Part shown: positions 1 through 64,000 of the stretch, piece by piece
How the letters are laid out: each line of letters opens with the position of its first letter
How positions within the stretch are numbered: position 1 is the stretch's first letter
Assembly: GCA_964510635.1 (NCBI GenBank)
Contig: CAZEBS010000007.1
Location: 22,386 to 86,385 of the forward strand
Direction: 5' to 3'
Origin: an uncultured Candidatus Bathyarchaeia archaeon
Lineage (GTDB): Archaea > Thermoproteota > Bathyarchaeia > Bathyarchaeales > Bathyarchaeaceae
Length of the DNA: 64,000 bases
The notes under the pieces: model-generated
What the model saw: the letters and a program-made list of their open reading frames with translations, nothing else
Told to the model about the DNA's origin: nothing
Database searches by the model: none
Translations under genes and position numbers: made by a program

Positions 1-899
1 TTCACCAAACTTTGTGAGAAAAATAGTCCTAAACTGATTTCTAAGATGCCCTCCATGAGAATGGCGCCGCCAGTTCTAGCGCCAAAAAGGTATTGTGCGG
101 ACAACCCTCCTGCTCCGTGGCATAGGGGCATTCCGCCTATGAAGGGTGTTGTGATGTTCATTGCTCCCATGTTTTTGATAAGATTTCTTGCGGTAACGTC
201 TTTTCTTTCAGGAAACAGGTCATGAACTAAAGCCACCGTGGCTACAACCGCGTTTGTTAACGTTAGAAAAAGCTGCGCAAAACCTGCGTAAACAAAACCG
301 TAGAACATGTCATCGAGAGAGAACAGGGTAAGCTCGGGAAGTGAAAAACCCACGTTTATTTGGCTGAGGACCAAGTTTCCTGTGGCTATTGCGTAAATGA
401 AACCGAAAAGAATGAGAAATATGGCTGCGGGCAAAAACTTGTTTCTGAGAAGCAGAAACGCCACAACTATCAGCGGAATCGCTATCAGGAAATCGGGGTG
501 AATCATTTCGGCACCTGCAAGCGCCAACGTGAAAGCTAACCCAAGCTGAATGCCTCTGGTTACGCTTTTAGGAACCTTTTTCAGAATGCCGCTGAGCCTA
601 CTTGAGAATGAAAGAAGAACCCACACCAAGCCAACTGAAAAGCCTGCTCCAAGCACTGTATTTCTTGTCCATCGTTCAGCAAGGGCAACTGAGCCAATGG
701 TTTTTTGTGGTTGTACAGGCAAAGGCAGCCTGTAGATAAGTGCGAGAACAATGTTTGTGAGACCAATCCCCAAAAGAAGCCCAGTTGGATTAAACCCGCA
801 GATCACTATGTAACCAACAGTGAAAGGCAGCAACGTGCCGAAGTCCCCTAAGCTTCCAGCAAACTCTCTTACTGAAAACTCGAAGCCCTTTACCCTCAT
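1..899 (-). CDS. Polytopic membrane transporter, sulfate/molybdate-transporter-like. Only the N-terminal ~299 codons are present; the gene runs off the window start.
   Basis: My own translation of the minus strand from the ATG at 897-899 gives MRVKGFEFSVREFAGSLGDFGTLLPFTVGYIVICGFNPTGLLLGIGLTNIVLALIYRLPLPVQPQK... The FAGSLGDFGTLLP start and hydrophobic segments resemble the MOT2/SulP-related putative transporter family. It is absent from the ORF track because it has no stop codon in the window. Confidence 0.5.
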   Translation of the reverse strand, partial: MRVKGFEFSVREFAGSLGDFGTLLPFTVGYIVICGFNPTGLLLGIGLTNIVLALIYRLPLPVQPQKTIGSVALAERWTRNTVLGAGFSVGLVWVLLSFSSRLSGILKKVPKSVTRGIQLGLAFTLALAGAEMIHPDFLIAIPLIVVAFLLLRNKFLPAAIFLILFGFIYAIATGNLVLSQINVGFSLPELTLFSLDDMFYGFVYAGFAQLFLTLTNAVVATVALVHDLFPERKDVTARNLIKNMGAMNITTPFIGGMPLCHGAGGLSAQYLFGARTGGAILMEGILEISLGLFFSQSLV

Positions 900-954
900 G
901 TTTCGTCATATATATCGGGTTGTTATTTAATTATTTGCAGACTAGAAGCATAAT

Positions 955-1914
955 TTATGGTTTGTATCCGTTCAGGTTGTTTAGGGCTAGCACTGCCTCT
1001 GTTATGTCTGCTGTTGTTCCTGGACTCAGGTCATGGTCTGGGTCTCGTAGTTTGCTGTCAAGCTTCTGGAGCAGGTTTCTTCCCAGAGGCGTGGTTAAGC
1101 CCCCCTCCTTTAGAACCTGTGCTGCCTCGGCTGAGATGCTTTCCGCCTTAGCTTGACCCACTTTTCGGGAGATAAATGTGTCTGGGACTTCTGTGAGAAT
1201 CTTCAAAAACGCGTGGACAGTAGCCGTGTTAATGTCTCCTGTCTCCTCAAGCTCTTTAACGAAATATGGGTAGCCAAGATCAAAGGTGATGGGATAATTG
1301 TGAACCCACTCAGAAGCAATGGAATCGTAAGAGCTGGCAATCTCAAAAATGTCAAACAACGTGATGCCTTCATCCAGAATCTTCCTCTTTGAAGCAGGGT
1401 CATTCACATCCAGCTTCTTAGACTTGTTCAATCCTCCAGGATTAACGAGAGCTATCGCATCATAAACGTTCACTGCATCCTCTGGAGTCGTCGCTTCAAC
1501 AACTTTCTTAATGTTTTTACGGAGCCTAGGCAAAGAAAAGCTACCTCTAATCATTCCTGCCCCAGCCGCAATGGGCGCAAGCAAAATTATTGCACCCAAC
1601 AAAGTGTTGCCGCCGCCCTGACTCCCCAGCATACGGTCAACGCCATTCTTGATTACGTAACCGATTCCCACCTCAGAGACGTCTATCTCTTCATCCATCA
1701 CCTTGATTCCCTGCTCAGCTGCCCTCCGGAACGAAGGCGCTATCGCAACTGCAGACGCAAGATATTGTTCAAAGGTGGTTTCGGGAAAGTCTGCTGTTCT
1801 GTGGACGTTTCCAGGCTTCGGATATCCGCTGACTTCCAGAAGGATAGCGAGTTCTAGGCATCCGGAAATGCGTTCAGCCTTTTCTATGGATGAAATCTGA
1901 TTCATGGTTGACAA
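955..1914 (-). CDS. Triphosphoribosyl-dephospho-CoA synthase family protein (CitG-like)
   Basis: 319-aa ORF. The N-terminal LELAILLEVSGYPKPGNVHRTADF matches the CitG/MdcB family signature (E-V-x-x-x-PKPG-x-V). Long uninterrupted ORF. Confidence 0.65.
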   Translation of the reverse strand: MSTMNQISSIEKAERISGCLELAILLEVSGYPKPGNVHRTADFPETTFEQYLASAVAIAPSFRRAAEQGIKVMDEEIDVSEVGIGYVIKNGVDRMLGSQGGGNTLLGAIILLAPIAAGAGMIRGSFSLPRLRKNIKKVVEATTPEDAVNVYDAIALVNPGGLNKSKKLDVNDPASKRKILDEGITLFDIFEIASSYDSIASEWVHNYPITFDLGYPYFVKELEETGDINTATVHAFLKILTEVPDTFISRKVGQAKAESISAEAAQVLKEGGLTTPLGRNLLQKLDSKLRDPDHDLSPGTTADITEAVLALNNLNGYKP

Positions 1915-1996
1915 CCTGAAACCTTGTTCCCGTCATTTGATAAGAATGAACTATAATTACTTTGTGTAAAAAATTACATTCCAAGCCTATTCCCGT

Positions 1997-2050
1997 CATA
2001 TTTTGAGCCTAATAGCAGAATATTGTTGAAAACAATATTTTTCTGAAAAC
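1997..2050 (-). repeat. Copy A of a fixed-spacing tripartite element: TTTTCAACAAT-N6-CTATTAGG-N5-AATATG
   Basis: The minus strand reads ...ttttcagaaaaatattgTTTTCAACAATattctgCTATTAGGctcaaAATATG. It lies upstream of, and is co-oriented with, the CitG-like gene. Confidence 0.6.
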
Positions 2051-2127
2051 TCAGAGCAGCACCTCTGAATACTAACCGCTGTTCACTACTGTAGCGAACC
2101 AGAGACAAAGGCTCGGCAACAGGCAAA

Positions 2128-2577
2128 TCATAAATCAATTGAGCTGCTTATTCGGCGTTGACGATAGTTATCGTAGTCTGGAAGTTGTCTGTCATATTCC
2201 TTGTCCATCAGCGTCGAGGATACCAGAAAGTCTGCAGTGGAACGGTTACATGCCACAGGTATATTCCATACCACAGCCATGCGCAGGAGAGCCTTCACGT
2301 CTGGGTCATGGGGAAGAGACTCAAGGGGGTCCCAGAAAAAGATCAGAAAATCAATTTCGCCGTTTGCAATCTTGGCACCAATCTGCATGTCACCACCCAA
2401 AGGGCCACTCTTAAGCCTGGTCACATCCAGACCTGCCTTCTCGATAATCTTTCCTGTTGTTCCAGTTGCATAAAGTTCATGCAAACTCAAAAGATACTTG
2501 TTAAACTTCACCCACTCCAGCAAATCCTCCTTTTTGTGGTCATGGGCAACCAAAGCAATACGCTTTCTTTTTTTCAT
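2128..2577 (-). CDS. mgsA: Methylglyoxal synthase
   Basis: [19 protein letters not shown]...LYATGTTG...[27 protein letters not shown]...[26 protein letters not shown] is the MGS fold. I prefer the internal ATG at 2577 ([13 protein letters not shown]) because the track start at 2706 would overlap the upstream gene and add a non-homologous 43-aa leader. Confidence 0.75.
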
Positions 2578-2657
2578 CAAAACCTTTTCATCACTCACTT
2601 TTCTTACCTCTTTATCATCAGCACCTTCTGTTCGACGGAAAAAAATGTTTTGCAGCT

Positions 2658-4574
2658 TCAGCTCTGCCTCGTTCTGGAAGAAGCCTTCGGCTGGTAAACA
2701 CACCACGGATCAGCTGCCAAATAATCGCCCTGGGACGTTGTTGGCTCATGCAAAGCACCACAAAAGTCCATCTGGTCTGTAGTTACGCCATAGGCTCTGG
2801 CGCGGCATCCTCCACATACCTCACGGTGTTCGCATTGTCCACATTTTCCTTTCAGCTGGTCAAAGTTCCGGAGAGCCTTGAAGACCTCTGAGTTGAACCA
2901 AATATCCTTGAAGGACCTTTCCCTGATGTTCCCAAGATTAAGGGGCAGATACGGGCAAGGAGTAACCTCTCCTGAAGGATAGATGCGGCAGTAATAGAGG
3001 CCAGCCATGCAGCCTCGAACCCAACGGGACATGTCAACTCCCTGCTCCTTAGAAACACGCATAAACTGGGGGGCACAGGAAGGCTTCACATTCAGTTTGT
3101 ATTTAGTGATTTTGTTAAGTGTGCTCGAAATCATGTCTTCATACATTTGCGGTGTAATGTCTTCGATGTTGGTTCCTCTTCCAGTAGGCACCAGGAAAAA
3201 GAGGTGAAAATTGTCTACGCCCAACTCTTCTGCCAGCGCCATTATATCCTCTACTTCATCGTAGTTCTGCAGAGTCACTGTGCTGTTAACCTGAACCTCT
3301 ATCTTGCTCTTTTTGAGAGCCTTGATAGCGTCCACGGCACGTTGCCAGCAGCCTTTAACGCCACGGAACTCGTCATGCCGCTCGGGGGTACTTGAGTCTA
3401 GGCTGATTGCCACCGTTCCCATTCCAGCCTCTTCCAGTCTTCTTGTGACCTCGTCGTCGATGAGCATGCCATTGCTTCCCATGCCCATCCTTAAGCCGCG
3501 GTCTACACCATACCTGATGATTTCGTAGATGTCCTCTCTCAACAAGGGTTCGCCGCCGCTCAGTATCAACAGGGGTCTGCTAACCTCGGTAATCTGGTGG
3601 ATAAGCATCTTCGCCGCGTCCGTGCTCAATTCGTCACTCAATTCTGTTTCAGCCGCGTTGATGTAACAGTGGGCGCACTTCAGATTACACTTCAATGTAA
3701 CGTTCCATGACACAACCAACGGAACATACTTCTCGCTAGTGGGCGCAGCAGAAGTGGGAGCAATCTTGATACGGAACTCGCATTTTTCATCAGTTACCAT
3801 CCTCATGGGCTGGGTAACGGCTACTGGAAAGGGAATGAACTTTTCGAACATGGATTGGGCATGTGCCCTGCAGAAGCGTTTGCAGAACAGCTGGGATGTT
3901 TCCGTTTTTGTGCCCAGCTCCTTTTCTACGTATTTGTGGCTTCCGTGGATGGGGCAATTCAGGAATCGCATGAAGCCTCCCAGGTTCTTCATGTCCATTT
4001 TGTGTTCGATGAAATGGTCGCTAAGCATCAGTTTCTGCAGTTTTGCTTTCGGGATTCCAACCTTCAGGCTAACGTTGAAGGCGGAGTCAACTGTTTCGTC
4101 ACCAAACTTTTTCTGCACCCGCGCCATAGCTTGCTCAAGCTGCTCTACACCCAACTCGTCAGCCAACCGCTCCACAATCAAGAAACCCTTCAGTGTTTCA
4201 TACTCTTGCCGCAAACGCATCTCAACAACACGTTCAGTCCAATCAAAAAACACCCTCTGGAGCTGTTCCTTGGTTCCAGAATCCTTTCGGCTGAGCATCT
4301 CCTCAACTTCTCTGGTTCTGTCACTCAGACTCTTGAAGAGACGAATTTTTTCTTCAACCGCGGGAGCTTGCTTCGTAACGGACATAACTAAGCTGTCTTT
4401 CAGAGGCAAGATTTGACCCAAAAGCTCCTTGGCATCGGAAACGAAGTCGCTGTAAAAACGCCACAGCACTCTATCCACAGACGGAGCATCAACTTTCAGT
4501 TCTTCGAGAATAACTCTGGATTCGGCAGCCATCTTGCTAACCATCGCCATATGATACAGCAATGAGCCCTCCAT
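2658..4574 (-). CDS. Radical SAM/SPASM enzyme with a ~290-aa N-terminal extension of unknown function
   Basis: The central CNLKCAHCY motif (CxxxCxxC) is followed by [11 protein letters not shown]. The C-terminal region is Cys-rich and SPASM-like (CPYLP...[20 protein letters not shown]). The N-terminal half is helical and Cys-containing ([10 protein letters not shown]...[11 protein letters not shown]). Confidence 0.75.
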
Positions 4575-4930
4575 GCCTGCGTCGCTGTTTCTGCCAGAGG
4601 AACCATGAAAAACGTCAGAAACCAGATTTTTTGTTGTTTCAAAGTCTCCAGAGGATATAGCTTCTATTGCTTTGTCGATTTTCTGTTTTCTCTCCTTAAG
4701 CAGAAGAGCCCACTTGTGGCAATGTGCCTCATCAAACTTCGTTAAAGCTTCCCTCTCCGCTTGCGGTTTATGGCGTTAAGGCTTTGAGAGGTTATAAGTT
4801 CTTTGTTTTCTTTTATCTCGCGTTTTCTGGAACTTGATTTGGTTGCTCACGACAAGGATGTAAAGTAGACATTACTTAAAGTAAAGTTTATATTACATTT
4901 TACGATATAGGATTTACATAAGGAGCACCA

Positions 4931-5317
4931 ATGAAAAACCAAAAGCTAACCCTGTGCCGAATAATCATCTCAATTATTCTGGCATGCGTAGTTGCTTGGT
5001 CCATCTCAGTTGGAAACTCAATACTGGTCGTAATCGCAATCCTAATAGCACTAGCTGCAACAATTTTTCTAAGACGCAAAGACGAAAGAATCCTCGTAGA
5101 TGAACGAATCCAACTAATAAACGAGAAATCGTCCATAGCGACAGTCAGAGTTTTCATCATAGCATCGACTTTGGTTGGTGCAGCCCTGTTAGCCCTTGAC
5201 AACAGCGGTTTCGCTGACCTCTCTCAGTCAGGCTTTACTCTTCTCTACGCTTCCTGCGCGTTAATGATTTTGAACATGATTTTCGGAATTTACTACCGCC
5301 GAAAATATGGGGGTTAG
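4931..5317 (+). CDS. Small membrane protein, DUF2178-like
   Basis: 128 aa with 3-4 hydrophobic segments. It sits immediately upstream of a ~70-aa XRE-type HTH gene, which is the usual DUF2178 context. Confidence 0.5.
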   Translation: MKNQKLTLCRIIISIILACVVAWSISVGNSILVVIAILIALAATIFLRRKDERILVDERIQLINEKSSIATVRVFIIASTLVGAALLALDNSGFADLSQSGFTLLYASCALMILNMIFGIYYRRKYGG

Positions 5318-5323
5318 CCACAC

Positions 5324-5542
5324 GTGGAAACCAAACTCAAGGTGTATCGTGCCATGCATAACCTGACCCAAGAAGACCTTGCGAAAGCAATTGGAGTAAC
5401 CAGACAAACGGTTATTGCAATGGAGAAAGGCAAGTATAATCCATCCTTAGAGCTTGCCTTCAAAATAGCACGATACTTCAAAGTCAAAATTGAAGACGTT
5501 TTCATCTACGAAAAACTAGACAGAGGTCACCAAATTGAATGA
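5324..5542 (+). CDS. XRE-family helix-turn-helix transcriptional regulator
   Basis: LKVYRAMHNLTQEDLAKAIGVTRQTVIAMEKGKYNPSLELAFKIARYF is a canonical Cro/C1 HTH. GTG start. Confidence 0.8.
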   Translation: METKLKVYRAMHNLTQEDLAKAIGVTRQTVIAMEKGKYNPSLELAFKIARYFKVKIEDVFIYEKLDRGHQIE

Positions 5543-6311
5543 AACACAACCAGCAGTTAAACTAGAAAATGTGAATAAAAGCTTCGGAAACATTCAAGCC
5601 GTCAAAAACTTGGACCTACAAATCGGCGCTGGAACTGTTTTCGGTTTTCTCGGACCGAATGGTTCAGGCAAATCAACGACAATGAAGATAATAATGGGGC
5701 TCTTGAAGGCAGATTCTGGAAACTTGAATGTTAATGGAATCGACGTTTCAAGGAATCCTTGGGACGTCAAGAAGATCGTGGGTTATGTTCCCGAAAGCCC
5801 CCGACTATACGAGTTTCTCACTGGACTCGAATATCTGGACTTCATAGCCGACGTCTATGGCTTAACCGCAGAAACAAAAAAGACCCGAATAGAAGAATAC
5901 CTCGACGCTTTTGACTTGGAGAACCGCGAAAACGAGATGATCAGCGGCTACTCCCACGGTATGAAACAGAAAATCGCAATAATTGCCGCTCTACTGCACA
6001 AGCCTAAACTGTTAATCCTCGATGAACCCCTAAGCGGCTTAGACCCCAAATCCGCCAGAATCGTAAAAGACCTAATTCACAGGTTAGCAAGCGAGGGCGT
6101 AACAACCATCATAAGCACGCACGTTTTAGAGATTGCAGACGCAGTTTGCGACAGGATAGCAATCATGTATCAGGGAGGCAAGCTTGCGGAAGGCAAACCC
6201 ATAGAATTACGTAAGGAAGCTGAGATGCCTGACTCGACCCTTGAAGAAATCTTTCTGAAACTAACAGGAACAAACGACATAAAAGATATTGTTGAAGCCC
6301 TCGGAAAATGA
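5535..6311 (+). CDS. ABC transporter ATP-binding protein
   Basis: Walker A GPNGSGKST, signature LSGGMKQK-like (YSHGMKQKIAI) and Walker B LLILDEP. Overlaps its neighbours by a few nt, which suggests an operon. Confidence 0.85.
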   Translation: MNETQPAVKLENVNKSFGNIQAVKNLDLQIGAGTVFGFLGPNGSGKSTTMKIIMGLLKADSGNLNVNGIDVSRNPWDVKKIVGYVPESPRLYEFLTGLEYLDFIADVYGLTAETKKTRIEEYLDAFDLENRENEMISGYSHGMKQKIAIIAALLHKPKLLILDEPLSGLDPKSARIVKDLIHRLASEGVTTIISTHVLEIADAVCDRIAIMYQGGKLAEGKPIELRKEAEMPDSTLEEIFLKLTGTNDIKDIVEALGK

Positions 6312-7948
6312 GGAATACCCCATTGAACTTTAAACTAATCCTGCAAATGGCAAAAATCTTAGCCCTCTCTTCAGTGAGAGCAAAAAGAACAGCAGGTTCT
6401 GTTCCATCAGGCTTCGCAAAATCTCCAAAAATAAACATCATCGTCTTTCTAATCGCCTTTCCAGCTGCAGCCTTTTTAGTCAGCAACTTCGTCAGCGCGT
6501 TCCTCAATGACCTGAACATAAGCCAGTTCTTTTTCCAGATCGCAATCTTTCTTCCATCTTTGATGACTTTGTTTTCAGTAATGTACGGCTTGCTCTTTGA
6601 GTTCAGTCAGTCCTCGTCGGTGGGCTCTTCAGACATCATTAATTGGCTTCCCATCAGGGCGATAGAGTTTGTTCTTGCTTCAGTGCTTTCTATGATCTAC
6701 TTTTTGGCGCCATTACTTGGGATGATTTTTGGCGCAGCCTTCGGAATCTCCCTTTACGTCAACATGCTGCCTTTAGGCTTGATCAGCATGATCTTTGGTG
6801 TCTTAGGAATGTTCTTGGGCGCTTTTTTAATTGAAATAATCCGAGCAATAACAAATCGTGTATCAGCGTCATTCTACAAGCACAGCGGCAGAACAGCTGT
6901 TACCATAAGAATGGTCGTATCCCTGCTTGTTATGGTGACCTTCATCCTTGTCACGAACGCCAATTTTCTGTTCACAATTCTTCAACAGTTCATGGGAGGA
7001 ATAGGAAACGCATGGTTCATACCCATACTCTGGCCGTCCCTAGCTGTAATGAACTACCTAACTGCAGAACACCTACAGTTGCTCATGTATACCTTAGGAA
7101 GCCTAGGACTTGCAGTAGCCTTTCTCTGGGCAAGCATAAAACTGCGGCAAAAATATTGGGTTCCTGCCCCCTTCTCCATTAAGCTGAAGCCATCCCAATC
7201 ATACACGCCAAAGCGAGGCTTTCTTGGAAGCCTAGGATTCACTTCTGCTGAAGCGGCTTTGATACGAAAGGATTTGCGGGGCTTAACTAGACGTAAAGAG
7301 ATGATTATGTGGATTGCCGTGCCCTTGGCCATAAGTTTAATCTCTCTTTTCTCTTTCTCGTCTTCATGGGAAACCGCCACAGCTACAATCGATAAACTAG
7401 CGGTGTTCTGGGGTCCTCTAATGGGCGTGTTTATGTTCGCATTTTACATGGCATTAACTGGCATAGGACAAGAAGGAAGCGCCTTTCTGAACTTACAGAT
7501 TATCCCATTGAAAGAGAAAGAAGTGGCGAAATCAAAGATTGCATTAGCACTTTTTCCGTCAGTTTGTGCTCTAGTTGCTTTAACAGCCGTAATGCAGCTA
7601 ATGCTGGCGCTTCGACCAGAAGCTCTAATCACAATAACTGTGACCCTGTTTGCAGGACTCCTCGAGTGCATTTTTGTTGGTTTGGCAGTAGGCAGCCGCT
7701 TCCCAGACTTTACTGAAGTTCCAAGGGCGCGCTTCATTGACCAGAAGGGTGTATGGTTAGGAATGGTGATTATCGCCGTGTGCATGGTCGTCACGTTCCT
7801 GCCCCCATTCCTCTACAGTTTCCACATCTTAGGAGCCTTCCATATCCTCATTGCCCCCGTTCTATCAGCAACGGCGTGCACTTTGATATGTTATGCCAGT
7901 TACAGAGCAACATTGGGCAGTTTACGGAAGCTCACGCGTCAAAGTTGA
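6308..7948 (+). CDS. Large polytopic permease partner of the ABC ATPase (ABC-2-like)
   Basis: 546 aa and highly hydrophobic, with many predicted TM segments. Its start overlaps the stop of the ATPase gene. Confidence 0.6.
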   Translation: MRNTPLNFKLILQMAKILALSSVRAKRTAGSVPSGFAKSPKINIIVFLIAFPAAAFLVSNFVSAFLNDLNISQFFFQIAIFLPSLMTLFSVMYGLLFEFSQSSSVGSSDIINWLPIRAIEFVLASVLSMIYFLAPLLGMIFGAAFGISLYVNMLPLGLISMIFGVLGMFLGAFLIEIIRAITNRVSASFYKHSGRTAVTIRMVVSLLVMVTFILVTNANFLFTILQQFMGGIGNAWFIPILWPSLAVMNYLTAEHLQLLMYTLGSLGLAVAFLWASIKLRQKYWVPAPFSIKLKPSQSYTPKRGFLGSLGFTSAEAALIRKDLRGLTRRKEMIMWIAVPLAISLISLFSFSSSWETATATIDKLAVFWGPLMGVFMFAFYMALTGIGQEGSAFLNLQIIPLKEKEVAKSKIALALFPSVCALVALTAVMQLMLALRPEALITITVTLFAGLLECIFVGLAVGSRFPDFTEVPRARFIDQKGVWLGMVIIAVCMVVTFLPPFLYSFHILGAFHILIAPVLSATACTLICYASYRATLGSLRKLTRQS

Positions 7949-8091
7949 AGAAAAAATTTCATGGCTTGTTTGGCTGATGGGGCATTTCATGGGATACAGT
8001 TATTTACTGGCTTCTACATTTAAGAGGCAATACGCCCAGAACTCTTTAAATAACTCCACAAAAATGATGTTGGGTGTAAGGCGGATTTAAA

Positions 8092-8652
8092 ATGCCGAAT
8101 CTTAGAGATTCCATCCGAATCGAAAACGTGGTATCCTCTGTTACCTTAAATCAGAAAATCGACCTAAACGCCGTTGTTAAGGGGAATCCCTTGGTTGAGT
8201 ATCGTCCAGAAAAGTTTCCGGGATTAGTTTTCAGATTGAAGAAACCTAAGACAGCAATCCTAATCTTCAGCACAGGAAAGATGGTTTGCACCGGAGCCAA
8301 GTCTGAGAAGGAATCAAAAAGAGCGGTTATGAAGGTCGTAAAGGAACTGAAGAAAAGCGGAATAGTCATAGTTGGCAAACCTGAAATCAACGTAGTGAAC
8401 ATAGTTGCCTCAGCAAACCTTCTAGGAAGAATAGAGCTAGAGGACTGCGCTTACTCCCTCGGCAAAACCATGTATGAACCCGAACAGTTCCCAGGTCTCA
8501 TATACAGAATGGACGACCCAAAAGTTGTGATTCTCCTATTTGCAAGCGGAAAACTGGTTTGCACAGGAGCAACAAAAGAAGAAGACGTTTACATCGCAGT
8601 TGATAACCTTCACAAAGACCTTGAAGAAAAAGACCTGATATACTACGACTAA
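8092..8652 (+). CDS. tbp: TATA-box binding protein
   Basis: Two direct repeats of the TBP fold: IENVVSSVTL...EYRPEKFPGLVFRL..PKTAILIFSTGKMVCTGAKS and VNIVASANL...YEPEQFPGLIYRMDDPKVVILLFASGKLVCTGA. Confidence 0.95.
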   Translation: MPNLRDSIRIENVVSSVTLNQKIDLNAVVKGNPLVEYRPEKFPGLVFRLKKPKTAILIFSTGKMVCTGAKSEKESKRAVMKVVKELKKSGIVIVGKPEINVVNIVASANLLGRIELEDCAYSLGKTMYEPEQFPGLIYRMDDPKVVILLFASGKLVCTGATKEEDVYIAVDNLHKDLEEKDLIYYD

Positions 8653-8854
8653 ATGCCATGAAGCTGCCTATGCTCATCATCTGTACTTGATGGCGATTTT
8701 TGGGTGTTTTAGAAGTTCATTATTGACGCTATCGGGCTAGAATCATCTATTATTGCCTTGTTAGCCCATTTTTGGATTAAATTACTTCTAGATAATAAAT
8801 TTCCGAAAAGTTAAATAAGACTCCTCGTAATTCACCATCCTAGCTTACTCAAAG

Positions 8855-11212
8855 GTGAAAATACAATTGGCCAAAAAAGGTTTGCTTGTTAAAGCAAAAG
8901 AACTGAAAACAGATGTTGCAGTTGTGAAAGACTTGGAACTTTCCATCGGCAAGATTGTCGATGATTCTTGGGAAGAACCTATGGGTCCAACTCCATTCCC
9001 GAACATGGAGGATCTGAGAGATTGGGACTTCAAGCTTCTCAACAAATACAAGCCGTTCTATCTGCCCTTCTGTGATGTTTGTTGCCTCTGTACCTTCGGA
9101 AAATGTGACTTATCAGGAGACAAACGAGGAGCATGTGGACTAAACATGGCTGCCCAGCAGTCGAGGATCGTTCTCCTTGCCTGCTGTATCGGAGCAGCCA
9201 CACACATTGCACACGGCAGACACTTGATTGACCATCTTATAGAAAAATATGGACGAGACATTCCTCTTTCAGCGGGCGGCTTGAACATCGATGTTGAAGC
9301 TCCTGTAACTCGTCTAGTATGTGGAGTTAACCCCAAAACCATTCAAGATTTGGACGAAGTTCTAGAATGGTGTGAAGAACAAGTGACTAGTGTTCTTTCT
9401 GCTGCACACACTGGACAAGAGGGAAGCAACCTAGATTTTGAGTCGAAGGCTTTCCACGTTGGAATGGCAGATCAGGTAGGTATGGAAATTGCTGACCTCG
9501 CTCAGATATCAGTTCTTGATTTACCAAAAGCTGACCCTGAAGCCCCACTTGTTGAATTAGGCTTTGGAGTAGCTGACGTAAAGAAACCAACAATTCTCGT
9601 AATTGGCCACAACGTTCCATCAAGCGTTGGAATAATCGATTATCTTAAAGAAAAGAATATGTTGGGCAAAGTAGAAGTTGTGGGGATATGTTGCACTGCC
9701 CACGACCTAACTCGATATGAGCCTTCAGCCAAGGTTATTGGTCCAATTTCTTGGCAACTAAAATACATTAGAAGTGGACTAGCTGACCTGATCGTCGTTG
9801 ACGAGCAATGCATAAGAGCAGACGCTCTGGAAGAAGCAAAAAAAGTCAAAACCCCTGTAATTGCTTCTAGTCCGAAAAACTGTTTGGGTCTAAAAAACAG
9901 GACAAAGGAATCAACTGAAGTTCTTGTGAATGATTTGGTTGAAGGAAAAGTTCCTGGAGTGCTAATATTGGATCCTGACAAAGCTGGAGAAGTTGCTGTT
10001 GAAGCTGCAATAGGTGTTGCACCGAAAAGAAACAAGTTCAGCATAATTCCTGATATTGAAGCGATCAAAGCTGCAGGTGAAGCCTGTAGTGGTTGCAACG
10101 AATGTGTACGTGCATGTCCAAACAACCAACCTATACCTGAAGCAATGAAAGCCGCAGCAACAGGTGACCTTGATCCATTGGCAACAATTCTCGGCGAATG
10201 TGTTGGGTGTGCCAGATGTGACAGTGCATGTCCAAAAGACTTCCCGCTCCACAGTTACATGATAAAAGCTGGCGAAAGCAAACTCTGGGAAGAAAAGTAT
10301 ATGATGCGCTCTGGACGAGGCGCCATCTCTGACGTTGAAATCCGAAACGTTGGCGGTCCTATAGTTCTCGGAGAGATACCAGGCGTAGTTGCTATCGTTG
10401 GGTGCTCTAACTATCCTGAAGGCGGCGAAGCAGTAGCAGAAATTGCTGAAGAGTTCGCAAGACGCAGATTCATCGTTGTCCTATCTGGATGTGCAGCAAT
10501 GTCTGTTGCCACTGTAACAGATGAAGAAGGAAAATCCCTGTATGAAAGGTATCCTGGAGGCTTTGAAGCTGGAGCCATCCTGAACGTCGGTTCATGTGTC
10601 TCTAACTCACACATCGCTGGAGCAGCAATCAAAATCGCAAGCATCTTCGCAAAACGAAACCTACGTGCCAACTATGAGGAAATCGCTGACTACATCCACA
10701 ACCGTGTTGGAGCAGTTGGTCTCGCTTGGGGAGCATACTCCCAGAAAGCAGCTGCAATCGCTTCCGGTTTCTGGAGACTCGGTGTCCCAGTAGTGGTTGG
10801 TCCGCATGGATCAAAGTATCGGCGTATGCTTTTGGGAAGAGCAGACAAAAAAGATGACTGGTACGTTTACGACGCCCGAACTGGCGACAAAGTATACACT
10901 GGTCCCGCTCCCGAACATCTGTTCACAACCGCAGAATCAAAAGAAGAATGCATAGTTATGCTGATGAAACTCTGTATGCGACCAAACGACACAACTAAAG
11001 GACGCAGCATGAAATTGACCCACTACATTGACCTGCACAAACGATACTTTGGCACTATGCCCGACGACATACATCTATTCATCAGAAACAAGATGGATAT
11101 ACCAATCACCATGAAAACAGAAATCCTAAAAATCCTCGAAGAAAAGAACTGGAAAGAGACAAGAATTCCAGACCCAACATTACTTGAAAGAATGGTTAGG
11201 AAGAGAGGTTGA
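8855..11212 (+). CDS. cdhA: CODH/ACS (acetyl-CoA decarbonylase/synthase) alpha subunit, Ni-CO dehydrogenase
   Basis: 785 aa. N-terminal Cys cluster (CDVCCLCTFGKCDL...GACG), an inserted 2x[4Fe-4S] ferredoxin motif (CSGCNECVRACP / CVGCARCDSACP), and a C-cluster region. First gene of a cdh operon. GTG start preceded by GGTG. Confidence 0.9.
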   Translation: MKIQLAKKGLLVKAKELKTDVAVVKDLELSIGKIVDDSWEEPMGPTPFPNMEDLRDWDFKLLNKYKPFYLPFCDVCCLCTFGKCDLSGDKRGACGLNMAAQQSRIVLLACCIGAATHIAHGRHLIDHLIEKYGRDIPLSAGGLNIDVEAPVTRLVCGVNPKTIQDLDEVLEWCEEQVTSVLSAAHTGQEGSNLDFESKAFHVGMADQVGMEIADLAQISVLDLPKADPEAPLVELGFGVADVKKPTILVIGHNVPSSVGIIDYLKEKNMLGKVEVVGICCTAHDLTRYEPSAKVIGPISWQLKYIRSGLADLIVVDEQCIRADALEEAKKVKTPVIASSPKNCLGLKNRTKESTEVLVNDLVEGKVPGVLILDPDKAGEVAVEAAIGVAPKRNKFSIIPDIEAIKAAGEACSGCNECVRACPNNQPIPEAMKAAATGDLDPLATILGECVGCARCDSACPKDFPLHSYMIKAGESKLWEEKYMMRSGRGAISDVEIRNVGGPIVLGEIPGVVAIVGCSNYPEGGEAVAEIAEEFARRRFIVVLSGCAAMSVATVTDEEGKSLYERYPGGFEAGAILNVGSCVSNSHIAGAAIKIASIFAKRNLRANYEEIADYIHNRVGAVGLAWGAYSQKAAAIASGFWRLGVPVVVGPHGSKYRRMLLGRADKKDDWYVYDARTGDKVYTGPAPEHLFTTAESKEECIVMLMKLCMRPNDTTKGRSMKLTHYIDLHKRYFGTMPDDIHLFIRNKMDIPITMKTEILKILEEKNWKETRIPDPTLLERMVRKRG

Positions 11213-11763
11213 TTGAAATGAGCGCAAAAGCAGAATCTTGGCAAACAGCAGAAGTAGCTGGACCCAAAAAAGCTAAGGTTATTGTGAAACCTGAAGTAGC
11301 CGCAGCAATGGTAAAACGGGCAAAACGTCCGATTCTTGTTGTCGGATACTTGTCCACAAAAGCTGACAAAGACACAGGAAAGATGCTCGAGTATGCCATT
11401 CGCCTAAACAAAGCAATTGGAATCTCGATTGTTGCCACTGCACATACAATAAAGGGGTTCGTGAATCAAGGCTTCAATGATGCAGTTCAGATGTCCGCCA
11501 TGGATATTGGCAACAGGCTTAAAGACCCGACATGGACTGGCTTAGACGGAAAAGGCTCCTATGATGTTGCCTTATTCATGGGCTGGCCATTCTACATGGA
11601 GTATGTGATCTTGTCAGGGCTAAAGCACTTCTCTAAAAACCTTAAAACCATAAGCTTGGACAGATATTATAACCCGAATGCAAGCTGGTCCTTCCCCAAC
11701 CTCAAGGTTGAGGAATGGAATCAAAGTTTTGAAACAATAATAAAAACCTTAGGAGGAAAATAA
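11209..11763 (+). CDS. cdhB: CODH/ACS epsilon subunit
   Basis: ~180 aa, immediately after cdhA and overlapping it. Size and position fit archaeal CdhB. The start could be the TTG at 11209 or the ATG at 11218. Confidence 0.8.
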   Translation: MIEMSAKAESWQTAEVAGPKKAKVIVKPEVAAAMVKRAKRPILVVGYLSTKADKDTGKMLEYAIRLNKAIGISIVATAHTIKGFVNQGFNDAVQMSAMDIGNRLKDPTWTGLDGKGSYDVALFMGWPFYMEYVILSGLKHFSKNLKTISLDRYYNPNASWSFPNLKVEEWNQSFETIIKTLGGK

Positions 11764-11766
11764 AAA

Positions 11767-13152
11767 ATGTCAATGTTTGAAGACATCCCCGTGGATGTTG
11801 GAGTAATCTACGAAGGAGAAAGAATCCGAAGAAACAACATGCAAGTCGAATTAGGAGGACCAAAACAGCCAGCAAAGTTCGAACTAGTACGCGCAAAGAA
11901 GATGGACGAAGTCGAAGACGAAAAAGTAACCATTATTGGACCTGACCTCAAAGATTTGCCTGAAGGCGGCAACGTTCCTTTTGGCATTTACGTAGAGGTT
12001 GCAGGCAAAGACATTGAAGAAGACCTTGAAGGTGTAACCGAGCGCCGAATCCACGAATACCTTAACTTCATCGAAGGAATCATGCACCTAAACCAGCGCT
12101 ACGACATTTGGATACGTGTAAGCACGAAATCATTCCAGAAAGGACTTAACTCTTTCACATATGTCGGTAAAGTGTTGGCAAGACTCTACAAGAGCGAGCT
12201 GCCCTTCATCGAGAAAATCCAAATCACCTTCATAACTGACCCAGCGAAAGTCAAAGAAATGTATGACCAAGCAATGGAAATTTATGAAGCCCGAGACGCG
12301 AAAGCCAGAGGAATGAAAGACGACGAAGTTGACACATTCTATGGATGCACCCTGTGCCAATCCTTCGCGCCAACCCACATGTGCGTAATCACTCCCCAAA
12401 GATACTCAAACTGTGGCTCAATCAGCTGGTTCGACGGCAGAGCCTCTGCACAAGTCGACCCGAAAGGTCCAGTTTTCGCTATCGAAAAAGGAGAAATGCT
12501 TGACGCAGAAAAGGGAGAATTCTCTGGAATCAATGAATCCATCAAACAGAAGACTTTGGGCGCAGTTGACAAAGTCTGGATGTATACCGGCTTTGGTTAC
12601 CCACACACTTCATGTGGCTGCTTCGAGGCTCTGGCATTCTACATTCCAGAAGTCGAAGGCTACGGCATTGTTGACCGAGGCTTCAGAGGCGTAACAGTGA
12701 ACGGGCTGCCCTTCTCGACGCTAGCTGACTCTGGCGCAGGAGGCAGACAAGTAGACGGATTCCACGGAATATCCATTGAATACATGCGCTCACCCAAGTT
12801 CCTAGAAGCAGACGGCGGCTGGGACCGAGTAGTCTGGATGCCACAAAGCGTTAAAGACCGTGTCAAAGATTTCATGCCAGAAGCAGCAAAAACCAACGTA
12901 GCAACAGAAAACGACGCAAAAACAGTTGATGAACTTAAAGCCTTCCTGAAAGAGAAGAATCACCCTGTTGTCCAAAGATGGACTGAAGAAGCTGAAGAGG
13001 CACCTGCAGCTGAAGCAGAAGAAGCAGCAGAAGGAACAGTGTTTCCAGTTTCTACTGCAACTGTTGCCGCTGGCGGATTCAAGATAATCTTCAAAAACGC
13101 TAAAATCCACGCAGAAAAAGTAATCATTAAACGGGAAAAACCAAAAAGGTGA
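11767..13152 (+). CDS. cdhC: CODH/ACS beta subunit (acetyl-CoA synthase, A-cluster)
   Basis: The FYGCTLCQSFAPTHMCVITPQRYSNCGSISWFDGRA and HTSCGCFE motifs are typical of the ACS A-cluster domain. Acidic, Ala-rich C-terminal tail. Confidence 0.9.
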   Translation: MSMFEDIPVDVGVIYEGERIRRNNMQVELGGPKQPAKFELVRAKKMDEVEDEKVTIIGPDLKDLPEGGNVPFGIYVEVAGKDIEEDLEGVTERRIHEYLNFIEGIMHLNQRYDIWIRVSTKSFQKGLNSFTYVGKVLARLYKSELPFIEKIQITFITDPAKVKEMYDQAMEIYEARDAKARGMKDDEVDTFYGCTLCQSFAPTHMCVITPQRYSNCGSISWFDGRASAQVDPKGPVFAIEKGEMLDAEKGEFSGINESIKQKTLGAVDKVWMYTGFGYPHTSCGCFEALAFYIPEVEGYGIVDRGFRGVTVNGLPFSTLADSGAGGRQVDGFHGISIEYMRSPKFLEADGGWDRVVWMPQSVKDRVKDFMPEAAKTNVATENDAKTVDELKAFLKEKNHPVVQRWTEEAEEAPAAEAEEAAEGTVFPVSTATVAAGGFKIIFKNAKIHAEKVIIKREKPKR

Positions 13153-14363
13153 AGTTTATGCCCGAAAGGGCGGAAAAAGACTCTGACCTTAAACTTCCCC
13201 CCGAGCTCTTAGACCTCTTCACAGGTTTTGATGACCTGGAGCTTGAAGACGTCGACATCGAAGTGGATGAACTGGAGTTTGCGTATCAGCCAGGGTTCCT
13301 GCCTGCAATCAAAAGGATGGTTGCAGCAAGAGCCAAGCCAACATCTCTCTTAGATGCACCCTTTGCGCTTCCTGTACAGAAGTATCTAGGGCAAATCGTT
13401 GAAGTCACCCTTGGAGCCACAAAGAGTCAGGGCGGAACCCGTGGAAGGTCTATTGCCATCGGAGGAGAAAAGTCTCCTGCCTTCTACACTTTCGAGAATC
13501 CGACACTTAACTCGCCAATAATCTCTCTTGACGTATTCGACCAGAAAGTACCCATCCCCAAAGCAGTTCGAACCAACTTCAACGATGCAATAGAAGACCC
13601 TGTTTCGTGGGCAAAATTTGCTGTTGACAAGTTTGGAGCACAAATGATTACTCTCCATCTGGTCAGCATTGATCCACTGAACCCTAAGCCTTCAACACCT
13701 GCGGAAGCCGCAAAAACTGTTGAAGATGTTCTTCAGGCAGTTGATGTGCCCCTTGTTGTAGGCGGGTGTGGTGATCCTGAGAAGGACTTGGCGGTCTTTG
13801 AGAAAGTAACTGCTGCAGCTGAAGGAGAAAGACTCCTAATCAGCACTGTTACGTTAGACATGGATATAGAAAAGTCAGCTAAACTGATCAAGAAGCATGG
13901 ACATGTTGCCTTGGCGTTCTCTCCAATGGACCTGAACCAAGCAAGAGAACTGAACAGGCGCCTTCTCGAATATCTGCCAAAAGAGCAAATCATAATGGAC
14001 ACAACAACAGCGGCGCTAGGATATGGACTTGACTACGCCTACACCATCATGGAACGTGCACGATTAGCTGGTCTGATGGGGGACCCCGAGCTTCAGCAAC
14101 CCATGTCATCTGGAACAACCAACGCTTGGGCAGCAAGAGAAGCATGGAAGAAGATGGACCCACAATGGGGCGCTAGAGAACTCCGTGGACCTTTATGGGA
14201 AGCAGTGACTGGCTTAACCCTGTTGCTGGCTGGCGTTGACCTGTTCATGATGTTGCATCCTGCAGCCGTCAGAACTCTCAGAAACACCGTCAAAAGATTG
14301 ACAGAAAAACCGGGCACCGCAGATGCTGCAAAGTTTGCTAACTGGGTGTCAGCGAAATTCTAG
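13149..14363 (+). CDS. cdhD: CODH/ACS delta subunit (corrinoid Fe-S protein small subunit)
   Basis: 404 aa with TIM-barrel-like pterin-binding-type sequence. Its position between cdhC and cdhE supports the call. Start is GTG 13149 or ATG 13158. Confidence 0.8.
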   Translation: MKFMPERAEKDSDLKLPPELLDLFTGFDDLELEDVDIEVDELEFAYQPGFLPAIKRMVAARAKPTSLLDAPFALPVQKYLGQIVEVTLGATKSQGGTRGRSIAIGGEKSPAFYTFENPTLNSPIISLDVFDQKVPIPKAVRTNFNDAIEDPVSWAKFAVDKFGAQMITLHLVSIDPLNPKPSTPAEAAKTVEDVLQAVDVPLVVGGCGDPEKDLAVFEKVTAAAEGERLLISTVTLDMDIEKSAKLIKKHGHVALAFSPMDLNQARELNRRLLEYLPKEQIIMDTTTAALGYGLDYAYTIMERARLAGLMGDPELQQPMSSGTTNAWAAREAWKKMDPQWGARELRGPLWEAVTGLTLLLAGVDLFMMLHPAAVRTLRNTVKRLTEKPGTADAAKFANWVSAKF

Positions 14364-14376
14364 AAGGTGATATGGC

Positions 14377-15798
14377 ATGTCAGGAAAAGAAACTAAGGGC
14401 GGAATGAAACAACTCAGCCCAATCGACATTTACACTCTGCTTCCAAAAACAAACTGCAAAGAATGTGGAGAAGACAACTGTATGGCCTTTGCCACGAAAG
14501 TGGTGAACAGAGAAGTAAGCGTAGACCAGTGTCCTCCACTTTTGACCAAAAAGTTCGAAAAGAATTACCTGAAGCTCAAGGAGATGCTTAAGCCAGCAGT
14601 CAAAGAGGTGACTGTTGGTGCTGATGCCAGTGCAATCAAGGTCGGCGGAAAGCTGGTTATGTATCGTCACGAGTTCACATACTTCAATCCAACAGCCATT
14701 GCCATAGACGTGACAGACGAAATGTCTGACAAGGAACTGTCTGAACGCGTAAAGAAGACCCAAGAATTCACATACATATACATTGGTAATGACCTGAAGC
14801 TCCAAATGATTGCAGTCCGTTCCACTTCCGGCGACGCCGACAAATTCAAAGCCGCAGTTAAGAAGGTTGCAGACATAACTAAGCTGCCATTGATTCTGTG
14901 CTCCACCAACTCATCAGTCATGGAAGCTGGTTTGATGGCTATTCCTAAAGCTCGACCTCTCATCTACGCCGCCACAAAGGATAACTGGAAAGAAATGGCG
15001 GAGCTGGCATTGATGTATAATTGCCCGTTGACTGTTTCTGCTCCAAACAATCTTGATCTCCTCAGATCAATGGTTAAGACCATGAAGGAATACGGCGTCG
15101 AAGACCTAGTATTAGATCCAGGTACCTTCACCAGCGCAGGCCTTGGAGACACAATAAACAACTTCACTATGCTCCGCAGAGCAGCATGCGAAATGGGTGA
15201 CGAAATGGTAGGCTATCCGCTGATAGGAACTCCCATTACAGCATGGACTGAACCAGCAAACTCTCCGACAGTGAATGCTTGGAACGAAGCACATGTTGCT
15301 TCAATGCTCGTAACACGGTTCGCAGACATCCTCATCATGCATGGCACCGAAGGCTGGGCACTTCTCCCGCTGACTGTGCTAAGACAGAACATCTACACTG
15401 ACCCCCGAAAACCAGTTGCCGTAGAAGCAGGACTGAGAGCTATCGGAACTCCTGATGAAAACTCTCCAGTGCTAATGACATCAAACTTTGCGCTGACATA
15501 CTACACTGTAGAACAAGACATAGAATCCACAGGCAAGCCTGCATACCTTCTTGTCGTTGACTCTGAAGGAACAGCCATAGACAGTGGAGTCGCTGGCAGG
15601 AAACTGACTGCAGAAACTGTTGCGGATGCAATCAAAGAGAGCAACGTAGAAGAGAAGGTAAAGCACCGAAAACTGATAATTCCAGGTAAAGCAGCTCGCA
15701 TCAGCGGAGAAATCGAGGAACTGTCGAACTGGGAAGTTCTGGTTGGACCCCAAGACTCTTCAGGTATAGCTAAATTCCTTCAAGAGAAGTGGAAGTAA
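14377..15798 (+). CDS. cdhE: CODH/ACS gamma subunit (corrinoid Fe-S protein large subunit)
   Basis: N-terminal [4Fe-4S] motif NCKECGEDNCMAFATKVVNREVSVDQCP, 473 aa, last gene of the operon. A T-rich tract follows. Confidence 0.9.
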   Translation: MSGKETKGGMKQLSPIDIYTLLPKTNCKECGEDNCMAFATKVVNREVSVDQCPPLLTKKFEKNYLKLKEMLKPAVKEVTVGADASAIKVGGKLVMYRHEFTYFNPTAIAIDVTDEMSDKELSERVKKTQEFTYIYIGNDLKLQMIAVRSTSGDADKFKAAVKKVADITKLPLILCSTNSSVMEAGLMAIPKARPLIYAATKDNWKEMAELALMYNCPLTVSAPNNLDLLRSMVKTMKEYGVEDLVLDPGTFTSAGLGDTINNFTMLRRAACEMGDEMVGYPLIGTPITAWTEPANSPTVNAWNEAHVASMLVTRFADILIMHGTEGWALLPLTVLRQNIYTDPRKPVAVEAGLRAIGTPDENSPVLMTSNFALTYYTVEQDIESTGKPAYLLVVDSEGTAIDSGVAGRKLTAETVADAIKESNVEEKVKHRKLIIPGKAARISGEIEELSNWEVLVGPQDSSGIAKFLQEKWK

Positions 15799-15990
15799 CC
15801 TTCCACACCATCTCTCCTTTTTTGTTTCTGTTGTTTTTTCTTGCTTTACAGCTTAATATTAACTAGCTATGTTTCATGTCGATTGACGATGACATCCTCT
15901 TTCCAAAGCGTTGTTTAACTAAAATACATAATATTCTATAGGAAGAACGCAACTCTAGAACAATAGTAAAACATCGGAGAGGATTGTGGG

Positions 15991-16455
15991 TTGCCCAAAA
16001 AAAATGAGGAACCAAGTGTGAACATTTACGACCTCCTCTCCGACGAAGTTGATGATGTAAAAGAAGAAAAGAAAAGCAGACGAGCTGAGCTTCTGGAGTC
16101 CATAGGTGTAGAGGACCGTTTTGAAGAGGGAAGCATCAAGATTGACATGCGAACCTGCAGAGGAATAGAATGCAACTTATGCGTGAAAGCATGCCCCACC
16201 AACGCCCTCTACTGGAGAGCTGGAGAAATCGGAATCGAAGAAGACCTTTGTATCCATTGTACCGCCTGTGTCCTCAACTGCTGTGTAGACAACTGCATCA
16301 AAGTCACAAGAAAGCGTCCAGATGACAAAACAGAAACGTTCAGCACACCAAAGGAGGCACTTGAGGTAAACCGCATTGTTGCTGCCAAGAATAGGAAGGA
16401 ACGGGTGAAGACTCGTATCGAAAATCCTGAAGAATGCTACATAACCAAATATTGA
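15991..16455 (+). CDS. 2x[4Fe-4S]-type ferredoxin-domain protein
   Basis: CRGIECNLCVKACP and CIHCTACVLNCCVDNC motifs. TTG start. Lies downstream of the cdh operon. Confidence 0.6.
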   Translation: MPKKNEEPSVNIYDLLSDEVDDVKEEKKSRRAELLESIGVEDRFEEGSIKIDMRTCRGIECNLCVKACPTNALYWRAGEIGIEEDLCIHCTACVLNCCVDNCIKVTRKRPDDKTETFSTPKEALEVNRIVAAKNRKERVKTRIENPEECYITKY

Positions 16456-16483
16456 AACTGTAACTGGACGAAGTTTCTTTGGG

Positions 16484-17194
16484 TTAAGACCTTTTGGACC
16501 CAAGCATTTTCCTTCTACGGTCTTCTCCGGGCTTCACTGTGTCTTCTACCATCTTGTACTGTCTCTCGTAAATGTGGCAGTTCTTGCTATGGAAAATGAG
16601 TGTGCCCGCTTTTATGTTCATGTTTCCCCGTCGGTTAATTTCTGAAACGAGGGCTTCGTTGAATATCTGAATTCCAGCGATGTTGGCGGGCAGCCCTGCG
16701 TAGGCGTCCCATGAACGGAAGTAGCAGGTCAAATTCAGTTGGTTGTCCAGTATTTCGGTGTCGATTAAACTCAAGCATGGAGGTTCATGCTTTTTGTGAG
16801 ATGTTATGCTTTTTTTGATGTCTTCAGGTAGCCGAATCACAAAGGTTACCTGCCTGTCTCTTCGTTCCTCAACATATCTCTTTATGGCTTCTTCTACTTG
16901 GTCAACGGGCTCTCTCATGCGGCTCCCGTAAGTGTAAGTTTCTTCTTCTATTGCTCCAGACCACAGATACTTCAGAGCATACCAATTAACATATTTCATG
17001 TCACAGGGAGCCATGAAATCAACTAGAGGACGGTTAGCAGGGTTAGTAATCTCAATGCTCACATTCAGCTTCTTGGTCTCGGAAATCTCAGAGCCGTACC
17101 CAACCTCAAAACGGTCTCCATTGTACCAGATTTCATTCAAAACCTTGTACCAAGCATCTGGGCAATCAAAGGCTTTAAGTTTAACATACCTCAC
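16484..17194 (-). CDS. thyA: Thymidylate synthase, archaeal ThyA-like
   Basis: 236 aa. The PPCLSLID...FRSWDAYAGLPANIAGIQIF...HIY arrangement resembles the catalytic Cys loop and dUMP-binding segments of archaeal ThyA-type enzymes. GTG start with GGAGGT 8 nt upstream. Confidence 0.65.
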   Translation of the reverse strand: MRYVKLKAFDCPDAWYKVLNEIWYNGDRFEVGYGSEISETKKLNVSIEITNPANRPLVDFMAPCDMKYVNWYALKYLWSGAIEEETYTYGSRMREPVDQVEEAIKRYVEERRDRQVTFVIRLPEDIKKSITSHKKHEPPCLSLIDTEILDNQLNLTCYFRSWDAYAGLPANIAGIQIFNEALVSEINRRGNMNIKAGTLIFHSKNCHIYERQYKMVEDTVKPGEDRRRKMLGSKRS

Positions 17195-17329
17195 GATTGA
17201 ACCTCCAGTATGCTTACCCTATCATGCAACTCTTATAATTGCTTTTCACATTTCCCATGCGGGGGATGTAACAAAAAAATTGTGTAAAAAAGATTGAAAA
17301 AGTGAGAGTAGATTCCAGCTGATTACAGC

Positions 17330-17482
17330 TTAGTATCTATTTCTTCTCGGTGGTCTTCGTTTAGCATAACACTCTCTGCAGTATACGGGTCTGCTTGCGT
17401 CAGGCTTGAAGGGAACTTGACATTTTTGTCCACATTCAGCGCAGACTGCGTCGTGCATTTCTCGTGGTCTACCATAAGACAT
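17330..17482 (-). CDS. Small CxxC-x17-CxxC zinc-ribbon protein (50 aa)
   Basis: Not in the track because it is under 60 aa. My translation is MSYGRPREMHDAVCAECGQKCQVPFKPDASRPVYCRECYAKRRPPRRNRY. It has the characteristic CxxC-17-CxxC spacing and a basic tail. Confidence 0.55.
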   Translation of the reverse strand: MSYGRPREMHDAVCAECGQKCQVPFKPDASRPVYCRECYAKRRPPRRNRY

Positions 17483-17634
17483 TCGGATTGCACCTCCTAT
17501 CTATTAAGAGAATCAGTTTCTTCAGAACACTAATTCTGAACATCTTACATTAAAGTTACTTATAAACCTGTGCACAGGAATCAGAAAAAAATGAGCAAAA
17601 CTTTGAATCAGTTGAGCACAAGCACTGGATTTTT

Positions 17635-17847
17635 CTAGTTCAGGAAGCTAGTTTCCGTTTTTATTGGAACATTGCTTCCGCATTTTTTACATTTAACCTT
17701 AGAACTGGTCACAGAAATTAGCCTGAAAGGTATCATACGTCCACAATTCTGGCATTTAACAAAGCGGAGTTTTCCACGGTCTTTTTTGTGGATGCTTTCA
17801 AGCAACGCCGTGAAGATGTTATAATCTTGGTTTTGTGGGACCTGCAT
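17635..17847 (-). CDS. Hypothetical zinc-ribbon protein
   Basis: 70 aa with CQNCG...CKKCG. Lies 6 nt downstream of the wHTH gene on the same strand. Confidence 0.4.
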   Translation of the reverse strand: MQVPQNQDYNIFTALLESIHKKDRGKLRFVKCQNCGRMIPFRLISVTSSKVKCKKCGSNVPIKTETSFLN

Positions 17848-17853
17848 TAGGAA

Positions 17854-18165
17854 TTACCTCACCAACATCGGGGCTTCAGCAGGCTCTTCTGATCTGAGAA
17901 GGCTTGACATTTCCATGTAATTTTCGATGTAGCGCTCACCTTTGGCCGTTGTCTCGTAAAACTTCTGTCCATTAACTTCATTGACTCTCAGGAAACCCAT
18001 TTCAGTCAGGAATGAAAGATACTCGTTCAGTTGGCTGAAACTCAAATTTGCTCTGTACATAATCCGAGTCTTCAGCTGGCTTCCTTTTGTTATTTCCATT
18101 ATTTCTGCCATTATATGCAACCGATCTCTTCGGTCCCAAAGTGGTTGAGCATTGCAACAGTTCAA
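17854..18165 (-). CDS. Winged-helix DNA-binding protein
   Basis: IMEITKGSQLKTRIMYRANLSFSQLNEYLSFLTEMGFL...YETTAKGERYI fits the small archaeal wHTH (HTH_45-like) family. Confidence 0.6.
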   Translation of the reverse strand: MNCCNAQPLWDRRDRLHIMAEIMEITKGSQLKTRIMYRANLSFSQLNEYLSFLTEMGFLRVNEVNGQKFYETTAKGERYIENYMEMSSLLRSEEPAEAPMLVR

Positions 18166-18276
18166 TACAATTCCTCTCTAATCTAGTTCAGTACGTTTCT
18201 TCTGTACATCTATACCCCTAAAATACTGTGCTTCGTTAGAGAACATATTACGGTAAACAGAATATTACACAGGATA

Positions 18277-18834
18277 CTAAATGAATCCTAGATGTTCAAG
18301 GATTATTTTCAGTCCTATAGCAACTAGAATTATGCCGCCTAATGATTCAACTCTGCTTTTTAGGACACGCCCAAATCTGCCTCCAAGATAGACGCCAAAA
18401 AAAGACAGCGAAAACGTGACAACCCCGGTTACGATTGCGGGAGTTATGATTGAAACCTGTAGAATAGACAGGCTGAGCCCAACAGCCAAAGCGTCGATGC
18501 TTGTGGCAACCGACAATACTATTAGTACTTTGATGCTGAGAGAAGCAACGAAGGTATCAGATTTCTTTTTGATGGATTCGTAAATCATTCTGGAACCAAT
18601 AAGCGCAAGAAGAAAGAAAGCCACCCAATGATCATACTCTGCAATTAAGTCTATGACATGCACGCCAGCAAACCATCCAATGATGGGCATGATTCCTTGA
18701 AAGAATCCGAAGAAAACAGCTATTTTGAGGGCTTTAGTGGCTTGGAATGTTTTAGTTGCTAATCCGTTTGCTATAGCTACTGAAAACGAGTCCATTGCCA
18801 ATCCTAAAGCAATCAAAAATATTGTTATGTCCAT
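18277..18834 (-). CDS. mntP: Manganese efflux pump MntP family
   Basis: MDITIFLIALGLAMDSFSVAIANGL and the second-half repeat TSIDALAVGLS are the duplicated MntP/DUF204 motifs. 185 aa, 6 TM. Confidence 0.8.
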   Translation of the reverse strand: MDITIFLIALGLAMDSFSVAIANGLATKTFQATKALKIAVFFGFFQGIMPIIGWFAGVHVIDLIAEYDHWVAFFLLALIGSRMIYESIKKKSDTFVASLSIKVLIVLSVATSIDALAVGLSLSILQVSIITPAIVTGVVTFSLSFFGVYLGGRFGRVLKSRVESLGGIILVAIGLKIILEHLGFI

Positions 18835-18999
18835 TCGGCTTCACCTTCGGAAAGCTTATGCCTTTGAATGCAGATGTTCCTAAAAACATTTCTGAGAAGT
18901 CACGTTAAGCGTAAAAGTTGTTTCAGCTATAATCGCCACTAGGAATTCTGGTTGTTAGATGACAGAAAATGGGGGCAGTCTCCCGACTGACATGGTGGG

Positions 19000-19542
19000 C
19001 TATACAATATATCGGTAGGCTTCGTACTTTCCTGCAGTGGTGCTCTTTCTGATGACTCTAACTATGTCGCCTGGCTTGCCGCCCACAGCTATTATGGCAG
19101 GGTCGTGAGCGTTGATTCGAGGCAGCTGGTATGCTTGCACCTTATAGTCTTCCAGAAACTTCTCCTTTTCCTTAGGTGTGAGAAGTTCATGCTTCGACAC
19201 AAAATCGTGGTCGAAAATTTGGAAGGAGGGAAAGATTTTGGGTATCAGTTCTATTCCATTTTTTTTAGAGCGGGTCTTAGCTGTGTGAGTATATTTTCCG
19301 ATAGTTGTGATTATTCCTTTCTCAATTTCGGCGTCGTCCATGGCTTTTTTGAGTTGGGTAACATATGCGACGCCCACTGTTCCGTCTGTAGTAACAGCCC
19401 AAATAATCGCCTTCTTGCCATCCTTCATTTTGACCGTGAAGCTGATGGCATTCTTTATGTCTTCCTTTTTAAGTAGCTTGTAACCACGAAGTTTTATTAG
19501 AATCTTGGTTTTCTTCTCTACCAACGTTTCTTCAGAACTCAA
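19000..19542 (-). CDS. rpoH: DNA-directed RNA polymerase subunit H (Rpb5 homologue) with a long N-terminal domain
   Basis: The C-terminal HELLTPKEKEKFLEDYKVQAYQLPRINAHDPAIIAVGGKPGDIVRVIRKSTTAGKYEAYRYIV is a clear RpoH/Rpb5 C-domain. The protein is 180 aa, whereas typical archaeal RpoH is ~75-85 aa. See findings. Confidence 0.8.
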   Translation of the reverse strand: MSSEETLVEKKTKILIKLRGYKLLKKEDIKNAISFTVKMKDGKKAIIWAVTTDGTVGVAYVTQLKKAMDDAEIEKGIITTIGKYTHTAKTRSKKNGIELIPKIFPSFQIFDHDFVSKHELLTPKEKEKFLEDYKVQAYQLPRINAHDPAIIAVGGKPGDIVRVIRKSTTAGKYEAYRYIV

Positions 19543-19622
19543 CTATTCATTCCTCGAGCTAGACAGGTATTTAAAGGGAAAACTGTCTGCGAACCCTTAA
19601 ACTTTACGCTATTTCAGCTTGT

Positions 19623-19850
19623 TTACAGTTCAGTTACGGTGATTATGGATACGGGACATGAATCTTCTGCTTCTCTAGCGCTTTCAATCTCCTCATCGTC
19701 GAAGACTCCTGATGATGCATTAGCGTCAGTTTCTCCTCCGATCACGGTTGACTTTCCTTCATCGTCTGGTTCAAAGTGAGAAGGGTTCAGGCTGTAGCAT
19801 GTGCCGCAAGCGATGCAACCCCCGCGTTCAATCTCAATCTTATATTTCAT
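19623..19850 (-). CDS. Small ferredoxin (single-cluster type)
   Basis: 75 aa with CIACGTCY...C-terminal CP and an acidic middle region. Confidence 0.7.
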   Translation of the reverse strand: MKYKIEIERGGCIACGTCYSLNPSHFEPDDEGKSTVIGGETDANASSGVFDDEEIESAREAEDSCPVSIITVTEL

Positions 19851-20016
19851 GTAATCCCCCGCTTATCAGGTTCAGTGCTGAGGCAATAAATTTTTTTCTA
19901 TCCGAACAAAAACTGCTGTTCAAAGAATCTAGAGGGATTGTACGTGTTCATACAAACCATACAGAACGGTTATATGACTTTGTTTGTCCATAAGTGAAAA
20001 AGTAGAGTGAAGAACC

Positions 20017-20751
20017 ATGAAAACTATAGATGTTGCAATGATAGGAGTAAGCGCTGCCCTCTATGCAATAGTTGGAATGTTAACAAGCATGGGAATCATA
20101 GCACCCGTTTTCGGAGTGGTCAAATTTTGGCCAGCTGTTGTAGTTCCTGGAATTTTTGCTGTTCTTTTTGGTCGTTGGGTTGGAGGATTAGGCGCAGCAA
20201 TCGGAATCTTCGTCAGTGATGTGATAGCAGGTCATGGAAACGCTATTTTGAGCTTCACTATTGGGTGTACCTCAAATTTTGTTGCTTTCTATCTCGTAGG
20301 TTGGCTTTCGAGAAGAAACATGACGTGGCGTGACATGATTAGCCTATTGATTATTGGAAGTGCAGCGTTGACGGGAATGATTGGTTACCTGTTCTCAATT
20401 AATCAGTTGACTTCGGATGTGGTCGCCATGTTTCTGGGGGTCCTCTATGCCAGCGTTGCCATAGTAATCGGATTTGGGTTATGGAAGCCTGAATGGAAAA
20501 ACTATGGCTTAGCCTCGGTTATTGGACTTCTCGTGGGGAGTGCCATCATAGGTTTCGGTCTTTGGGCGTATAGCTACATTCTTCCATTACCCTTTACAGG
20601 GATGGAACGCAACGTCCCATTGTATGCAAGTTTCTCTTGGATGGTTTGGACCTTTGCCACTGAAATTCCGTTCCTCGTAGCCATTGTTCCTCCTGTTGTG
20701 AAAGTCTGCTACAGAGCTTTTCCGTTCCTAGAGCCTCCCAACATAGGGTAA
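20017..20751 (+). CDS. Integral membrane protein, ECF S-component-like (substrate unknown)
   Basis: 244 aa, ~6 TM, Gly-rich helices. Sits directly upstream of the CoA-pathway genes pantoate kinase and PPAT. Confidence 0.4.
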   Translation: MKTIDVAMIGVSAALYAIVGMLTSMGIIAPVFGVVKFWPAVVVPGIFAVLFGRWVGGLGAAIGIFVSDVIAGHGNAILSFTIGCTSNFVAFYLVGWLSRRNMTWRDMISLLIIGSAALTGMIGYLFSINQLTSDVVAMFLGVLYASVAIVIGFGLWKPEWKNYGLASVIGLLVGSAIIGFGLWAYSYILPLPFTGMERNVPLYASFSWMVWTFATEIPFLVAIVPPVVKVCYRAFPFLEPPNIG

Positions 20752-20763
20752 GAGGCGAATGAC

Positions 20764-21693
20764 GTGCCCAAGCGCGCCAGAGCTTTCAGTCCTGCGGGAA
20801 TAAGCAGCTTCTTCGAAATCTGCGACAGAACCCGTGATGGGATATTGATTACTGACCTTGAACGCGTTGGCTCTCGGGGTGGAGGCTTTTCTCCAGACAA
20901 AGGAGTCTCAACTGAAGTTACAGTGGCTGAGGCTGGGGAAGCTCAGGTTCAAGTGGTCATCAATGGGGAAAACTGTCCACAGGCTGCCACAACGAAATCT
21001 GTTGTTGAAATGCTGACCTCCAAGGTTTCTGAAAACTATGCAATAACCGTCATGCATCAGGTAGATGTCCCTGTTGGTGCGGGCTTCGGTTCTAGCGCTG
21101 CTGGTGCTTTAGGGGCTGCTTTGGCTCTGAGCAAAGCTTTGGGTCTTAACCTTACGTATAATCAGTTAGGCAGAATAGCTCACGTGGCTGAAGTGAAATG
21201 CAAAACAGGTTTAGGAACAGTAGGTCCATTATTGTTTGGAGGCTGTGGATTAACCCTTGAGCCGGGCGCACCAGGAATTGCCCGTCTAGATCGTATTCCT
21301 GTTTCCTCTGATCACAGACTGGTTGTGGGCACTTTCAGACCATACCCAACCAAGGAATTGCTTTCATCTCAAGAATCTCGGGAAGTAATTAACGAGTGGG
21401 GACGAAAGACCCTCAAACGAATTCTTGCTGGTCCATCTCTTGAGAATTTTATGGGCGCTTGTAAAGATTTTGCTGTGGGCACAGGTTTTGTTACAGATCG
21501 TGTTCAGAAGTTGATGGAGCTGGCTGAGAAAGCTGGGGCTGTTGGTGCGGCACAGAATATGCTGGGGGAGGCGGTTCATGCCGTGGTTACTGTTGAGAAG
21601 ATGGATGATGTTTATGATGCCTTCAGGAAAGTTTTGCCTGAAGAAAAGATTATTACCGCCAAAATTGACTTTCAAGGCGCACGTATTGGGTGA
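20764..21693 (+). CDS. Pantoate kinase (archaeal GHMP-family kinase)
   Basis: AFSPAGISSFFEI start and the GHMP motif PVGAGFGSSAAGALGAALAL. Adjacent to PPAT. GTG start. Confidence 0.7.
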   Translation: MPKRARAFSPAGISSFFEICDRTRDGILITDLERVGSRGGGFSPDKGVSTEVTVAEAGEAQVQVVINGENCPQAATTKSVVEMLTSKVSENYAITVMHQVDVPVGAGFGSSAAGALGAALALSKALGLNLTYNQLGRIAHVAEVKCKTGLGTVGPLLFGGCGLTLEPGAPGIARLDRIPVSSDHRLVVGTFRPYPTKELLSSQESREVINEWGRKTLKRILAGPSLENFMGACKDFAVGTGFVTDRVQKLMELAEKAGAVGAAQNMLGEAVHAVVTVEKMDDVYDAFRKVLPEEKIITAKIDFQGARIG

Positions 21694-21702
21694 TGAAACG
21701 TA

Positions 21703-22173
21703 GTGAAGAAAACGTTTGAGACCGTGGCTGTTGGCGGCACCTTTGATCTGTTTCATAGAGGACACCGAGCATTACTCCGGAAGGCCTTCAAGGTTGGAAA
21801 CCGTGTTCTCATAGGTGTGTGTTCAGACGATTTTGTGAAGAAAATGAGGAAACCTCACGGAATCGCATCCTACGCTAAACGTCTTGAAGAGCTGGAAAAG
21901 CTACTAAAAAAGAAAGGCGTGTTGGAGAGGGCGGAGATTTCGCCCTTAGATGATGAGTATGGACTCACGTTGTCAGATACGCGGATTGACGCCATAGTTG
22001 TGAGCGCGGAAACGGAGCCGCGGGCTCACAAGATTAACGAAAAACGTAAGAGTCTTGGGATGGCGCCTCTGCCGATTGTTGTTGTGAAGATGGTTCTTTC
22101 TGAAGACCTTTATCCGATTTCGTCCACCCGCATCTGGTTCGAGGAAATCGACAGGGAAGGAAATCTGCTCTAA
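21703..22173 (+). CDS. coaD: Phosphopantetheine adenylyltransferase (archaeal cytidylyltransferase-family PPAT)
   Basis: VAVGGTFDLFHRGHRALL carries the (H/T)xGH nucleotidyltransferase motif. 156 aa. Confidence 0.75.
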   Translation: MKKTFETVAVGGTFDLFHRGHRALLRKAFKVGNRVLIGVCSDDFVKKMRKPHGIASYAKRLEELEKLLKKKGVLERAEISPLDDEYGLTLSDTRIDAIVVSAETEPRAHKINEKRKSLGMAPLPIVVVKMVLSEDLYPISSTRIWFEEIDREGNLL

Positions 22174-22237
22174 TTTTTCTTCTACAAGAAAAAGGAGATT
22201 GTTTTAAGCCGCTTTTTGTATCTATCTAGGTTAGAGA

Positions 22238-23365
22238 ATGGGTTGTGCCTTGAAGAGAACAGGGGTTACGAGTCTTCCGCTTCATTACGGTAAAGCGCCG
22301 AGATGGCTTGTTTTTCGAATGCAGAGACTCGCCAACGAGATGGTTACTATAATGGTGGATGAGTATGGCGTGGACATGTTCCTTAGGCGCGTCTCGGACC
22401 CATTCTGGTTTCAGGCCTTAGGCTGCGTCTTGGGGTATGACTGGCACTCGTCTGGCGTCACCACTGTCTTAACAGGCGTTCTAAAAACTGCAATAAACAA
22501 GATGGAACTGGGAGTGACTGTTTGTGGTGGCAAGGGCAAAACCTCTCGTAAAACTCCTGAAGAAATTGATCAGCTTGGAGAAAAGTACGGTTTTTCGGAA
22601 GGCAAGCTCGACAGTTTGCTGTATGCCAGTAAAATGAGCGCAAAGGTTGACAGCACTGCAGTTCAGGCAGGTTATCCTCTTTATCATCATGCCTTTTTTG
22701 TTACGGAAGGGGGGGAATGGGCTGTGGTTCAGCAGGGAATAAACGCTAATGACAAGTCGGCGCGGAGGTATCATTGGTTATCCGAGAATGTGAAAGATTT
22801 TGTTGTTGAGCCTCATGACGCCGTGGTTGGCGACATGAAAAAGGATGTGGTGCTGGACATGACTGCACGAGAAAGTGAAGGCTGCCGAAAGACTTCCACT
22901 GACATCGTCAAGGAGAATCCTAAGAAGTTGAGGAAGACCATTCTTTCTATTCGTCCTGTCCATCAGAAGTCTCTACAGGAGTGGATTCCCCAGCCTCTAG
23001 GAAAAGAGTACGCTGTTGATGCTTTTTCGTTGCCTCGTAACCTTAACTGGAATACGGTTAAGAGGGTGTACGATTTTCAGCCCAAAAACTATGAGGAACT
23101 ACTGGGCATTAGGGGAGTGGGTCCTGCAACTGTCAGAGCTTTAGCTTTAGTGTCTGAGATGGTCTACGGCGAGAAACCATGCTGGGAAGATCCCATAAAA
23201 TACAGTTTCTGTGTGGGCGGAAAGGATGGAGTTCCTTATCCCGTGGATAGGGCAACCTACGATGAGACTATAGAGATTTTGGGAAGCGCAATAAAACAAG
23301 CCAAAGTTGGCAACAAAGAGAGACTTAATGCGGTGAAGAGGCTGCGGACTCTCACAAATCAGTGA
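22238..23365 (+). CDS. DUF763-family protein
   Basis: TSLPLHYGKAPRWLVFRMQRLA...RVSDPFWFQALGCVLGYDWHSSGVTTV matches my memory of the conserved DUF763 N-terminus. Confidence 0.65.
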   Translation: MGCALKRTGVTSLPLHYGKAPRWLVFRMQRLANEMVTIMVDEYGVDMFLRRVSDPFWFQALGCVLGYDWHSSGVTTVLTGVLKTAINKMELGVTVCGGKGKTSRKTPEEIDQLGEKYGFSEGKLDSLLYASKMSAKVDSTAVQAGYPLYHHAFFVTEGGEWAVVQQGINANDKSARRYHWLSENVKDFVVEPHDAVVGDMKKDVVLDMTARESEGCRKTSTDIVKENPKKLRKTILSIRPVHQKSLQEWIPQPLGKEYAVDAFSLPRNLNWNTVKRVYDFQPKNYEELLGIRGVGPATVRALALVSEMVYGEKPCWEDPIKYSFCVGGKDGVPYPVDRATYDETIEILGSAIKQAKVGNKERLNAVKRLRTLTNQ

Positions 23366-23480
23366 GATACGAATTGTTTTTGTGGATTTGGCGGGATTTT
23401 GAGTCAGACTTATATGATTGACTGTCGGTATCATATATCTTAATCGTTCAGATTACATGGTTTCACAGGCTGGATGGTCT

Positions 23481-23702
23481 ATGGTTAAAAAAATTCACAT
23501 TATAGTCAACTTGCTACCCGAAGCATGCGAGGTTTCAACTGGCCAGATTGAGGAAAAGATACGGAATGAAGCAAAAATTCCTTGGTGCAAAAGCATCGAG
23601 GAAGTGTCGATTGAGGATGCTGAAGAGTCCATCCGGAATCTGAAAAAGCAGGGAGTTTCTAGTAACGTAGCAAGAAATCTTGTAGGCCTTTACACTGAAT
23701 GA
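23481..23702 (+). CDS. Hypothetical small protein
   Basis: ORF from the ATG at 23481 (MVKKIHIIVNLL...). No recognisable motif. The track start at 23418 is a TTG in what looks like non-coding sequence. Confidence 0.3.
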   Translation: MVKKIHIIVNLLPEACEVSTGQIEEKIRNEAKIPWCKSIEEVSIEDAEESIRNLKKQGVSSNVARNLVGLYTE

Positions 23703-23714
23703 CAATCGATGCAA

Positions 23715-24764
23715 TTATTTTGCCAATATCATGTGATCAGAGGGTTTGCTTCCCAGCAGCAACCTGAAGTGGTCACGTTTTCCTTCTTGTTGAACGCGTT
23801 CAAGTTTTCCTTCTGCAATCACTGTTTCACCACTTTTTGCTTGTTCACAGAATCTTCCTCGAAAGGACACGATCTCTTCAATTGGTTTAGTTTTGTTGCC
23901 TTCAAGTGTTTGCACGTTGGCGAGTTTGTATGTGCATGGCGTGAAGAGGGCTTCTGAGTCGTCGGCAATTGTGGCTTTTATTTTTGCATTGCCTTCGGGC
24001 TTGTAGATGATGCTGCCGTATTGTTCACTGATTTCGTTCCGGTCTTTCACGAAGCGGATAAAGAAGTGTTTGTTCATGAATTTGCCGTGAGAAACTTTTC
24101 GGGAGTCGGTTCGAACAAAATCTTCGAAAGTTACGTTGGTGTCCTTCGAACGGAAATCGAACAACTCTTTTAATCCATCATGGTTGTAGGCTTCGAATGG
24201 GCTGGCTTCGTCTTCCAGCAGTTTCTTCATTGTTTCTGCTACCCTGTAGCCTGTTTTGGTTCCGTAAACAACGAGATCAATGTCTGAGGCTGGCTCCTGA
24301 AGCCTGACTAGGATTGACCCTGAAACGCCCAGCTTGCTCCATTGAACCCCCGATTTTTCCTTTAGAAGTTCCATGAACCGTAAAGCCGCTGTTTCTGCCT
24401 CATCCAAGTTGTTTCTGTTTCGTAGCTCCTGCAACCCCTGAGCTGGCTGGTAATGGGTTTTTATGTCTTCGTGGGGGACTTCGCATAGTAGCGTGTTGAA
24501 GACTGTGTCCTCGACGAGGTATTGGGGGTATTTCTGTTTCAGTAGGGCGTAGCGTTCGGAGAGGTTGTAGAATTTGCTGTATCGTCTTCCATCTCTTTCT
24601 CGGCTGCCCGTTGGGTCAGGAACGTAACGAATGAAGGCAACCACCCTGTCCGGAGGATGAACTAACCCCTTAACATCAAAAACGATGCCGTCCACTGATT
24701 CTATGAGGTCGCCTTCTCTAAACCTGATGTCCAGTTTTTGGTTTTCTCCTTTCTGAGCATTCAA
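23715..24764 (-). CDS. Predicted Pol-beta-superfamily nucleotidyltransferase with a C-terminal OB-like domain
   Basis: GVSGSILVRLQEPASDIDLVVYG carries the G-S...D-x-D minimal nucleotidyltransferase motif. 349 aa. The C-terminal beta-rich segment is only presumed to be OB-like. Confidence 0.5.
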   Translation of the reverse strand: MNAQKGENQKLDIRFREGDLIESVDGIVFDVKGLVHPPDRVVAFIRYVPDPTGSRERDGRRYSKFYNLSERYALLKQKYPQYLVEDTVFNTLLCEVPHEDIKTHYQPAQGLQELRNRNNLDEAETAALRFMELLKEKSGVQWSKLGVSGSILVRLQEPASDIDLVVYGTKTGYRVAETMKKLLEDEASPFEAYNHDGLKELFDFRSKDTNVTFEDFVRTDSRKVSHGKFMNKHFFIRFVKDRNEISEQYGSIIYKPEGNAKIKATIADDSEALFTPCTYKLANVQTLEGNKTKPIEEIVSFRGRFCEQAKSGETVIAEGKLERVQQEGKRDHFRLLLGSKPSDHMILAK

Positions 24765-24766
24765 CT

Positions 24767-25513
24767 CTACTTTTGTTTCGGCATTAATTTAGATTGCAGA
24801 TAATCTACAGCTGTTATTCTTATACCGCTTCTCTTCAATGCTATGAGGACACCACTGCCAATAATTGCCCCCATAAGACAATTCAAGGAATCTGCTATTG
24901 CGTAATACACGGTCAAAGGCGCCCAGAACGCATACAAGTCGGGGATTCCCCAGCCCAATACCCAGACGGCAATATTGTTACCTGTAATCACATCACCGCC
25001 TATACGGGCTATCCAAGCTAAACACCAAAGAGCTATTGGTAGGTATTTCTTGTTTCTGGTGACAATAGTGTTAACGATCCATTTCCTTACTGGAGGAATA
25101 ACGATAAGCGCTAGGACAAGCCAGTATTCCCATGTGATGATAGGCATTTGTTCATACCAAGCAAATGGGTGAAGGAACCATATCACAAGCTGACCAAGAA
25201 GTATCAATGTGGCTTCTTTCCATCGATTGAATAAAACGAGTCCACTCATTAATGCTGCCAGTGTTGGAGCTAGAAATGTTAGTACTCCGATTGAGGTTGC
25301 TGGGTTAACAATAGGAACTGCCCAGCCGAAGATTAAACCCGAGACTGTTCCATATATTGGACCTAACAAGGGTGCTGTTAAGCTTGAAAGTAAAACGCTG
25401 GAAACTGTTATTTGAGCAGAAGTTCCTGCAATGGGATAAACTGGCCAGAAGCTAACTGCAAGGAGAAGGGCAGTCCAGATAGCGATTAGGGCTATGTTGA
25501 TGCTACTGAACAT
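24767..25513 (-). CDS. Integral membrane protein (transporter S-component-like)
   Basis: Hydrophobic from MFSSINIALIAIW onward. I use the ATG at 25513. The track N-terminal extension to 25657 covers a conserved non-coding repeat and looks non-coding. Confidence 0.5.
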   Translation of the reverse strand: MFSSINIALIAIWTALLLAVSFWPVYPIAGTSAQITVSSVLLSSLTAPLLGPIYGTVSGLIFGWAVPIVNPATSIGVLTFLAPTLAALMSGLVLFNRWKEATLILLGQLVIWFLHPFAWYEQMPIITWEYWLVLALIVIPPVRKWIVNTIVTRNKKYLPIALWCLAWIARIGGDVITGNNIAVWVLGWGIPDLYAFWAPLTVYYAIADSLNCLMGAIIGSGVLIALKRSGIRITAVDYLQSKLMPKQK

Positions 25514-25629
25514 GCTTTTTTCTTTTGTTTCAACCAATATTTTTGCCTCAATGAGAGTTTGTTCGCTGTGTAATTTTTTACACTCTATCCCTGCCTCTGT
25601 ATATAAGATTAACTCTTTTTTTCGGCAGT

Positions 25630-25683
25630 TTTTCTGAAAAAATACTGTTTTCAACAATGTACCTCTATTAGGAGTCTAATATG
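25630..25683 (+). repeat. Copy B of the tripartite element
   Basis: tttttctgaaaaaatactgTTTTCAACAATgtacctCTATTAGGagtctAATATG. The blocks are at 25648-25658, 25665-25672 and 25678-25683. Confidence 0.6.
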
Positions 25684-25717
25684 CTGACAGTTATGAGAAG
25701 CAGATAGTTCCAGTGTG

Positions 25718-25774
25718 CAGAAAAACAGAAAAACCATTTTTTCAACAATCTGCTGCTATTAGGTTCCTAATATG
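25718..25774 (+). repeat. Copy C of the tripartite element
   Basis: cagaaaaacagaaaaaccatTTTTCAACAATctgctgCTATTAGGttcctAATATG. The blocks are at 25739-25749, 25756-25763 and 25769-25774, 91 nt downstream of copy B. Confidence 0.6.
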
Positions 25775-25944
25775 TTCTGGTTCTTTCCGTCGCTTTTGTG
25801 TTTGTAATGATTGTGTTTATTTGGTTGTGTGTGTTGTTTTGGAATTGTATTGGATTTTTCTTGTTTATTTTTTGATGCTTTTTTTTGTTTGGTTTGACTG
25901 TTTGATTACTTTGTTTTGGCTAAACGTTGTTTTAGGTGGTAAAA

Positions 25945-26054
25945 TGAACAAACATTCACTTCGTAGAAACTAAATAAATATATGTTCAGTAAAAAGAAAA
26001 GGTTTATATACAAATAGTCAATATTCATCAGATTAATTGAATAAGAGGTGTTCA
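25945..26054 (+). promoter_or_regulatory. Promoter module of KaiC-like gene 1: upstream site TGAACAAACATTCA, TATA block TTTATATACAAA, AATATTC box, and SD AGAGGTG
   Basis: TGAACAAACATTCA at 25945-25958, then 44 nt, then TTTATATACAAA at 26003-26014, then 5 nt, then AATATTC at 26020-26026, with AGAGGTG at 26044-26050. The same architecture occurs at 27107-27219 and on the minus strand at 42463-42563. Confidence 0.65.
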
Positions 26055-26800
26055 GTGTGACGATTCCAAAAACAAGAACCATCGAATGGATTGACATAGG
26101 AGTAAAGGGACTGACAGATTTCATTCCTGGACTACCAAAAGGCGACGCAATTCTGATCCGAGGTGAACCAGGTACTGGGAAAACAATCTGCTGTCTACAA
26201 TTCCTTCATAAAGGAGCAGAACTAGGCGAAAAATGTCTATACATTACCACAGAAGAAACTCCCGAATCAGTAATGCGAACTGGAGCAGAACTCTGGTCCG
26301 ACTTCCCCGACCTGATCAGAGACGGAACAATACAGGTCATCAACATGTCCATAAGCGCAGAATACGCCAGCGAATACGGCATACTTGAAAAAGCAGAAGC
26401 AATGACTATTGCCGAAAAAGGATTTGCTGCACAACCCAAAGCAACCAGAATCGTAATCGACTCACTATCTTCCCTTGAGAGGCGCCTGTCTGATTATGAA
26501 GAATTCCGAGAAGTCTTTATGAGGTTGCTACTGGAAACCAAACGCAAAGGAGCAACTGTGATGCTTACCGCCGAAGGTATCCCCCTGACTCCGGACATCA
26601 CTGAATATCTCGTAGACCACTTGATATACCTTGACTACCGAAAACAAGACAATGAATGGACACGCGTGTACATTCTCCGAAAGTCACGAAGCGTACCCCT
26701 GAAACCTCAGATACTCAAGCTAGACATCAAACCAGGCGGTCTATCAGTCGAAGAAACACCATTCGCACTAAATCCTGTGTGGTTCCAAAGCAAAATCTAA
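26055..26800 (+). CDS. KaiC/RecA-superfamily ATPase, single-domain (paralogue 1)
   Basis: Walker A GEPGTGKTICCLQF, LYITTEETP, and Walker B RIVIDSLSSL. I place the start at GTG 26055, which aligns with the ATG of the paralogue behind the same AAGAGGTG-N6 context. Confidence 0.8.
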
Positions 26801-26816
26801 GCAAAGAATTGCTGCG

Positions 26817-26860
26817 CCTCACATCAACTGTGAGGACTACCCTTTTTTCTTCCTTTTTCT
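26817..26860 (+). terminator. Hairpin plus T-run terminator after KaiC-like gene 1
   Basis: CCTCACA-tcaac-TGTGAGG (26817-26835), followed by cccTTTTTTcTTccTTTTT. Confidence 0.5.
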
Positions 26861-27106
26861 AACTTAGTACAGTTGTTAAAAGTAAATCGTTAAGCAGGCG
26901 CTTTTATGTACATTGAGTTTGCTGTCGCTTGTTCGCTCCCGCCCCTTTTTTTGGGATTTTCGAGAGTGCATGAATGTGTATATTTTGTCCGCTGGGTGTT
27001 CTTGAGTTTAACAGGATTTTTCTGGGTTTGTTTTTTAGCAATAAATCACGTCTTAATTAATTAATTAAAAACTTTCTGGATTGAAATTTAATTTTTAATA
27101 ACATAT

Positions 27107-27219
27107 TGAACAAACATTCAGAGTTTAGAGAGTTACTAAATAAATATTCAGTAAAAAGAAAACATTTATATACAAATAGTCAATATTCTGCTGTTTAATT
27201 GAATAAGAGGTGATTCAGT
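27107..27219 (+). promoter_or_regulatory. Promoter module of KaiC-like gene 2 / amt; a duplicate of the 25945-26054 module
   Basis: TGAACAAACATTCA at 27107-27120, then 44 nt, then TTTATATACAAA at 27165-27176, then tagtc, then AATATTC at 27182-27188, followed by TTAATTGAATAAGAGGTG before the ATG at 27220. Confidence 0.65.
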
Positions 27220-27960
27220 ATGGCTATGCAGAAAACATCAAACATCGAATGGATCGACATCGGATTGGATGGCTTGGAGAAATTTATTCCCGGCATTCCA
27301 AAAGGCGACGCAATACTAGTGCGAGGTGAACCTGGCACAGGCAAAACGATCTGCTGTCTACAATTCCTCTACAGAGGAGCAAAACAAGGCGAGAAATGCC
27401 TGTACATTACCACGGAAGAAACCCCTGAAACAGTAATGCGCACTGGAGGAGAACTCTGGTCCGACTTTCCTAAACTGATAAGAAATGGAACAATAAAGGT
27501 CGTTAACCTTTCAATCACTGCAAGCTACGCCAGCGAATACTGTCTAGTAGACAAAACAGAAGCCATGGACATCGTTTTTAAAGGCTTGAGGGCACAACCC
27601 AATGCCTCAAGAATTGTAATCGACTCGTTATCTTCACTGTCTAGGCGGTTATCTGACTCTGAACAATTCCGCCAAGTCTTCATGAAAATACTGATGGAAA
27701 CCAAAGGCAGAGGAGCAACAACACTATTCAGCGCCGAAGGAATTCCCCCAACTCCTGGAATCACCGAATACCTTGTAGACCACTTGATATACCTTGACTA
27801 CCGAAAACACGACGTGGTCTGGACACGCGTTTTCCTTCTACGGAAGGCACGAAGCGTACCCATGAAACCTCAAGTATTGAAACTGAACATCAAGGCAGGT
27901 GGACTCTCAGTAGAAGAGATACCCTTCTCGCTGAAGCCTGTTTGGTTCGGCAGTGAATAG
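27220..27960 (+). CDS. KaiC/RecA-superfamily ATPase, single-domain (paralogue 2)
   Basis: Collinear with paralogue 1 and highly similar by eye over the full length (IEWIDIG..GL..FIPG.PKGDAIL.RGEPGTGKTICCLQFL...EYLVDHLIYLDYRK). Ends 11 nt before amt. Confidence 0.8.
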   Translation: MAMQKTSNIEWIDIGLDGLEKFIPGIPKGDAILVRGEPGTGKTICCLQFLYRGAKQGEKCLYITTEETPETVMRTGGELWSDFPKLIRNGTIKVVNLSITASYASEYCLVDKTEAMDIVFKGLRAQPNASRIVIDSLSSLSRRLSDSEQFRQVFMKILMETKGRGATTLFSAEGIPPTPGITEYLVDHLIYLDYRKHDVVWTRVFLLRKARSVPMKPQVLKLNIKAGGLSVEEIPFSLKPVWFGSE

Positions 27961-27971
27961 AAAGGTGATTA

Positions 27972-29294
27972 ATGATGACATTAGATCCAGCAACTGAAGC
28001 ATGGGCAGCGTTCCAGCAGAACTTCTTCGTAGGATGGGCACCCGTAGCCATCTTCATCATGGCAACTGCAGGTTTCGCCCTGTTCTATGCAGGAATGGTC
28101 CGCAAAAAGAACGTTACCCACACGATACTTCAAATCAACGTAGGATGGACACTAGCCTTTGTGGTCTACTTCCTCATCGGCTTCCCACTCGCATACTATG
28201 TATCGGCTCCAGTACTCGGGTTACCACAGTTCGTTCCCACAATAGCTAACCCACTGCCGCCATTGCTGTCTGAAACAGGCGCTTATGGCATAGCCGCAAG
28301 CCCCTCTGGCCTCGGTGACCTGGCAACATGGTTCAAAATGGCAATGTTCGCTATCACAGTCGTTGGCATCGTTCCCGGAGGCATGGCAGAACGTGACAAG
28401 TTCTGGGGCTGGATCCTAGCAACAATAGGTATCGCAGGTTTCATCTATCCCGTGGTTGAACACTGGGTTTGGGGTGGAGGCTGGCTATCTGAACTTGGTT
28501 TCATAGATTACGCAGGTTCAGGTGTAGTCCACCTTGTTGGAGGAACACTTGCACTAACTGGAGCGTATGTCATTGGTCCAAGGATCGGAAAGTTCGTCGG
28601 TGATAAAAAATTACCAAGAACATTCTTCGGACACAGTATTCCGCTATCTGTAATCGGTGCATGGCTACTGGCCTTCGGATGGTTCGGCTTCAACGTCGGC
28701 TCAAGCGTAGCCGGAGATGCAATGACAATCAACGTAGAACTCGCATGGGTCTCACTAACCACAGCAATGTGCATGGCTGGAGGCATGTTCGGTGCAGCAA
28801 TTACCTCAAGGGGTCACGTGCTAACAAGCATGGTTGGCTTGCTTGCAGGCGCTGTCGCAATATGTTCCGGAGCCGCAATCGTTCATCCACTAGCAGGCTT
28901 CGTAATCGGCATAATCGCGGGAGTAATCACAACCTTCACCATCGGATTAATGGAACACAAGCTGCACATCGACGACGCCTTGGGATGTTTCCCAGTTCAC
29001 GCAGCATGTGGAATCTGGGGACTACTCGCAACAGGAATCTTCGGTTACGCAGCTCTTGGAGCACATCCAATCTATGGATTCGCCGACATAGGAACATGGG
29101 TCAGCCAAATCGGAATTCAGGCAATCGGTGCAGTATCAATACTCGCCTGGGCGGGTGCAATGGGACTGATAATGTTCAGTGTGTTGAAGAAGCTTAACCT
29201 GCTAAGGGCTACAAGAGACCAAGAACTATACGGACTGGACATCGCAATACACAAGACGCTAGCATACCCCGAAGACATGATGGAAGACAAATAA
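27972..29294 (+). CDS. amt: Ammonium transporter
   Basis: 440 aa, ~11 TM. Carries AGFALFYAGMVRKKN, DYAGSGVVHLVGG, and the twin-His region FPVHAACGIWG typical of Amt/MEP. Confidence 0.9.
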   Translation: MMTLDPATEAWAAFQQNFFVGWAPVAIFIMATAGFALFYAGMVRKKNVTHTILQINVGWTLAFVVYFLIGFPLAYYVSAPVLGLPQFVPTIANPLPPLLSETGAYGIAASPSGLGDLATWFKMAMFAITVVGIVPGGMAERDKFWGWILATIGIAGFIYPVVEHWVWGGGWLSELGFIDYAGSGVVHLVGGTLALTGAYVIGPRIGKFVGDKKLPRTFFGHSIPLSVIGAWLLAFGWFGFNVGSSVAGDAMTINVELAWVSLTTAMCMAGGMFGAAITSRGHVLTSMVGLLAGAVAICSGAAIVHPLAGFVIGIIAGVITTFTIGLMEHKLHIDDALGCFPVHAACGIWGLLATGIFGYAALGAHPIYGFADIGTWVSQIGIQAIGAVSILAWAGAMGLIMFSVLKKLNLLRATRDQELYGLDIAIHKTLAYPEDMMEDK

Positions 29295-29302
29295 ACTCCA
29301 TA

Positions 29303-29338
29303 GCGCCATAACGGCGCAACCCTTTTTCTTCTTTTTTC
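29303..29338 (+). terminator. Hairpin plus T-run terminator after amt
   Basis: GCGCC-ataac-GGCGC (29303-29317), then aacccTTTTTcTTcTTTTTT. Confidence 0.5.
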
Positions 29339-29425
29339 CAAAATTTCTTCTCGAAGACATCTTTCCGAAGCTCTTAAATATCCTTTTAATGATGCTAAAC
29401 TTCAATCTGGTGAGTTGATAATCCT

Positions 29426-32167
29426 TTGGTCTCTCAATCAGCTAGAAGTAAACTAAAAATTGCCTTTTTTGTTAACATAATAATTGTTGCTGTCGCAATT
29501 CCTAGCTACTTCTATGCTGGGTCACAAATTCCCGACCCCGCCCACTTCCAAGTGACCAATTTGGTCCTTGATTCTGATTTGATTCAAGTTGGGGAATCGG
29601 TGCAAGTGTCTGTTAACGTAACTAATCTTGGAGACCAGACGGGTAATCATTCTATAACTCTAACTATTGATGGTGAGCCAATAACAACTAAAACGGTTCA
29701 GCTTTCAGGGTCAGAAAGCGTAGCAGTGGATTTCACTGCGACAATACTGACTGAAGGCAATCACACTGTTCAGGTGGGAGATTTAATCGACTCGGTCAAA
29801 GCTACGTTGGATGCACCATCCAGACCAGCTGAAATGCGAGTAACTGATTTGGGAGTCAGCCGAGCCGTTGCTGAGGCTGGAGAAACCATAGTTGTTTCGG
29901 CTACGGTAACCAACATTGGAGATGAGAGCGGCAGTTTTGATTTGGACCTTTTTGTTAATGACGAAAAACGGGACACCCAAAGCATTCAACTCGAGAGTAA
30001 AGAGACCACAACCATACAATTCGAAGTCACTGAAGACGCTGAAGGAACTTACGTGGTTAAGGTGGGCGATTTAACTAAATCCTTCGAAATCAGTTCTAAT
30101 GCCCAGCCTGCTAAACCAGCCGAGTTCCAAGTAACCGACTTAACAATTAATCCTTCCTCAGTAATGTCTGGTGAAAGTGTGGCAATCTCGGTTAAGGTAA
30201 CTAATGTTGGAGAGGAATCTGGAACCTATATTGTGAACCTCGAAATTGACGGCACAGCAGCAGACACAAGAGAAGTCACATTGGCTGGCGGCTCAACCAA
30301 GATTGCAGAATTTAGTGTAACTGAAACAACCGCCGGCACCCACACTGTTGAAGTCGGCGGTCAATCAGGAACTTTCACTGTTGAAGCCCCAGTTGTTGCA
30401 TCAGACAAAATCGACTTGCTGAGGATTTTTGTGAACCCCTATGAAGTGACGGAGGGGGATACAGTAATCATCATAGTAAAAGCCAACAACATGGCAAACG
30501 AGGAGGCCGTCCTTGGTGCAAGGCTTCTTGTCGCTGGCGAAGTTGCAGACACAAAGACTGCTACCTTGCCTCCAGGTGAATCTGAAGAAGCCCTTGAATT
30601 CACTTGCACAGCGGGTCCAGCAAACGCTGAAACAGTAAAAGGTTACTCCGTCGAGGTGATAAACCTCGGTAATCAAAGCGACAAATTGAAAGGTTATTTC
30701 ACAGTTGTCCCTGACGGTTTCCACACTTTTTCATTCTCTACAAATGCTATTGGTTTGGAATTCACTATTAACGGCGTGACTGAGCCTGTGCCATATAGTA
30801 AACTCTTGCCAGAGGGAACCTACACCATAACCATACCTGATGGCATTGAAGGCGGAGGCACCTTCTGGAACTTCACCAACTGGAATGATGGACCAACAGA
30901 CCTCACTAGAACCATAATCTTAGACCGTCGGATTTCTCTTATCGCCAATTTCATGAACTGCAAATCTTGTCCTTCATTATATGTTTGGAATGGAGCCGAA
31001 TATGTATACACCGCCGAAATCTCCGACGGCACAGGATACTTAGGAATTTTTGACTACTTCCGCGAAGACGGAAGTCTGTCCTTCCTTTATAGTGTTCCAT
31101 GGGACTACGTCAAGTTAGATGCGAGCGCACTCCAACTGAATGATGGATACTATGACATGACTATCAGACAAAACTGGGATGAAATCGCCTATGTGGATTC
31201 TGCATCATTAGTGATTGTGGAGCACTCGCCTGATGTGGATGTGTATTCAACTAAAGCCACATACCTGTATGAGCCTGAAGGACAAGGAACAATCTATACT
31301 GTCAGCAAAAATCCTGATTCCCCCGTCTCCTGCGTCAACGGGACAGGACATGATGTTCTGCCTTTAGTCTTAGAACGTGACGGAATCACCACCCTAGGCA
31401 ACGAATTCACATGGGACACCCTAGAGCTAAACTTAGGCGACCTCTCTGACGCAGAAGAAATCAAGCTCGTAGTCGCTGGAACAATAATCTACTCTACAGG
31501 TGAAGAACAGGGCGCATGGGCTGGACAGTTCTGGGACAAACCTGGTGAGCAGCCGTTTCCGCCTCCCTACATGGAAGTTAAGGACGCTGAAGGCAACTGG
31601 GTTCCAGTTCCAGATAACAGGCAATTCCCGTTGCTGGATGTTACGCCAGAATGCTTCGTTGTGAACTTGACTGGAGTCTTCCCGACGGATGATTACTCCC
31701 TCAGGATACATACTTTCTTCAACACCAGATTCGATTACATAGGAGTGGACACAACATCCCAGCAGGATGTAACGATCCGAGAGGTGACAGTTTCCTCTGC
31801 AACTTTGTCCCAAGCTTTCGTAGCCGAGTCCACATCAACAGGCAATTTCACCCGATACGGGGACGTAACCGAGCTAATGGGCGCTCCAGACGACATGTTT
31901 GTGATAATGCGTCAAGGCGACGAAATACGGGTCATGTTCTCCGCTGATGTGGATGCTGTTCCAGAAGGCATGGAACGCGACTTCTTCTTGTTTGCCAGTG
32001 TCTGGTTCAAAGTTGATGGGCTTCCCTATGTGCCCTTCACTGTAGACCCGTTGCCCTTCCATGACATGACCTGCTTCCCATACCCGCAAACAGAAGGCTA
32101 CCCCTACGATGCAGCCCATCTAACCTATCTCGCAGAATACAACACTAGAATAGTAACTGCCCCATAA
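29426..32167 (+). CDS. Large N-terminally anchored cell-surface protein with CARDB-type repeats
   Basis: 913 aa with an N-terminal TM (IAFFVNIIIVAVAIPSYF). Three clear and one degenerate ~98-aa repeats of the type FQVT(N/D)L...G(E)SV..SV.VTN.G..(S/T)G.......(I)DG........V.L..G.S.....F.VT....G.H.V.VG, roughly 29546-30640. The C-terminal ~450 aa are of unknown function. TTG start. Confidence 0.65.
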   Translation: MVSQSARSKLKIAFFVNIIIVAVAIPSYFYAGSQIPDPAHFQVTNLVLDSDLIQVGESVQVSVNVTNLGDQTGNHSITLTIDGEPITTKTVQLSGSESVAVDFTATILTEGNHTVQVGDLIDSVKATLDAPSRPAEMRVTDLGVSRAVAEAGETIVVSATVTNIGDESGSFDLDLFVNDEKRDTQSIQLESKETTTIQFEVTEDAEGTYVVKVGDLTKSFEISSNAQPAKPAEFQVTDLTINPSSVMSGESVAISVKVTNVGEESGTYIVNLEIDGTAADTREVTLAGGSTKIAEFSVTETTAGTHTVEVGGQSGTFTVEAPVVASDKIDLLRIFVNPYEVTEGDTVIIIVKANNMANEEAVLGARLLVAGEVADTKTATLPPGESEEALEFTCTAGPANAETVKGYSVEVINLGNQSDKLKGYFTVVPDGFHTFSFSTNAIGLEFTINGVTEPVPYSKLLPEGTYTITIPDGIEGGGTFWNFTNWNDGPTDLTRTIILDRRISLIANFMNCKSCPSLYVWNGAEYVYTAEISDGTGYLGIFDYFREDGSLSFLYSVPWDYVKLDASALQLNDGYYDMTIRQNWDEIAYVDSASLVIVEHSPDVDVYSTKATYLYEPEGQGTIYTVSKNPDSPVSCVNGTGHDVLPLVLERDGITTLGNEFTWDTLELNLGDLSDAEEIKLVVAGTIIYSTGEEQGAWAGQFWDKPGEQPFPPPYMEVKDAEGNWVPVPDNRQFPLLDVTPECFVVNLTGVFPTDDYSLRIHTFFNTRFDYIGVDTTSQQDVTIREVTVSSATLSQAFVAESTSTGNFTRYGDVTELMGAPDDMFVIMRQGDEIRVMFSADVDAVPEGMERDFFLFASVWFKVDGLPYVPFTVDPLPFHDMTCFPYPQTEGYPYDAAHLTYLAEYNTRIVTAP

Positions 32168-32202
32168 ACTATGGAGTCTGATTAGCGAGGAGGAAAAATG
32201 GA

Positions 32203-33207
32203 ATGTGGGAGCTAATAACTCAAATACTCCTGGCAATAATCGCTGGAGGGCTGGTTTCGGCGGGAATACTGGCGATACTGATTTGGGTAAGAAACCTGAC
32301 CCGAAAAATGAGCATTCTTCGCCTCTTCGTTCAGATAGTAGCTACCGTCGCAATTTTTGTGATACTACTTTTCTGGCCTCTTCCATGGAACCCCATACTT
32401 TCGGGTCTCGTTTTCTCCATAGCATTACGGCTAACAGCCGTCTTTATCCTGATTATCGTCAGTACTCTTATTATTGGGCGCTTCTTCTGCGGATGGCTTT
32501 GCCCCTATGCCTTGTATATGGACCTCCTAACTCGCCTCAGAAAGGCGCTACGTATACCGTACCTGAATCTTCCTGAAAAACTCAACAATTACCTCAATAT
32601 CTTCAGGTACCTGCTTTTGGCTGCCATGCTAGTTATGGCCCTTGTTTTAGGTCCCTTAAACCCCGACTTGTGGCGTTTCATTATAATGTTTATGGGTCCC
32701 TTCAAGTCTCTAATCATCGTTTTCCTGAGTCCCGTGGAACCCTACGTTACCCAAGTAGGCGACGCATTAGGATTCCCTGTTTGGGGCACCAGCTTTCATG
32801 ACCTCAGCGGAACAATACACTACTTTAACGGCGACCAGCTCATTCTCATCACATGGATTGTCTTCTTTGTATTCACGGCAGGCGCCTTCATGGTGAGGCT
32901 GCTTTGGTGCCGATTCTGTCCAGTAGGCGTGACCCTTTCCATCCTGAACAGGCTTAAGCTCTTCAAGTGGGCGCCCCTCCTTCGCATAAACAAGGTGGAA
33001 GAAAAGTGCACAAAATGTGGAATCTGCAAAAGAGTATGCCCAACCCAAGTCACGGAGGTATATGACGAAAAGGGCGGAAACATCGCTTCCTCAAAGTGCA
33101 TGCTCTGTATCAGATGCGTAGAAATGTGCCCATACGAAGACTGCCTAAAGCTAGACTTTGCGGGCAAAACAATCTACAAATCTAAAAACTGGCTAGAACC
33201 AGAATAA
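32203..33207 (+). CDS. Membrane-bound 4Fe-4S protein (NapH/MauN-like polyferredoxin)
   Basis: Several TM segments, FFCGWLCPY and WCRFCPVG motifs, and a C-terminal CTKCGICKRVCP / CMLCIRCVEMCP. Confidence 0.65.
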   Translation: MWELITQILLAIIAGGLVSAGILAILIWVRNLTRKMSILRLFVQIVATVAIFVILLFWPLPWNPILSGLVFSIALRLTAVFILIIVSTLIIGRFFCGWLCPYALYMDLLTRLRKALRIPYLNLPEKLNNYLNIFRYLLLAAMLVMALVLGPLNPDLWRFIIMFMGPFKSLIIVFLSPVEPYVTQVGDALGFPVWGTSFHDLSGTIHYFNGDQLILITWIVFFVFTAGAFMVRLLWCRFCPVGVTLSILNRLKLFKWAPLLRINKVEEKCTKCGICKRVCPTQVTEVYDEKGGNIASSKCMLCIRCVEMCPYEDCLKLDFAGKTIYKSKNWLEPE

Positions 33208-33212
33208 GCCAA

Positions 33213-33536
33213 TCAGCTGGTCCTTGTCTTTTCGGATAACGCCTTCAACGTTCCAGAGACACCCAACACATGAATGGCTCCAGCCTTTCCATCTATTACA
33301 GTGGTTGAAGCGATAGCAGCTCTAACCTGCTCAAGGGCTTTGTGGGAACAGCAGACAACAATTTGTTCCCTCTCTGGAGGTTTTTTTATCAGTTTCAGGT
33401 TTGCTTTGCTGGCGCCGTATTCGCCGAAGAGTCTGTGAAGTGATGCTTGAACCGCATCCAACACTGCTTGCTCATTAGGGGGCTGTTCGCCTGCAACTGT
33501 TAGCGCCAAGTAGCGTCTTTTTTCTCGTTTAAGCAC
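33213..33536 (-). CDS. rnp2: RNase P protein component 2 (Pop5 homologue)
   Basis: 107 aa. EKRRYLALTV start, with size and position directly downstream of the Rpp30 homologue. Confidence 0.65.
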   Translation of the reverse strand: MLKREKRRYLALTVAGEQPPNEQAVLDAVQASLHRLFGEYGASKANLKLIKKPPEREQIVVCCSHKALEQVRAAIASTTVIDGKAGAIHVLGVSGTLKALSEKTRTS

Positions 33537-34284
33537 CTGCTCTCCTTCCTACAACGTGTATTCCCGGAGCCACATAATCTGCACTCAACTTCTTTCTGTT
33601 TCGTTGAACTATGCTCCATGGATTGTCTGACAATGTTCCTAAAGCGGATGATGATTGCATATCAAAGAGGGTTGTCAAGGCGGCGTAGTCTTGGGGTCCT
33701 CGCATGAGGAGTTCGTCTGTGGCGCCGCTGGAAACTGTGATTGGCACCTTGAACCGTGTTGCCGTTGCCACTTCCTTTCTTAGGCAGGATAGGAGGCGGA
33801 CTCGAGAATAACTTGTTAGCTGCAACATGGGCGCCAGTTCGATTTCAAGGGATGCAAGAGCTTGTGATGCTAGTTCTGCTTCTGCTTCATCAAAGAATCT
33901 TTTGCGGAGGCTTGTGACCGAAAACTGGAGCAAATCCACGCGTCTGTCCTTGGCTGCCTGCCTAGCCACCTCTTTTGTGTCACATCTTACGGCTATGACC
34001 TCAAATTTTCTTCGGTAACGGCGCAGACTCTGGAGAAGCTCGTTAGAGTTTCTGGGAGCAAAAGTCACTCTTGTGGCAAAGTCCAGTTTTGCTTCGCTGC
34101 AGATGCTTCTGAGCTGGATGACCTGTTCTTTGGATGCGTTAGACGGGAGAGGTATGGCGACTAGACTGTAGCCTAGCTCCGAGGCTTTCCTGACCATACT
34201 CTCTGTTTTTTTCATGTCTTCAGTTGGCGCCCTGAGATTCAGATCAGCGAACCGTTTCATGCTATCATCCCAATTTCTTTGCAA
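33529..34284 (-). CDS. rnp3: RNase P protein component 3 (Rpp30 homologue)
   Basis: 251 aa. FADLNLRAP start and TIM-barrel-like pattern. Conserved neighbourhood with Pop5 and L15e. Confidence 0.65.
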   Translation of the reverse strand: MQRNWDDSMKRFADLNLRAPTEDMKKTESMVRKASELGYSLVAIPLPSNASKEQVIQLRSICSEAKLDFATRVTFAPRNSNELLQSLRRYRRKFEVIAVRCDTKEVARQAAKDRRVDLLQFSVTSLRKRFFDEAEAELASQALASLEIELAPMLQLTSYSRVRLLSCLRKEVATATRFKVPITVSSGATDELLMRGPQDYAALTTLFDMQSSSALGTLSDNPWSIVQRNRKKLSADYVAPGIHVVGRRAGA

Positions 34285-34700
34285 GCATCGATTACGTCTT
34301 CGGTTTTGGATTTCCTGAATCTTATGCGTATGCGGATAGGGTCTGATGTGACCAGTTTGGTTTTGCCTTTGAAGGCAGCCTGCTTGTCAAGTCTGATGTA
34401 TAGGCTGCCCTTCTCAACGCAACGATGTATTGTTCTGTCCAGTTCATCCTTATCCAAGACACTGAGGTTGGCTGCAAGTTGCTCGACTAACGCTTTGACT
34501 GTTTTCTTGTCTTTGATTCTGGTTTCGAAAAAGGTTATGGGGTTGCCGTAATGCCCCTCTAAACTGCTTCGGTTAAATGTTATCTCTTCAAGATACTCGT
34601 TTGGAAGAATGTTCTGAACTGCCTCCATGACCTTGTCCAAGTCTTCGGTGGCGTGGGCACAGAAACGAACATCAACATAGGCTATGGGCAGCTGAGACAA
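34257..34700 (-). CDS. Predicted RNA-binding protein (COG1325-like, 'predicted exosome subunit')
   Basis: 147 aa. IAYVDVRFCAHATEDLDKVMEAV start. Conserved archaeal neighbourhood between L15e and the RNase P subunits. Confidence 0.5.
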   Translation of the reverse strand: MSQLPIAYVDVRFCAHATEDLDKVMEAVQNILPNEYLEEITFNRSSLEGHYGNPITFFETRIKDKKTVKALVEQLAANLSVLDKDELDRTIHRCVEKGSLYIRLDKQAAFKGKTKLVTSDPIRIRIRFRKSKTEDVIDACKEIGMIA

Positions 34701-34820
34701 AACCTACCTCACACTCTTTCTGAACTCTATTACACACAACTTGATATAAATATGTCAAGTGCCCCGCAGCGCAAGAACATCCAAAAAGGGATTTATTGTG
34801 GGTTCTTTGATGAACTACGT

Positions 34821-35384
34821 CTATTGCTTATTTCTTCGTTTCACAACTGCGTTGCGGCTTGGTCGGAATTTCTCTGCTCCTAATCCTCTGTTGTGGAGTC
34901 CCCGCACTTCTCTGCCTGCGCTAGTTATACCACGGAATGCTCGTCCTGTCTGGTTTGCTATGGGGTGGTCAGGCAGAATCGCTGGGTCAACCATGATAAC
35001 TTCGTACCATTTGAAGCGTCCATCCTCCCAAACCCAGTACGAGTTTAGAACTTCTAGGTTCGGGAACTTTCTGGCTGTTCGCTCCTCTGCGATTAGTCTC
35101 ATGTTTTTGGAAAGTTTGATTTTGTTGACTCCCAACCTTTTCTGTCTGCGTCCGCCGGTTGGTCTTGTTTTTCTGAAGCCTGAACGTCTGACTCGCACCC
35201 GAGCCAAAACAATGCCCTGCTTAGCCTTGTAGCCGAGGTTTCTTGCTCTGTCCAGTCGGGTTGGTCTTTCGATTCTTACAATAGAGTCTTGTTTGCGCCA
35301 AGTTATGGCTCTTTGCCACATTAGCTCCTTGACAAACGATTCATTCGGCTTTTTCCAAGCCTTTGCAATATACTTGTATGCCAT
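34821..35384 (-). CDS. rpl15e: 50S ribosomal protein L15e
   Basis: [13 protein letters not shown]...[30 protein letters not shown]...[10 protein letters not shown] is a clear L15e sequence. Confidence 0.9.
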
Positions 35385-35500
35385 TCTTCATTCCTCGTAT
35401 TCGTTCGGTTCAACCCTTGTTAGGGTCACATCCCATAGGAACTTGTAGCAAAGAAACAAAGAATGGTTAATAAACCTTTTCAGCCTCTTGACTGTGTTTG

Positions 35501-35989
35501 TTAGATTGAGCTTATCTCTGTTCGGGAGCCGTTTTCGAGATATTCAGAATCAACGGTCTTCACTTTACATTTTTGTATATCTTGGAATAGTGCCATGGCA
35601 ATCAAAGCAAAGGGGCATATCAACTCTTTTGGTTTCAACCTTTTGTGTATGTGCGGAGCCCAAATGCAACCGTTGACATGCAGAACATACTTTTTTGGTG
35701 CAATCTTCTCAAATCGAAACTCTTCGACTATTCCAGAGTTTAAGAAAGCTTTTGACAAAATCCCAAAGATTTCCTGGAGGTCGTTTCCTTCGGTTAAATT
35801 CTTTCTCGCCTCTTTGTTGATTCTGTTGATGATATCTAGAGTTGGATGAAGGAAAACTGCAGACCCCGAACCTAAAATTTCTCTCATAGATTTCTGGTAT
35901 GCAAACAGAATTTCATGCATGAACATCGCGATTTTCTCGCCCCTGATTGCAAACAATTCACCTTCAGAAGCGGGATTATTCTCACTCAT
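35501..35989 (-). CDS. Hypothetical protein, possibly V4R (hydrocarbon-binding-like) domain
   Basis: 162 aa. The weak pattern GCIWAPH...ICPFALIAMALF is reminiscent of V4R domains. Assignment is tentative. Confidence 0.35.
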   Translation of the reverse strand: MSENNPASEGELFAIRGEKIAMFMHEILFAYQKSMREILGSGSAVFLHPTLDIINRINKEARKNLTEGNDLQEIFGILSKAFLNSGIVEEFRFEKIAPKKYVLHVNGCIWAPHIHKRLKPKELICPFALIAMALFQDIQKCKVKTVDSEYLENGSRTEISSI

Positions 35990-36123
35990 TTTGCTTCAGG
36001 ATAAAATATTTCAATATTGTTGATAAGTTTTCTGAATTGTAAATACAATAAACGATATTCTGAATCAGAACAGAAACATGCTTGGTGAATAGTTATCATG
36101 GATATAATATGCGACTAGTGTCT

Positions 36124-36798
36124 TTAGTCTTTGTTTACAAGCCTTAGTTTTTTGATGATAAGAACTCCGCTGTTGTTTTCGTAGTTTTTTTCAGCCTCTA
36201 TTATTTCGAGGCGTTTTTTGAAGATTGGAGCATCCAAAACAAGTGACTCATATTCGCCGCCTTCGCCAACCAAACTGATCTGATATTTTTCATGTAGTTC
36301 CACAAGCTTCTCTAACGTTTCTGTGTTTATTTCTCGCCCCAACCATGTTTGGTCCAAACCGTAAGCATACACTCCGACCATTATTACCTTGAATTTGAGG
36401 CGGAGCAGCTCTTTCATTATTTCCAGCGGGTCTTGGTGCCAAAGGGGCGCAACAGACTTGAGTCCCAGTTCATTGCATAATTGATCGATTCGTTCCTTCT
36501 GGTACGAGGACAACACAGCCCCAGTTACGACGCCATCCACATCAAGGGACGCAAGCAACTTCTTGAGGTCTTCAAGTTCCTTCTCTTTTATTCCCGAGGT
36601 TTCAGCTTTCACCAACGGAATCTCAAGCGCCCGGGCTATGTGGTCTGTCAAGTGAATGTTGGGAAAATGGAACATGTAGCTGTCAGAGCGTTTAGGAATC
36701 ATGGTGCCTAAAACTTCGATGGTGTGTCCCATCTGTTGTGCTCGATAAAGAGCAAGAATCGAATCCTTTCCGCCAGTAACTAATGCTGCCAACCGCAA
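36124..36798 (-). CDS. Diphthine-ammonia ligase (Dph6 / MJ0570-family PP-loop ATPase)
   Basis: MRLAALVTGGKDSILAL carries the PP-loop SGGKDS variant. 224 aa. Confidence 0.7.
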   Translation of the reverse strand: MRLAALVTGGKDSILALYRAQQMGHTIEVLGTMIPKRSDSYMFHFPNIHLTDHIARALEIPLVKAETSGIKEKELEDLKKLLASLDVDGVVTGAVLSSYQKERIDQLCNELGLKSVAPLWHQDPLEIMKELLRLKFKVIMVGVYAYGLDQTWLGREINTETLEKLVELHEKYQISLVGEGGEYESLVLDAPIFKKRLEIIEAEKNYENNSGVLIIKKLRLVNKD

Positions 36799-36829
36799 CT
36801 TCTACGCACTCGACTGCCCATTTTTCGGC

Positions 36830-38188
36830 TTACATCTTTTTTGCTTTCTCAATTATCTGACTGGATTTCTTTTCCCACTCCTCAAGTCCTTCAGGAGTGG
36901 TCGGATAGTTCCTGTACAGTTCCTTAATTTCCCTCATGAGTTTGGCTGTGGTATTCAGTTTTCTGAGAAGAGACAAACTTCCAAGACCCTTGAAGAGCCT
37001 ACTCGTCTTTTCAGTTATGTTAAGTTTCAGCTCCTCACCCATGCTTGTCTTAAGCAGGTCATCGTCCGTGATCAGGTGATGTTGCATACCATAATTCATT
37101 TCCTTGTTGGTCAACCGCTGAAGAAGCATACGGAAAATGTCCAGCCCAGCCTGTTTAGCACCATACAATTCCATGAACATGCCCGTGTAAGGCCAAAGAA
37201 CTTCTCGGCTCACGTCTCCCTTCTCTAATGCACCGATGATGATTTCTGCGGCTTTCACTCCGCCCATCATCGAGGAGCCTATTCCGCCGCCGTGAATCGG
37301 ATTAACTTGGCAAGCCGCATCGCCAATAATGATGATTCCGTTTGCTACCATGGGGCTTATGGGTCTTCGGGTTGGAACAAGGCCTCCGCCGCCAGTTAAG
37401 GCCCGTGAATTTTTGAAGAGTGGTCTAGACAAAACGTGTTCATGATACAATTGTTTTGGGTTAGGGAAACCTTTGGTCATGGCTACGCCTAAGCCCGCGT
37501 TAACCGTGCTTGAGTTTTTGGGAAAAATCCAGCAGTATCCTCCTGGAAAACGCTGCAGGTCAAGGTAGATTTTACAGAAGCTAAGCTCAGAAATCGGCTC
37601 TTTTACTTCACGGATTTCGCGGTAACAAACCTCTACATCCTCATCTGCAACTTCTGTTTCAATGCCAAACTCTGGAGGAAGCCTCTTTCTTAAAACTGCT
37701 GAATGTCCACTTGCATCCACAACAACCTGAGCAGGTATTTCGTTGATTTGGCCCGTTTCTGTGTCTTTAGTTGAGACGCCGGCGACAAATCCATCCTTTA
37801 TGATTGGTTTCGTCACCATGGTTGCGTCCATCAGGGTTGCCCCTGCATCCTTCGCCTCTTTTAATAGTCTCTGACCAAAAAGTTGGCGATTAACTAGATA
37901 CCCGTGGACTCCCTCGCCCTGAACAGTAACGACGGTTTCCATGTCCGGCGAATAGACTTTAATTCCATCTATTTTCTGTTCCAGTTCCTTTCCTGAGGGA
38001 GGCGCCAACTTTATGGTGTCAAAGTGGTGTCTTCCTATGGCGTCCCCGCAGACCTTGTCTCCTATCTTCTGCTCTGGCTTTTGATCGATCATGCAGACCT
38101 CAAGTCCGGCTTCGGCAACAGTTTTGGCTGTCAGGCAGCCTCCTGTTCCGGCGCCAACAACTATAACATCAAATTTCTTCAATGGCAT
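36830..38188 (-). CDS. Geranylgeranyl reductase family flavoprotein (digeranylgeranylglycerophospholipid reductase-like)
   Basis: FDVIVVGAGTGGCLTAKTVAEAG (FAD GxGxxG), CGDAI, and the later GDAACQVNPIHGGGIG motif. Confidence 0.8.
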   Translation of the reverse strand: MPLKKFDVIVVGAGTGGCLTAKTVAEAGLEVCMIDQKPEQKIGDKVCGDAIGRHHFDTIKLAPPSGKELEQKIDGIKVYSPDMETVVTVQGEGVHGYLVNRQLFGQRLLKEAKDAGATLMDATMVTKPIIKDGFVAGVSTKDTETGQINEIPAQVVVDASGHSAVLRKRLPPEFGIETEVADEDVEVCYREIREVKEPISELSFCKIYLDLQRFPGGYCWIFPKNSSTVNAGLGVAMTKGFPNPKQLYHEHVLSRPLFKNSRALTGGGGLVPTRRPISPMVANGIIIIGDAACQVNPIHGGGIGSSMMGGVKAAEIIIGALEKGDVSREVLWPYTGMFMELYGAKQAGLDIFRMLLQRLTNKEMNYGMQHHLITDDDLLKTSMGEELKLNITEKTSRLFKGLGSLSLLRKLNTTAKLMREIKELYRNYPTTPEGLEEWEKKSSQIIEKAKKM

Positions 38189-38338
38189 TTTTCTCCAGTT
38201 TCTAGTTTGTTATTCTGCCTGAAAAGGTCTTCATAACTTTTGCGATACTTGGGGAGCATCTTGAAGGATTAAATTAAGTCTTTTAGCTGGTTAGATGCTC
38301 ATAGAAATGGTTTCAGTCGAGTTGTATCTTGTTTGAGG

Positions 38339-38379
38339 CTAAAAAAGGGATGTAGCTTGGACTCTTTCAGTTGAGTCCA
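38339..38379 (-). terminator. Hairpin plus T-run terminator (minus strand) after the 38403-38882 gene
   Basis: TGGACTC-8nt-GAGTCCA at 38358-38379. The minus strand then reads cccTTTTTT (the plus-strand A-run at 38341-38346). Confidence 0.45.
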
Positions 38380-38402
38380 GTCTGGGCTGGTGAATTCGTG
38401 GG

Positions 38403-38882
38403 TTACATCCAGTTTTTATAGTTCTGTTCTTCCCACACTTTAGTGACTTCGATGTGTACTTCTTTTTCATAGAAGTCGTTATTGAAGATGTTGAGGTACC
38501 ACACCATGTCCACGTTTTCTGGGTCCACACTCCAATTGACAACTTCGCCGTTTGTGTCACATATCCATCTCTGGACCTTTCCCATCATCTTGTCGCCTAC
38601 TTTGCAGGGGAACCATCCAAGAGTGTCTTCAAACATGACCGCAGAGTGGGGAGTCCACTTTATCGTTCCCTTTGAAACAGTCATCTTCACTTCAAAGAAT
38701 TCTGCTGGCGCAGACAGATAGAACGCTCTGAACTTCACTTCCTTGCCTTCGATTGTTATAGTGTTACTATAGATCAGTTCTCGTTTCTCGCTGTAAGCCA
38801 AAGCATACATTACGCTAGCCAAGCTTCCAACAAACATCAGCAAACCGAGCATGCCAATCTTAATTGCTTTTCTCCTCTGCAT
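38403..38882 (-). CDS. Hypothetical membrane-anchored protein
   Basis: 159 aa with an N-terminal TM (IGMLGLLMFVGSLASVMYALA). No recognised motif. Confidence 0.4.
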   Translation of the reverse strand: MQRRKAIKIGMLGLLMFVGSLASVMYALAYSEKRELIYSNTITIEGKEVKFRAFYLSAPAEFFEVKMTVSKGTIKWTPHSAVMFEDTLGWFPCKVGDKMMGKVQRWICDTNGEVVNWSVDPENVDMVWYLNIFNNDFYEKEVHIEVTKVWEEQNYKNWM

Positions 38883-39012
38883 TTTCCATCATGGCGCAAT
38901 TCTACTTAACAAAATATTACTTCTAGTGTTGTGAGGGATGCGACAGACAACTACTCAAATACAGATTTCTTCTGTAAACACAAAAAAGCAGTTGCCTGAA
39001 TGGGAAACCATG

Positions 39013-39894
39013 TTAAGATGAGCAGTTTTCGTCGCACTTATTTGCTTTGAATTTGTCCCAGCAGTGCACTATATCCCGCATCAGTTCTGGCTGCAGATCA
39101 TAGAATTCGTTTATTCTTCCCTCTGGAAAGAACATTCTGACGCTAACTTCTCGCCCAAGCCTATCCATAGTTAGCATACTTGCCTCAGGCTTCTTTGATA
39201 GAACATCCTTGTATTTTTCGTAAAATTTGTCGATTGTTGGCTTAATGCAGTCCTCGATCATTTGCTTGTTTGTTCTGTGATCGAGATGTGGGAAGCCCAT
39301 CTTGAAGGAGTAGTCGATTATGTCCTTTCTTCCGGAGTAGTTGAGTATGATACTATCTAGCACTTTTTTGTTGGGTATTTCTGTGATGTTGTATGTTGGC
39401 GTGTAGATTTTGGTGTAGTTGATAGTTATCTCTTTAACTTCGCCCTCAACATCTCCGATTTTCACGTAGTCTCTAACCATAAACGGTCGGGAAATCATTA
39501 TGTAGAAACCCGCCAAGAAGTTACCTACGGTCTGAGTTGAAGCAAAACCTATGGCTGTTCCTGTTAAAGCTCCGCCTGCAAGAAACAAGTCGGTAGGTAC
39601 ATTGAACAGAACCAAAACCGAAATCACGGCGCCTGTAGCAACAAGCAATCTGACAACTAACTTCATAATGTTGATTGCATGAGGCTCCATGTCCACCCGT
39701 TTTCCATACTTGCCTATTGAACTGCGAAGAACCTTGTCAAGAACAAAAGCAATGACAACAATGGCTAGAACTAAGCCTACATCAAGAATCAGTTGCTCGG
39801 TTGCTGTTAAAGAAGGAAACAATTGAGCCAAGAAACCCTCGTTTGAGGTTGAGTTGTCTGCTGTTAGGAACATAGGAACTTTGATACACTCCAT
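39013..39894 (-). CDS. Mechanosensitive ion channel, MscS family
   Basis: GNFLAGFYIMISRPFMVRDYVKIGDVEGEVKEITINYTKI is the MscS pore-helix/beta-domain junction. Three N-terminal TM segments. Confidence 0.75.
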   Translation of the reverse strand: MECIKVPMFLTADNSTSNEGFLAQLFPSLTATEQLILDVGLVLAIVVIAFVLDKVLRSSIGKYGKRVDMEPHAINIMKLVVRLLVATGAVISVLVLFNVPTDLFLAGGALTGTAIGFASTQTVGNFLAGFYIMISRPFMVRDYVKIGDVEGEVKEITINYTKIYTPTYNITEIPNKKVLDSIILNYSGRKDIIDYSFKMGFPHLDHRTNKQMIEDCIKPTIDKFYEKYKDVLSKKPEASMLTMDRLGREVSVRMFFPEGRINEFYDLQPELMRDIVHCWDKFKANKCDENCSS

Positions 39895-40021
39895 ATGACG
39901 AAAACTGTGAGACTTTGGTTAAACAAAAACCTTTCTATGTCCAAACGAAAAGATTACAAAAGAAAAAAGCAACAATTAAGACCCAGTGAATTATAAACTC
40001 AGGTGAAAGAGAGACAAAACC

Positions 40022-40342
40022 ATGCCAGAAACGCTTCGCGTAAAAACGTGGCAACAATTTAAGGAGTTAGCCCACGAAAAGAACGCCACAACTGTTGTTT
40101 ACGTTATCGCCCAGAGCATCCCAGCCAGAAACCACACTGGACTAAAACTCATCCTACCTGTCGAAGGTGCCCAGTACATCTTCACAGACTCAGCTAAAGG
40201 CGACAAAATGAGAAGAACAGGAATACCCGTCCGCACAGGCAGCAAAGGAAACCGTTTCCTCACAGATCAGGATGTAATCAGCTTTCTTAGAACACAAATG
40301 GAAATAAGCGGACTAAAAATTTTCTCGTACTGGACAGCCTAA
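40022..40342 (+). CDS. Hypothetical protein
   Basis: 106-aa ORF with no recognisable motif. A convergent hairpin TCGGGTC-7nt-GACCCGA follows at about 40391-40411. Confidence 0.35.
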   Translation: MPETLRVKTWQQFKELAHEKNATTVVYVIAQSIPARNHTGLKLILPVEGAQYIFTDSAKGDKMRRTGIPVRTGSKGNRFLTDQDVISFLRTQMEISGLKIFSYWTA

Positions 40343-40455
40343 AAAAACTGCTGTATTCAGAAAACAATAAAAAATAAAAAGAATGGTTGTCGGGTCGATC
40401 GTTGACCCGATTATGCTACTGTCTGTTGAGCGTTGTTTCGTCCAGTTGGAACTCG

Positions 40456-40716
40456 TTACGGAATGAACATCGACAGCAAAGTTTCTGTGCGAACCACGCT
40501 GGGATGCTTTTCAATCATCTCGTAGATAATCTGTGTCAGCTGCTCGGAATCGTCTGCTTCGATTATGGCAATCGCATCGAATCTTCCTAGAACCGAATTA
40601 GCCAGGGTTACGCCCTTTATCTTTCTGGACTGAACGATCTCCTCTGACGTTCCGGGTCTCATGGTCAAGAGTACGAAAGCCCTTATCTTCTTGCTACGGA
40701 GATCTTTTGGAGCCAC
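40456..40716 (-). CDS. Stand-alone Lrp/AsnC ligand-binding (RAM) domain protein
   Basis: 86 aa. AFVLLTMRPGTSEEIV...VLGRFDAIAIIEADDSEQL fits the RAM/ACT-like fold pattern. No HTH. Confidence 0.65.
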   Translation of the reverse strand: MAPKDLRSKKIRAFVLLTMRPGTSEEIVQSRKIKGVTLANSVLGRFDAIAIIEADDSEQLTQIIYEMIEKHPSVVRTETLLSMFIP

Positions 40717-40731
40717 TGTGTTTCTCTCCTT

Positions 40732-40962
40732 TTAGAAGAGCGTGATCGCAGTTTCGGTGTGGACGATGTTGGGGTCCTTCTCGATTACTTTGTATACAAA
40801 GTCGTTGAGTGTTTCTAGGTCTGGAGCTTCTAAGACAACTATGACGTCGTGTCTGCCGTAAACGGAGTCGGCATGTAGAACGTTTTCGAACCTCATTCGG
40901 ATAGCTTTAACTACGTCTTCAGATGTTCCAGGTCGGGTTTCAATCAGCAGGTATGCTTTCAT
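40732..40962 (-). CDS. Stand-alone Lrp/AsnC ligand-binding (RAM) domain protein
   Basis: 76 aa. MKAYLLIETRPGTSEDVVKAI...VYGRHDVIVVLEAPDLETLNDFV. A paralogue of the adjacent gene, 30 nt downstream of glnA. Confidence 0.7.
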   Translation of the reverse strand: MKAYLLIETRPGTSEDVVKAIRMRFENVLHADSVYGRHDVIVVLEAPDLETLNDFVYKVIEKDPNIVHTETAITLF

Positions 40963-40992
40963 GCTTATTCACCTCTCTCCATATTCTACATT

Positions 40993-42462
40993 TTAATAGT
41001 CTAGATATTTCATTATTTCCCACGGAGTGACATAGAGGCAGTACTGGTTCCAGTCATTGGTCTTGTAGTCTATGAAGGCATCGAATATGTGACTTCCAAG
41101 TGTCTCATGAATAACTTCGTCGCTCTGCATAGCCTCCAAAGCGTCTCTCAATGTTGTCGGCAACTCTTTAATGCCCAGTGCACGTCTCCTTTCAGGGCTC
41201 AACTCGTAAACGTCTTCGTCAACGGGGTCTCCGGGATCAATTTTCTTCTTTATTCCGTCAAGCCCAGCCATCAGTATGCACGCAAAGCCTAGGTATGAGT
41301 TGCATGATGGATCAGCAGAACGTAATTCGGCGCGTTTGGCTGCAGCATGCTCTGGTCCTTTGAAGTATACGGGAACACGTACCATGGCTGACCGGTTGCG
41401 GCGGGACCACATTATGTAAATGGGAGCTTCAAAACCTGGCACGAGTCGTTTGTAGGAGTTTACTGTTGGGCAGTTTATGGCGGTTATAGCTCTGGCGTGT
41501 TCTAGTAAGCCTCCGATGAAGTATCTGCCTGTCTGGCTCAACTCTGCGTAATCGTCAGCTTGGTCATACATTGCGTTCTTTGTTCCTTTCCATAGGGATG
41601 CATGAACGTGCATGCCGCTGGCGTTGTCAAGATAAACGGGCTTAGGCATGAAAGTTGCAATTAATCCATGCTTCTTTGCGATGTTTTTGGCTACGAACTT
41701 GTAATAGAGTGTCCTGTCAGCTGTTTTCACTAATTCGCCATATTTGAAGTCGATTTCAATTTGTCCTGCAGTGGCAACTTCGTGGTGGTGCATTTCAATT
41801 TCTGTGTCAAAGTTTTCTTCCAGCAGTGAGGCAACTTCGTTTCGGTACTCAACAGTTGTGTCCTCTGGTGGTGGTCTGAAGTATGCTTCTTTCGGTCTTA
41901 ATGTGTGGCTACCTGGAGTGGTTTCTGGGGACTTTGGCACAACTCGGGGTGCTCCCCATGAGTCTCCTGCGCCGCCTTTTGGACTAACCCACATGTCCCA
42001 AACAAGGTTTGTAGGGTCTATGGAGCTGAAGACGAAATATTCCAGTTCTGGACCGAATAAGCCTTTGTAGCCCATGTCTGCTGCTGCTTTGACTGCTCTT
42101 TTAGCTACGTATCCTCTTGGGTCTACGTCAGAAGGTTCTGAGCCTCCGTAAGCTTCATAGACATCTCCTATGATTATGGCACTTCTCTGCATATCATCGG
42201 TTGTCCATGGTATGATAGCTAGCGTGTCAGGGTTTGGTTTGAGAATCATGTCTGATTCTTCGATGGTTTTGAATCCTCGTACTGATGATCCGTCGAAGCC
42301 GATGCCGGCGGTTAGGGCTTGTCCCTCCGTGTAGTGTTTTGCGGGTATCACTACGTCCTGCATTAGACCTCGGATGTCTACGAAGGCTGTGTGTACCCAC
42401 CTGATTTTGTTTTTCTTTAGAGTTTCTCTGGCTTTTGTAATGGCCTCCATGTTATTCACCAT
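40993..42462 (-). CDS. glnA: Glutamine synthetase, type I
   Basis: 489 aa. FDGSS..GF, GPELEYF, NASGMHVHASLW, and NSYKRLVPGFEAP...WSRRNRSAMVRVP are all GS-I signatures. Confidence 0.9.
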   Translation of the reverse strand: MVNNMEAITKARETLKKNKIRWVHTAFVDIRGLMQDVVIPAKHYTEGQALTAGIGFDGSSVRGFKTIEESDMILKPNPDTLAIIPWTTDDMQRSAIIIGDVYEAYGGSEPSDVDPRGYVAKRAVKAAADMGYKGLFGPELEYFVFSSIDPTNLVWDMWVSPKGGAGDSWGAPRVVPKSPETTPGSHTLRPKEAYFRPPPEDTTVEYRNEVASLLEENFDTEIEMHHHEVATAGQIEIDFKYGELVKTADRTLYYKFVAKNIAKKHGLIATFMPKPVYLDNASGMHVHASLWKGTKNAMYDQADDYAELSQTGRYFIGGLLEHARAITAINCPTVNSYKRLVPGFEAPIYIMWSRRNRSAMVRVPVYFKGPEHAAAKRAELRSADPSCNSYLGFACILMAGLDGIKKKIDPGDPVDEDVYELSPERRRALGIKELPTTLRDALEAMQSDEVIHETLGSHIFDAFIDYKTNDWNQYCLYVTPWEIMKYLDY

Positions 42463-42564
42463 TCATTCAACTTAATGTGAGAATATTACAAGTTTGTATA
42501 TAAATCTTTCTAATGTGCTGAAGGAAAGCTTATATACATCTTCCGTTAATGAACAAGTGTTCAT
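42463..42564 (-). promoter_or_regulatory. glnA promoter module plus the perfect palindrome ATGAACA-AG-TGTTCAT, shared with the divergent lrp promoter
   Basis: The minus strand reads TGAACACTTGTTCA (42563-42550), then 45 nt, then TTTATATACAAA (42504-42493), then cttgt, then AATATTC (42487-42481), then 18 nt, then ATG. The palindrome at 42549-42564 is a 7-2-7 perfect inverted repeat. It lies 13 nt downstream of a plus-strand TATA (CTTATATA, 42529-42536) that serves lrp. Confidence 0.65.
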
Positions 42565-42590
42565 GGTGAGACAAAAAACTAAAAAGTGTC

Positions 42591-43091
42591 ATGACCAATT
42601 ATTCAATAAAAGGAGGAAATACTAAACTGAATTACGATTCACCCCACAAAGTAGATGAAGTCGACCAGAAAATAATCCGCCTGCTACAAGAGGATGCCAG
42701 AAAAAGCTTCAACAAGATAGCTGACAGCCTCGGAATAGCAGTTGGAACAGCCTACAACCGCGTAAAGAACTTAGAGGACAGAGGAATCCTGAAGGGTTAC
42801 ACTATAATGTTGGATTCCGCTAAACTTGGTTACGGCCTGACTGCCCTGATACTTATTGAGGCAGAGGGACGGTTTCTTCCCGAAGTTGAGAAGGGGCTTG
42901 CCAAGCTAGATGAGGTTATATGCATTTATGACATCACTGGCGACTATGACATTGCTGTGGTTGCGAGGTTCAAGGACAGAACTGCATTGAACAGCTTCAT
43001 CAAGTCGGCATTGAAAATGCCCCATGTGAGCAGAACGGTAACAAACGTTGTGCTCAATGTTGTCAAGGAAGACTTCAGAGTAAAGGTGTAG
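42591..43091 (+). CDS. Lrp/AsnC-family transcriptional regulator (full length, HTH plus RAM)
   Basis: VDEVDQKIIRLLQEDARKSFNKIADSLGIAVGTAYNRVKNLEDRGIL (HTH_AsnC) plus a C-terminal RAM domain. Divergent from glnA. Confidence 0.8.
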   Translation: MTNYSIKGGNTKLNYDSPHKVDEVDQKIIRLLQEDARKSFNKIADSLGIAVGTAYNRVKNLEDRGILKGYTIMLDSAKLGYGLTALILIEAEGRFLPEVEKGLAKLDEVICIYDITGDYDIAVVARFKDRTALNSFIKSALKMPHVSRTVTNVVLNVVKEDFRVKV

Positions 43092-43282
43092 TCTACTGCG
43101 GCTCAGGCATCCAGCCGCATAACTCGATTTCTTCCACACGCTCCTACTTGACTATATCTTTCTCTTTACATAGAAACTCTTGATTGACCAATTAAGAGTT
43201 AAAATTTAACCCCAAACCCAAACGTACTTACTTGTGCTTGCACTCGTTCTCTCTTACCTACACCCCCCTCATGTGTGAAACC

Positions 43283-43340
43283 CACACGCACACACGCGCA
43301 CGCACAAAGAAATAGATTATAACCAGTTATGCGCGCGCAT
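43283..43340. repeat. Alternating pyrimidine-purine (Z-DNA-prone) tracts
   Basis: 43283-43306 is CACACGCACACACGCGCACGCACA, 24 nt of strictly alternating Y-R. 43329-43340 is ATGCGCGCGCAT, a 12-nt perfect palindrome that also alternates. Both sit in a 576-nt intergenic region. Confidence 0.7.
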
Positions 43341-43667
43341 TATTCATTAATAATCAGCGTAATATGTAGTCTGTGGCCTTCATATATTACCTGCTTCAAA
43401 TCTTAGTTCTGCAACCTTCATGGCATCAATAAGTTAACAAGTCTTACAAAATGTTATATGCAAAACGGATGGAATTATACTTCAAGAGTGACGGTTGCCA
43501 ACAGCGGTCATTCGCAACAACAGAAGGTCTGTTATGTCTTGGTGGTTCGGAATGCGTTCGCATTCAAAAGTAAGAACACTGGTTTCGGTGAATCTAAAAT
43601 CTATTGAATGGACTGCTGAAAGTAATCAGAACTCGATTAAAACTAAAAACAAAAAGGAAATGAGAAA

Positions 43668-46397
43668 ATGAAGAACAAAATATCTATCGCAATTACAATG
43701 CTAATTACGCTTTTACTGGCAAGTTCAACTCTTGTAACTATTGCCTTCTGCCCCTTTCCACCATCAGGAACCGAAGTCCCAACATACAGCAAAATCCTTG
43801 TTAGCCCTAACCCTGTTGGCGTCAACCAGCAAGTTACCATCAACATATTCAATGCCATACCCACACTCACCAGCGAACCCTACTATAATATGACAGTTGA
43901 AGTAACAGACCCTACTGGGCACACCACCACACTGGGCCCCTATAACAGCGACACCACCGGAGGCACTTTCACTAACTTTGAACCTGACCAAGTCGGTATC
44001 TGGGAATTCCAAATGTTCTATCCAGGCCAAACACTATCTAGGGGTTGGATCCAATTACCTGGCGAAAGCGAAGTTTTTCAACTAACAGTACAGGAAGAAC
44101 CAGTAGGACGAGAAAGCTTTCCATCTCCCCCGGGTCCAGAAAGCTATTGGGAGACTCCAGTTAACGCAATGAATGCTGAAAAATGGTGTGACCACATGGG
44201 AGAATGGTGGGGTCTTAGCGGTATAACTTTTGAACAAACTGGTGCAAACTATCATGGCGGAAACTATAATCCATACACTGACTCGGTTTATGCTGGTCAC
44301 ATTCTCTGGACAAAGCCATGGGGTGCAGGTGGTGTAGCTGGTGGTGAATCAGGTATTGATGAAGTTACAGGACACTTCTGGACCACTAGGCAGTATCAAC
44401 CCCAATATGCACCGATAATATTGGAGGGTGTAATGTATTCCGTTCTGTGGACAACATCAATGAGGAGTGCAGCACATAACGGCATTGTCGCAACTGACCT
44501 GTTCACTGGAGAAACTCTCTGGACGATAGAAGACACCCAAGAACGGTTGAGAGTAGGCTGGTCGCCTACTTGGCACAACCTTAACGAATACGGAACATTA
44601 GGTCCCTACATCATAACCACAGGTACACACCCAGGAGTTACATCTAGTGGAACAGCGTACCACATTTACGATGCCACCACTGGCAAATACATGGCAAGCA
44701 TCATTAACGGCCAGAGCATGACCCTCACTATAGACGATGACCGAGACTTGGTTGGCTACTATCAAGAAGTCAGTGGTAGTGACCGCCGTCTGGTCCGTTG
44801 GGACATGACCGAATGTGTGGGAATGACAAGCAATGGCGAACCTGCTTTCGGATGGGGTCTGAACCAAGACGCACAATACCAGTTTGACCGTGGAGTAGAA
44901 TTCTCTGAACCAATATTCAATTTCGCCGAGATTGATGGAGTAACCGATGCTTCACTTCTTACAGGAGGCGGCTTTATGGGACAGCCATTCGCAATAAATG
45001 AAATAACTAACGATGAAGTAGTGTTCACTGGTGGTTTCACCTGGGGACAAGGATTTGGAGGAACAACAAACGGATGGCTAGTTGTAGGAGCCATGGACAA
45101 AAACACTGGAGCGCAGTTGTGGGCTAGAAACATCACATACACAGAATCTGAAACCATGTTGCCATACACAAGAACGGAAATGGGTATACAAGACGGGTTA
45201 TGGATCAACGCCAACATGCAGAACTTCATAGTTGAAGCTTGGGATACAAGAACAGGAGTGAAAGCATGGACATCAAAACTAACAGGCGATAACGGTGGCC
45301 CACCGCATTACTTCGACCAATTTAACCTCCGCTGGTCGCCTGGAGATGAGGGTATATCCTTCTACAGAGGCCATGGAGGAGACATATGGTGTATCGAACA
45401 TGAGGACGGAAACGTACGATGGTACACTAACACAACTAAACTCGTTGGCCCACCAGGAGCTGAAAGCCCATACGATATTTGGCCGCTATGGGTTTTCGAG
45501 TGCGACTGTATAACCAACAACGTGGCATACTTCCCCATTGGTGCCGAATATAACCCACCACTGTTCCCTGGAGCACAAATGTGTGCAGTAAACGTCACTG
45601 ATGGCTCTCTAGTGTGGTCCGAATTGGGTTTCTATATTAGATCCACATCGTGTGCATATGATATTCTGTTATCGCTGAATGCGTACGACAACCAGATATA
45701 CGCCTGGGGCAAAGGAGCAAGTGCAACTTCAGTCGCAGCATCACCAAAAGTTACAGTAAACGGAAATAGTGTAATAATTGAAGGTACAGTCATTGACGTT
45801 TCTGCAGGCACAAAACGGAACGATGTTGCAGCAAACTTCCCGAATGGTCTTCCATGCGTTTCTGATGCGAGTATGAGCAAATGGATGGAATACGCCTATA
45901 TGCAGCAGGCAAAGCCTGAAGATGTTGAAGGCGTTGAAGTATTCATAAAAGTCCAAGATCCTAATGGCGACTATTACTCAACCTATGTTACAACCGACGA
46001 GAATGGTGTATTTAGCCACATGTGGGCTCCATCCTTTGTAGGCGAATACCAGGTCACTGTGCTGTTCGAAGGCTCCAACTCCTATTGGCCTTCACAGGCA
46101 ACAACCACCTTCGGCGTAGACGAAGCTGCTGCCGCAGCAGATTTTCCGAGCGCAGAAGAGATTGCTGCTGATGCTGCTCAGAGGGTTATTGCCATGCTTC
46201 CACCGTATCCTGATGTTCCAACACAAGAGGAGATTGCTGCTGATGCCGCTCAAAGGACTATCAACATGCTTCCACAGTACCCAGAATACACTGCAACTGA
46301 AATACCTGCATACCAAACAATCGACATTGTCATCATCGTGCTCGTTGTTGTCGCTATAATCATCGGGCTGTACAGTATCTTCAGAAAACAAAAATAA
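43668..46397 (+). CDS. Large secreted surface protein with PQQ-like beta-propeller repeats and a C-terminal TM anchor
   Basis: 909 aa. N-terminal signal/TM (ISIAITMLITLLLASSTLV). Trp/Gly-rich repeats (...LWT..., ...AWT.KL.G...) are typical of PQQ-like propellers. The C-terminal anchor is IVIIVLVVVAIIIGLYSIFRKQK. Confidence 0.55.
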   Translation: MKNKISIAITMLITLLLASSTLVTIAFCPFPPSGTEVPTYSKILVSPNPVGVNQQVTINIFNAIPTLTSEPYYNMTVEVTDPTGHTTTLGPYNSDTTGGTFTNFEPDQVGIWEFQMFYPGQTLSRGWIQLPGESEVFQLTVQEEPVGRESFPSPPGPESYWETPVNAMNAEKWCDHMGEWWGLSGITFEQTGANYHGGNYNPYTDSVYAGHILWTKPWGAGGVAGGESGIDEVTGHFWTTRQYQPQYAPIILEGVMYSVLWTTSMRSAAHNGIVATDLFTGETLWTIEDTQERLRVGWSPTWHNLNEYGTLGPYIITTGTHPGVTSSGTAYHIYDATTGKYMASIINGQSMTLTIDDDRDLVGYYQEVSGSDRRLVRWDMTECVGMTSNGEPAFGWGLNQDAQYQFDRGVEFSEPIFNFAEIDGVTDASLLTGGGFMGQPFAINEITNDEVVFTGGFTWGQGFGGTTNGWLVVGAMDKNTGAQLWARNITYTESETMLPYTRTEMGIQDGLWINANMQNFIVEAWDTRTGVKAWTSKLTGDNGGPPHYFDQFNLRWSPGDEGISFYRGHGGDIWCIEHEDGNVRWYTNTTKLVGPPGAESPYDIWPLWVFECDCITNNVAYFPIGAEYNPPLFPGAQMCAVNVTDGSLVWSELGFYIRSTSCAYDILLSLNAYDNQIYAWGKGASATSVAASPKVTVNGNSVIIEGTVIDVSAGTKRNDVAANFPNGLPCVSDASMSKWMEYAYMQQAKPEDVEGVEVFIKVQDPNGDYYSTYVTTDENGVFSHMWAPSFVGEYQVTVLFEGSNSYWPSQATTTFGVDEAAAAADFPSAEEIAADAAQRVIAMLPPYPDVPTQEEIAADAAQRTINMLPQYPEYTATEIPAYQTIDIVIIVLVVVAIIIGLYSIFRKQK
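46155..46298 (+). repeat. 72-nt tandem duplication inside the surface-protein gene (a 24-aa unit, EEIAADAAQR.I.MLP.YP...)
   Basis: Unit 1 at 46155-46226 (gaagagattgctgctgatgctgctcagagg...). Unit 2 at 46227-46298 (gaggagattgctgctgatgccgctcaaagg...). Confidence 0.75.
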
Positions 46398-46936
46398 TCA
46401 AACCAATTTCCCTTCCTTCTTTTTTTGGGAGTAAAACTTCAGACGAAGAAAAGGGGGCTGAATAGGCTCATGCACGGAATGAAATTCGCAAAAAGCAATA
46501 GTGGTAGATATGTTCCATTGTTTTTCATTCCCCAAAGTTTTGACACCGTGCAAGAGCCTCAGCAAACCCACTTTCTTCACAATGAAGATGTGTTGATTAA
46601 ATGAAAGGGGGCTGAGTGGGCTTTGGAAAGTTTCACTTTCCACAAGGATGTGCAGGTTTGTTCATCTTCACCCTGCCTCTTTCTTTCCGAAGCCCCAGCA
46701 AACACTTACTAGGTTACAGCAAGTCTAGGAATCCATTTTTTCTCATTTCATATAATATTTTGCGTGAACACAAAATTTTTTCATATCTGGGACATCAGAT
46801 AACTTGCCCCACATCAAACTACGAAAAAGTTCACTCCCAAACCCAACTGTGTCCCCTTCTGGACTTTGTTCTCCAAATTTTTAATAATATAGACATTGTA
46901 TTCAGGGTAAGAAATCTTGAAGGGGCCAAACAGTTC

Positions 46937-48040
46937 GTGAATAAACTGCTTGTCATAGGATCTGCATCTCCCGACAAAGTGGACAGCCTTGAATGGACAC
47001 AACCTTTTCCAGACATGGGAAACTATGACGCCCTAATACTTGACCTAGCCTCGTTTCCGAAGGACTATCCTCGAACACTCTTCACCAACATAGGCGTGTT
47101 GAAACGGACAGCCCGCATCTTCATCAGGGACAACAAAGAAATTTTTTGCATACTGGACAAACGCTTCAAAGTTCCCTTCAAAAAAATTCCCCTGAACTAC
47201 GCGTGGATTCCGTATCCCGAAAAATTCAGAATTAATCCCATGTTGCTGGGAAAATCAAAAAAGCTCTGTGATGAACGGTTCTCTGAGTACATGGAGAATG
47301 TCGAAAAATGGTATAGTGAGCTGTTCTGGGAAGATACGGCTAACTGCAGTTTCGACGCTATTGCCGTTAACAAACGCCAAAATGCCATAGCTGCCACCCT
47401 CACAATAAACGGTAGAGGAAAAATACATTTCTTGCCAAAAGCAACAAGAATCAGCTCCTCTGAGGCTATAACGCTTTTGATTGGTTTAGCCAAAGAAGAA
47501 GCACCAACGCATATTCCGTGGTTAACTTCAGTAGAAATTCCGCATGTGCTTCAAGCTGAAAACCAGTGGAACAGGAGCATTGCCCCTGAGAAGTACCGTA
47601 ACTTGTTCTCGTTAGACCGCAAGAAGTTCGTGAAGGCGGTTCAGTTGATGCTGGAGGATTTGGGTATACAGACTCTTCCAAATGCCGCGTTGGATCTGGT
47701 AGGCTTGAAGAGCAACATTGTAGTTAAAACTGCCTCAATGGACGGAAAAGTTGAAGCCCAAAACACCCAAGTCAGTCAAGTGGCAAAGTTTGTGGAAAAC
47801 CCGAAAAGAAACGAGAAGGTCATCTTTGTAGCAAACACTTACAGGAACTTGCCTATCAATGAACGAGCAGGCAAGGAGCAAGTTGATTTTCCGATGAAAC
47901 TGTTTTTTGAAACACACAACGTGGCATTCTTGACAACTTTGAGCCTCTATAATCTCTGGAAAAAGGTCATTACATACCAAATCAGCCCTCAAGAAGCCTC
48001 CTTCCTACTCCACAACGAAAAAGGCGAAATAACAGTATAA
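46937..48040 (+). CDS. Hypothetical protein (367 aa), with a possible C-terminal PD-(D/E)xK-like nuclease fold
   Basis: I start at the in-frame GTG at 46937 (..NKLLVIGSASPDK..), which follows a GAAGGGG SD-like site and the TATA-like TTTTTAATAATATAG at ~46878-46892. The track's upstream extension to 46616 reads as non-coding. The C-terminal LEDLGIQTLPNAALDLVGLKSNIVVKTAS resembles the D...(V/I)xK nuclease core. This is weak. Confidence 0.45.
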   Translation: MNKLLVIGSASPDKVDSLEWTQPFPDMGNYDALILDLASFPKDYPRTLFTNIGVLKRTARIFIRDNKEIFCILDKRFKVPFKKIPLNYAWIPYPEKFRINPMLLGKSKKLCDERFSEYMENVEKWYSELFWEDTANCSFDAIAVNKRQNAIAATLTINGRGKIHFLPKATRISSSEAITLLIGLAKEEAPTHIPWLTSVEIPHVLQAENQWNRSIAPEKYRNLFSLDRKKFVKAVQLMLEDLGIQTLPNAALDLVGLKSNIVVKTASMDGKVEAQNTQVSQVAKFVENPKRNEKVIFVANTYRNLPINERAGKEQVDFPMKLFFETHNVAFLTTLSLYNLWKKVITYQISPQEASFLLHNEKGEITV

Positions 48041-48072
48041 CCCACAATTAGAGCAAGCTTGTCACAGTTTTG

Positions 48073-48891
48073 TTATTCTAGTTTTCTGTATGCTGCTGTG
48101 AAGAGAAAGATTGCTGCTGCAGTGAAGACTATGACTCCGCTTGTTGCCACGTTATAGATTGCTGAAAGGAATATGCCCATTGTCATGCTGAGTACCCCGA
48201 AACATATGGCAGCCAACGTTGTTCCCTTAAAGGAAAGATTCAGTTGAAGGGCAGAGAGGGCAGGCAACACCAACAGGGCAACCACAAGAATCACCCCAAT
48301 CACCTTTATCGAAAGCACAATCGTTATCGCCACCAACAAATTGAAGGCTAACGACAGCAATCTGACAGGAATGCCCATCAACCGGGCGCCTTCTTCGTCA
48401 AAGGTGATGGACAGCAGCTCCTTGTAGAAGACTCCCAGAACAATTATGGTTGATACTCCAAGAATCGACACGATGATGAGATCGGTTTGGTCAATGGTCA
48501 GAATTGAGCCGAAAAGAAAACTGAAAAGCTCAACATTGAATCCGCCAGCCAAACTTATTATTATCAGGCCCGCGGAGAACCCCACAGCCAGCATCACGGC
48601 TATGGCGGAGTCGGATTGAGCCAACCTCTTCCGTCTCATGTAAGAGATGCCCAAAACAGCTAGAACCGAAACCAGCAACGAAGTCAACAGCGGATTAATG
48701 CCCAGAAGCAGCCCCAAAGCAATGCCTCCAAAGGCGGTGTGGGCTATTCCATCGCCAATCATAGCCTCTTTTCGCAGTATCAGAAAGAGCCCGACCCATG
48801 CACAAGCCAACGCGGCTATGGTTCCGCCTAGCAGCGCGTTCTGGAAGAACTGGAAACCAAAAAGCCTGAAGACGTCAATCAGTTCATTCAT
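48073..48891 (-). CDS. Metal ABC transporter permease (ABC-3 / ZnuB-TroCD family)
   Basis: Hydrophobic, 8-9 TM. FFQNALLGG...GDGIAHTAFGGIALG pattern. I start at the ATG at 48891, which overlaps the ATPase stop by 8 nt. Confidence 0.8.
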   Translation of the reverse strand: MNELIDVFRLFGFQFFQNALLGGTIAALACAWVGLFLILRKEAMIGDGIAHTAFGGIALGLLLGINPLLTSLLVSVLAVLGISYMRRKRLAQSDSAIAVMLAVGFSAGLIIISLAGGFNVELFSFLFGSILTIDQTDLIIVSILGVSTIIVLGVFYKELLSITFDEEGARLMGIPVRLLSLAFNLLVAITIVLSIKVIGVILVVALLVLPALSALQLNLSFKGTTLAAICFGVLSMTMGIFLSAIYNVATSGVIVFTAAAIFLFTAAYRKLE

Positions 48892-49693
48892 CTTGGAAAA
48901 CCCGCCTGCATTCATGCTTGTGGAAGACAAAATGGAAGTGGTCGCCATAGGCTTTCCTTAGAACCTCTTCAGGTTCCAATGATTCGTTTATTTCAGACAC
49001 GTTAACTAAACGGTTTATACACATAACCTTGGACATTCTACAGAAAACAGCAGTCAAGTCATGGGTCACCAGCAGAATGGTTATTCCCTTTTCAACATTG
49101 AGGTCGCTGAGTTTCTTGTAGAACTTCTCTTGAGTCTCTGCATCCACGCCAACTATAGGTTCATCCAACAAGATTATTTCAGGCTTCCTAACCAAGGCTT
49201 TAGCCACGAAAACCCGCTGCTTTTGTCCCCCAGACAGCTGTCCAATCCTTTTGCTTGCAACATCAGAGATTCCCATGAACTCCAGAACATCATCCACAGC
49301 CTCCCAATCAGCTCCCTTCAGGGTTCTTCCCAGGTTGCTCCGGTTCACTCTGCCCAATGCCACCAGCTCTCTAACCGATAACGGAAACTGAGGATCAAAA
49401 TTGATGGCATTCTGAGGCACGTACGCAACTTTTTCCCAATCCGAGAAGGTTCCAATGTCTTGATCAAAAAGTCGGATGGTTCCTTTTGTTCTCGGCAGAA
49501 TGTTCAGGAGCGCCAGAATAAGGGTGGTTTTGCCTCCGCCGTTGGGACCAACCAAGCCAACGTAGTCGCCTCTGTTGATTGTGAAGTTGGCGTGTTCGAT
49601 AACCACAGAATTTGACCTATTTACGTGAAGGTCGGAAACTTCGAGGATTGGAGTTTTATTTTTCATGGTACCCACATGAGTATATTCTGACAT
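48884..49693 (-). CDS. Metal ABC transporter ATP-binding protein (ZnuC/TroB-like)
   Basis: Walker A GPNGGGKTT, signature LSGGQKQRV, Walker B IILLDEP. Confidence 0.8.
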   Translation of the reverse strand: MSEYTHVGTMKNKTPILEVSDLHVNRSNSVVIEHANFTINRGDYVGLVGPNGGGKTTLILALLNILPRTKGTIRLFDQDIGTFSDWEKVAYVPQNAINFDPQFPLSVRELVALGRVNRSNLGRTLKGADWEAVDDVLEFMGISDVASKRIGQLSGGQKQRVFVAKALVRKPEIILLDEPIVGVDAETQEKFYKKLSDLNVEKGITILLVTHDLTAVFCRMSKVMCINRLVNVSEINESLEPEEVLRKAYGDHFHFVFHKHECRRVFQDE

Positions 49694-49709
49694 CTCATTT
49701 CACCTTTTC

Positions 49710-50660
49710 TTATTCTGTTGATGCTTCCAGCCCTATCTTCAGGTTTTCCAAGTTTCTCGTCTGCTGCTCAAAATAATCTAAATCATCTATGGCGCCGAGC
49801 ATAAAGTAGAGCTCCAGAATCTCCACGTCTTGGCCAGAAAGACGCTGCAACTCATTTTTGAGGGTTTGGGCGGATTCGTCTGCGTAGACGGGGTCCACAT
49901 ACACCACATACGTTTCATGTTCTATCATCATGTCTACGAGGTTTGCGTAAACTGTGGCGCTTGGTTGCTCATCTGCGGAGATGCCTATAACGCCATGCTG
50001 CTCAAAGTCGTACCGGTCAGCAAGATACCCGAAGGCAGAATGGGCAACAAACACCTCATTCCTGCCTTTAGTTGAGAGCCCAGACATGTAATCATTGTCC
50101 ACTGTTTCGAACCGTGTCTTCAAGTGCTGCCAACGCTCACTATAGTATCCCTGATTGTCGGGGTCTTTTTGGACAAGAGCCTCGTAAATCTTCTGAGCCT
50201 GCTGCTTCGCTATGTAGGGGCTTATCCAAGTGTGAGGATCATAAAGGCCTTCAAGTTCGTGGTCGCCGGTTTCCTGTTCAGTTTCAAGAAGCTGTAGTCC
50301 CTCCGTGGTTTCTACAACGACTTTGTTGCCTGAATCAACTATGGACAGTACGTCATCCTCGAACCAGTGGTCAAGAGATGCACCATTATAAATTAACACG
50401 TCAGCCTCTTCTACTGCCAAAATGTCACCGAATGACGGCTGCCACGTATGCACCTCAGTGTTGTCGGGTATAAGCTGCTTGACCGTCACTTTTTCTCCGC
50501 CGATTTCTTGGGTGAAGAAGGCGAGGGGATAGAAGCTTGCCACAACCTTCAGTCGGTTTTCAGCTGTTTTGTTCTGGAGTGCGTAGAAAACCGTTGCAAA
50601 TACTGCGGCGGAGATTATTATGGCTGTTGTGATAACAAAGAGTTTTTGGCGTTTGTTCAT
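49710..50660 (-). CDS. Metal-binding lipoprotein/SBP of the TroA/ZnuA cluster A-I family
   Basis: N-terminal TM/signal. Carries ASFYPLAFF, DPHTWISP, and AHSAFGYLADRY motifs. Confidence 0.8.
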   Translation of the reverse strand: MNKRQKLFVITTAIIISAAVFATVFYALQNKTAENRLKVVASFYPLAFFTQEIGGEKVTVKQLIPDNTEVHTWQPSFGDILAVEEADVLIYNGASLDHWFEDDVLSIVDSGNKVVVETTEGLQLLETEQETGDHELEGLYDPHTWISPYIAKQQAQKIYEALVQKDPDNQGYYSERWQHLKTRFETVDNDYMSGLSTKGRNEVFVAHSAFGYLADRYDFEQHGVIGISADEQPSATVYANLVDMMIEHETYVVYVDPVYADESAQTLKNELQRLSGQDVEILELYFMLGAIDDLDYFEQQTRNLENLKIGLEASTE

Positions 50661-50765
50661 TGTGCTGTACCTTTTTTGTTATTTAGTTTATACTCCAATA
50701 AATTTATTAAATTTTTGCTATTTTTTAATAAAATATATTTAAATGTGGGTGTAGATTTTAATAAC

Positions 50766-51203
50766 TTGGTGCGTGACGTGACAGTCATAAGCGTTTCAGT
50801 TCCAGAAAAACTCCTAGAACTTGTCGAAAACTCCATCGAGGAACAGGGGTTTGCCAACAGATCAGAGATAGTCAGGCAAGCTTTGCGAACCTTCATCAGG
50901 GAAAGCAAAAGCCTCAGGGAACTTGAGGGACAAATCGCAGCATCCATAACAATAATCTATGAAAGAGGAGCAAGAAAAGAACAGATATCTGAAATACAGC
51001 ACAGCTTCGGAAGCATAATCTCAACCTATCTTCACGCTCACATAGACGAAGACTACTGCATAGAAGTAATTGTGGTGAACGGAGAAGCAGAAAGGATCAG
51101 GAAACTGGTGGAAGCGTTCCGAACCAATGAGCAGATCAACCAGATCAAGGTCTCTATACTGAAAACGCCAAAAAGACCGGCAATAAAAAAGGCCATGACT
51201 TGA
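50766..51203 (+). CDS. nikR: NikR-type nickel-responsive regulator (RHH plus ACT-like metal-binding domain)
   Basis: VISVSVPEKLLELVENSIEEQGFANRSEIVRQALRTFI (RHH), followed by ITIIYERG...HAHIDEDYCIEVIVVNGEAERIRKL. The start is uncertain (TTG 50766, GTG 50769 or GTG 50778). The track extension to 50448 is antisense to the SBP gene. A TATA-like AAAATATATTTAAA lies at ~50730-50743. Confidence 0.75.
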   Translation: MVRDVTVISVSVPEKLLELVENSIEEQGFANRSEIVRQALRTFIRESKSLRELEGQIAASITIIYERGARKEQISEIQHSFGSIISTYLHAHIDEDYCIEVIVVNGEAERIRKLVEAFRTNEQINQIKVSILKTPKRPAIKKAMT

Positions 51204-51465
51204 TAAGTTTGAAGAGTTGAAGATTTCATAATGTCGTGTGCCCAAAGCGCATGAAACGTTTGGGTAATCAACGGCAACTGATTGTGGAATTAGTTTCTGG
51301 GCGGGTTTTTCTAGGCTGATTTTTTGGTTTTTACTGGTTGAGTTAATGCGGTTAGGGTTTTGGAATGTGGTTGAAGATTCGGTGGTTTATGTTGTTTTTG
51401 CTGAATTAACAATATGAATTAGCAATATTTATTAAGTCGTAAGTCTCAATATTCGCTACGTCTTT

Positions 51466-51771
51466 GTGGGGCTCGTCCACCCCGTGCCACAACAAAAGAC
51501 AAAAACAAAAGAAAGAAGGAAAGAAAGATTGAAAGCAGTAAAAAGTATCAAAGACAAGGATGAGCCATTTTTCTACATGGCTTTCGTGTTGAAAGGCACG
51601 GCAGAGCAATACTTAGACCTATTGAATTACGCCAAAGACCAGAATGGCGCGAAAATAATCTACCAAAACAGATCACTGACTTACCTTTATATCTCCAACA
51701 AAGACCCAAAGAAATCCAAAACGGCGCCTCCAGAGTTTCCGGCGGAACTAGCTTCTCCTAAAAATTTATAG
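51466..51771 (+). CDS. Hypothetical small basic protein
   Basis: 101-aa ORF with a GTG start. Lys-rich N-terminus, no motif. Ends 11 nt before the pilin-like gene, whose SD AGGAGG lies within its 3' end. Confidence 0.3.
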   Translation: MGLVHPVPQQKTKTKERRKERLKAVKSIKDKDEPFFYMAFVLKGTAEQYLDLLNYAKDQNGAKIIYQNRSLTYLYISNKDPKKSKTAPPEFPAELASPKNL

Positions 51772-51782
51772 GAGGCCTCTGG

Positions 51783-52349
51783 ATGAGGAGACTTCTCAAG
51801 AATAAGTTGGCTTTGAGTACTGTAGTGGCTAGCTTGGTTCTTCTAGTAGTTTCTGTGATGCTAGCTGGTATAGCATCATACTTCGCTCTCAACGTTGCAG
51901 GGTCACGAGTACAGCAAGAAAAGCTGTATCTGTCGAACGTTGCTGTATGGTACGAAAACGACACTAGTACTCTTGGCGGCCTAGTCGTAACTAACACAGG
52001 AGAAACAGACATCGTCCTTAGCAAAGTCACAATCAAAGGTCAAGAAAGCCCATGGAACGGAACATCAAGTTACGTCCTATACACAAAAACCGAGGGAATC
52101 TTATCCACTAGCTTGCAGTTTATTTCAACATTCAATCAAACTGGTACAAACACCCTCACTCTGGAAGGAACAACCTATGATTTCACTGTAGTCTCAGAAA
52201 ACTTGATTCTTCAGTCAGGATGGACCATGGTGTTCTTTGTTGTCAACCCAGCGAACCTCATAGTTTACGACGTAGGTACACCTATCCGAGTTACGATTTC
52301 CACAGGTCAAGCCCTTTACGCAACCGAAACCATCATGAAGGCCGTTTGA
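51783..52349 (+). CDS. Archaeal type IV pilin-like protein (class III signal peptide)
   Basis: MRRLLKNKLALSTVVASLVLLVVSVMLAGIASYF has a basic n-region, a K-x-A/L-S-like prepilin peptidase site, and a long hydrophobic helix, as in archaeal pilins and flagellin-N-like domains. Confidence 0.55.
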   Translation: MRRLLKNKLALSTVVASLVLLVVSVMLAGIASYFALNVAGSRVQQEKLYLSNVAVWYENDTSTLGGLVVTNTGETDIVLSKVTIKGQESPWNGTSSYVLYTKTEGILSTSLQFISTFNQTGTNTLTLEGTTYDFTVVSENLILQSGWTMVFFVVNPANLIVYDVGTPIRVTISTGQALYATETIMKAV

Positions 52350-52378
52350 TCCGATTCACAAAAACCCTTTAATTCACA

Positions 52379-52414
52379 AAGAGGACCGTGTCCTCTTTCC
52401 CCTTTTTTGTTTTC
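52379..52414 (+). terminator. Hairpin plus T-run terminator after the pilin-like gene
   Basis: AAGAGGAC-cgt-GTCCTCTT (52379-52397), then ccccTTTTTTgTTTT. Confidence 0.5.
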
Positions 52415-52465
52415 ATGTCTTTAACGCTAAGTCTGAGTTATAGAAAAGGAAGATGAAGAAATTTT

Positions 52466-52876
52466 CTAGCAGATGTATCTTAGTTGTAGAGGCTTTTGTA
52501 GTTTCTCTTTGTAGCTGTTCGCTGCTGTGTCGCCCCACATTAAAACCCAGCTGTCTGCTGCTGGTGTTTCCCTAGCCATGATGATTTTGTTAAAGCCTGC
52601 CGCCTTGGCTTGAATTCGTTGAGTTAATAAGTTTTGTAAGAGTTGTTCGTTCCAGTTGCATAGGATGTAGGCTTGTCGGTTGTTCACGTCAACTGCCAGG
52701 ATGCGGAAGAAGTAGTCGCCTATTGGGATGTCTTTGATTTGGCAAGAGTCGTCTGTTTTCTGTATTATTTCGATTGTGTGGACTAGAACGCCTGTTTCGC
52801 CAGATCTGATTATCAGGTAGAAGTCTCCTCCTACGAATGTGCTTGCGAAGTTTTTCATCAGGTCTAGTTTGCTCAT
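52466..52876 (-). CDS. Hypothetical protein
   Basis: 136-aa ORF divergent from ftsZ. No recognisable motif. Confidence 0.4.
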   Translation of the reverse strand: MSKLDLMKNFASTFVGGDFYLIIRSGETGVLVHTIEIIQKTDDSCQIKDIPIGDYFFRILAVDVNNRQAYILCNWNEQLLQNLLTQRIQAKAAGFNKIIMARETPAADSWVLMWGDTAANSYKEKLQKPLQLRYIC

Positions 52877-53069
52877 GTTGCTTGCCTCAAAAACTAGTTT
52901 ATGGTCTCTTAAGATTTAACGAAAATTCTTGATGGTGAATTATGTCGAAACACGATACATATCAAACTTTTCAGTTTAGTAAGTCGTAAATCTTAATACA
53001 CAATACTTATATTCGGCATCCCCCCTTTATAATACAATAAAACAAAAAAACAATTGTGGGTGGGACACT

Positions 53070-54167
53070 ATGTCACAATCAACACATGAAATGAAAGAAT
53101 TAGAAAGACAGTTGATTCTCGCGCGTGCAAACATGCGTGCAGATCAAGAAAAATTAGAATCATTAGCGGCGGCTTCAAAGCCTTCCGTCATGGCGGTGGG
53201 CATTGGAGGAGCCGGATGTAACATCATCACTTGGGTGAAACAAGAGGGGGTAACTGGCGGCAGGCTCATTTCTGTTAACACTGACGCAACCCACCTAGCA
53301 ATTAGCGAAGCTGACAGACGAATTTTGATAGGCGAAAAAACCTGTAAAGGTCTTGGATGTGGAGGCTACCCAAAAGTTGGAGAACAAGCGATGGCTGAAA
53401 GCATTCAAGAAGTCTTCGGTGAAATTTCTAAAGCAAACATTCTATTTATTGTAGCTGGTTTAGGTGGAGGCACTGGAACAGGGGGCGTCGTTGAACTAGC
53501 AAGAGAATTACGCAAAAGATTCGCAAATGACCCAATTCCACGTTTAGTTATTGGTGTAGCAACACTTCCGTTCCAGATTGAAACTGCAAGAATGAGCGCG
53601 GCAAAAGCCGCGATAGGGCAACTTAAACAATACTGTGACACAGTTGTTATAATCGACAACGATAGGCTTAATCATCTTGCAGGTGGCCTGCCGTTCAAGG
53701 AAGCTTTGGGTGTAGCCAACACAACTATCGGAAAATTCGTTAAGGGAGTAACTGAAACCATCACCACTGCGAGCCTAATCAACCTCGACTACGCTGACTT
53801 GAGGGCAATTATGCACGATGCAGGGCTTGCCTCTATCGGAATCGGCCAAGGAAAAGATGACGGCAAAGTAGAGCATGCTGTTGAAAGAGCTTTGAATGAA
53901 CGCCTGCTTGACGTTGAAGACATCACAAAGGCTCGTGGAGTATTGATACACATCTCAGGTGGAGATGACATGACCCTTGAAGAAGTGCACCGTGGAGGAG
54001 AACTGATTAAACGATATATGCCACCCAACTCGAAAGTCATCTGGGGCGCAAAGGTTGATCCAAACTTGAAAGGTAGCGCTAACGTCATGGTAGTCATAAC
54101 CGGAGTAGACAGCGCATTCCTTAAAACTCAGAAAAAACGTCTTGGTGGTTTCAAACTACCCTGGTAA
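53070..54167 (+). CDS. ftsZ: Cell division GTPase FtsZ (tubulin/FtsZ family)
   Basis: GIGGAGCN, the signature AGLGGGTGTGG, and the T7-loop NLDYADLRAIM, with an N-terminal coiled-coil-like 40-aa extension. It differs by eye from the one haloarchaeal FtsZ1 I compared it with from memory (for example a KGLGCGGYP loop). Confidence 0.85.
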   Translation: MSQSTHEMKELERQLILARANMRADQEKLESLAAASKPSVMAVGIGGAGCNIITWVKQEGVTGGRLISVNTDATHLAISEADRRILIGEKTCKGLGCGGYPKVGEQAMAESIQEVFGEISKANILFIVAGLGGGTGTGGVVELARELRKRFANDPIPRLVIGVATLPFQIETARMSAAKAAIGQLKQYCDTVVIIDNDRLNHLAGGLPFKEALGVANTTIGKFVKGVTETITTASLINLDYADLRAIMHDAGLASIGIGQGKDDGKVEHAVERALNERLLDVEDITKARGVLIHISGGDDMTLEEVHRGGELIKRYMPPNSKVIWGAKVDPNLKGSANVMVVITGVDSAFLKTQKKRLGGFKLPW

Positions 54168-54372
54168 ACACCAAAAACTGAAATCTCGAACCGTTTATGA
54201 GGCTCCTTTGGGTCTCATCCCTTTTTTCAATAAAACGCGACAAATTTTCTTTCTTTCTGTTTCACCCTCAAGACACAATAAAACAGCTCAATATCTTGCA
54301 GGGTGTCTTATAGCAACCTTAATAGCCATAATAGGACCTACGTACAGAACTTACTGGTTGGTGTGATTTGCT

Positions 54373-55416
54373 TTGAACCGAAAATTTATGTTACCACTAT
54401 TTCTTGTGCTTGTTGTCACGCTTTTTTCAGGTGTAGAATTTGCTTCAGCTGCAGGAAACGTTGGCGTAGTTATGGGGCAGACCGCTGAATACACCTACGC
54501 TATCAGTGGAACTATACGGGACAGTAACGGTAGCTTAACTGAGTCAATGCCCTTCAATGTTGCTTACATTGAGAAGATCACGATTGTGCAGGTCACTGGG
54601 ACCAATGTTACTTTTCAGTTTGAAAGGGATATGCTTAATGGAACTACTGAGTCAGGCACGTCGTGGGTGGATGTGAGTAATGGAAACGGCACTGGATATT
54701 TTGTTGTTGTTTCAGCAAACGCTGGTGCAGGTGACATGTTGTATCCAAATTGGGTGAATAGTGAGCTAACTACCGAGGGAGCCCCAGTGGTTAACGAAAC
54801 TGTTTCCTTGATGTATAGGGGTGAGGCTATAGAAGCCTGTCATCTAAGTTATGTGTATGATATTGAGGATCAGACCTATTCTGAAGACTATTATTGGGAG
54901 AAGTCGACGGGGTTAATGCTTAAATGGGAATTAAAGGGTTCAGAAGTTGTTGATGACTCGTTGGAAACTTTGAACATTCATTTTCAGAAAATTGGTCTAG
55001 AGAATGAATTCTGTCCCTTCATTGACGACGAAGAATATCAAGTGAAGGTGGACAGCGGCTCCACCATATTAGGGTTCGAGTTTAATCAAACCGAGAAAAA
55101 GATGAGCTTGAATGTGAGCGGGTTGAGCGGAACCTCTGGATATTGTGATGTTTGGGTTCCTGAGGGTTTGCTTTGGGGCACTTTCTCCTTGAAGATGGAT
55201 GGATACCCCTTAGTGGAAGGTGATAACTATAACATAACACATGAAGGAGCATATTACAAGTTTGACATCGCTTATATTCACAGTAGCCACAGCATCGAAA
55301 TCGTAGGCTCTCAGGTTATTCCCGAGTTTCAGGCATGGATGGTTCTGCCCCTGTTCATTGCAGCAACGTTAATGGCGGTTATGCTCTATCGGAAACGGCT
55401 TCAGGTCCGGCAGTAG
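54373..55416 (+). CDS. Secreted protein with a PEF-CTERM-like archaeosortase sorting signal
   Basis: N-terminal signal peptide (LPLFLVLVVTLFSGVEFASA). The C-terminus VIPEFQAWMVLPLFIAATLMAVMLYRKRL consists of P-E-F, a TM helix and a basic tail. TTG start. Confidence 0.55.
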   Translation: MNRKFMLPLFLVLVVTLFSGVEFASAAGNVGVVMGQTAEYTYAISGTIRDSNGSLTESMPFNVAYIEKITIVQVTGTNVTFQFERDMLNGTTESGTSWVDVSNGNGTGYFVVVSANAGAGDMLYPNWVNSELTTEGAPVVNETVSLMYRGEAIEACHLSYVYDIEDQTYSEDYYWEKSTGLMLKWELKGSEVVDDSLETLNIHFQKIGLENEFCPFIDDEEYQVKVDSGSTILGFEFNQTEKKMSLNVSGLSGTSGYCDVWVPEGLLWGTFSLKMDGYPLVEGDNYNITHEGAYYKFDIAYIHSSHSIEIVGSQVIPEFQAWMVLPLFIAATLMAVMLYRKRLQVRQ

Positions 55417-55498
55417 AAAATCTTGAGGACAAAGTAGCCGCTGTTTACTCCACAACATTGGAGCATCACAAGGAACTCGCCTAAAGTGGCGTTCAGTT

Positions 55499-56116
55499 TC
55501 ATTTTTCGTTTACTAATTCGGTGATGCCGCTCTTCCATGCTTGCGCAGTCTTTTCATTGATGGCTGTTTCGTCAAGTTCTGGAAAAATGCCGTGCAACAG
55601 TTGATGGACTAAAGTGTACATTATTTCAAGAAGCCCCATTGGCGGAGGCGCCTCCTGATTCAGTGCGCCATCAAAGTATTTTTTTGATATTCGAATCTGA
55701 CCCTTCCTGTTAATGTGGGCTCCGCCATCTTTTTGGCATTCTTCGCATGTGCACAGATTACATGAAAAGTAGTAGAGTGCACGAGTTTTCAGTTCACTGT
55801 CCAGTTGTGGTGTCGAATCCAAAACAGCTAGGGCTGAATCGTAAAGGGTGTCCAGAATCTCTTCATCGCTTCGTGCAATCTGGGAAGAATCCAGTAGCCT
55901 GTATAATGCCTTGATGTCCTTGTCAACATTGTGTTTTTCGGTGTAGCTTAACCAGTTTTTGTGGAGGGATTCAGCTGTTTCGAATTCATTTTTTTTCGTT
56001 CTTTCCCACTCCAGTAAAGCATCTTTTTGTTTAACGGCGCGCCTTTTTTGCCAACTCTCTTGTGAAGCATTCTGGGCAAGTATCCAAAGGAAACACTTCA
56101 CAAGACCCATCCTCAA
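55499..56116 (-). CDS. Hypothetical protein. Probably the C-terminal part of a frameshifted gene (see 56031-56183).
   Basis: 205-aa ORF with a TTG start. Its first ~28 codons (CFLWILAQNASQ...) look non-genuine and overlap the zinc-ribbon ORF. Contains CNLCTCEECQ and HQLLHG. Confidence 0.4.
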   Translation of the reverse strand: MRMGLVKCFLWILAQNASQESWQKRRAVKQKDALLEWERTKKNEFETAESLHKNWLSYTEKHNVDKDIKALYRLLDSSQIARSDEEILDTLYDSALAVLDSTPQLDSELKTRALYYFSCNLCTCEECQKDGGAHINRKGQIRISKKYFDGALNQEAPPPMGLLEIMYTLVHQLLHGIFPELDETAINEKTAQAWKSGITELVNEK

Positions 56117-56183
56117 GCATTATCTTCATAACATCATCGTCGCCCAACTCTGCGCCACAGCAGACACACTTACGCTTACCCAA
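56031..56183 (-). CDS. Small zinc-ribbon ORF (50 aa), possibly the N-terminus of the downstream ORF
   Basis: My translation from the TTG at 56183 is (M)GKRKCVCCGAELGDDDVMKIMLEDGSCEVFPLDTCPECFTRELAKKARR*. It carries CxxC...CxxC. It lies just 3' of tRNA-Gln on the same strand and overlaps the 205-aa ORF by 86 nt in another frame. Confidence 0.35.
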   Translation of the reverse strand: MGKRKCVCCGAELGDDDVMKIMLEDGSCEVFPLDTCPECFTRELAKKARR

Positions 56184-56223
56184 ACCAAATAACCCCAAAT
56201 ATTCCTTTAACTTGTGAATCAGT

Positions 56224-56299
56224 TGGTAGCCCGGGGGAGATTCGAACTCCCGTCAGGGGCTCCAGAGGCCCCCATGATTGACCGCTACACCACCGGGCT
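56224..56299 (-). tRNA. tRNA-Gln (anticodon CUG), CCA encoded
   Basis: The minus strand reads AGCCCGG-UG-GUGUAGCGGUCAAUCAU-G-GGGGC-CUCUGGA-GCCCC-UGAC-GGGAG-UUCGAAU-CUCCC-CCGGGCU-A-CCA. It has a 7-bp acceptor stem with A1:U72, a 5-bp anticodon stem, anticodon CUG, and the T-loop UUCGAAU. Length is 76 nt. Confidence 0.85.
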
Positions 56300-56584
56300 A
56301 TGTTTTTGCCATCCTACAGGAAAAGTTCGGTTCTCACTAATAAATCTCTCATCCCATTTTATGGAAAAACAGGTGAAAACTGAGGTCTGTGTACATATTA
56401 TTTTACTTGATAGCACGTACTGGATGACAAATCGTAATGCTTATATATTAAGTCATAACCTCAGGGTATCTACGGCGGGTCCAGATGCACGTTTCTGAAC
56501 CCTAAATGGAAGGCAAATCACGCTAGAAACGGAATTCTCGCCAGAAAAAAAGCCGAGAGGCGATAAGCAACGCAAAAAAAGGAT

Positions 56585-57502
56585 ATTTCCCATAGAACAA
56601 ACGAAAAATGTCCAGAATGTGGAAGTCCTAATCTTATCCACGACTATGATACGGGAGAAACCATCTGCGGAGGCTGCGGTCTGGTTGTTCGGGAACAAAT
56701 GATGGACAAAGGTCCAGAATGGCGAGCCTTTACTCAAGAAGAAAAAGCCTCCAGAAGCCGTGTAGGCGTACCCACATCATATTCTGTTCATGACAAAGGA
56801 TTATCCACAGCCATAGGACGAGTGGACAGGGACGCCTTCGGACGCAAACTTCCTCTCTCCACGAGACTGCAGATGTGGAGACTACGGAAGTGGCAGATAC
56901 GATCACGTGTTCACTCTTCTATAGACAGGAATCTTGCCCAAGCCATGGCAGAACTGGATCGTCTTTCCGACAAATCATACATTCCAGGTCCAGTAAAAGA
57001 GAAAGCCGCAATCATCTACCGCAAGGCTTTAGACAAGGGTTTGGTGCGGGGCAGATCAATTGCAGCCATCGCCGCTGCCTCACTGTATGCTGCCTGCAGA
57101 ACCACTGGAACCCCCAGAACTCTACGGGAGATAGCTGAAGCCAGTTTTGTGGACAAAAAAGATGTGGCTCGCTGCTACCGTCTGCTACTCAGAGAACTGA
57201 ACGTTCAGATGCCAATCGCTAACCCTCTCACATACGTTTCTAAAATCGCTGAGAGAACAGGCATATCAGGTCAGACTCAGGGTCATGCAATCAAGATTCT
57301 TCATGAAGCTAGGAAAAAACGTGCAGCCGCTGGAAAAGATCCTATGGGGTTGGCTGCTGCTGCATTGTATATTGCGTGTCTTGTGAAGAATGAGAAAAAG
57401 ACTCAGAAGGATATTGCTGAGGCTGCTGGCGTAACTGAGGTTACTGTCCGGAACAGGTACAAGAGTTTGAGAAGACAACTGGGCATAGAGTTGCCCGATT
57501 AG
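56585..57502 (+). CDS. tfb: Transcription initiation factor B (TFIIB homologue). The start codon is non-canonical or unresolved.
   Basis: Zn ribbon CPECGSPNLIHDYDTGETICGGCGLVV (from 56609), B-reader/linker DKGPEWRAF, and two cyclin-fold repeats (RGRSIAAIAAASLYAACR / PMGLAAAALYIACL). The first in-frame ATG (56699) lies after the ribbon. I provisionally place the 5' end at the in-frame ATT at 56585. See findings. Confidence 0.85.
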   Translation: MSHRTNEKCPECGSPNLIHDYDTGETICGGCGLVVREQMMDKGPEWRAFTQEEKASRSRVGVPTSYSVHDKGLSTAIGRVDRDAFGRKLPLSTRLQMWRLRKWQIRSRVHSSIDRNLAQAMAELDRLSDKSYIPGPVKEKAAIIYRKALDKGLVRGRSIAAIAAASLYAACRTTGTPRTLREIAEASFVDKKDVARCYRLLLRELNVQMPIANPLTYVSKIAERTGISGQTQGHAIKILHEARKKRAAAGKDPMGLAAAALYIACLVKNEKKTQKDIAEAAGVTEVTVRNRYKSLRRQLGIELPD

Positions 57503-57735
57503 CTCTCTTTTTCGTCTTTTGTTTTTGTTTGCTCCATCACTATTGGTCCAGTGTAGCCGCATTCTGGACAAATGTATTGGCTAGGAGCTATTCCGTACAG
57601 TCCAGGGTATGTGCTGAGGCTGCTGAGGTATATTTTTTTGCTTCCACATTTGGGGCAAATGTTGATTGTTTCTTCGCCTCGTTCTTTATGTTTCAGTTCC
57701 TTGATTACTTCACGAAAATCGGATAGACGTCCCAT
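57499..57735 (-). CDS. Hypothetical double zinc-ribbon protein
   Basis: 78 aa with CPKCGS...CPECG. Convergent with tfb, with a 4-nt overlap. Confidence 0.45.
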   Translation of the reverse strand: MGRLSDFREVIKELKHKERGEETINICPKCGSKKIYLSSLSTYPGLYGIAPSQYICPECGYTGPIVMEQTKTKDEKES

Positions 57736-57750
57736 CTTGAATCTCTCAGC

Positions 57751-58059
57751 CTATTGGACTTCAACGTTTTCTTCTGGATACCCTTGACGGATAAGGTATT
57801 CCCTTACTTTGTCTCGGTGATCACCCTGCAGAATGATTTCCTCATTTTTTGCGGTTCCGCCGCAGGCACAGAAAGATTTGAGTTTTTGAGCTAACCTGCT
57901 CAGGTTTGCTTCTTTTTCGTTGATGCCGTCGACGATGGTTACCGCTTTTCCCCATTTTCTTGTTTCTAAGCGCACTCGTATTCGTTGTTGCTCTTTCCCT
58001 ATTTCTTCGCAGACACAAATGTCTGAGGGTAGTCCACAGGTTGGGCAAATTTCAGCCAT
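57751..58059 (-). CDS. Translation initiation factor aSUI1 (eIF1 homologue)
   Basis: MAEICPTCGLPSDICVCEE...IRVRLETRKWGKAVTIVDGI...LKSFCACGGTAKNEEIILQGDHRDKV is the SUI1 fold with the archaeal N-terminal Zn knuckle. I prefer the ATG at 58059 over the track TTG at 58068. Confidence 0.85.
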   Translation of the reverse strand: MAEICPTCGLPSDICVCEEIGKEQQRIRVRLETRKWGKAVTIVDGINEKEANLSRLAQKLKSFCACGGTAKNEEIILQGDHRDKVREYLIRQGYPEENVEVQ

Positions 58060-58089
58060 GATACTCAACTAGAAAGGTCCACATTGGGG

Positions 58090-58102
58090 TATATAAGATT
58101 TT
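58090..58102 (-). promoter_or_regulatory. Putative BRE/TATA of the aSUI1 promoter
   Basis: The minus strand reads gAAAATCTTATATAcccc. The TATA (CTTATATA, plus 58090-58097) ends 30 nt upstream of the ATG at 58059, preceded by a purine-rich BRE-like AAAAT (58098-58102). Confidence 0.5.
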
Positions 58103-58111
58103 CAATGTTAT
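58103..58111. repeat. Target-site duplication, left copy (CAATGTTAT)
   Basis: Identical 9-mer in direct orientation at 63766-63774. Each copy abuts the outer end of a terminal inverted repeat. Confidence 0.8.
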
Positions 58112-58135
58112 GATACTGTTAAGTTATTTGTGATG
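58112..58135. repeat. Left terminal inverted repeat GATACTGTTAAGTTATTTGTGATG
   Basis: A 24/24 match to the reverse complement of 63742-63765 (CATCACAAATAACTTAACAGTATC). Confidence 0.85.
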
Positions 58136-58236
58136 AACTAAAGTCTATTGAACCTGTTAACCATTGGGATTTTTTTATTGTGTGACCTTAAGCTTAAATT
58201 TGGTTAATGTAAATAGGACATAAAGGGTATTGTCTG

Positions 58237-58785
58237 TTGGAAGAGAAAGTTCCAGAGAAAGATGTTCTTTGGCGTTTGTATGACGTTGCTTTGAATTTAT
58301 ACAAGTACGTGCATTCAGATGTTTGGGTTGGGCAGAAATATTACACCACTTTGAACATTGGAATAATAAGCATAGCCATTGCGCTGTTAGGGATTCCCCA
58401 CATTCTAGAGGGACCTTATTGGGTCGTAATAATACTCTTTGCAATAGGTATGATAACATCTATATTTGGTTATTTTAGCATTAGGAAATTGCGAGAAGCT
58501 TTTCTGAGTAACATCGCATTTAAAACCATCGTAGAATACTTGTTAAAGGATGAACTCGAATTAAAGAAAAATGATGTATCAGAAAAGCATCAATTGACAC
58601 CATTTTATAGCCTTCCAGAAGAGGATGTTTCTAGTATTCTTAAGTGTCCTGACCTTTGGAAAAAACAAAACATTTTCAGACTTGGTGGTGTTAGTTGTTT
58701 CTTCCTTTTGCTTCAACTAATTTTTGTTATAGTTAACCTTTTTGGGATTTTATTGACTCTCTTGCTGTATTTTGGTTATGTTTGA
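58237..58785 (+). CDS. Hypothetical membrane protein (transposon passenger)
   Basis: 182 aa, TTG start, 3-4 TM (IGIISIAIALLGI, VVIILFAIGMITSIFGYF, and C-terminal VSCFFLLLQLIFVIVNLFGILLTLLLYF). No recognised family. Confidence 0.45.
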   Translation: MEEKVPEKDVLWRLYDVALNLYKYVHSDVWVGQKYYTTLNIGIISIAIALLGIPHILEGPYWVVIILFAIGMITSIFGYFSIRKLREAFLSNIAFKTIVEYLLKDELELKKNDVSEKHQLTPFYSLPEEDVSSILKCPDLWKKQNIFRLGGVSCFFLLLQLIFVIVNLFGILLTLLLYFGYV

Positions 58786-58843
58786 TTAGGTTACGCAAGC
58801 TTTTTGATGGACTAAACTGTCTATCAAACAAGTAACTATGCCT

Positions 58844-60556
58844 TTATTTTGGAACAAGAGCCCATGTTTTCATGGCTATTTTTGCTAGTTGATTTTGTCG
58901 TTCATTAATGTCTTTTGCATCCCACAATGTTTCGTGGTTTGTCATGTCATAGATGCCCTTTGTGATGAGAAGTGGGGATTTTTTAAATTCTACTCGTTTA
59001 GATTGGAAATTAGAATTACCAAAAGTTGAATTAACCTTTGTATTTAGCAATGTCATGTTTCCAATTCTTTTGTGATATGACTCGAAAGTTTCAACATCAA
59101 TATGTGACCAGTTGCTTCCTTTTTCTCGTGGTAAAATATGCTCCAGATTAAGAAAGCTAGTGTCTTCAGAAGGTACCAGTTCTGGCTCTTGGTCTTTCCG
59201 AAGTTGACGTTCCATCGCACGTAAATAATACCTTGCAAGACTGTGTCGAGATACTCTAGCAGTTTCAAATGCTAACTTAAACTCGCCATCTCTTGGAATA
59301 ATATTTGATAAAGCATTCAATAATTCGTTCGTGGTCTTAATTTCACCTAAATATACATCATGTGCTTTTTCTCCATAGGCATCTTCTAATGCACCACCTC
59401 GCATTCCACCCGCTATCAAGAACCTCACCGTCCAAGAAACAAAAGAACGAAACGCTTTTTCCAATTCTTTTGGTTCAAAATGTTGAGCAACAGCAAGCAT
59501 TAAGGGCTGTATTTGGCGTACTTTTAACTCTCTCATTATGTTTATAGCGGTTGGAATTTTTGTTGAAAGACCACTCCATCTTGGATGGGTTGGAGTTACT
59601 ATTGCAACATAAGTGTCGGCGTAATCAGAAATCTTTTCTAGAAAACTGAGTGTGTTGGTTTTACCCCGTACTTCTTTCTTTATTTTTTCGAAAATTTCCT
59701 TTTCTCTTGTTGGACCAAACAAGGTGATAGCTAAATGTCGTAAATACGTCATTACCATGTCTTCTGCCCATGCTGTTTCCAATATGTTTGTCATCTTAGA
59801 CCATTTTGATTGTGCCTCGTTCACTCGAGTACCCGCCTCGCTAAAAAGATAATTCTTCACCAAGTCTGCTTGAGACGTTTTCAGTCCTCTGTCGTTGAGC
59901 GTTTCAAACATCGTAAAAGCGCTTACTTCATCTGGAACTGTAAGAAGAATAATTGTTGCTTTGTTTTCAATGAATTTTGACCATGCAATTAGTGTGTGTT
60001 TTATGTTTTCATCATTCAGTCCACGTATTATGTCTTGAACCAATGTTTCTGCTTTTTGGGCAGCAATATTTATTCTTCTGTGAGATTCTTTTTTCTCTTC
60101 TATATTTTGCCTTTCAGGTCTATTAGGAAGTGCAATAATGCGATTTTTAAAATATTCATTATCATCCATGTTAAGAGTTAATTTTGGAACCACTGTCTCT
60201 TGTTCGAGGTCATATTCACAAAGAAATTGACTCTCAATAGATGTTTGGGCTCGTTCTTGATTTTTGTGAAAATAGTAATCTCTAATTGCAGCCAGCAAAA
60301 TAGTAGTAGTGGCTAATCTCTGTTGCCCATCAACTACAACAGGTATATCTTCAGTTCCTTTTGAAACAACAATTGTACCCAAAAAATAACTTGGCAAGTT
60401 ATTTGTTATAGCACTTCGAAAATCTTGGAATAATTCATCAATTTGTTTATCTCCCCAAGAATACTCACGTTGATTTAGTGGAATCTTAAGCTGTTGCGCT
60501 TTTAACAAAGCGCCAATGCCTTTAAATTCGAAAGGTGGAGGTTGCATAACGTGCAT
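58844..60556 (-). CDS. DUF262 plus DUF1524 protein (GmrSD-like type IV restriction / ParB-like NTPase plus His-Me nuclease)
   Basis: N-terminal IPLNQREYSWGDKQIDELFQDF and VVDGQQRLATTTILLAAI are the DUF262 motifs. C-terminal NLEHILPRE...IGNMTLL...N is the DUF1524 HNH-like motif. 570 aa. Confidence 0.8.
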   Translation of the reverse strand: MHVMQPPPFEFKGIGALLKAQQLKIPLNQREYSWGDKQIDELFQDFRSAITNNLPSYFLGTIVVSKGTEDIPVVVDGQQRLATTTILLAAIRDYYFHKNQERAQTSIESQFLCEYDLEQETVVPKLTLNMDDNEYFKNRIIALPNRPERQNIEEKKESHRRINIAAQKAETLVQDIIRGLNDENIKHTLIAWSKFIENKATIILLTVPDEVSAFTMFETLNDRGLKTSQADLVKNYLFSEAGTRVNEAQSKWSKMTNILETAWAEDMVMTYLRHLAITLFGPTREKEIFEKIKKEVRGKTNTLSFLEKISDYADTYVAIVTPTHPRWSGLSTKIPTAINIMRELKVRQIQPLMLAVAQHFEPKELEKAFRSFVSWTVRFLIAGGMRGGALEDAYGEKAHDVYLGEIKTTNELLNALSNIIPRDGEFKLAFETARVSRHSLARYYLRAMERQLRKDQEPELVPSEDTSFLNLEHILPREKGSNWSHIDVETFESYHKRIGNMTLLNTKVNSTFGNSNFQSKRVEFKKSPLLITKGIYDMTNHETLWDAKDINERQNQLAKIAMKTWALVPK

Positions 60557-60560
60557 TCAA

Positions 60561-60785
60561 TCATCCCATCTTTATTTTTTTAAAAAACTCTATTGGATGT
60601 CCAACGGCTTCCAAATCTTTAATGGCTGCTTGTCTTAGTCTTTGACGTGCCCATGTAGACAGGGGTGTTCCTAAAATTTTAGCTGCGTCTTGAAATGTTT
60701 GCTTTTCGTCACTGTCAAGTCTTATCAGTAGAGTTTCTATCTTTTTGTCTTCTGTCTTTTTTGTTGGTCTTCCTCGTCCAGCCAT
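60561..60785 (-). CDS. Ribbon-helix-helix protein (DUF1778/CopG-like antitoxin-type), upstream partner of the GmrSD-like gene
   Basis: GRPTKK...TLLIRLDSDEKQTFQDAAKILGTPLSTWARQRLRQAA follows the RHH pattern. A perfect SD GGAGGTGA lies 6 nt upstream. Its stop is 4 nt before the GmrSD-like start. Confidence 0.6.
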   Translation of the reverse strand: MAGRGRPTKKTEDKKIETLLIRLDSDEKQTFQDAAKILGTPLSTWARQRLRQAAIKDLEAVGHPIEFFKKIKMG

Positions 60786-61022
60786 TTCTTTTCACCTCCA
60801 AATATTTGTATATTTAACTAATATACTTTTTCTAACTCAAAAGTTTATTGTATAATTTTTAGGCATACAAAAAAGGGATTTTATCACTTTATTTTGATGT
60901 TACCCTTTATTTTGTGTTCCCATTCTTCTTGAGTGATTACACCTTTTTCTTCCAACAATTCAACGAGACTAGTAAGCATTGTATCTAACAAATCAATTTC
61001 AGATGCTAAATCACGTTTGATT

Positions 61023-61187
61023 TTATTCTTCACATTTACCACCTTTATTGAGATAACCTTTCTCAGATAACCAATTCATAATGATTGTGCGAAGTGTATC
61101 TGAGTACCCTTCACCAAGTGTACCTATAAGGTCTTTGTCTATGAGGTCAACGATATTGGCTGGTAAGGCTACGAGTATTTTTCTCAT
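61023..61187 (-). CDS. CopG-type ribbon-helix-helix protein (54 aa), translationally coupled to the transposase
   Basis: Not in the track. My translation is MRKILVALPANIVDLIDKDLIGTLGEGYSDTLRTIIMNWLSEKGYLNKGGKCEE. Its ATG (61187-61185) overlaps the transposase TGA (61186-61184) as ATGA. Confidence 0.5.
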   Translation of the reverse strand: MRKILVALPANIVDLIDKDLIGTLGEGYSDTLRTIIMNWLSEKGYLNKGGKCEE

Positions 61188-62092
61188 TTTGCTATCACCA
61201 CCATCTTGTTCTTTTCTTTGTTATTATTTTGGTTTGTGACTCTAGCCAATAGCTCTGCTTCATATTTTGTGGCTTCCTCAATCAACCCCTTCCAGTTGTC
61301 AGGTGCGTTTGTTCTTGCAGCTTGAGCAGGAGTTTTTCCAATGCTTTGATGTTCTCTTACGAAGTTGTAGTGAACTGTGTATCCTTCTAGTATTGCGTTT
61401 GTGGATTCAAAGCCTTTTAGTCCTCTCATGGGCTTTGTTCGGTCTTTGAGTGTACCGTGTAGTCGTTCTACGATGTTGTTTGTTTCTCTTGTTCTGATTC
61501 CTACTCTTTGAACTAGTTCTACTTTGTCGGCTTTATATCTGGAATAGAAAACTTTGTTGAAGGCTCTTTGGTATGAATTGCATCCATCAACGAAAACTGC
61601 TCTAAGTTTTACTTTGCTTTGGTCTAGTCCTTTTTGGAAGATTGCGATTGTGTCTTTTAGAGTTCTAGTGTTTGAGAGGTGTGAGCTTACTATGAATTTG
61701 GTGTCTTCGTCGATCATTTCCCAGAACCATACATTGCGTCCTTCGCAACGGACAACTGTTTCGTCTTCATGCCATAGACCCGAAAGCTGAGGAACTAATG
61801 TGTTAACGTATTCCTTGACTAGAATTGAGTATTTCTTTATCCAGTCCAGAATTGTTACTTGGCTCACGGTTTTTCCGAATATCTGCTTTAGGTTTCTTTG
61901 GGTTTTGCGGAGAGATAAACCGTCAAAGTATAGATTAAGTGCTGTTACTATGATGTGTTTGTCAGTTCTCATTTTGGCGAATTTTCCGTTCATGTAGAAG
62001 CGTTTCTTACATACTTTGCATCTGTAGAGTTGTTTGCCTTTGACTTTGCCGTCTTTCACGAGTTTTTTGGAGCCACAATATTTGCATTGCAT
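61184..62092 (-). CDS. DDE transposase with N-terminal zinc ribbon and HTH (IS1/IS6-like by motif)
   Basis: MQCKYCGSKKLVKDGKVKGKQLYRCKVCKKRF (CxxC...CxxC), the HTH region LSLRKTQRNLKQIFGKTVSQVTILDWIKKY, and a DDE core WHEDETVV...FVDGCNSY...NNIVERLHGTLKDRTKPMRGLKGF. I start at the ATG at 62092. The track start at 62152 adds 20 unlikely residues. Confidence 0.8.
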   Translation of the reverse strand: MQCKYCGSKKLVKDGKVKGKQLYRCKVCKKRFYMNGKFAKMRTDKHIIVTALNLYFDGLSLRKTQRNLKQIFGKTVSQVTILDWIKKYSILVKEYVNTLVPQLSGLWHEDETVVRCEGRNVWFWEMIDEDTKFIVSSHLSNTRTLKDTIAIFQKGLDQSKVKLRAVFVDGCNSYQRAFNKVFYSRYKADKVELVQRVGIRTRETNNIVERLHGTLKDRTKPMRGLKGFESTNAILEGYTVHYNFVREHQSIGKTPAQAARTNAPDNWKGLIEEATKYEAELLARVTNQNNNKEKNKMVVIAK

Positions 62093-62209
62093 TGGTATCT
62101 CACAGCTATACTGTAAGTAATATGTGGTATATATAGCTTGTGGGTATACCACAAGACATCTAGAAACATGATAAAATAGTTAAAGCAATAAACAGAAACA
62201 GATAGTAGT

Positions 62210-63739
62210 ATGACATCTCAAAGCTACTTTCAACCCAACACTATCTACTGTGGCGATTGTCTTGAAGTAATGACAAACCACATTCCTTCCAACATCATCG
62301 ATTTAATCTATGTAGACCCACCATTTGGAAGCGGAGAAGAATATGAAATTGTATTCAAAGACGGTGTTGAAGTACGCCATTTTACAGACCGATGGATTGG
62401 TGGAAAAGAGGGATATATTAATTGGATAAAACCCCGCATAAGAGACATTCATAGAGTTCTAAAAGATACTGGTTCATTCTATCTCCATTGCGATTATCAT
62501 TTAAATGCTTACTTACGGATTGCTTGTGATGAAATTTTTGGTGAAGCAAATTTCAATAATGAAATAATATGGAAAAGAAAAGATGCGCAAAGTTCTGTTA
62601 AGAAATACGGTATCAATAATGATACAATCCTTTTCTATTCAAAAACAAAGGATTTTACATTCAACAAACTTTACACGCCTCTAAGCAAAAAGACCCAAGA
62701 CACATGGTATAAAAAAACTGAAGTGGCAACCAAAGATTTAGTGAATAAAAGAGGAAAAAAAATTCCAAAAGGTACAGTTAGACGATATAATTTAGGTGAT
62801 GTCTCAGCTTCTGGTTCTAGAGTAGGAACACGAGCACATTACAAGTGGAAAGGGAAATTTCCCCGAAATGGGTCGCATTGGCGATATGTAAAAGAAAAAA
62901 TGGAAGAACTTGAGAAAGAAGGTCGTCTTTATCATTCAAAATCTAATACACCATATGAAAAACGATATTTGGATGAGTCTAAAGGAACCACTCTACAGAC
63001 TATATGGACTGACATTCCAATGTTGAGAGGAATATTCAAACATACAAAGAAATCTGAATATCTAGGATACCCAACTCAAAAACCCGTTACGTTGCTTGAA
63101 AGAATAATTGAAGCTTCTAGCAATGAAGGTGATATTGTTCTTGACCCAATGTGTGGATGTGGTACTGCCGTTGTTGCTGCTCAAAATTTAGGTAGAAATT
63201 GGATAGGTATTGACATTAGTCCTACGGCTTGTAAGATTATGGTTAAACGATTGAGAAGCAAAAATGTGCAAATAGGTATTGACGATATAGTTGATTTGCC
63301 AAGACGGATTGATGCTATTAAAAAAATGGTGAATTTAGACCCGATTGAATTTCAAAATTGGGTTTGTGAAAGACTTGGTGCTGTTTCAACAACAAGAAGG
63401 GGAAGAAAACCTAAAGCAGATGGCAATGTTGATGGATGGATTATGAGCAGTATTCCAATACAAGTTAAAGGTTCGGAAAGTATTGGATACTCAGAAATTG
63501 AACGGTTTGAAAAAACAGTTGAAAAACGTAAATTGAAGAACGGTTTGTTTGTGGCGTTCTCTTTCAGCAAGCTAGCATATGAAGAAGCAATGCGAGCAAG
63601 AAACGAGGATGGAATTGATATTGACTTAATAGAGTTGGAAGAACGCCTTACTCCAAATCCTAAATTTTCAGGGCATCCCGAATATCACACGGTTCTTACA
63701 TCTAAAATGACAAAAAGAGTGTGGGGAGAAAAAACCTAA
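62210..63739 (+). CDS. Beta-class N6A/N4C DNA methyltransferase fused to a C-terminal Mrr-like (PD-(D/E)xK) domain
   Basis: Motif IV IYVDPPFG lies near the N-terminus and motif I VLDPMCGCGT lies later, which is the beta-class order (N6_N4_Mtase). The C-terminal FQNWVCERLGA...ADGNVDGWI...IQVKGS..IGYSEIERF matches the Mrr_cat pattern (D-G-x-D-G ... Q-x-K). The stop lies 2 nt before the right TIR. Confidence 0.8.
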   Translation: MTSQSYFQPNTIYCGDCLEVMTNHIPSNIIDLIYVDPPFGSGEEYEIVFKDGVEVRHFTDRWIGGKEGYINWIKPRIRDIHRVLKDTGSFYLHCDYHLNAYLRIACDEIFGEANFNNEIIWKRKDAQSSVKKYGINNDTILFYSKTKDFTFNKLYTPLSKKTQDTWYKKTEVATKDLVNKRGKKIPKGTVRRYNLGDVSASGSRVGTRAHYKWKGKFPRNGSHWRYVKEKMEELEKEGRLYHSKSNTPYEKRYLDESKGTTLQTIWTDIPMLRGIFKHTKKSEYLGYPTQKPVTLLERIIEASSNEGDIVLDPMCGCGTAVVAAQNLGRNWIGIDISPTACKIMVKRLRSKNVQIGIDDIVDLPRRIDAIKKMVNLDPIEFQNWVCERLGAVSTTRRGRKPKADGNVDGWIMSSIPIQVKGSESIGYSEIERFEKTVEKRKLKNGLFVAFSFSKLAYEEAMRARNEDGIDIDLIELEERLTPNPKFSGHPEYHTVLTSKMTKRVWGEKT

Positions 63740-63741
63740 TC

Positions 63742-63765
63742 CATCACAAATAACTTAACAGTATC
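63742..63765. repeat. Right terminal inverted repeat CATCACAAATAACTTAACAGTATC
   Basis: Exact reverse complement of 58112-58135. Confidence 0.85.
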
Positions 63766-63774
63766 CAATGTTAT
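63766..63774. repeat. Target-site duplication, right copy (CAATGTTAT)
   Basis: Identical to 58103-58111, in direct orientation, abutting the right TIR. Confidence 0.8.
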
Positions 63775-64000
63775 TCGGGTTGATTTTTGGACAGTTTTTA
63801 ACGTTAAAAGCTGTTGCTGGATTATGATATTTGGGTTTTTGACGGATGGTTTTGTTTGTAATGTTTCTTCCTTTAGCTGTGGTTTCCATGAAGTTAGGCA
63901 CCATTGGCTTGGTTTCTCAGGCCTGTGGACAAGACTGTATCGTGAACAGCCGTAACTCATGGGGCTTCAGGTCACTTCGTATCTTCGACCACTATCATTG

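Follow-up and report, generated by a model that had tools for sequence, protein, structure and literature searches.

To our knowledge, PII/GlnK, a small cytoplasmic nucleotide-binding protein of the conserved glnK-amtB operon, has for 25 years been the near-exclusive explanation of how Amt ammonium transporters are controlled in prokaryotes. Several KaiC-like ATPases have also been described. Archaeal single-domain members, such as Pyrococcus horikoshii PH0186 (PDB 2zts) and PH0284 (PDB 2dr3), have one RecA-like domain with Walker A and B motifs and a catalytic glutamate pair; we know of no link between ATPases of this type and Amt. Circadian KaiC has two tandem domains, CI and CII (~500 aa), and the partners KaiA and KaiB. 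ArlH/FlaH, a single-domain KaiC-like ATPase, regulates a membrane machine through direct binding. For KaiC-like ATPases in general, a role as signalling hubs of archaea has been proposed (Makarova et al., 2017, cited in PMC5847659).

We analysed a 64-kb stretch of DNA (the window) from a relative of Candidatus Bathyarchaeum, in which two genes for KaiC-like ATPases, here called K1 and K2 (collectively K), lie upstream of an amt gene of a subtype that we call Amt1 (Table 1). Like PII/GlnK, K is a small cytoplasmic nucleotide-binding protein, is encoded in an amt operon and is putatively under nitrogen control, and the symmetry of a K oligomer could likewise fit the Amt trimer. Unlike PII/GlnK, K is encoded upstream of amt; the two are unrelated in sequence and fold (K proteins have no similarity to PII, PF00543, which is ~112 aa with a T-loop), and there is no evidence in K for 2-oxoglutarate sensing or a T-loop-like plug.

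A preliminary description of this DNA had reported two collinear, highly similar KaiC-like ATPase genes followed by amt. Matches to PF06745 and PF00909 bear out these identities, and K1 and K2 are indeed collinear, with 73% protein and 76% DNA identity. The coordinates given there for K2 and amt are exact and the end of K1 stands, but the K1 start at 26055 is out of frame (19 stops). The listed open reading frame spans 26048-26800, and the start supported by alignment is the GTG at 26057, with a GAGGTG Shine-Dalgarno sequence 6 nt before it; in several orthologues the codon there is ATG. Between the stop codon of K2 (TAG, 27958-27960) and the start codon of amt (ATG, 27972) lies the 11-nt gap described earlier, and our reading of the junction confirmed that no terminator intervenes. 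Co-transcription of K2 and amt is almost certain. The 419-nt gap between K1 and K2 contains the terminator already attributed to K1, with the hairpin at 26817-26835 and T-runs at 26843-26848 and 26854-26858; in two related loci (L009 and L011), K1 and K2 abut, this terminator is missing, and K1-K2-amt form one operon. The K-amt gap is 3-26 nt in other archaeal loci and 36-156 nt in bacterial loci, such that co-transcription is not assured in the latter.

Table 1. Features of the K-amt region and of the glnA region, in window coordinates.
Feature	Position	Strand	Evidence or remark
Palindrome TGAACAAACATTCA, putative nitrogen-regulon operator, 112 nt upstream of K1 start	25945-25958	+	exact copy of K2 site
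K1 core promoter block: RTTCAG half-site, BRE-like AAAAAGAAAA, TATA box TTTATATA (26003-26010), CAATATTC	25985-26026	+	
K1, single-domain KaiC-like ATPase, 247 aa	26057-26800	+	PF06745 E 1.6e-42; start corrected to GTG via K2/orthologue alignment
K1 terminator: 7-bp hairpin CCUCACA/UGUGAGG, then two oligo-T runs	26817-26858	+	MFE -12.4 kcal/mol, z = -2.5
Palindrome TGAACAAACATTCA, 113 nt upstream of K2 start	27107-27120	+	motif match
K2 core promoter block, TATA box TTTATATA at 27165-27172	27147-27188	+	
K2, single-domain KaiC-like ATPase, 246 aa, co-operonic with amt	27220-27960	+	PF06745 E 2.8e-43
K2-amt junction, 11 nt, amt Shine-Dalgarno GGTGA (27964-27968)	27961-27971	+	without terminator or promoter
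amt, K-linked subtype Amt1, 440 aa	27972-29294	+	PF00909 E 6e-93
Terminator-like hairpin GCGCC-ATAAC-GGCGC + T-run, closes K2-amt unit	29303-29327	+	sequence reading
glnA (glutamine synthetase), likely true start ATG 42450	40993-42462	-	Gln-synt_C E 4e-126
Palindrome TGAACAAGTGTTCA upstream of glnA, ~45 nt upstream of identical TTTATATACAAA TATA block (42493-42504)	42550-42563	-	
Lrp/AsnC-family regulator, divergent from glnA	42591-43091	+	HTH_24 + AsnC_trans_reg domains

The two K proteins are members of a narrow subfamily of single-domain KaiC/RecA-superfamily ATPases that is very strongly conserved. Each consists of one KaiC domain of 246-247 aa that scores 146-148 bits against PF06745 (cutoff 26.6), covering profile positions 2-228 of 231. 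The predicted catalytic motifs are intact: Walker A (GEPGTGKT), E66-E67 and Walker B (IVIDS, with D135) are invariant in 49 sequences, as are I-T-E-Y 181-184 and a C-terminal PVWF motif in the family alignment. Members of the clade are at least ~68-70% identical to each other, and the next relatives, two-domain KaiCs, are ~30% identical, with none between ~35% and ~68%; at 50% identity the family is a single full-length cluster, after which identity drops to ~30%. Mean column identity across domains is 78-81%. Fourteen related loci extend over the K1 position, and their K1 orthologues are 80-96% identical; K2 orthologues are 85-96% identical (89-96% in 13 of 14 full-length copies). K2 is the most conserved gene of the cluster, and purifying selection is stronger on K than on Amt.

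Among proteins of known structure, PH0186 is the best Foldseek match to K (E 1.6e-15, TM-score 0.65-0.73; sequence E 2.5e-22). PH0186 and PH0284 have the same fold and size as K but are only ~27% identical to it, and the invariant PVWF tail is K's own. The AF2 model of K, of moderate confidence (pLDDT 68.8), has a RecA-like alpha/beta fold that matches KaiC-CI and PH0186; since a fold search did not separate PH0186, KaiC-CI and FlaH, it assigns K at the superfamily level only. The best PDB sequence matches are to circadian KaiC (E 5e-36 to 1e-25), whose catalytic EE motif is kept, and the matches also include SSO2452 and RecA. The ITEY motif occupies the position of the KaiC-CII phosphosites S431/T432.

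The preliminary description had noted that its hypothesis would weaken if K belonged to a characterised family such as ArlH/FlaH; curated scores and architecture exclude ArlH/FlaH, circadian KaiC, RadA/RadB and GvpD. Scores of K against the circadian KaiC models are 93 versus 408 bits and 58 versus 546 bits (NF006799 and TIGR02655), K has one domain rather than two, and neither kaiB nor kaiA was found among the annotated neighbours in the window and all related loci. ArlH/FlaH is similar in fold (PDB 4yds, TM-score 0.66), but K scores 41-47 versus 215 bits and 43-52 versus 194 bits (NF052589 and NF004723), and no arl/archaellum genes were found near K, whose neighbours are amt, a CARDB protein and membrane proteins. 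We also rejected RadA/Sms (30 versus 403 bits), RadB (21 versus 172 bits) and mad8, for which a defence-system library gave a P-loop match only (25-27 bits). The P-loop region of GvpD, a haloarchaeal gas-vesicle regulator, is of the same clan as K, but the score there is borderline (25-27 bits, versus 146-148 for KaiC), K is about half as long as GvpD, which has extra domains, and there are no gvp genes nearby. Some database records label K homologues "GvpD".

In all 26 distinct K-bearing loci, from two domains, K lies directly upstream of Amt1 on the same strand. These loci comprise 16 Bathyarchaeum-type genomes (the window and 15 GTDB species), four other archaeal lineages (L024, L058, L059 and L060) and six Anaerolineae-type bacterial lineages (contigs L022, L053/54, L055, L061/62, L026-28 and L056/57), with host GC spanning 37-62%. 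None of the loci that served as controls, 30 with KaiC-like genes of other types and 245 kb in all, contains an Amt; these controls are distant KaiC-like loci from a metagenome-contig scan with the family alignment, and are dominated by generic GEPGTGKT matches. Amt1 is the sole constant neighbour of K; glnA, PucR, Lrp/AsnC, RHH, GlnE and PII differ by lineage. The adjacency recurs in every related locus examined and is therefore not due to chance. On the comparative evidence, the K-Amt1 module is invariant across Bathyarchaeia and Anaerolineae and has moved as a unit between the two domains; archaeal and bacterial copies have diverged in parallel (K ~72-76% identical, Amt1 ~67-74%). Hence the conservation in relatives that was put forward as a check on the preliminary description was found, and its proposed functional link between ATPase and transporter gains strong comparative-genomic backing (26 of 26 loci, one subtype), although the adjacency is no archaeal peculiarity.

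The association is specific to one transporter subtype. K-linked Amts are 67-93% identical to the window Amt, which scores 332 bits against TIGR00836, slightly below the cutoff of 343; a second type, Amt2, is only ~28-31% identical. Amt1 has all of the pore residues (F107, W148, D160, H168, F215, S219 and H318, EcAmtB numbering), and these seven are kept in every Amt1 and Amt2 examined. Amt1 also has the C-terminal motif GLDIAxHKTxAYPEDM, of which the HKTxAYPEDM tail is conserved in Amt1 alone and not in Amt2. K is never paired with Amt2, even where Amt1 and Amt2 share a cluster.

In Bathyarchaeum-type genomes, the K-Amt1 module lies behind a predicted promoter and operator common to glnA and the second amt. 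The 42-nt promoter blocks of K1 and K2 are identical bar two N positions, with 0 chance matches expected, and the K1 block is conserved across species. The palindrome TGAAY-N4-RTTCA, mapped upstream of K1, K2, amt2 and glnA, looks like a nitrogen-regulon operator. The window contains six copies versus 0.55 expected by chance, and 288 kb of archaeal loci contain 43. The site ahead of K1 is conserved in 10 of 11 sequences (that of the window and those of nine of ten related species; the site in L003 is degenerate). The promoter that the preliminary description had assigned jointly to K1, K2 and glnA was recovered, with palindrome and TATA block at all three, and glnA in L024 has the same arrangement of the two as glnA in the window. 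We take the core of the palindrome, GAA-N6-TTC, to resemble the NrpR operator; NrpR was not found among the 46 window ORFs scanned against Pfam. The Lrp/AsnC-family protein encoded next to glnA may bind the palindrome, and genes of this family likewise lie beside glnA-K in L024 and beside K in L060. The shared site provides a first handle on a nitrogen regulon of Bathyarchaeia.

Our preferred reading, to which we would give an even chance, is that K is an ATP-dependent partner or regulator dedicated to the Amt1 subtype. Direct contact between K and Amt is suggested by the gene order and the subtype specificity, from which we infer the following mechanism. K would be produced together with Amt1 under nitrogen limitation and would assemble into a RecA-type ring, which in Bathyarchaeum may be a K1/K2 hetero-oligomer; it would act directly on Amt1 as a nucleotide-dependent partner, either gating the transporter or relaying its ammonium and energy status. 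Likely contact surfaces would be the acidic, Amt1-specific C-terminal tail, the flexible, invariant PVWF tail of K, or both, although the PVWF tail might serve oligomerisation instead, as such a motif does in Rad51/RadA. K would then represent an additional kind of Amt partner rather than an obligatory PII substitute. A more speculative extension, which we consider possible but doubtful, is that K founds a second class of Amt regulators, independent of PII, in which a KaiC-like ring docks on the Amt trimer, and ATP binding, hydrolysis or autophosphorylation gates flux or makes Amt1 an ammonium sensor; in Bathyarchaeum, K1 and K2 would together form a hetero-hexameric ring of three-fold symmetry, and transfer between archaea and bacteria would account for the spread of the module.

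We found no description of a KaiC-like/Amt pairing in the literature searched (Makarova et al., 2017, not included), consistent with the earlier statement that such a role is undescribed for this family. If our reading is correct, coupling an ATP-hydrolysing partner strictly to a single Amt subtype would introduce a new principle of regulation in ammonium uptake, and one of the many uncharacterised archaeal KaiC-like "hub" ATPases would for the first time have a concrete target in the cell. Few archaea of sediments are as abundant as Bathyarchaeia, such that their ammonium sensing and import matter for nitrogen cycling.

Somewhat unlikely, in our judgement, is the alternative that K works in nitrogen signalling, as an ATPase whose target is a transcription factor or glutamine synthetase, and neighbours amt merely because both belong to the nitrogen regulon. 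The model here would be the action of GvpD on GvpE, or the proposed KaiC-like hubs, and K does have a weak match to GvpD_P-loop (25-27 bits versus a cutoff of 24). Signalling of this kind would be consistent with the operator that K shares with glnA, with the order glnA-K-amt in four bacterial lineages, and with the presence of Lrp/AsnC, RHH and PucR regulator genes near K. Nonetheless, the regulators vary in every lineage and glnA adjoins K in some loci only, whereas Amt1 does so in 26 of 26; the co-regulated Amt2 is never paired with K; and K and Amt1 crossed domains jointly, while the regulators did not.

A further possibility, which we regard as improbable, is that K functionally replaces PII/GlnK where glnK has been lost, plugging or closing Amt at nitrogen sufficiency. 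The preliminary description had reported no PII-like ORF in the 64 kb, and our searches of the window agree: tblastn with three PII queries gave a best E of 1.5, and a PII profile searched against six-frame ORFs of at least 40 aa gave a best E of 6.5, with four bacterial PII genes, the positive control, recovered at about 1e-54 to 1e-56. There is no PII beside Amt1 in 24 of the 26 loci, nor beside any archaeal Amt2; the one PII that comes after Amt1 carries Asp where the pore-plugging Arg47 would be; and the genome paper on B. tardum lists amt and leaves PII unmentioned, supplement included (PMC10477458). Wider literature searches turned up nothing on PII in Bathyarchaeum. A replacement would, however, be a ring ATPase with no structure in common with trimeric PII, and PII adjoins K-amt in two Anaerolineae lineages (K-amt-PII; in one, K-amt-PII-amt-PII). 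K and PII can therefore coexist at the same transporter, there is no strict anticorrelation of the kind implied earlier for K and glnK, and the idea of K instead of PII is only partly right.

It is very improbable that K lies near amt by historical accident and has an unrelated role, such as DNA repair like RadC/aKaiC paralogues: the KaiC/RecA superfamily does contain repair proteins, with SSO2452 and RecA among the PDB matches, but the gene order is held in 26 of 26 loci despite wholly different flanks, widely differing GC and two domains of life, K shares a nitrogen operator with glnA, and selection constrains K more than Amt.

Family matches of odd length (P0123, P0195, P0163 and others) that might be read as K fusions were rejected as chimeric assemblies, frameshifts or mis-called starts. 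One locus (L012) has the order K1-amt2-K2-amt1; we rejected K1-Amt2 as a second K-Amt pair because amt2 has its own palindrome pair and moves between genomes.

An amt gene lies immediately downstream of K, the clade of KaiC-like ATPases that includes the window's paralogues K1 and K2, in all 26 distinct loci compared (host GC 37 to 62%), and Amt is absent from all 30 control loci, together 245 kb, that carry KaiC-like genes of other kinds. The adjacency, whose conservation in related archaea had been left as a question in the preliminary description, is therefore conserved, bacteria included. The order K1-K2-Amt was found in 15 of 15 species-level loci of the Bathyarchaeum type from GTDB genomes, and Candidatus Bathyarchaeum MAGs, among them the complete Ca. 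B. tardum M17C-01 genome, carry K genes with 91-96% identity to those of the window. In loci L009 and L011 a gap of only ~25 nt separates K1 from K2, so K1-K2-Amt is one operon there.

Features of the window and of related loci (L numbers), with gene order around K (<->, divergent)
Locus	Feature or gene order	Position	Strand	Remark
Window	K1, KaiC-like ATPase, 247 aa	26057-26800	+	start by alignment with K2 and orthologues
Window	K2, KaiC-like ATPase, 246 aa	27220-27960	+	ORF listing
Window	amt, 440 aa	27972-29294	+	ORF listing, PF00909
Window	glnA	40993-42462	-	palindrome TGAACAAGTGTTCA at 42550
Window	Lrp/AsnC-family regulator	42591-43091	+	divergent from glnA
L024	Lrp/AsnC-family regulator	6804-7268		divergent from glnA
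L060	Lrp/AsnC-family regulator	5210-5701		divergent from K
L026 (Anaerolineae)	PII directly after K-linked Amt	10107-10445		
L056 (Anaerolineae)	PII directly after K-linked Amt	8108-8446		
Window, L001-L015 (Bathyarchaeum type)	K1-K2-Amt			no adjacent PII
L024 (other archaea, single K)	glnA <-> Lrp/AsnC-RHH-K-Amt			no adjacent PII
L058 (other archaea, single K)	K-Amt-Amt2			syntenic with window; no adjacent PII
L059 (other archaea, single K)	K-Amt			gap 3 nt; no adjacent PII
L060 (other archaea, single K)	Lrp/AsnC <-> K-Amt			no adjacent PII
L022, L053/54, L055, L061/62 (bacterial, named Anaerolineae)	PucR-glnA-K-Amt			no adjacent PII
L026-28, L056/57 (bacterial, 61% GC)	GlnE-(PucR)-K-Amt-PII-Amt-PII			adjacent PII

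K1 and K2 had been described as single-domain KaiC-like paralogues, and indeed each matches Pfam KaiC (PF06745) over one domain (E 1.6e-42 and 2.8e-43), with 73% protein and 76% DNA identity between them; the window Amt matches PF00909 at E 6e-93. The reading frames given for K2 and amt were exactly right, as were the hairpin after K1 (7 bp, followed by two T-runs) and the lack of a terminator between K2 and amt, where the 11 nt from stop to start hold only a GGTGA ribosome-binding site. Position 26055, the start proposed for K1, is not in frame; the ORF called mechanically opens at GTG 26048, and alignment with K2 and orthologues sets the true start, and hence the extent of K1, at GTG 26057, with a GAGGTG Shine-Dalgarno sequence 6 nt before it. 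Between K1 and a divergent membrane-protein gene (24767-25657, minus) lies a 46-nt direct repeat whose copies (25638-25683 and 25729-25774) share 76% identity and are 91 nt apart. Upstream of K1, L001 and L010 conserve the genes for this 296-aa membrane protein and for an adjacent 349-aa one (together 23715-25657, minus), neither of which has a match in Pfam or NCBIfam. A 913-aa CARDB-repeat protein (29426-32167, plus), found 3' of amt in most Bathyarchaeum loci, diverges fast among them (50-83% identity) and is probably an unrelated surface protein.

Among 1.84 billion cluster representatives, searched exhaustively, there is only one full-length K cluster at 50% identity; below it identity falls abruptly to ~30%, the matches being two-domain KaiC proteins of ~480 aa. 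Mean column identity within the clade is 78-81%. Invariant are Walker A GEPGTGKT, the catalytic pair E66-E67, Walker B D135, I-T-E-Y at residues 181-184 (where the phosphosites of KaiC-CII lie), R208, K209, R211, and a C-terminal tail, GLSVEExP..L.PVWF, that is unstructured in the AlphaFold model. K scores below every curated NCBIfam equivalog cutoff: 93 bits against 408 for circadian KaiC, about 80-87 against 248 for KaiC_arch_3/4, 41-47 against 215 for ArlH, and 30 against 403 for RadA. Homologues carry generic or erroneous annotations in their source records ("KaiC/GvpD/RAD55 family", "circadian clock protein KaiC", "gas vesicle protein GvpD"). About one third of database homologues are equidistant from K1 and K2; this third clade comes from single-K archaeal loci and bacterial contigs named Anaerolineae by their sources.

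The Amt beside K is always of one subtype, Amt1, 67-93% identical to the window Amt, and divergence between archaea and bacteria is parallel for K (about 72-76% identity) and Amt1 (67-74%). K and Amt1 moved between domains as a unit. Several clusters have a second Amt, only ~28-31% identical and with its own promoter, which is never paired with K among the clusters examined. The window has no second amt; in its relatives L003, L004, L010, L012, L015 and L058 the gene product is ~28% identical with a canonical C-terminus, and the gene lies, depending on the genome, upstream of K1, in the K1-K2 interval, or downstream of amt1. Both subtypes retain all pore residues. The conserved cytoplasmic ending GLDIAxHKTxAYPEDMxE is confined to Amt1, the second Amt and E. 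coli AmtB having the usual GLDxxxHGExAY.

As the preliminary description had stated, the 64-kb window has no PII (GlnB/GlnK) gene: three PII proteins used as tblastn queries produced nothing above noise, and the best E of a PII profile against every six-frame ORF was 6.5 (about 1e-54 to 1e-56 for four bacterial PII genes used as positive controls). The implication that K takes the place of PII holds only in part. PII is not beside Amt1 in 24 of 26 loci, nor beside Amt2 in any locus with an archaeal Amt2, but the order K-Amt-PII occurs in two bacterial lineages. There, the PII after Amt1 has a divergent T-loop (GRGRQSAVGTTPDGVTLYAG; L026, L056), where Asp stands in place of the pore-plugging Arg47 of E. 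coli GlnK; in the second PII of the same Anaerolineae cluster, after the other Amt, the loop still has Arg.

K1 and K2 are preceded by about 110 nt of almost identical sequence, whose identity exceeds that of the coding DNA. Cross-species footprinting of these promoters identified a conserved palindrome, TGAAY-N4-RTTCA, as well as an RTTCAG half-site abutting a BRE-like A-tract, a TATA box (TTTATATA), the element CAATATTC, and TTAATTGAAT immediately before the ribosome-binding site. The glnA promoter has a box, TTTATATACAAA, identical to that of the K promoters, plus AATATTC and TTGAAT elements. Because glnA, K1 and K2 have the same elements, and exact palindrome matches in the window number 6 against 0.55 expected, the earlier claim of a shared nitrogen promoter is correct. 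Archaeal loci have 43 matches in 288 kb; the palindrome also lies upstream of glnA in L024 and the single K of L058, and two copies always precede amt2. The Lrp/AsnC-family regulator is a candidate binder of this putative nitrogen operator. We take the core, GAA-N6-TTC, to resemble the NrpR operator of methanogens; no NrpR match was found among 46 window ORFs scanned against Pfam.

In the main rival to a direct role at the transporter, K would signal to glutamine synthetase or a transcription factor, an explanation kept alive by the glnA-K-amt order in bacteria. Amt1 is the sole invariant neighbour of K, with regulators, glnA and PII varying by lineage; this, together with subtype specificity, joint inter-domain transfer and tight operon structure, favours, on sequence grounds, a direct functional partnership of K and Amt1 over mere co-regulation. 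We propose that K may be a nucleotide-dependent partner or regulator of Amt1, with possible contacts through the Amt1-specific tail and the C-terminal tail of K. Every Bathyarchaeum species has kept both K1 and K2, which suggests that they may form a hetero-oligomer.

The idea of KaiC-like ATPases as signalling hubs is not new; a dedicated KaiC-like/Amt module shared across domains seems not to have been described so far. Full-text literature searches on KaiC or KaiC-like together with ammonium transporter, amtB or glnK gave nothing relevant, within a coverage that excluded the key survey of KaiC-like ATPases in archaea (Makarova et al. 2017), and in the B. tardum genome paper amt alone is mentioned (PMC10477458).

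Archaeal genes in the window include those for TBP, TFB, an Rpb5 homologue, ribosomal protein L15e and RNase P p30, and there is a cdh CODH/ACS operon. A 180-aa protein (19000-19542, minus) has an N-terminal Mrr_cat-like nuclease-fold domain (residues 32-100, E 3.6e-8) and an Rpb5/RpoH C-terminal domain (residues 107-179); since RpoH in archaea usually consists of the C-terminal domain only, this architecture would be similar to that of eukaryotic Rpb5. The ORF of a PQQ_2/BamB-like protein (43668-46397) contains a 72-nt tandem coding repeat (46140-46283, two copies, 76% identical). Lastly, GC is 36% at 58001-64000 and about 42-48% elsewhere in the window, and this segment may be an island or foreign DNA.

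Follow-up and report, generated by a model that had tools for sequence, protein, structure and literature searches.

A conserved promoter module ahead of glnA and other ammonium-assimilation genes in Bathyarchaeia, with the divergently encoded Lrp-family protein as its candidate reader

Introduction

In haloarchaea, a gene encoding an Lrp-family regulator lies divergent from glnA, the gene for glutamine synthetase, and the same arrangement is found in the Bathyarchaeia locus described here. The haloarchaeal representatives are OE3923F of Halobacterium salinarum and HFX_RS01210 of Haloferax mediterranei, the latter with a solved structure (8q90) and an NCBIfam family (NF041396). The Halobacterium protein activates, or raises the expression of, the adjacent glnA (PMC2894021), and neither this study nor a second report on haloarchaeal Lrp gives a binding site. 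In Sulfolobus acidocaldarius, the glutamine-responsive Sa-Lrp binds the control regions of glnA, gltB, gdhA and its own gene; the available text of that report describes a bipartite mode of binding in which minor-groove contacts are important, and it gives no consensus dyad (PMC3584215). The spacer shared by glnA and lrp measures 126 bp in Haloferax, Haloquadratum and Haloplanus. The Natrinema protein P0179 is encoded at a position that is not adjacent to glnA.

Two further archaeal regulators serve for comparison. Ptr2 of Methanocaldococcus jannaschii is said, in work of Ouhammouch et al. from 2003 and 2005, to act from two Lrp-type sites upstream of the TATA box, the proximal one near the BRE, and to be autoregulated. 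Ptr2-dependent promoters have weak TATA boxes. In M. maripaludis, the operators of the nitrogen regulator NrpR reportedly coincide with the start site or follow it, and to our knowledge NrpR is not known in Bathyarchaeia. The half-site spacing of the Lrp family is not fixed, since E. coli Lrp and Ss-LrpB are described with 15-bp sites. The characterised sites of archaeal Lrp/AsnC (FFRP) proteins follow an odd 13-bp pattern, abcde-WWW-edcba, which is read by a contact code that assigns T at position a to Thr37 and A at position b to Gly36 (PMC2715240). The 13-bp sites of Ptr2, GGACGA-WWW-TCGTCC, are cited as a consensus in the same paper.

Organisation of the glnA-lrp locus

The window, meaning the whole 64-kb stretch of DNA that was analysed, derives from a Ca. 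Bathyarchaeum-like genome of the Bathyarchaeia and encodes glnA and a divergent lrp, as well as two KaiC-like genes followed by amt (Table 1). The glnA product is assigned to NCBIfam TIGR00653 with 588.6 bits against a cutoff of 429, and its conserved start is probably the second ATG, at 42450, behind a GGTG Shine-Dalgarno sequence. The start codon of kaiC-like 1 is probably the GTG at 26057. No glnK follows amt in the window. A canonical dph6 gene is also present (36124-36798) and is without the promoter module described below. A search of the window for RNA elements with Rfam gives only a tRNA.

The letters and positions that had been given for the palindrome, the lrp TATA and the glnA promoter block in a preliminary description of this DNA are all correct at the base level. 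The start of lrp had been placed at ATG 42591, which is probably misplaced by 36 nt, the aligned start being CTG 42627. At this position relatives use ATG or TTG, 10 nt past an invariant GGAGG, and 154 aa is the length of many database homologues of the protein.

Table 1. Coordinates of genes and promoter elements in the window
Feature	Position	Strand	Remarks
kaiC-like 1 promoter	25945..26056	+	dyad 25945-25958; weaker site TAAATATATGTTCA 25975-25988; TATA block 26003-26026; TGAAT 26038-26042; Shine-Dalgarno
KaiC-domain protein, kaiC-like 1	ORF 26048-26800	+	Pfam; single-domain
Regulon cargo: kaiC-like 1, kaiC-like 2, amt	26057..29294	+	Pfam
kaiC-like 2/amt promoter	27107..27219	+	dyad 27107-27120; weaker site TAAATAAATATTCA 27137-27150; TATA block 27165-27188; TGAAT 27200-27204
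KaiC-domain protein, kaiC-like 2	27220-27960	+	Pfam; single-domain
amt	27972-29294	+	Pfam
glnA, type I glutamine synthetase	40993..42450	-	Pfam; start by alignments; ORF reaches ATG 42462
glnA leader TTAAGTTGAATGAATGGTGaataac	42451..42480	-	half-site TGAAT 42469-42465 near predicted start site; GGTG Shine-Dalgarno 42460-42457
glnA core promoter block TTTATATACAAA-cttgt-AATATTC	42481..42504	-	consensus TATA and AT-rich element about 10 nt before predicted start site
Proximal half-site TTCA(G)	42519..42522	-	exactly 14 nt upstream of glnA TTTATATA; 27 nt from O1
lrp BRE/TATA block GAAGGAAAGCTTATATA	42520..42536	+	overlaps opposite-strand proximal half-site; putative TATA function
lrp TATA CTTATATA	42529-42536	+	12 nt separate TATA from palindrome
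Distal dyad O1, ATGAACA-AG-TGTTCAT	42549..42564	.	core TGAAY-N4-RTTCA at 42550-42563; 45 nt upstream of glnA TATA, 12 nt downstream of lrp TATA
O2-like site in lrp leader, TGACCAATTATTCA	42592..42605	+	1 mismatch; RTTCA 42 nt after RTTCA of O1
lrp Shine-Dalgarno GGAGG and conserved start position	42612..42629	+	alignments; 154-aa homologues
lrp, Lrp/AsnC (FFRP) regulator	42627..43091	+	Pfam HTH_AsnC and AsnC_trans_reg; ORF reaches ATG 42591; start probably at the position of CTG 42627
O3-like site TGAATTACGATTCA	42628..42641	+	perfect TGAAY-N4-RTTCA; overlaps lrp start codon

Promoter architecture and specificity

Read on the minus strand, the region upstream of glnA is composed of TGAACACTTGTTCA, 45 nt, TTTATATACAAA-cttgt-AATATTC (42504-42481) and TTAAGTTGAATGA-ATG. 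Both kaiC-like promoters are composed of (A/T)TGAACAAACATTCA, then 44 nt, TTTATATACAAA-tagtc-AATATTC and then TTAATTGAATAAGAGGTG. The original observation that glnA and the KaiC-like genes have promoters with the same blocks in the same order and at the same spacing (45 versus 44 nt) is therefore confirmed in the sequence. An additional shared element, TTCA(G), is located 14 nt before the TATA box and divides the 44/45-nt spacer into 26/27 + 4 + 14 nt. The full shared architecture is TGAAY-N4-RTTCA, 26/27 nt, TTCA, 14 nt, TTTATATA, AATATT and TTGAAY, and in the kaiC-like and amt promoters there is a weaker site of the form TAAAT-N4-RTTCA. This weaker site, or the half-site that takes its place, is located 30-31 bp downstream of the dyad. 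Relative to the TATA start, the element centres are located at about -52 for the dyad, -21.5 for the weaker site, +19.5 for AATATT and +41.5 for the site starting with TGAAY. The separations between these centres are about 30.5, 41 and 22 bp, which is near whole helical turns, so that the elements are aligned approximately along one side of the helix. Transcription is predicted to start near 42472-42476 on the minus strand for glnA and within 42556-42562 on the plus strand for lrp.

The promoter block is specific to these genes within the window. Both TTTATATA and the longer TTTATATACAAA occur in exactly three copies in 64 kb, all of them at glnA and the two kaiC-like promoters, and the exact dyad TGAACA-N2-4-TGTTCA is found once against an expectation of 0.06. 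The block is absent ahead of about 50 other window ORFs, where the TATA-like sequences are different and weaker. Exact or near-exact searches of the window with the 14-mer and the 24-nt block recover the glnA copy only; degenerate patterns are needed because the N4 and N5 spacers vary between gene classes. A whole-genome scan with the 14-mer and TATA block had been proposed earlier as a check on whether the motifs are generic promoter features of the organism, and on the window the degenerate block is found only at the three promoters, which speaks against this.

Conservation among Bathyarchaeia

A scan for TTTATATACAAA-N5-AATATTC, using one genome per species, gave nine matches in MAGs of Bathyarchaeia or Ca. 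Bathyarchaeum and about 40 scattered bacterial chance matches. Of these nine Bathyarchaeia matches, glnA promoters account for five (L004, L008, L020 [CP070820.1], L034 and L040) and kaiC-like promoters for three (L002, L006 and L026), with the order kaiC-like 1, kaiC-like 2, amt kept in each of the latter. Comparative footprinting in relatives, which had also been suggested, thus finds the glnA module kept in five further genomes and the kaiC module in three.

Alignment of the glnA-lrp spacer from six genomes identifies five invariant blocks with variable sequence between them. The invariant blocks include the glnA core promoter and leader, TGAAGGAAAGCTTATATA, AATGAACAAGTGTTCATG and the lrp Shine-Dalgarno sequence. 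Only 33.5% of the four-fold degenerate sites of glnA are invariant among five of the six aligned genomes, which argues that the spacer blocks are under selection. The lrp BRE/TATA block is unchanged in the six-genome alignment and in 30+ metagenomic loci, and O1 is invariant or nearly so across 33 unique glnA-lrp regions.

Regulon

JGI metagenomes were scanned with the pattern TGAAY-N4-RTTCA-N{20,34}-TTCA-N14-TTTATATA, in which the long gap is free. Among the 127 matches, this gap is 27 nt in 53 and 26 nt in 33, and each other gap size is represented by 1 to 7 matches. For matches with gaps of 26-28 nt, the first downstream gene encodes GlnA in 31, a 350-aa protein with an Asn_synthase domain only and no glutaminase domain in 18, KaiC-like 2 in 16, KaiC-like 1 in 10, Amt directly in four, a 227-aa paralogue of diphthine-ammonia ligase (Dph6-like) in three and a small zinc-ribbon protein in one, while about eight are apparent chance matches. 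Since a match had to contain all of dyad, TTCA and TATA, the list is biased to perfect modules. Every assigned member of the regulon transports or consumes ammonium. The presence of the module ahead of at least five kinds of ammonium-using gene strongly supports an ammonium-assimilation regulon, and the genes that it precedes would be co-regulated with ammonium supply.

Such a likeness between promoters could also be non-regulatory, reflecting either generic strong-promoter features or a promoter copied with the tandem kaiC duplication. The two kaiC promoters do belong to a 1163-bp tandem duplication (D1 and D2), and TTTATATA is the archaeal TATA consensus. This explanation is very improbable and was rejected on the specificity of the block, which is lacking from the roughly 50 other upstream regions, and on the sharing of the module by unrelated genes. 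The glnA, amt, Asn-synthase-domain and Dph6-like genes are not paralogues, yet they carry the module at single-nucleotide spacing in many genomes. The stretches that separate the blocks are not conserved from one gene class to another, which speaks against the module being a segment that was copied. A shared regulon had been preferred over a duplication artefact from the outset, and the same rigid architecture ahead of five unrelated ammonium-gene families in many Bathyarchaeia upholds this preference.

Several elements are conserved in all gene classes while lying outside the scan pattern. A BRE, GAAA, precedes the TATA box; counted from the TATA start, AAT(A)TT occupies +17..+22 and TTGAAY occupies +34..+39, the latter in all six classes. 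The conservation of a block past the TATA box that the scan did not require is the first of the observations that would fit two regulators. Lrp or another factor would then use the distal dyad together with the site near the BRE as an upstream activating sequence (UAS), and a separate repressor would recognise ACAAA-N5-AATATTY-N10-TTGAAY, located between the TATA box and the Shine-Dalgarno sequence. The predicted start site is the centre of an inverted symmetry that this block has of its own, (R)TTC(A)-N10-TGAAY. Upstream placement, as of the remaining sites, is typical of archaeal activators, and Halobacterium Lrp activates glnA. However, the downstream block repeats the dyad pentamer (TGAAY/RTTCA) in helical phase, so that one protein is a simpler solution than two, and some of it may be just the region where the ribosome binds and an AT-rich -10, a core-promoter element. 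None of the loci scanned has a second regulator gene linked to it, and a division of the module between two proteins is considered distinctly unlikely.

Lrp as candidate regulator

The lrp gene is divergent from glnA in all 36 glnA loci, which comprise the window, five genomes and 30/30 metagenomic loci, the last being the glnA-type modules with enough flanking DNA. Two metagenomic lineages in which Lrp is only 66% identical still have the divergent gene. In all glnA loci, the dyad starts 12-14 nt past the lrp-strand TATA, over the predicted lrp start site; this is still the case at locus L058, where the lrp leader is only about 19 nt long. The proposal that the dyad lies over the predicted lrp transcription start and at a fixed distance upstream of the glnA TATA therefore holds in 36 of 36 loci, those with Lrp at 66% identity included. 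At another locus (L160), an amt operon under the same module carries, as its second gene, an lrp homologue with 60% identity. With this exception, no linked regulator was found near the asnS-like, dph6-like and amt loci.

The dyad is not the only site of its kind beside lrp. An RTTCA is present 42 nt after the RTTCA of the dyad in 25 of the 32 unique lrp-leader sequences, and dyad-like sites with at most one mismatch are present at offset 42 and at offsets 76-78, the latter in 17/32. Overall, the lrp leader contains 0.91 dyad-like sites (at most one mismatch) per sequence compared to 0.02 in shuffles, an enrichment of 44-fold. The preliminary description proposed that a single bound dimer could suffice at this locus, whereas the data favour several sites arrayed in phase.

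The window Lrp contains an N-terminal AsnC-type HTH and a C-terminal ligand-binding (RAM) domain. In the 166-aa ORF, PF13404/PF13412 are located at residues 22-68 and PF01037 at 87-156, and the protein aligns at full length to 8q90 and PH1519. The closest PDB entry, 8q90 (1e-28), is the Lrp that Haloferax mediterranei encodes beside glnA (100% to P0121). The best of eight NCBIfam families is TranRegLrp_Halo with 120 bits, followed by LysM with 94.9 bits; this score is below the equivalog cutoff of the haloarchaeal Lrp family NF041396 (120 vs 190 bits). The six FFRP positions that contact DNA are FAVGTY in 28 of the 30 Lrps, with conservative changes in the other two, and the half-site is invariant as are these contact residues. 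The dyad itself is an even 14-bp site of the form 5-4-5, with spacers that may include G/C, such as ACTT, AAAC and GTTC, and is unlike the 13-bp FFRP rule. Compared with the FFRP contact code, the T at position a fits, position b is G where A is predicted, and positions c-e are without precedent.

On consistent evidence of association, the reader of the dyad is probably the neighbouring Lrp. The glnA-lrp region would then be a shared control region in which the palindrome serves as O1 of a nitrogen module read by Lrp, a reading to which a rough probability of 0.55, slightly better than even, is attached.

The dyad might instead be read by a regulator encoded elsewhere, the likeliest candidate being a repressor of the NrpR type that senses 2-oxoglutarate. 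Such a protein would bind a strong distal operator and cooperatively fill weak ones, next to the BRE and over the start site, and lrp would be merely a member of the regulon that is repressed at its start site. A repressor of this type is possible because TGAAC-N4-GTTCA can be read as TGAA-N6-TTCA, which has the spacing and six of the eight specified bases of the NrpR operator GGAA-N6-TTCC, and because the NrpR regulon of the methanogen M. maripaludis also holds glnA and glnK-amtB (PMC2723118). The operator had earlier been described as different from that of NrpR, and this is accurate for the outer bases, which are consistently unlike GGAA/TTCC, but not for the spacing or for the bases that the two have in common. 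The position of the dyad at the predicted start site of lrp is the classical position of a repressor operator, its even length misfits the 13-bp FFRP rule, and the consensus TATA box suits control by repression. At the targets, however, the dyad is located 44-45 nt upstream of the TATA box, where a simple occluding repressor cannot act. No NrpR domain is present among the 39 window proteins or the 10 regulon-gene neighbours scanned, and a literature search found nothing relevant that links NrpR to Bathyarchaeia. The canonical GGAA-N6-TTCC sites of the window are located away from the three module promoters, the inspected pair being inside a small ORF. An NrpR-type regulator would also leave unexplained why the dyad is linked to lrp in 36/36 loci and why an lrp homologue is found in an amt operon, and it is regarded as unlikely.

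Proposed mechanism

If the dyad is read by the neighbouring Lrp, O1 would be the high-affinity element to which an Lrp dimer binds first, and further dimers would assemble cooperatively on the weaker in-phase sites. Lrp-family octamers assemble cooperatively. On the lrp side, O1 would span about -12 to +3 in the predicted promoter. Together with the leader site and the site overlapping the start codon, it could block recruitment of the polymerase, resulting in negative autoregulation of lrp. At the target promoters, the complex would adjoin the BRE and reach the start site, where it might help or hinder the basal factors. Whether it helps or hinders would be set by an amino-acid effector, plausibly glutamine. 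The sign of regulation at the targets can be argued both ways: the upstream placement speaks for activation, as do the precedents in haloarchaea and Sulfolobus, and the consensus TATA/BRE with a half-site at the start site speaks for ligand-dependent repression. A dual role of Lrp at the targets is plausible.

A wider proposal can be made tentatively, at somewhat less than even odds. Ammonium assimilation in Bathyarchaeia may be under one lineage-wide promoter code, a rigid multi-site module of about 110 bp, with the glnA-linked Lrp as a deep orthologue of haloarchaeal Lrp that takes the place of NrpR as master regulator and recognises an even site, TGAAY-N4-RTTCA, unlike characterised FFRP sites. 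In this proposal, the conserved partner of Amt would be the pair of single-domain KaiC-like ATPases and not GlnK.

Significance

Bathyarchaeia are among the most abundant archaea of anoxic sediments, and we know of no genetic system for them. A literature search covering promoters, transcription factors and cis-regulatory elements of Bathyarchaeia, NrpR in Bathyarchaeia and KaiC-like/amt returned nothing relevant. An Lrp gene beside glnA and archaeal nitrogen operators are features of already known kinds. The operator sequence, the fixed module, the regulon (kaiC-like/amt, asnS-like and dph6-like genes) and the occurrence in Bathyarchaeia are new, none of them being described in the literature that was searched. 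The module gives nitrogen control in these archaea a first outline that can be tested, and it singles out a small protein and a 14-bp site for a simple experiment in vitro. With such a rigid signature, candidate nitrogen-responsive genes could be called directly from MAGs and metatranscriptomes. The KaiC-like ATPases upstream of amt, the Asn-synthase-domain protein that lacks a glutaminase and the Dph6 paralogue are unexpected members and are candidates for new ammonium-handling functions. The partnership of Lrp and glnA known from haloarchaea also reaches into a distant archaeal lineage.

Comparison with known systems

The gene arrangement is shared with haloarchaea, and the operator is not. 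TGAAY-N4-RTTCA is not found in the haloarchaeal glnA-lrp spacers of the three genera compared, which instead have a conserved block of their own, AATTGGATATTCGTAAAATTC. Deep conservation of the operator in haloarchaea was considered and rejected, a block of Haloferax similar to GAAT-N5-ATTC being only a weak resemblance. The targets described for haloarchaeal Lrp (peptide and phosphate transport, korAB and sirR) also differ from the Bathyarchaeia regulon, and they include no kaiC-like/amt, Asn-synthase-domain or Dph6-like target, unlike the regulon here.

Two Sulfolobus proteins of the Lrp family are tied to glutamine, namely Sa-Lrp and Grp (ST1022) of S. tokodaii, the latter being among the PDB matches of the window Lrp. 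Both are more remote from the window protein by sequence, and the available text of the sources describes no fixed promoter module for them. The second-closest solved structure is FL11 (PH1519, 1e-26), with a half-site, TGAAA, that resembles TGAAY. The autoregulatory and lysine-operon sites of FL11, TGAAA-WWW-TTTCA, are odd 5-3-5 sites with an A/T centre, compared with the even dyad here. Its contact residues are L/A/E/S/T/H rather than the F/A/V/G/T/Y of the window Lrp, and its effector is lysine.

The methanogen NrpR operator is likewise a 14-bp inverted repeat, has the same inner GAA-N6-TTC and belongs to a regulon centred on glnA and ammonium transport, as in the present case. The dyad differs from it in having T/A and not G/C as outer bases and in the constraint on its fifth and tenth positions (Y/R). 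The placement differs as well, since the dyad is 44-45 nt upstream of the target TATA in contrast to NrpR operators at or after the start site, and it is NrpR-like only at lrp. In promoter layout, the module can be likened to the Ptr2 UAS, in which two sites lie upstream of the TATA box with the proximal one near the BRE. Unlike Ptr2 promoters, the Bathyarchaeia module combines this layout with a consensus TATA box and a further half-site at the predicted start site.

KaiC-like genes and amt

The amt gene of the window is preceded by two paralogous genes encoding single-domain KaiC-like ATPases and is not followed by glnK. This gene order (KaiC-like/KaiC-like/amt) is kept in Bathyarchaeia, being found in the window and at three further loci with kaiC-like promoters (L002, L006 and L026). 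At L002, a single promoter serves both kaiC genes, which are separated by a gap of only ~20 nt. The rigidly spaced promoter module is located directly before amt in other lineages. A literature search yielded no paper connecting KaiC-like proteins with Amt.

In the kaiC promoters, the weaker site (CTGAACATATATTTATTTAG), taken on the complementary strand, resembles a TATA box placed 12–14 nt before the dyad, the distal palindromic element of the module, and this geometry is that of the lrp promoter in the glnA–lrp spacer. The kaiC modules may work in both directions, or they may derive from a control region of the glnA–lrp type.

lrp and its homologues

The conserved start position of lrp, the Lrp/AsnC regulator gene divergent from glnA, lies 10 nt past an invariant GGAGG. 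The codon at this position is CTG in the window and in many relatives and ATG or TTG in others, and lrp may start here with the near-cognate CTG. Gene callers give Lrp lengths of 146, 154 or 166 aa. In one metagenomic lineage (L160), the module precedes an operon composed of amt, an lrp homologue and a 124-aa ORF without a Pfam match; the homologue has 153 aa and is 60% identical, with its DNA-contact residues unchanged.

Leaders of the Dph6-like class

The leader of the Dph6-like genes is long, at ~75–80 nt (L086, L093 and L101). Immediately 3' of the start-site TGAAC, the L086 and L101 leaders contain a second inverted repeat, TGAAC-N6-RTTCA (e.g. cTGAACAAAAACGTTCAaca).

Other features of the window

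A direct repeat spans the start region of a 296-aa ORF without a Pfam match, and a long T-rich tract follows it, reaching the kaiC1 dyad. Two exact GGAA-N6-TTCC repeats 23 nt apart are probably due to chance because on the minus strand the stretch can be read as belonging to a small ORF, zinc-ribbon-like in sequence (KCKKCGS...). An acetogenic, Wood–Ljungdahl lifestyle has been reported for Bathyarchaeia, and the CODH/acetyl-CoA synthase cluster is taken to fit it. Downstream of lrp, a tandem duplication is located near the 3' end of the gene for a 909-aa PQQ/filamin-repeat protein.

Positions of the features discussed (within the window unless a locus is named)
Feature	Position	Strand	Detail
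CODH/acetyl-CoA synthase cluster	8855-15798		Prismane/CdhA-like, CdhC, two CdhD-family genes
GGAA-N6-TTCC pair	17643-17679
296-aa ORF	24767-25657	-
Direct repeat	25638-25683 / 25729-25774		46 nt, copies 76% identical, 91 nt apart
Weaker kaiC-promoter sites	25975-25988, 27137-27150
KaiC-like genes and amt	26057-29294
GGAGG and lrp start	42612-42629
Tandem duplication	46140-46283		72 nt, 76% identical
amt–lrp operon	L160, 2372-4700	-
Haloarchaeal glnA–lrp spacers	L172-L174, 2875-3000

Comparison with haloarchaeal glnA–lrp spacers

The glnA–lrp spacer is 126 bp in three haloarchaeal genera (Haloferax, Haloquadratum and Haloplanus), all of which share the invariant block AATTGGATATTCGTAAAATTC. Its Haloferax form, GAAT-N5-ATTC, loosely echoes the GAAY-N4-RTTC core of Bathyarchaeia.

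Follow-up and report, generated by a model that had tools for sequence, protein, structure and literature searches.

Unit transposons, also called transporter IS (tIS), combine one IS-type transposase, their own inverted repeats (IRs) and a target site duplication (TSD) with unrelated passenger genes, and are known among members of IS1595, IS66 and ISL3 and in the ISMhu11 subgroup of IS1. Restriction-modification (RM) genes that are bounded by repeats act as selfish, self-stabilising cargo. In the IS6/IS26 family (IS26, IS257, IS6100), only one member, ISDsp3, is listed with a passenger gene (PMC7986276). IS6 elements are 0.7–1.8 kb long, contain a single ORF, end in IRs of 15–20 bp with GG tips and the motifs cTGTt and caaa, and produce TSDs of 8 bp; their pseudo-compound transposons hold cargo between two directly repeated IS. 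RM and other defence genes are also shuttled by casposons and by Tn7-like elements, including those of archaea (bioRxiv 10.1101/2025.07.27.667033), whose machinery consists of Cas1 or TnsABC. Bathyarchaeia have been reported to lack CRISPR-Cas entirely (PMC12669027).

The element described here occupies positions 58112–63765 (5654 bp, seven ORFs; Table 1) of the 64-kb stretch of a Bathyarchaeia genome that we analysed (the window), about 45 bp upstream of an aIF1/SUI1 gene. Most likely it is an intact unit transposon ('transporter IS') that represents an archaeal branch of the IS6/IS26 family, with which it shares a homologous DDE transposase and the cTGTt motif. This motif lies at positions 5–9 of the IS26 terminal inverted repeat (TIR) and at the same offset in GATACTGTTAAGTT, the TIR consensus common to relatives of the element. 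However, its tips are GA, caaa is missing, the TSD measures 9 bp, and a single ORF is replaced by a three-gene core in an element of 5.65 kb with cargo on both sides of the transposase. The tIS plan of one IS-type transposase with its own IRs, TSD and unrelated passengers is shared, and the N-terminal zinc finger recalls IS1 and IS1595, but in contrast to these tIS its cargo comprises several genes, sits in two arms and is highly combinatorial. Tn7-like elements and casposons resemble the element as archaeal carriers of defence genes, whereas its single IS6 DDE enzyme is unrelated to their machinery; it is also much smaller, has a 9-bp TSD and contains no dedicated targeting proteins. Compared with mobile RM units, the RM gene is here an interchangeable arm of a defined transposon with transposase and TIRs.

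Table 1. Features of the element in the window and of its immediate borders.
Feature	Position	Strand	Basis
TSD copy 1, CAATGTTAT	58103..58111	.	same 9-mer adjoins both TIRs
TIR GATACTGTTAAGTTATTTGTGATG, end distal to the transposase 5' end	58112..58135	+	24/24 against 63742–63765
Predicted membrane protein, 182 aa	58237..58785	+	ORF call
Predicted GmrSD-type (DUF262 + DUF1524) type IV restriction nuclease, 570 aa	58844..60556	-	Pfam, PADLOC
Small protein, possibly ribbon-helix-helix, 74 aa	60561..60785	-	directly upstream of GmrSD, 4-nt gap
Core ORF C2, helical-hairpin protein, 52 aa	60884..61042	-	overlaps C1 by 20 nt, +1 frame
Conserved core block: transposase promoter region, transposase, C1, C2	60917..62196	-	blastn
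Core ORF C1, beta-alpha-alpha protein, 54 aa	61023..61187	-	start overlaps transposase stop by 4 nt
IS6-family DDE transposase, N-terminal C4 zinc finger	61184..62152	-	NCBIfam, Pfam, catalytic residues
DNA N4/N6 methyltransferase with C-terminal Mrr-type PD-(D/E)xK nuclease, predicted fusion, 509 aa	62210..63739	+	Pfam, PADLOC
TIR, transposase-upstream end	63742..63765	-	24/24 against 58112–58135
TSD copy 2, CAATGTTAT	63766..63774	.	same 9-mer adjoins TIR

The perfect 24-bp TIRs and the 9-bp TSD claimed in a preliminary description both hold on recount, with all 24 terminal positions matching in reverse complement and CAATGTTAT identical at nine of nine positions directly outside both arms. 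The terminal match reaches 29 nt at 93% identity, with the similarity running on to 58140 in left coordinates. Allowing up to three mismatches, the 24-mer occurs at two places in the window, both of them ends of the element, and a 14-nt TIR core with up to two mismatches finds the same two. The element is indeed more AT-rich than its surroundings (GC 0.361 against 0.450 in the remaining window). An independent Logan assembly (L001, SRR14802572) is 100% identical over window positions 57142–61057, a span that takes in the left junction; the insertion is at the same site, and one insertion site is known.

The transposase comprises 322 aa from a GTG at 62152, while databases call a 302-aa form from an ATG at 62092. 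It passes the NCBIfam model transpos_IS6 (NF033587, 141 bits, cutoff 125) and a zinc-domain model (NF050000, 38.8 bits, cutoff 28), matches Pfam DDE_Tnp_IS240 (PF13610) with 75 bits and has approximately 32% identity to annotated bacterial IS6 transposases (tblastn, E 1e-26). Residues D130, D189, E229 and K236 do not vary among 57 relatives and line up with the catalytic residues of IS26. Membership in IS1 was rejected since the IS1 model NF033558 scored 65.4 bits, below its cutoff of 100, and the N-terminal zinc domain alone passes. A compound or pseudo-compound transposon was likewise rejected, as the window has one transposase gene and no second copy.

In blastn comparisons the core block is 77–89% identical to L002, L006, L073, L008, L075 and other elements, and elsewhere the TIRs alone match. 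C1 was found in 38 of 63 related elements and is strongly conserved; C2 was called in 36 of the 63, and in others an antisense ORF was picked. Both proteins are fused in some relatives, and JGI names the fused C1 homologues CopG/Arc/MetJ family. AF2 models predict a strand and two helices for C1 (pLDDT 66) and two helices for C2 (pLDDT 91). C1 had no match in Pfam, NCBIfam or the PDB, and sequence and fold searches gave no significant match for either protein. C1 is probably DNA-binding. The gene content had been described correctly except that the 54-aa 'CopG-like RHH' was taken for a passenger: it and the adjacent 52-aa ORF are the two small ORFs of the shared three-gene core and conserved partners of the transposase, so that of the supposed five or six passengers four remain.

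Of these four, the predicted membrane protein is a singleton among the family's cargo; its best Pfam match, 8xMP, is below threshold (20.6 bits, cutoff 30), and PADLOC returned no match for it. The 570-aa protein is by domain content a predicted GmrSD-type enzyme, joining an N-terminal ParB-like NTPase domain (DUF262; GmrSD_N, PF03235, 108.9 bits) and a C-terminal HNH-like nuclease domain (DUF1524; GmrSD_C, PF07510, 84.8 bits) in one polypeptide as in the GmrSD architecture, and matches the PADLOC model HEC-06 with 581.9 bits. The 74-aa protein upstream shows weak matches to DUF6290 and RelB antitoxins, all below cutoff, and its gene is colinear with GmrSD in the homologous arm of L010. The fusion gene is transcribed divergently from the transposase and its product matches N6_N4_Mtase (168 bits), Mrr_cat (26.7 bits, cutoff 21) and the PADLOC model MTase_II (221.6 bits), with a D...QxK motif (NVDG...IQVK) as judged by eye; some of its paralogues match the 'inactive REase' model NA-iREase1. 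The element carries two putative DNA-restriction systems, whose enzymes are presumably active.

Around relatives of the transposase we assembled a set of 63 non-redundant TIR-bounded elements, nearly all from Bathyarchaeia, with sizes of 1.9–8.0 kb (median 3972 bp) and a low copy number of one or two loci per metagenome-assembled genome (MAG). The interpretation as a passenger-carrying DDE transposon is borne out by them, as the same TIR bounds transposase relatives in dozens of contigs with different 9-bp TSDs. The TIR is no dispersed host repeat and always accompanies a transposase of this clade. Exact 9-bp TSDs, all different, were found in 61 related elements; 61 of about 74 copies keep clean TSDs, and the length is 9 bp in 61/61 clean TSDs of the window element's clade. 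TSDs of 8 bp are confined to the more distant relatives L044, L046, L056 and L061, and L056 and L061 combine them with GG tips. The family consensus for the TIR listed first in Table 1 is GATACTGTTAAGTTatTTG, in which cTGTt, an IS6 IR motif, is present; some relatives' TIRs start with GGTTCTGTT. About 12 TIR pairs have no TSD; such pairs fit recombination between copies, but a metagenome assembly wrongly joined across a repeat would give the same picture. This large Bathyarchaeia family of cargo-swapping transposons has apparently not been described so far.

Close relatives have only the TIRs and the three-gene core in common, and the cargo on both sides of the core is freely swapped and rich in RM and toxin-like genes. 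In the window element, for example, the left arm with the methyltransferase-Mrr fusion is colinear with L009 (blastn) and the right arm with GmrSD matches L010. Across the family, one and the same left cargo, C5, is combined with seven or more different right arms. The fusion is the commonest annotated cargo (12 of 63 elements). About half of the family's cargo is without annotation, so that the term 'defence-loaded' fits the annotated fraction alone. In L006 a further right TIR lies internally and the TSD is at the outer TIR of the composite, and in L009 two right TIRs that differ in subtype abut each other. All sequence between a TIR and the core counts as cargo, and arms are probably shuffled in two ways, by recombination within the shared core and by nested insertions after which a more distant TIR is used.

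In relatives, the whole unit including its cargo moves to new sites: L078 and L079 are 100% identical over 3443 bp and L108 and L109 over 4921 bp, in both cases between different flanks. A second copy of the exact 5.65-kb element was not found. The 23-mer predicted earlier as the empty site matched nowhere, nor did an empty allele turn up in a conspecific, but in L151 the orthologous site is uninterrupted and the alignment passes straight through the reconstructed junction; L151 is a related species with approximately 79% DNA identity to the window and not a conspecific allele.

The engine of the element would be its central core, that is the zinc-finger DDE transposase together with the tiny overlapping ORFs C1 and C2. 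The transposase would bind both identical terminal repeats, cleave their 3' ends and join these to the target at a 9-bp stagger, and staggered joining would yield the observed duplication. Because the enzyme belongs to the IS6 family, fusion of donor and target into a cointegrate and its resolution by host homologous recombination are expected by analogy with IS26. The preliminary description had spoken of a 'cut-or-copy' DDE event, which is right as to DDE transposition but too generic. We infer this replicative chemistry with some reservation since the element departs from IS6 in its 9-bp TSD, its GA tips, its size and its multi-gene core, which makes extrapolation from IS26 uncertain. The same element could instead move by non-replicative cut-and-paste or by copy-out/paste-in, with shuffling by ordinary recombination and nested insertions only. 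We regard this as a real if minor possibility: the TSD length, the extra core genes and the zinc finger separate this clade from IS26, most copies retain clean TSDs and genomes contain few copies, all of which would suit it. Against such a route, the transposase passes the IS6 model with a catalytic core that aligns with IS26, and resolution of cointegrates would be expected to leave TSD-less copies and mosaic arms that meet at the core, as are observed.

The window copy is plausibly still mobile. A fixed relic, intact-looking but immobile and retained only for its defence genes, is unlikely. The single copy in 64 kb, the one insertion site and the missing empty allele would agree with it, but both TIRs and the TSD are perfect, none of the seven ORFs is shortened relative to homologues, the transposase retains its DDE-K residues and close relatives have moved recently. 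It is unusual for the transposase of an IS to lie in mid-element, here over 1.5 kb away from both TIRs, and this position could mean that the 24-bp repeats belong to another non-autonomous element or a host repeat which by chance surrounds an ordinary short IS6 element. This is highly improbable: no TIR-like sequence was found flanking the core inside the element, the gap between the transposase and the divergent methyltransferase gene is just 57 bp, and at more than 60 loci this TIR goes together with the transposase clade. Moreover, the inner part of the TIR varies with the transposase clade, and the smallest members (L037, L048 and L040, 1.9–2.3 kb) have the same end type and a 9-bp TSD. 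Chance occurrence of inverted and direct repeats around a genomic island is refuted by 100 shuffles of which none gave a 24-mer match and by 61 recurrences of the pattern; an exact flanking 9-mer alone has a probability of about 4e-6.

For a unit transposon of IS6 descent, a wider reading can be offered tentatively. Bathyarchaeia might pass innate defence genes around by means of a dedicated transposon family that derives from IS6 and spans the lineage, in which the core of transposase and split RHH-like C1/C2 could serve as a recombination hub and identical TIRs could turn any TIR-proximal gene block into a portable 'arm'. C1 and C2 may then represent a new transposition accessory, and a regulated frameshift controlling transposition could underlie their conserved +1-frame overlap and natural fusions. 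The target logo of the family is two-fold symmetric and reads TAA, 6 nt, C-N7-G, 6 nt, TTA.

Our analysis supports the view that the element at 58112-63765 (5654 bp) belongs, in intact form, to a large branch of IS6 elements in Bathyarchaeia that has apparently not been described before. As the preliminary description claimed, 58112-58135 (GATACTGTTAAGTTATTTGTGATG) and 63742-63765 are perfect reverse complements, the coordinates being exact, and the 9-mer CAATGTTAT lies directly outside both arms, at 58103-58111 and 63766-63774. The likeness of the two terminal inverted repeats (TIRs) runs on to 29 nt at 93%, and the 24-mer has no further match in the 64-kb window with three mismatches allowed; none of 100 shuffles gave a match. 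The AT-richness noted earlier is borne out by a GC content of 0.361 within the element compared to 0.450 for the remaining window. Because contig L001 from an independent Logan assembly (SRR14802572) matches window 57142-61057 with 100% identity, the left junction is no assembly artefact of the metagenome-assembled genome (MAG). The claim of an intact passenger-carrying transposon is thus supported by the TIRs, by the target-site duplication (TSD) and by relatives with the same 24-mer ends. Three of these relatives, on contigs L002, L006 and L073, encode transposases of 92-96% identity, terminate in the identical 24-mer, are flanked by other 9-bp TSDs (CGCCTAGAG, AAGCTTAGC, ATTATGTGT) and differ in cargo. 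A small IS nested inside the window element was rejected since the inner TIR is absent, and a 14-nt inverted repeat that pairs 60396-60409 with the right TIR lies within the GmrSD gene and was treated as chance.

Judged from their sequences, both large passengers are predicted restriction functions, a GmrSD protein on one side of the transposase and a methyltransferase with a C-terminal nuclease domain on the other. The cargo enzymes are presumably active.

Genes of the window element and the flanking aIF1 gene
Feature	Position	Strand	Remarks
aIF1/SUI1	57751-58059	-	left flank
Membrane protein, 182 aa	58237-58785	+	8xMP match below threshold only
GmrSD protein, 570 aa	58844-60556	-	GmrSD_N and GmrSD_C; PADLOC HEC-06, 582 bits
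74-aa ORF	60561-60785	-	4 bases upstream of GmrSD; weak RelB/DUF6290 similarity
C2, 52 aa	60884-61042	-	small ORF, overlaps C1
C1, 54 aa	61023-61187	-	small ORF, overlaps C2
Transposase	61184-62152	-	IS6 model
N6_N4 methyltransferase, 509 aa	62210-63739	+	C-terminal Mrr_cat nuclease domain; divergent from transposase

The transposase passes the curated IS6 model of NCBI (141 bits, cutoff 125). Its N-terminus contains a zinc-binding domain of the IS1/IS1595 type (38.8 bits, cutoff 28), and its score against the full-length IS1 model is 65 bits, under the cutoff of 100. In PLSDB, the annotated proteins nearest to it are IS6 transposases of bacteria such as ISCpe7, with ~32% identity. An alignment of 57 family members shows no variation at D130, D189, E229 and K236; these residues share columns with the catalytic residues of IS26, and many further conserved positions likewise line up with IS26. 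An exact look-up of the transposase in its 322-aa and 302-aa forms and as protein P0001 gave no match in the contig index, the source contig being available from NCBI only, and no match was found among PDB sequences. The TIR contains the IS6-conserved motif 'cTGTt' at the IS26 offset; its tips are GA, not GG, and the 'caaa' motif is absent.

A scan for transposase relatives returned 63 loci from GTDB genomes and 80 loci from JGI metagenomes, and 282 relatives were recorded by one metagenome scan. The genome loci come nearly all from Bathyarchaeia MAGs, with a few from Nitrososphaeria, one from Methanolobus vulcani B1d and two from Methanoregula. Using a script that seeks inverted repeats around each transposase, we obtained a non-redundant set of 63 delimited elements, 1.9-8.0 kb in size with a median of 3972 bp, that share the terminal consensus GATACTGTTAAGTTatTTG. 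Exact 9-bp TSDs flank 61 TIR pairs, none of them alike, one pair has a TSD with a single mismatch, and about 12 pairs are without TSD. In four to five more distant relatives (35-62% transposase identity), including those at loci L044, L046, L056 and L061, the duplication has the canonical IS6 length of 8 bp, and both Methanoregula elements (L056, L061) have GG-tipped inverted repeats. These four elements all measure 3.5-7.8 kb, so IS6-type cargo carriage may extend beyond Bathyarchaeia and may even be widespread in other archaea. The insertions follow a two-fold symmetric target preference with TAA at -8 to -6, C at position 1 and G at position 9 of the TSD, and TTA at +16 to +18. The insertion site in the window agrees with the left half of this preference, and the near-perfect palindrome (CAACTCTTAGAGTTG) in which the element L030:7914-13328 sits fits the symmetry seen across the 63 sites. 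Where sufficient flank was available, 30 of 39 insertions lie outside long open frames. An 835-bp element (L049:9838-10672) contains only a transposase fragment, and its perfect inverted ends of 110 bp are of the same TIR type; it could have arisen by deletion or be a MITE-like relative.

All-against-all clustering of ORFs identified a universal core composed of the transposase, C1 (~55 aa) and C2 (~53 aa), which is still present at 47% transposase identity. When the window element was compared with its close relatives by blastn, homology was limited to the two TIRs and the core block 60917-62196 (77-89%), with the exception of the elements on contigs L009 and L010. The former is colinear with the window element from the left TIR through the methyltransferase-Mrr gene to the core (83%), the latter from the core through the RHH gene to GmrSD (69%). 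Since each of them matches one arm, that is, the cargo between a TIR and the core, the window element is a mosaic of arms found separately elsewhere. Across the family, the methyltransferase-Mrr cargo on the left (cluster C5) is joined to at least seven different right arms. How arms are acquired is suggested by two TIR layouts that point to nested insertion and alternative end use. In the L006 transposon (3278-8899), a complete inner element (3278-7442, with the internal TIR at 7419-7442) is followed by a second methyltransferase-Mrr gene and, at 8899, by a third TIR. It is at this outer TIR that the 9-bp TSD finds its match, and the composite therefore transposed as a single unit. Upstream of its second methyltransferase-Mrr gene lies an inverted copy of the methyltransferase-transposase intergenic region (33 of 35 nt), which marks this gene as the arm of another element. 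At L009:13646-13698, two right TIRs of different subtypes (…TTTGTGATG and …TTTGACCCAAC) abut. Arms could be shuffled by two routes: nested insertion followed by the use of a farther TIR, and crossovers within the shared core, which are expected if cointegrates of different elements resolve by homologous recombination. The family would be expected to transpose replicatively. Overall, these data support the conclusion that evolution has turned the branch into modular cargo transposons with two arms, a three-gene core and a 9-bp TSD.

C1 and C2 are strongly conserved across the family. C2 is read in the +1 frame of C1 and overlaps it by 17-29 nt in 27 of 29 elements, and in several relatives both are fused into one protein of ~101 aa (P0245-P0250), an arrangement that could reflect translational coupling or programmed frameshifting. 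AlphaFold predicts a strand and two helices for C1 (pLDDT 66) and a confident helical hairpin for C2 (pLDDT 91). Neither ORF matched Pfam, NCBIfam or PADLOC or, in profile searches, the PDB, and Foldseek with the AF2 models returned nothing significant (only E > 4). The assignment of C1 as a ribbon-helix-helix (RHH) protein is based on the beta-alpha-alpha topology and on the naming of homologues, as JGI lists some C1/C2 homologues as CopG/Arc/MetJ regulators. We infer that C1-C2 is a putative DNA-binding accessory or regulator of transposition. Both share the motif DTLxxxxxxLxEKGxL; an internal duplication is not claimed, the hhalign probability being just 6.9%.

The cargo survey covered 149 proteins with a length of 124 aa or more, encoded by 61 elements. 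Among them are 19 DNA methyltransferases (12 N6_N4, four N6_Mtase/Eco57I-like, two D12 and one EcoRI-type). Nuclease domains are represented by seven Mrr_cat, all within methyltransferase-Mrr fusions, and five NA-iREase1, next to two GmrSD proteins and one SacI-type restriction enzyme. The remaining annotated cargo includes PIN (3), UPF0175 (5), Fic (3), NYN (3), DUF3800 (4), HATPase_c_3 adjoining a radical-SAM protein (2), one Schlafen-like protein and one ParA-like ATPase. The protein clusters C3, C6, C9, C12, C13, C14 and C19 recur without annotation, and C6-C7-C8 and C9-C12 form recurrent modules, likewise unannotated. C3 (~230 aa, e.g. L122:9332-10024) occurs more often than any other cargo, in 21 of 63 elements and mostly beside a TIR, and may serve as a semi-core accessory or as a yet unrecognised defence gene. 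Because of these recurrent clusters, the earlier label 'defence-loaded' holds for the annotated fraction of the cargo and not as a general term.

IS6 elements have been described as 0.7-1.8 kb in size with a single ORF, 8-bp duplications, GG-tipped inverted repeats and cointegrate formation; cargo is moved only via pseudo-compound transposons, and one member with a passenger gene is known (PMC7986276). The window element agrees with this family in its transposase and partly in its inverted repeats, but departs from it in TSD length, size and number of ORFs. Functionally, it belongs with the transporter IS or unit transposons. In the papers searched, we found no description of IS6-type cargo transposons in Bathyarchaeia. 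ISMhu11, of which we likewise found no mention in these papers, is an IS1 subgroup in ISfinder with sizes up to ~4.6 kb. According to a survey from 2019 on the mobile elements of thaumarchaea, no DNA transposon with passenger genes had been detected in archaea (PMC6563490); archaeal Tn7-like elements were reported afterwards. Bathyarchaeota have been reported to be without CRISPR-Cas (PMC12669027), which makes a transposon-borne pool of innate defence more interesting. An abundant archaeal IS6 branch that turned into a modular cargo carrier with its own rules (9-bp duplication, symmetric target and three-gene core), and whose cargo abounds in genes of the restriction-modification and toxin-like kinds, offers a concrete vehicle for the exchange of defence genes among Bathyarchaeia, a major lineage of uncultured sediment archaea. 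It is also a natural system to ask how IS26-type transposases handle large elements, and its uncharacterised cargo families C3, C6, C9, C14 and C19 are candidates for new defence functions.

On its left, the window element is flanked by SUI1, the aIF1 gene, whose homologues are annotated as Bathyarchaeota, and by genes for a zinc-ribbon protein and TFB. A TATA-like CTTATATA, by its sequence a putative SUI1 promoter box, is located on the minus strand ~27-34 bp upstream of the SUI1 ATG (region 58086-58111). The insertion lies ~10 bp beyond this box and therefore at the edge of the aIF1 promoter, where it may alter aIF1 expression. In the right flank (63775-64000), each of the six frames is interrupted by stops, and Rfam gave no credible match. 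Among relatives whose SUI1 is 93-95% identical, a gene with an AsnC_trans_reg domain begins or ends within ~100-180 bp on the upstream side of SUI1; the 226 bp of right flank present in the window show no sign of it. The tRNA-Gln(CTG) gene at 56224-56299 (-), 1.8 kb from the element, was ruled out as integration target.

That members of the family are mobile is supported by two pairs that are 100% identical over their full lengths and have different flanking DNA (L078 and L079, 3443 bp; L108 and L109, 4921 bp). Six metagenome contigs (L073, L082, L123, L130, L138, L148) consist of one element with ~100-127 bp on each side, a signature of an assembly-graph branch at a polymorphic or repeated insertion. 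The window copy itself may still be mobile. The reconstructed empty site reads …GATTTTCAATGTTATTCGGGTTG…; the predicted 23-mer had no exact match among metagenome or genome contigs, and SUI1 orthologues were examined instead. On contig L151, whose SUI1 is 95% identical, the orthologous site is uninterrupted: the blastn alignment with the reconstructed empty site crosses the junction unbroken at 79% identity, with GGAACATTG at the position of ATAACATTG, the reverse complement of the window TSD. A further site concerns the L006 transposon. The two genes that flank it (L006:1-9936), one for an ammonium transporter and one for a 771-aa protein, have orthologues at window 28452-29294 and 29387-30404. 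L006 has ~8 kb more between them, namely two genes and the 5.6-kb transposon; in the window both orthologues are adjacent, and the window is therefore 'empty' for this transposon region.
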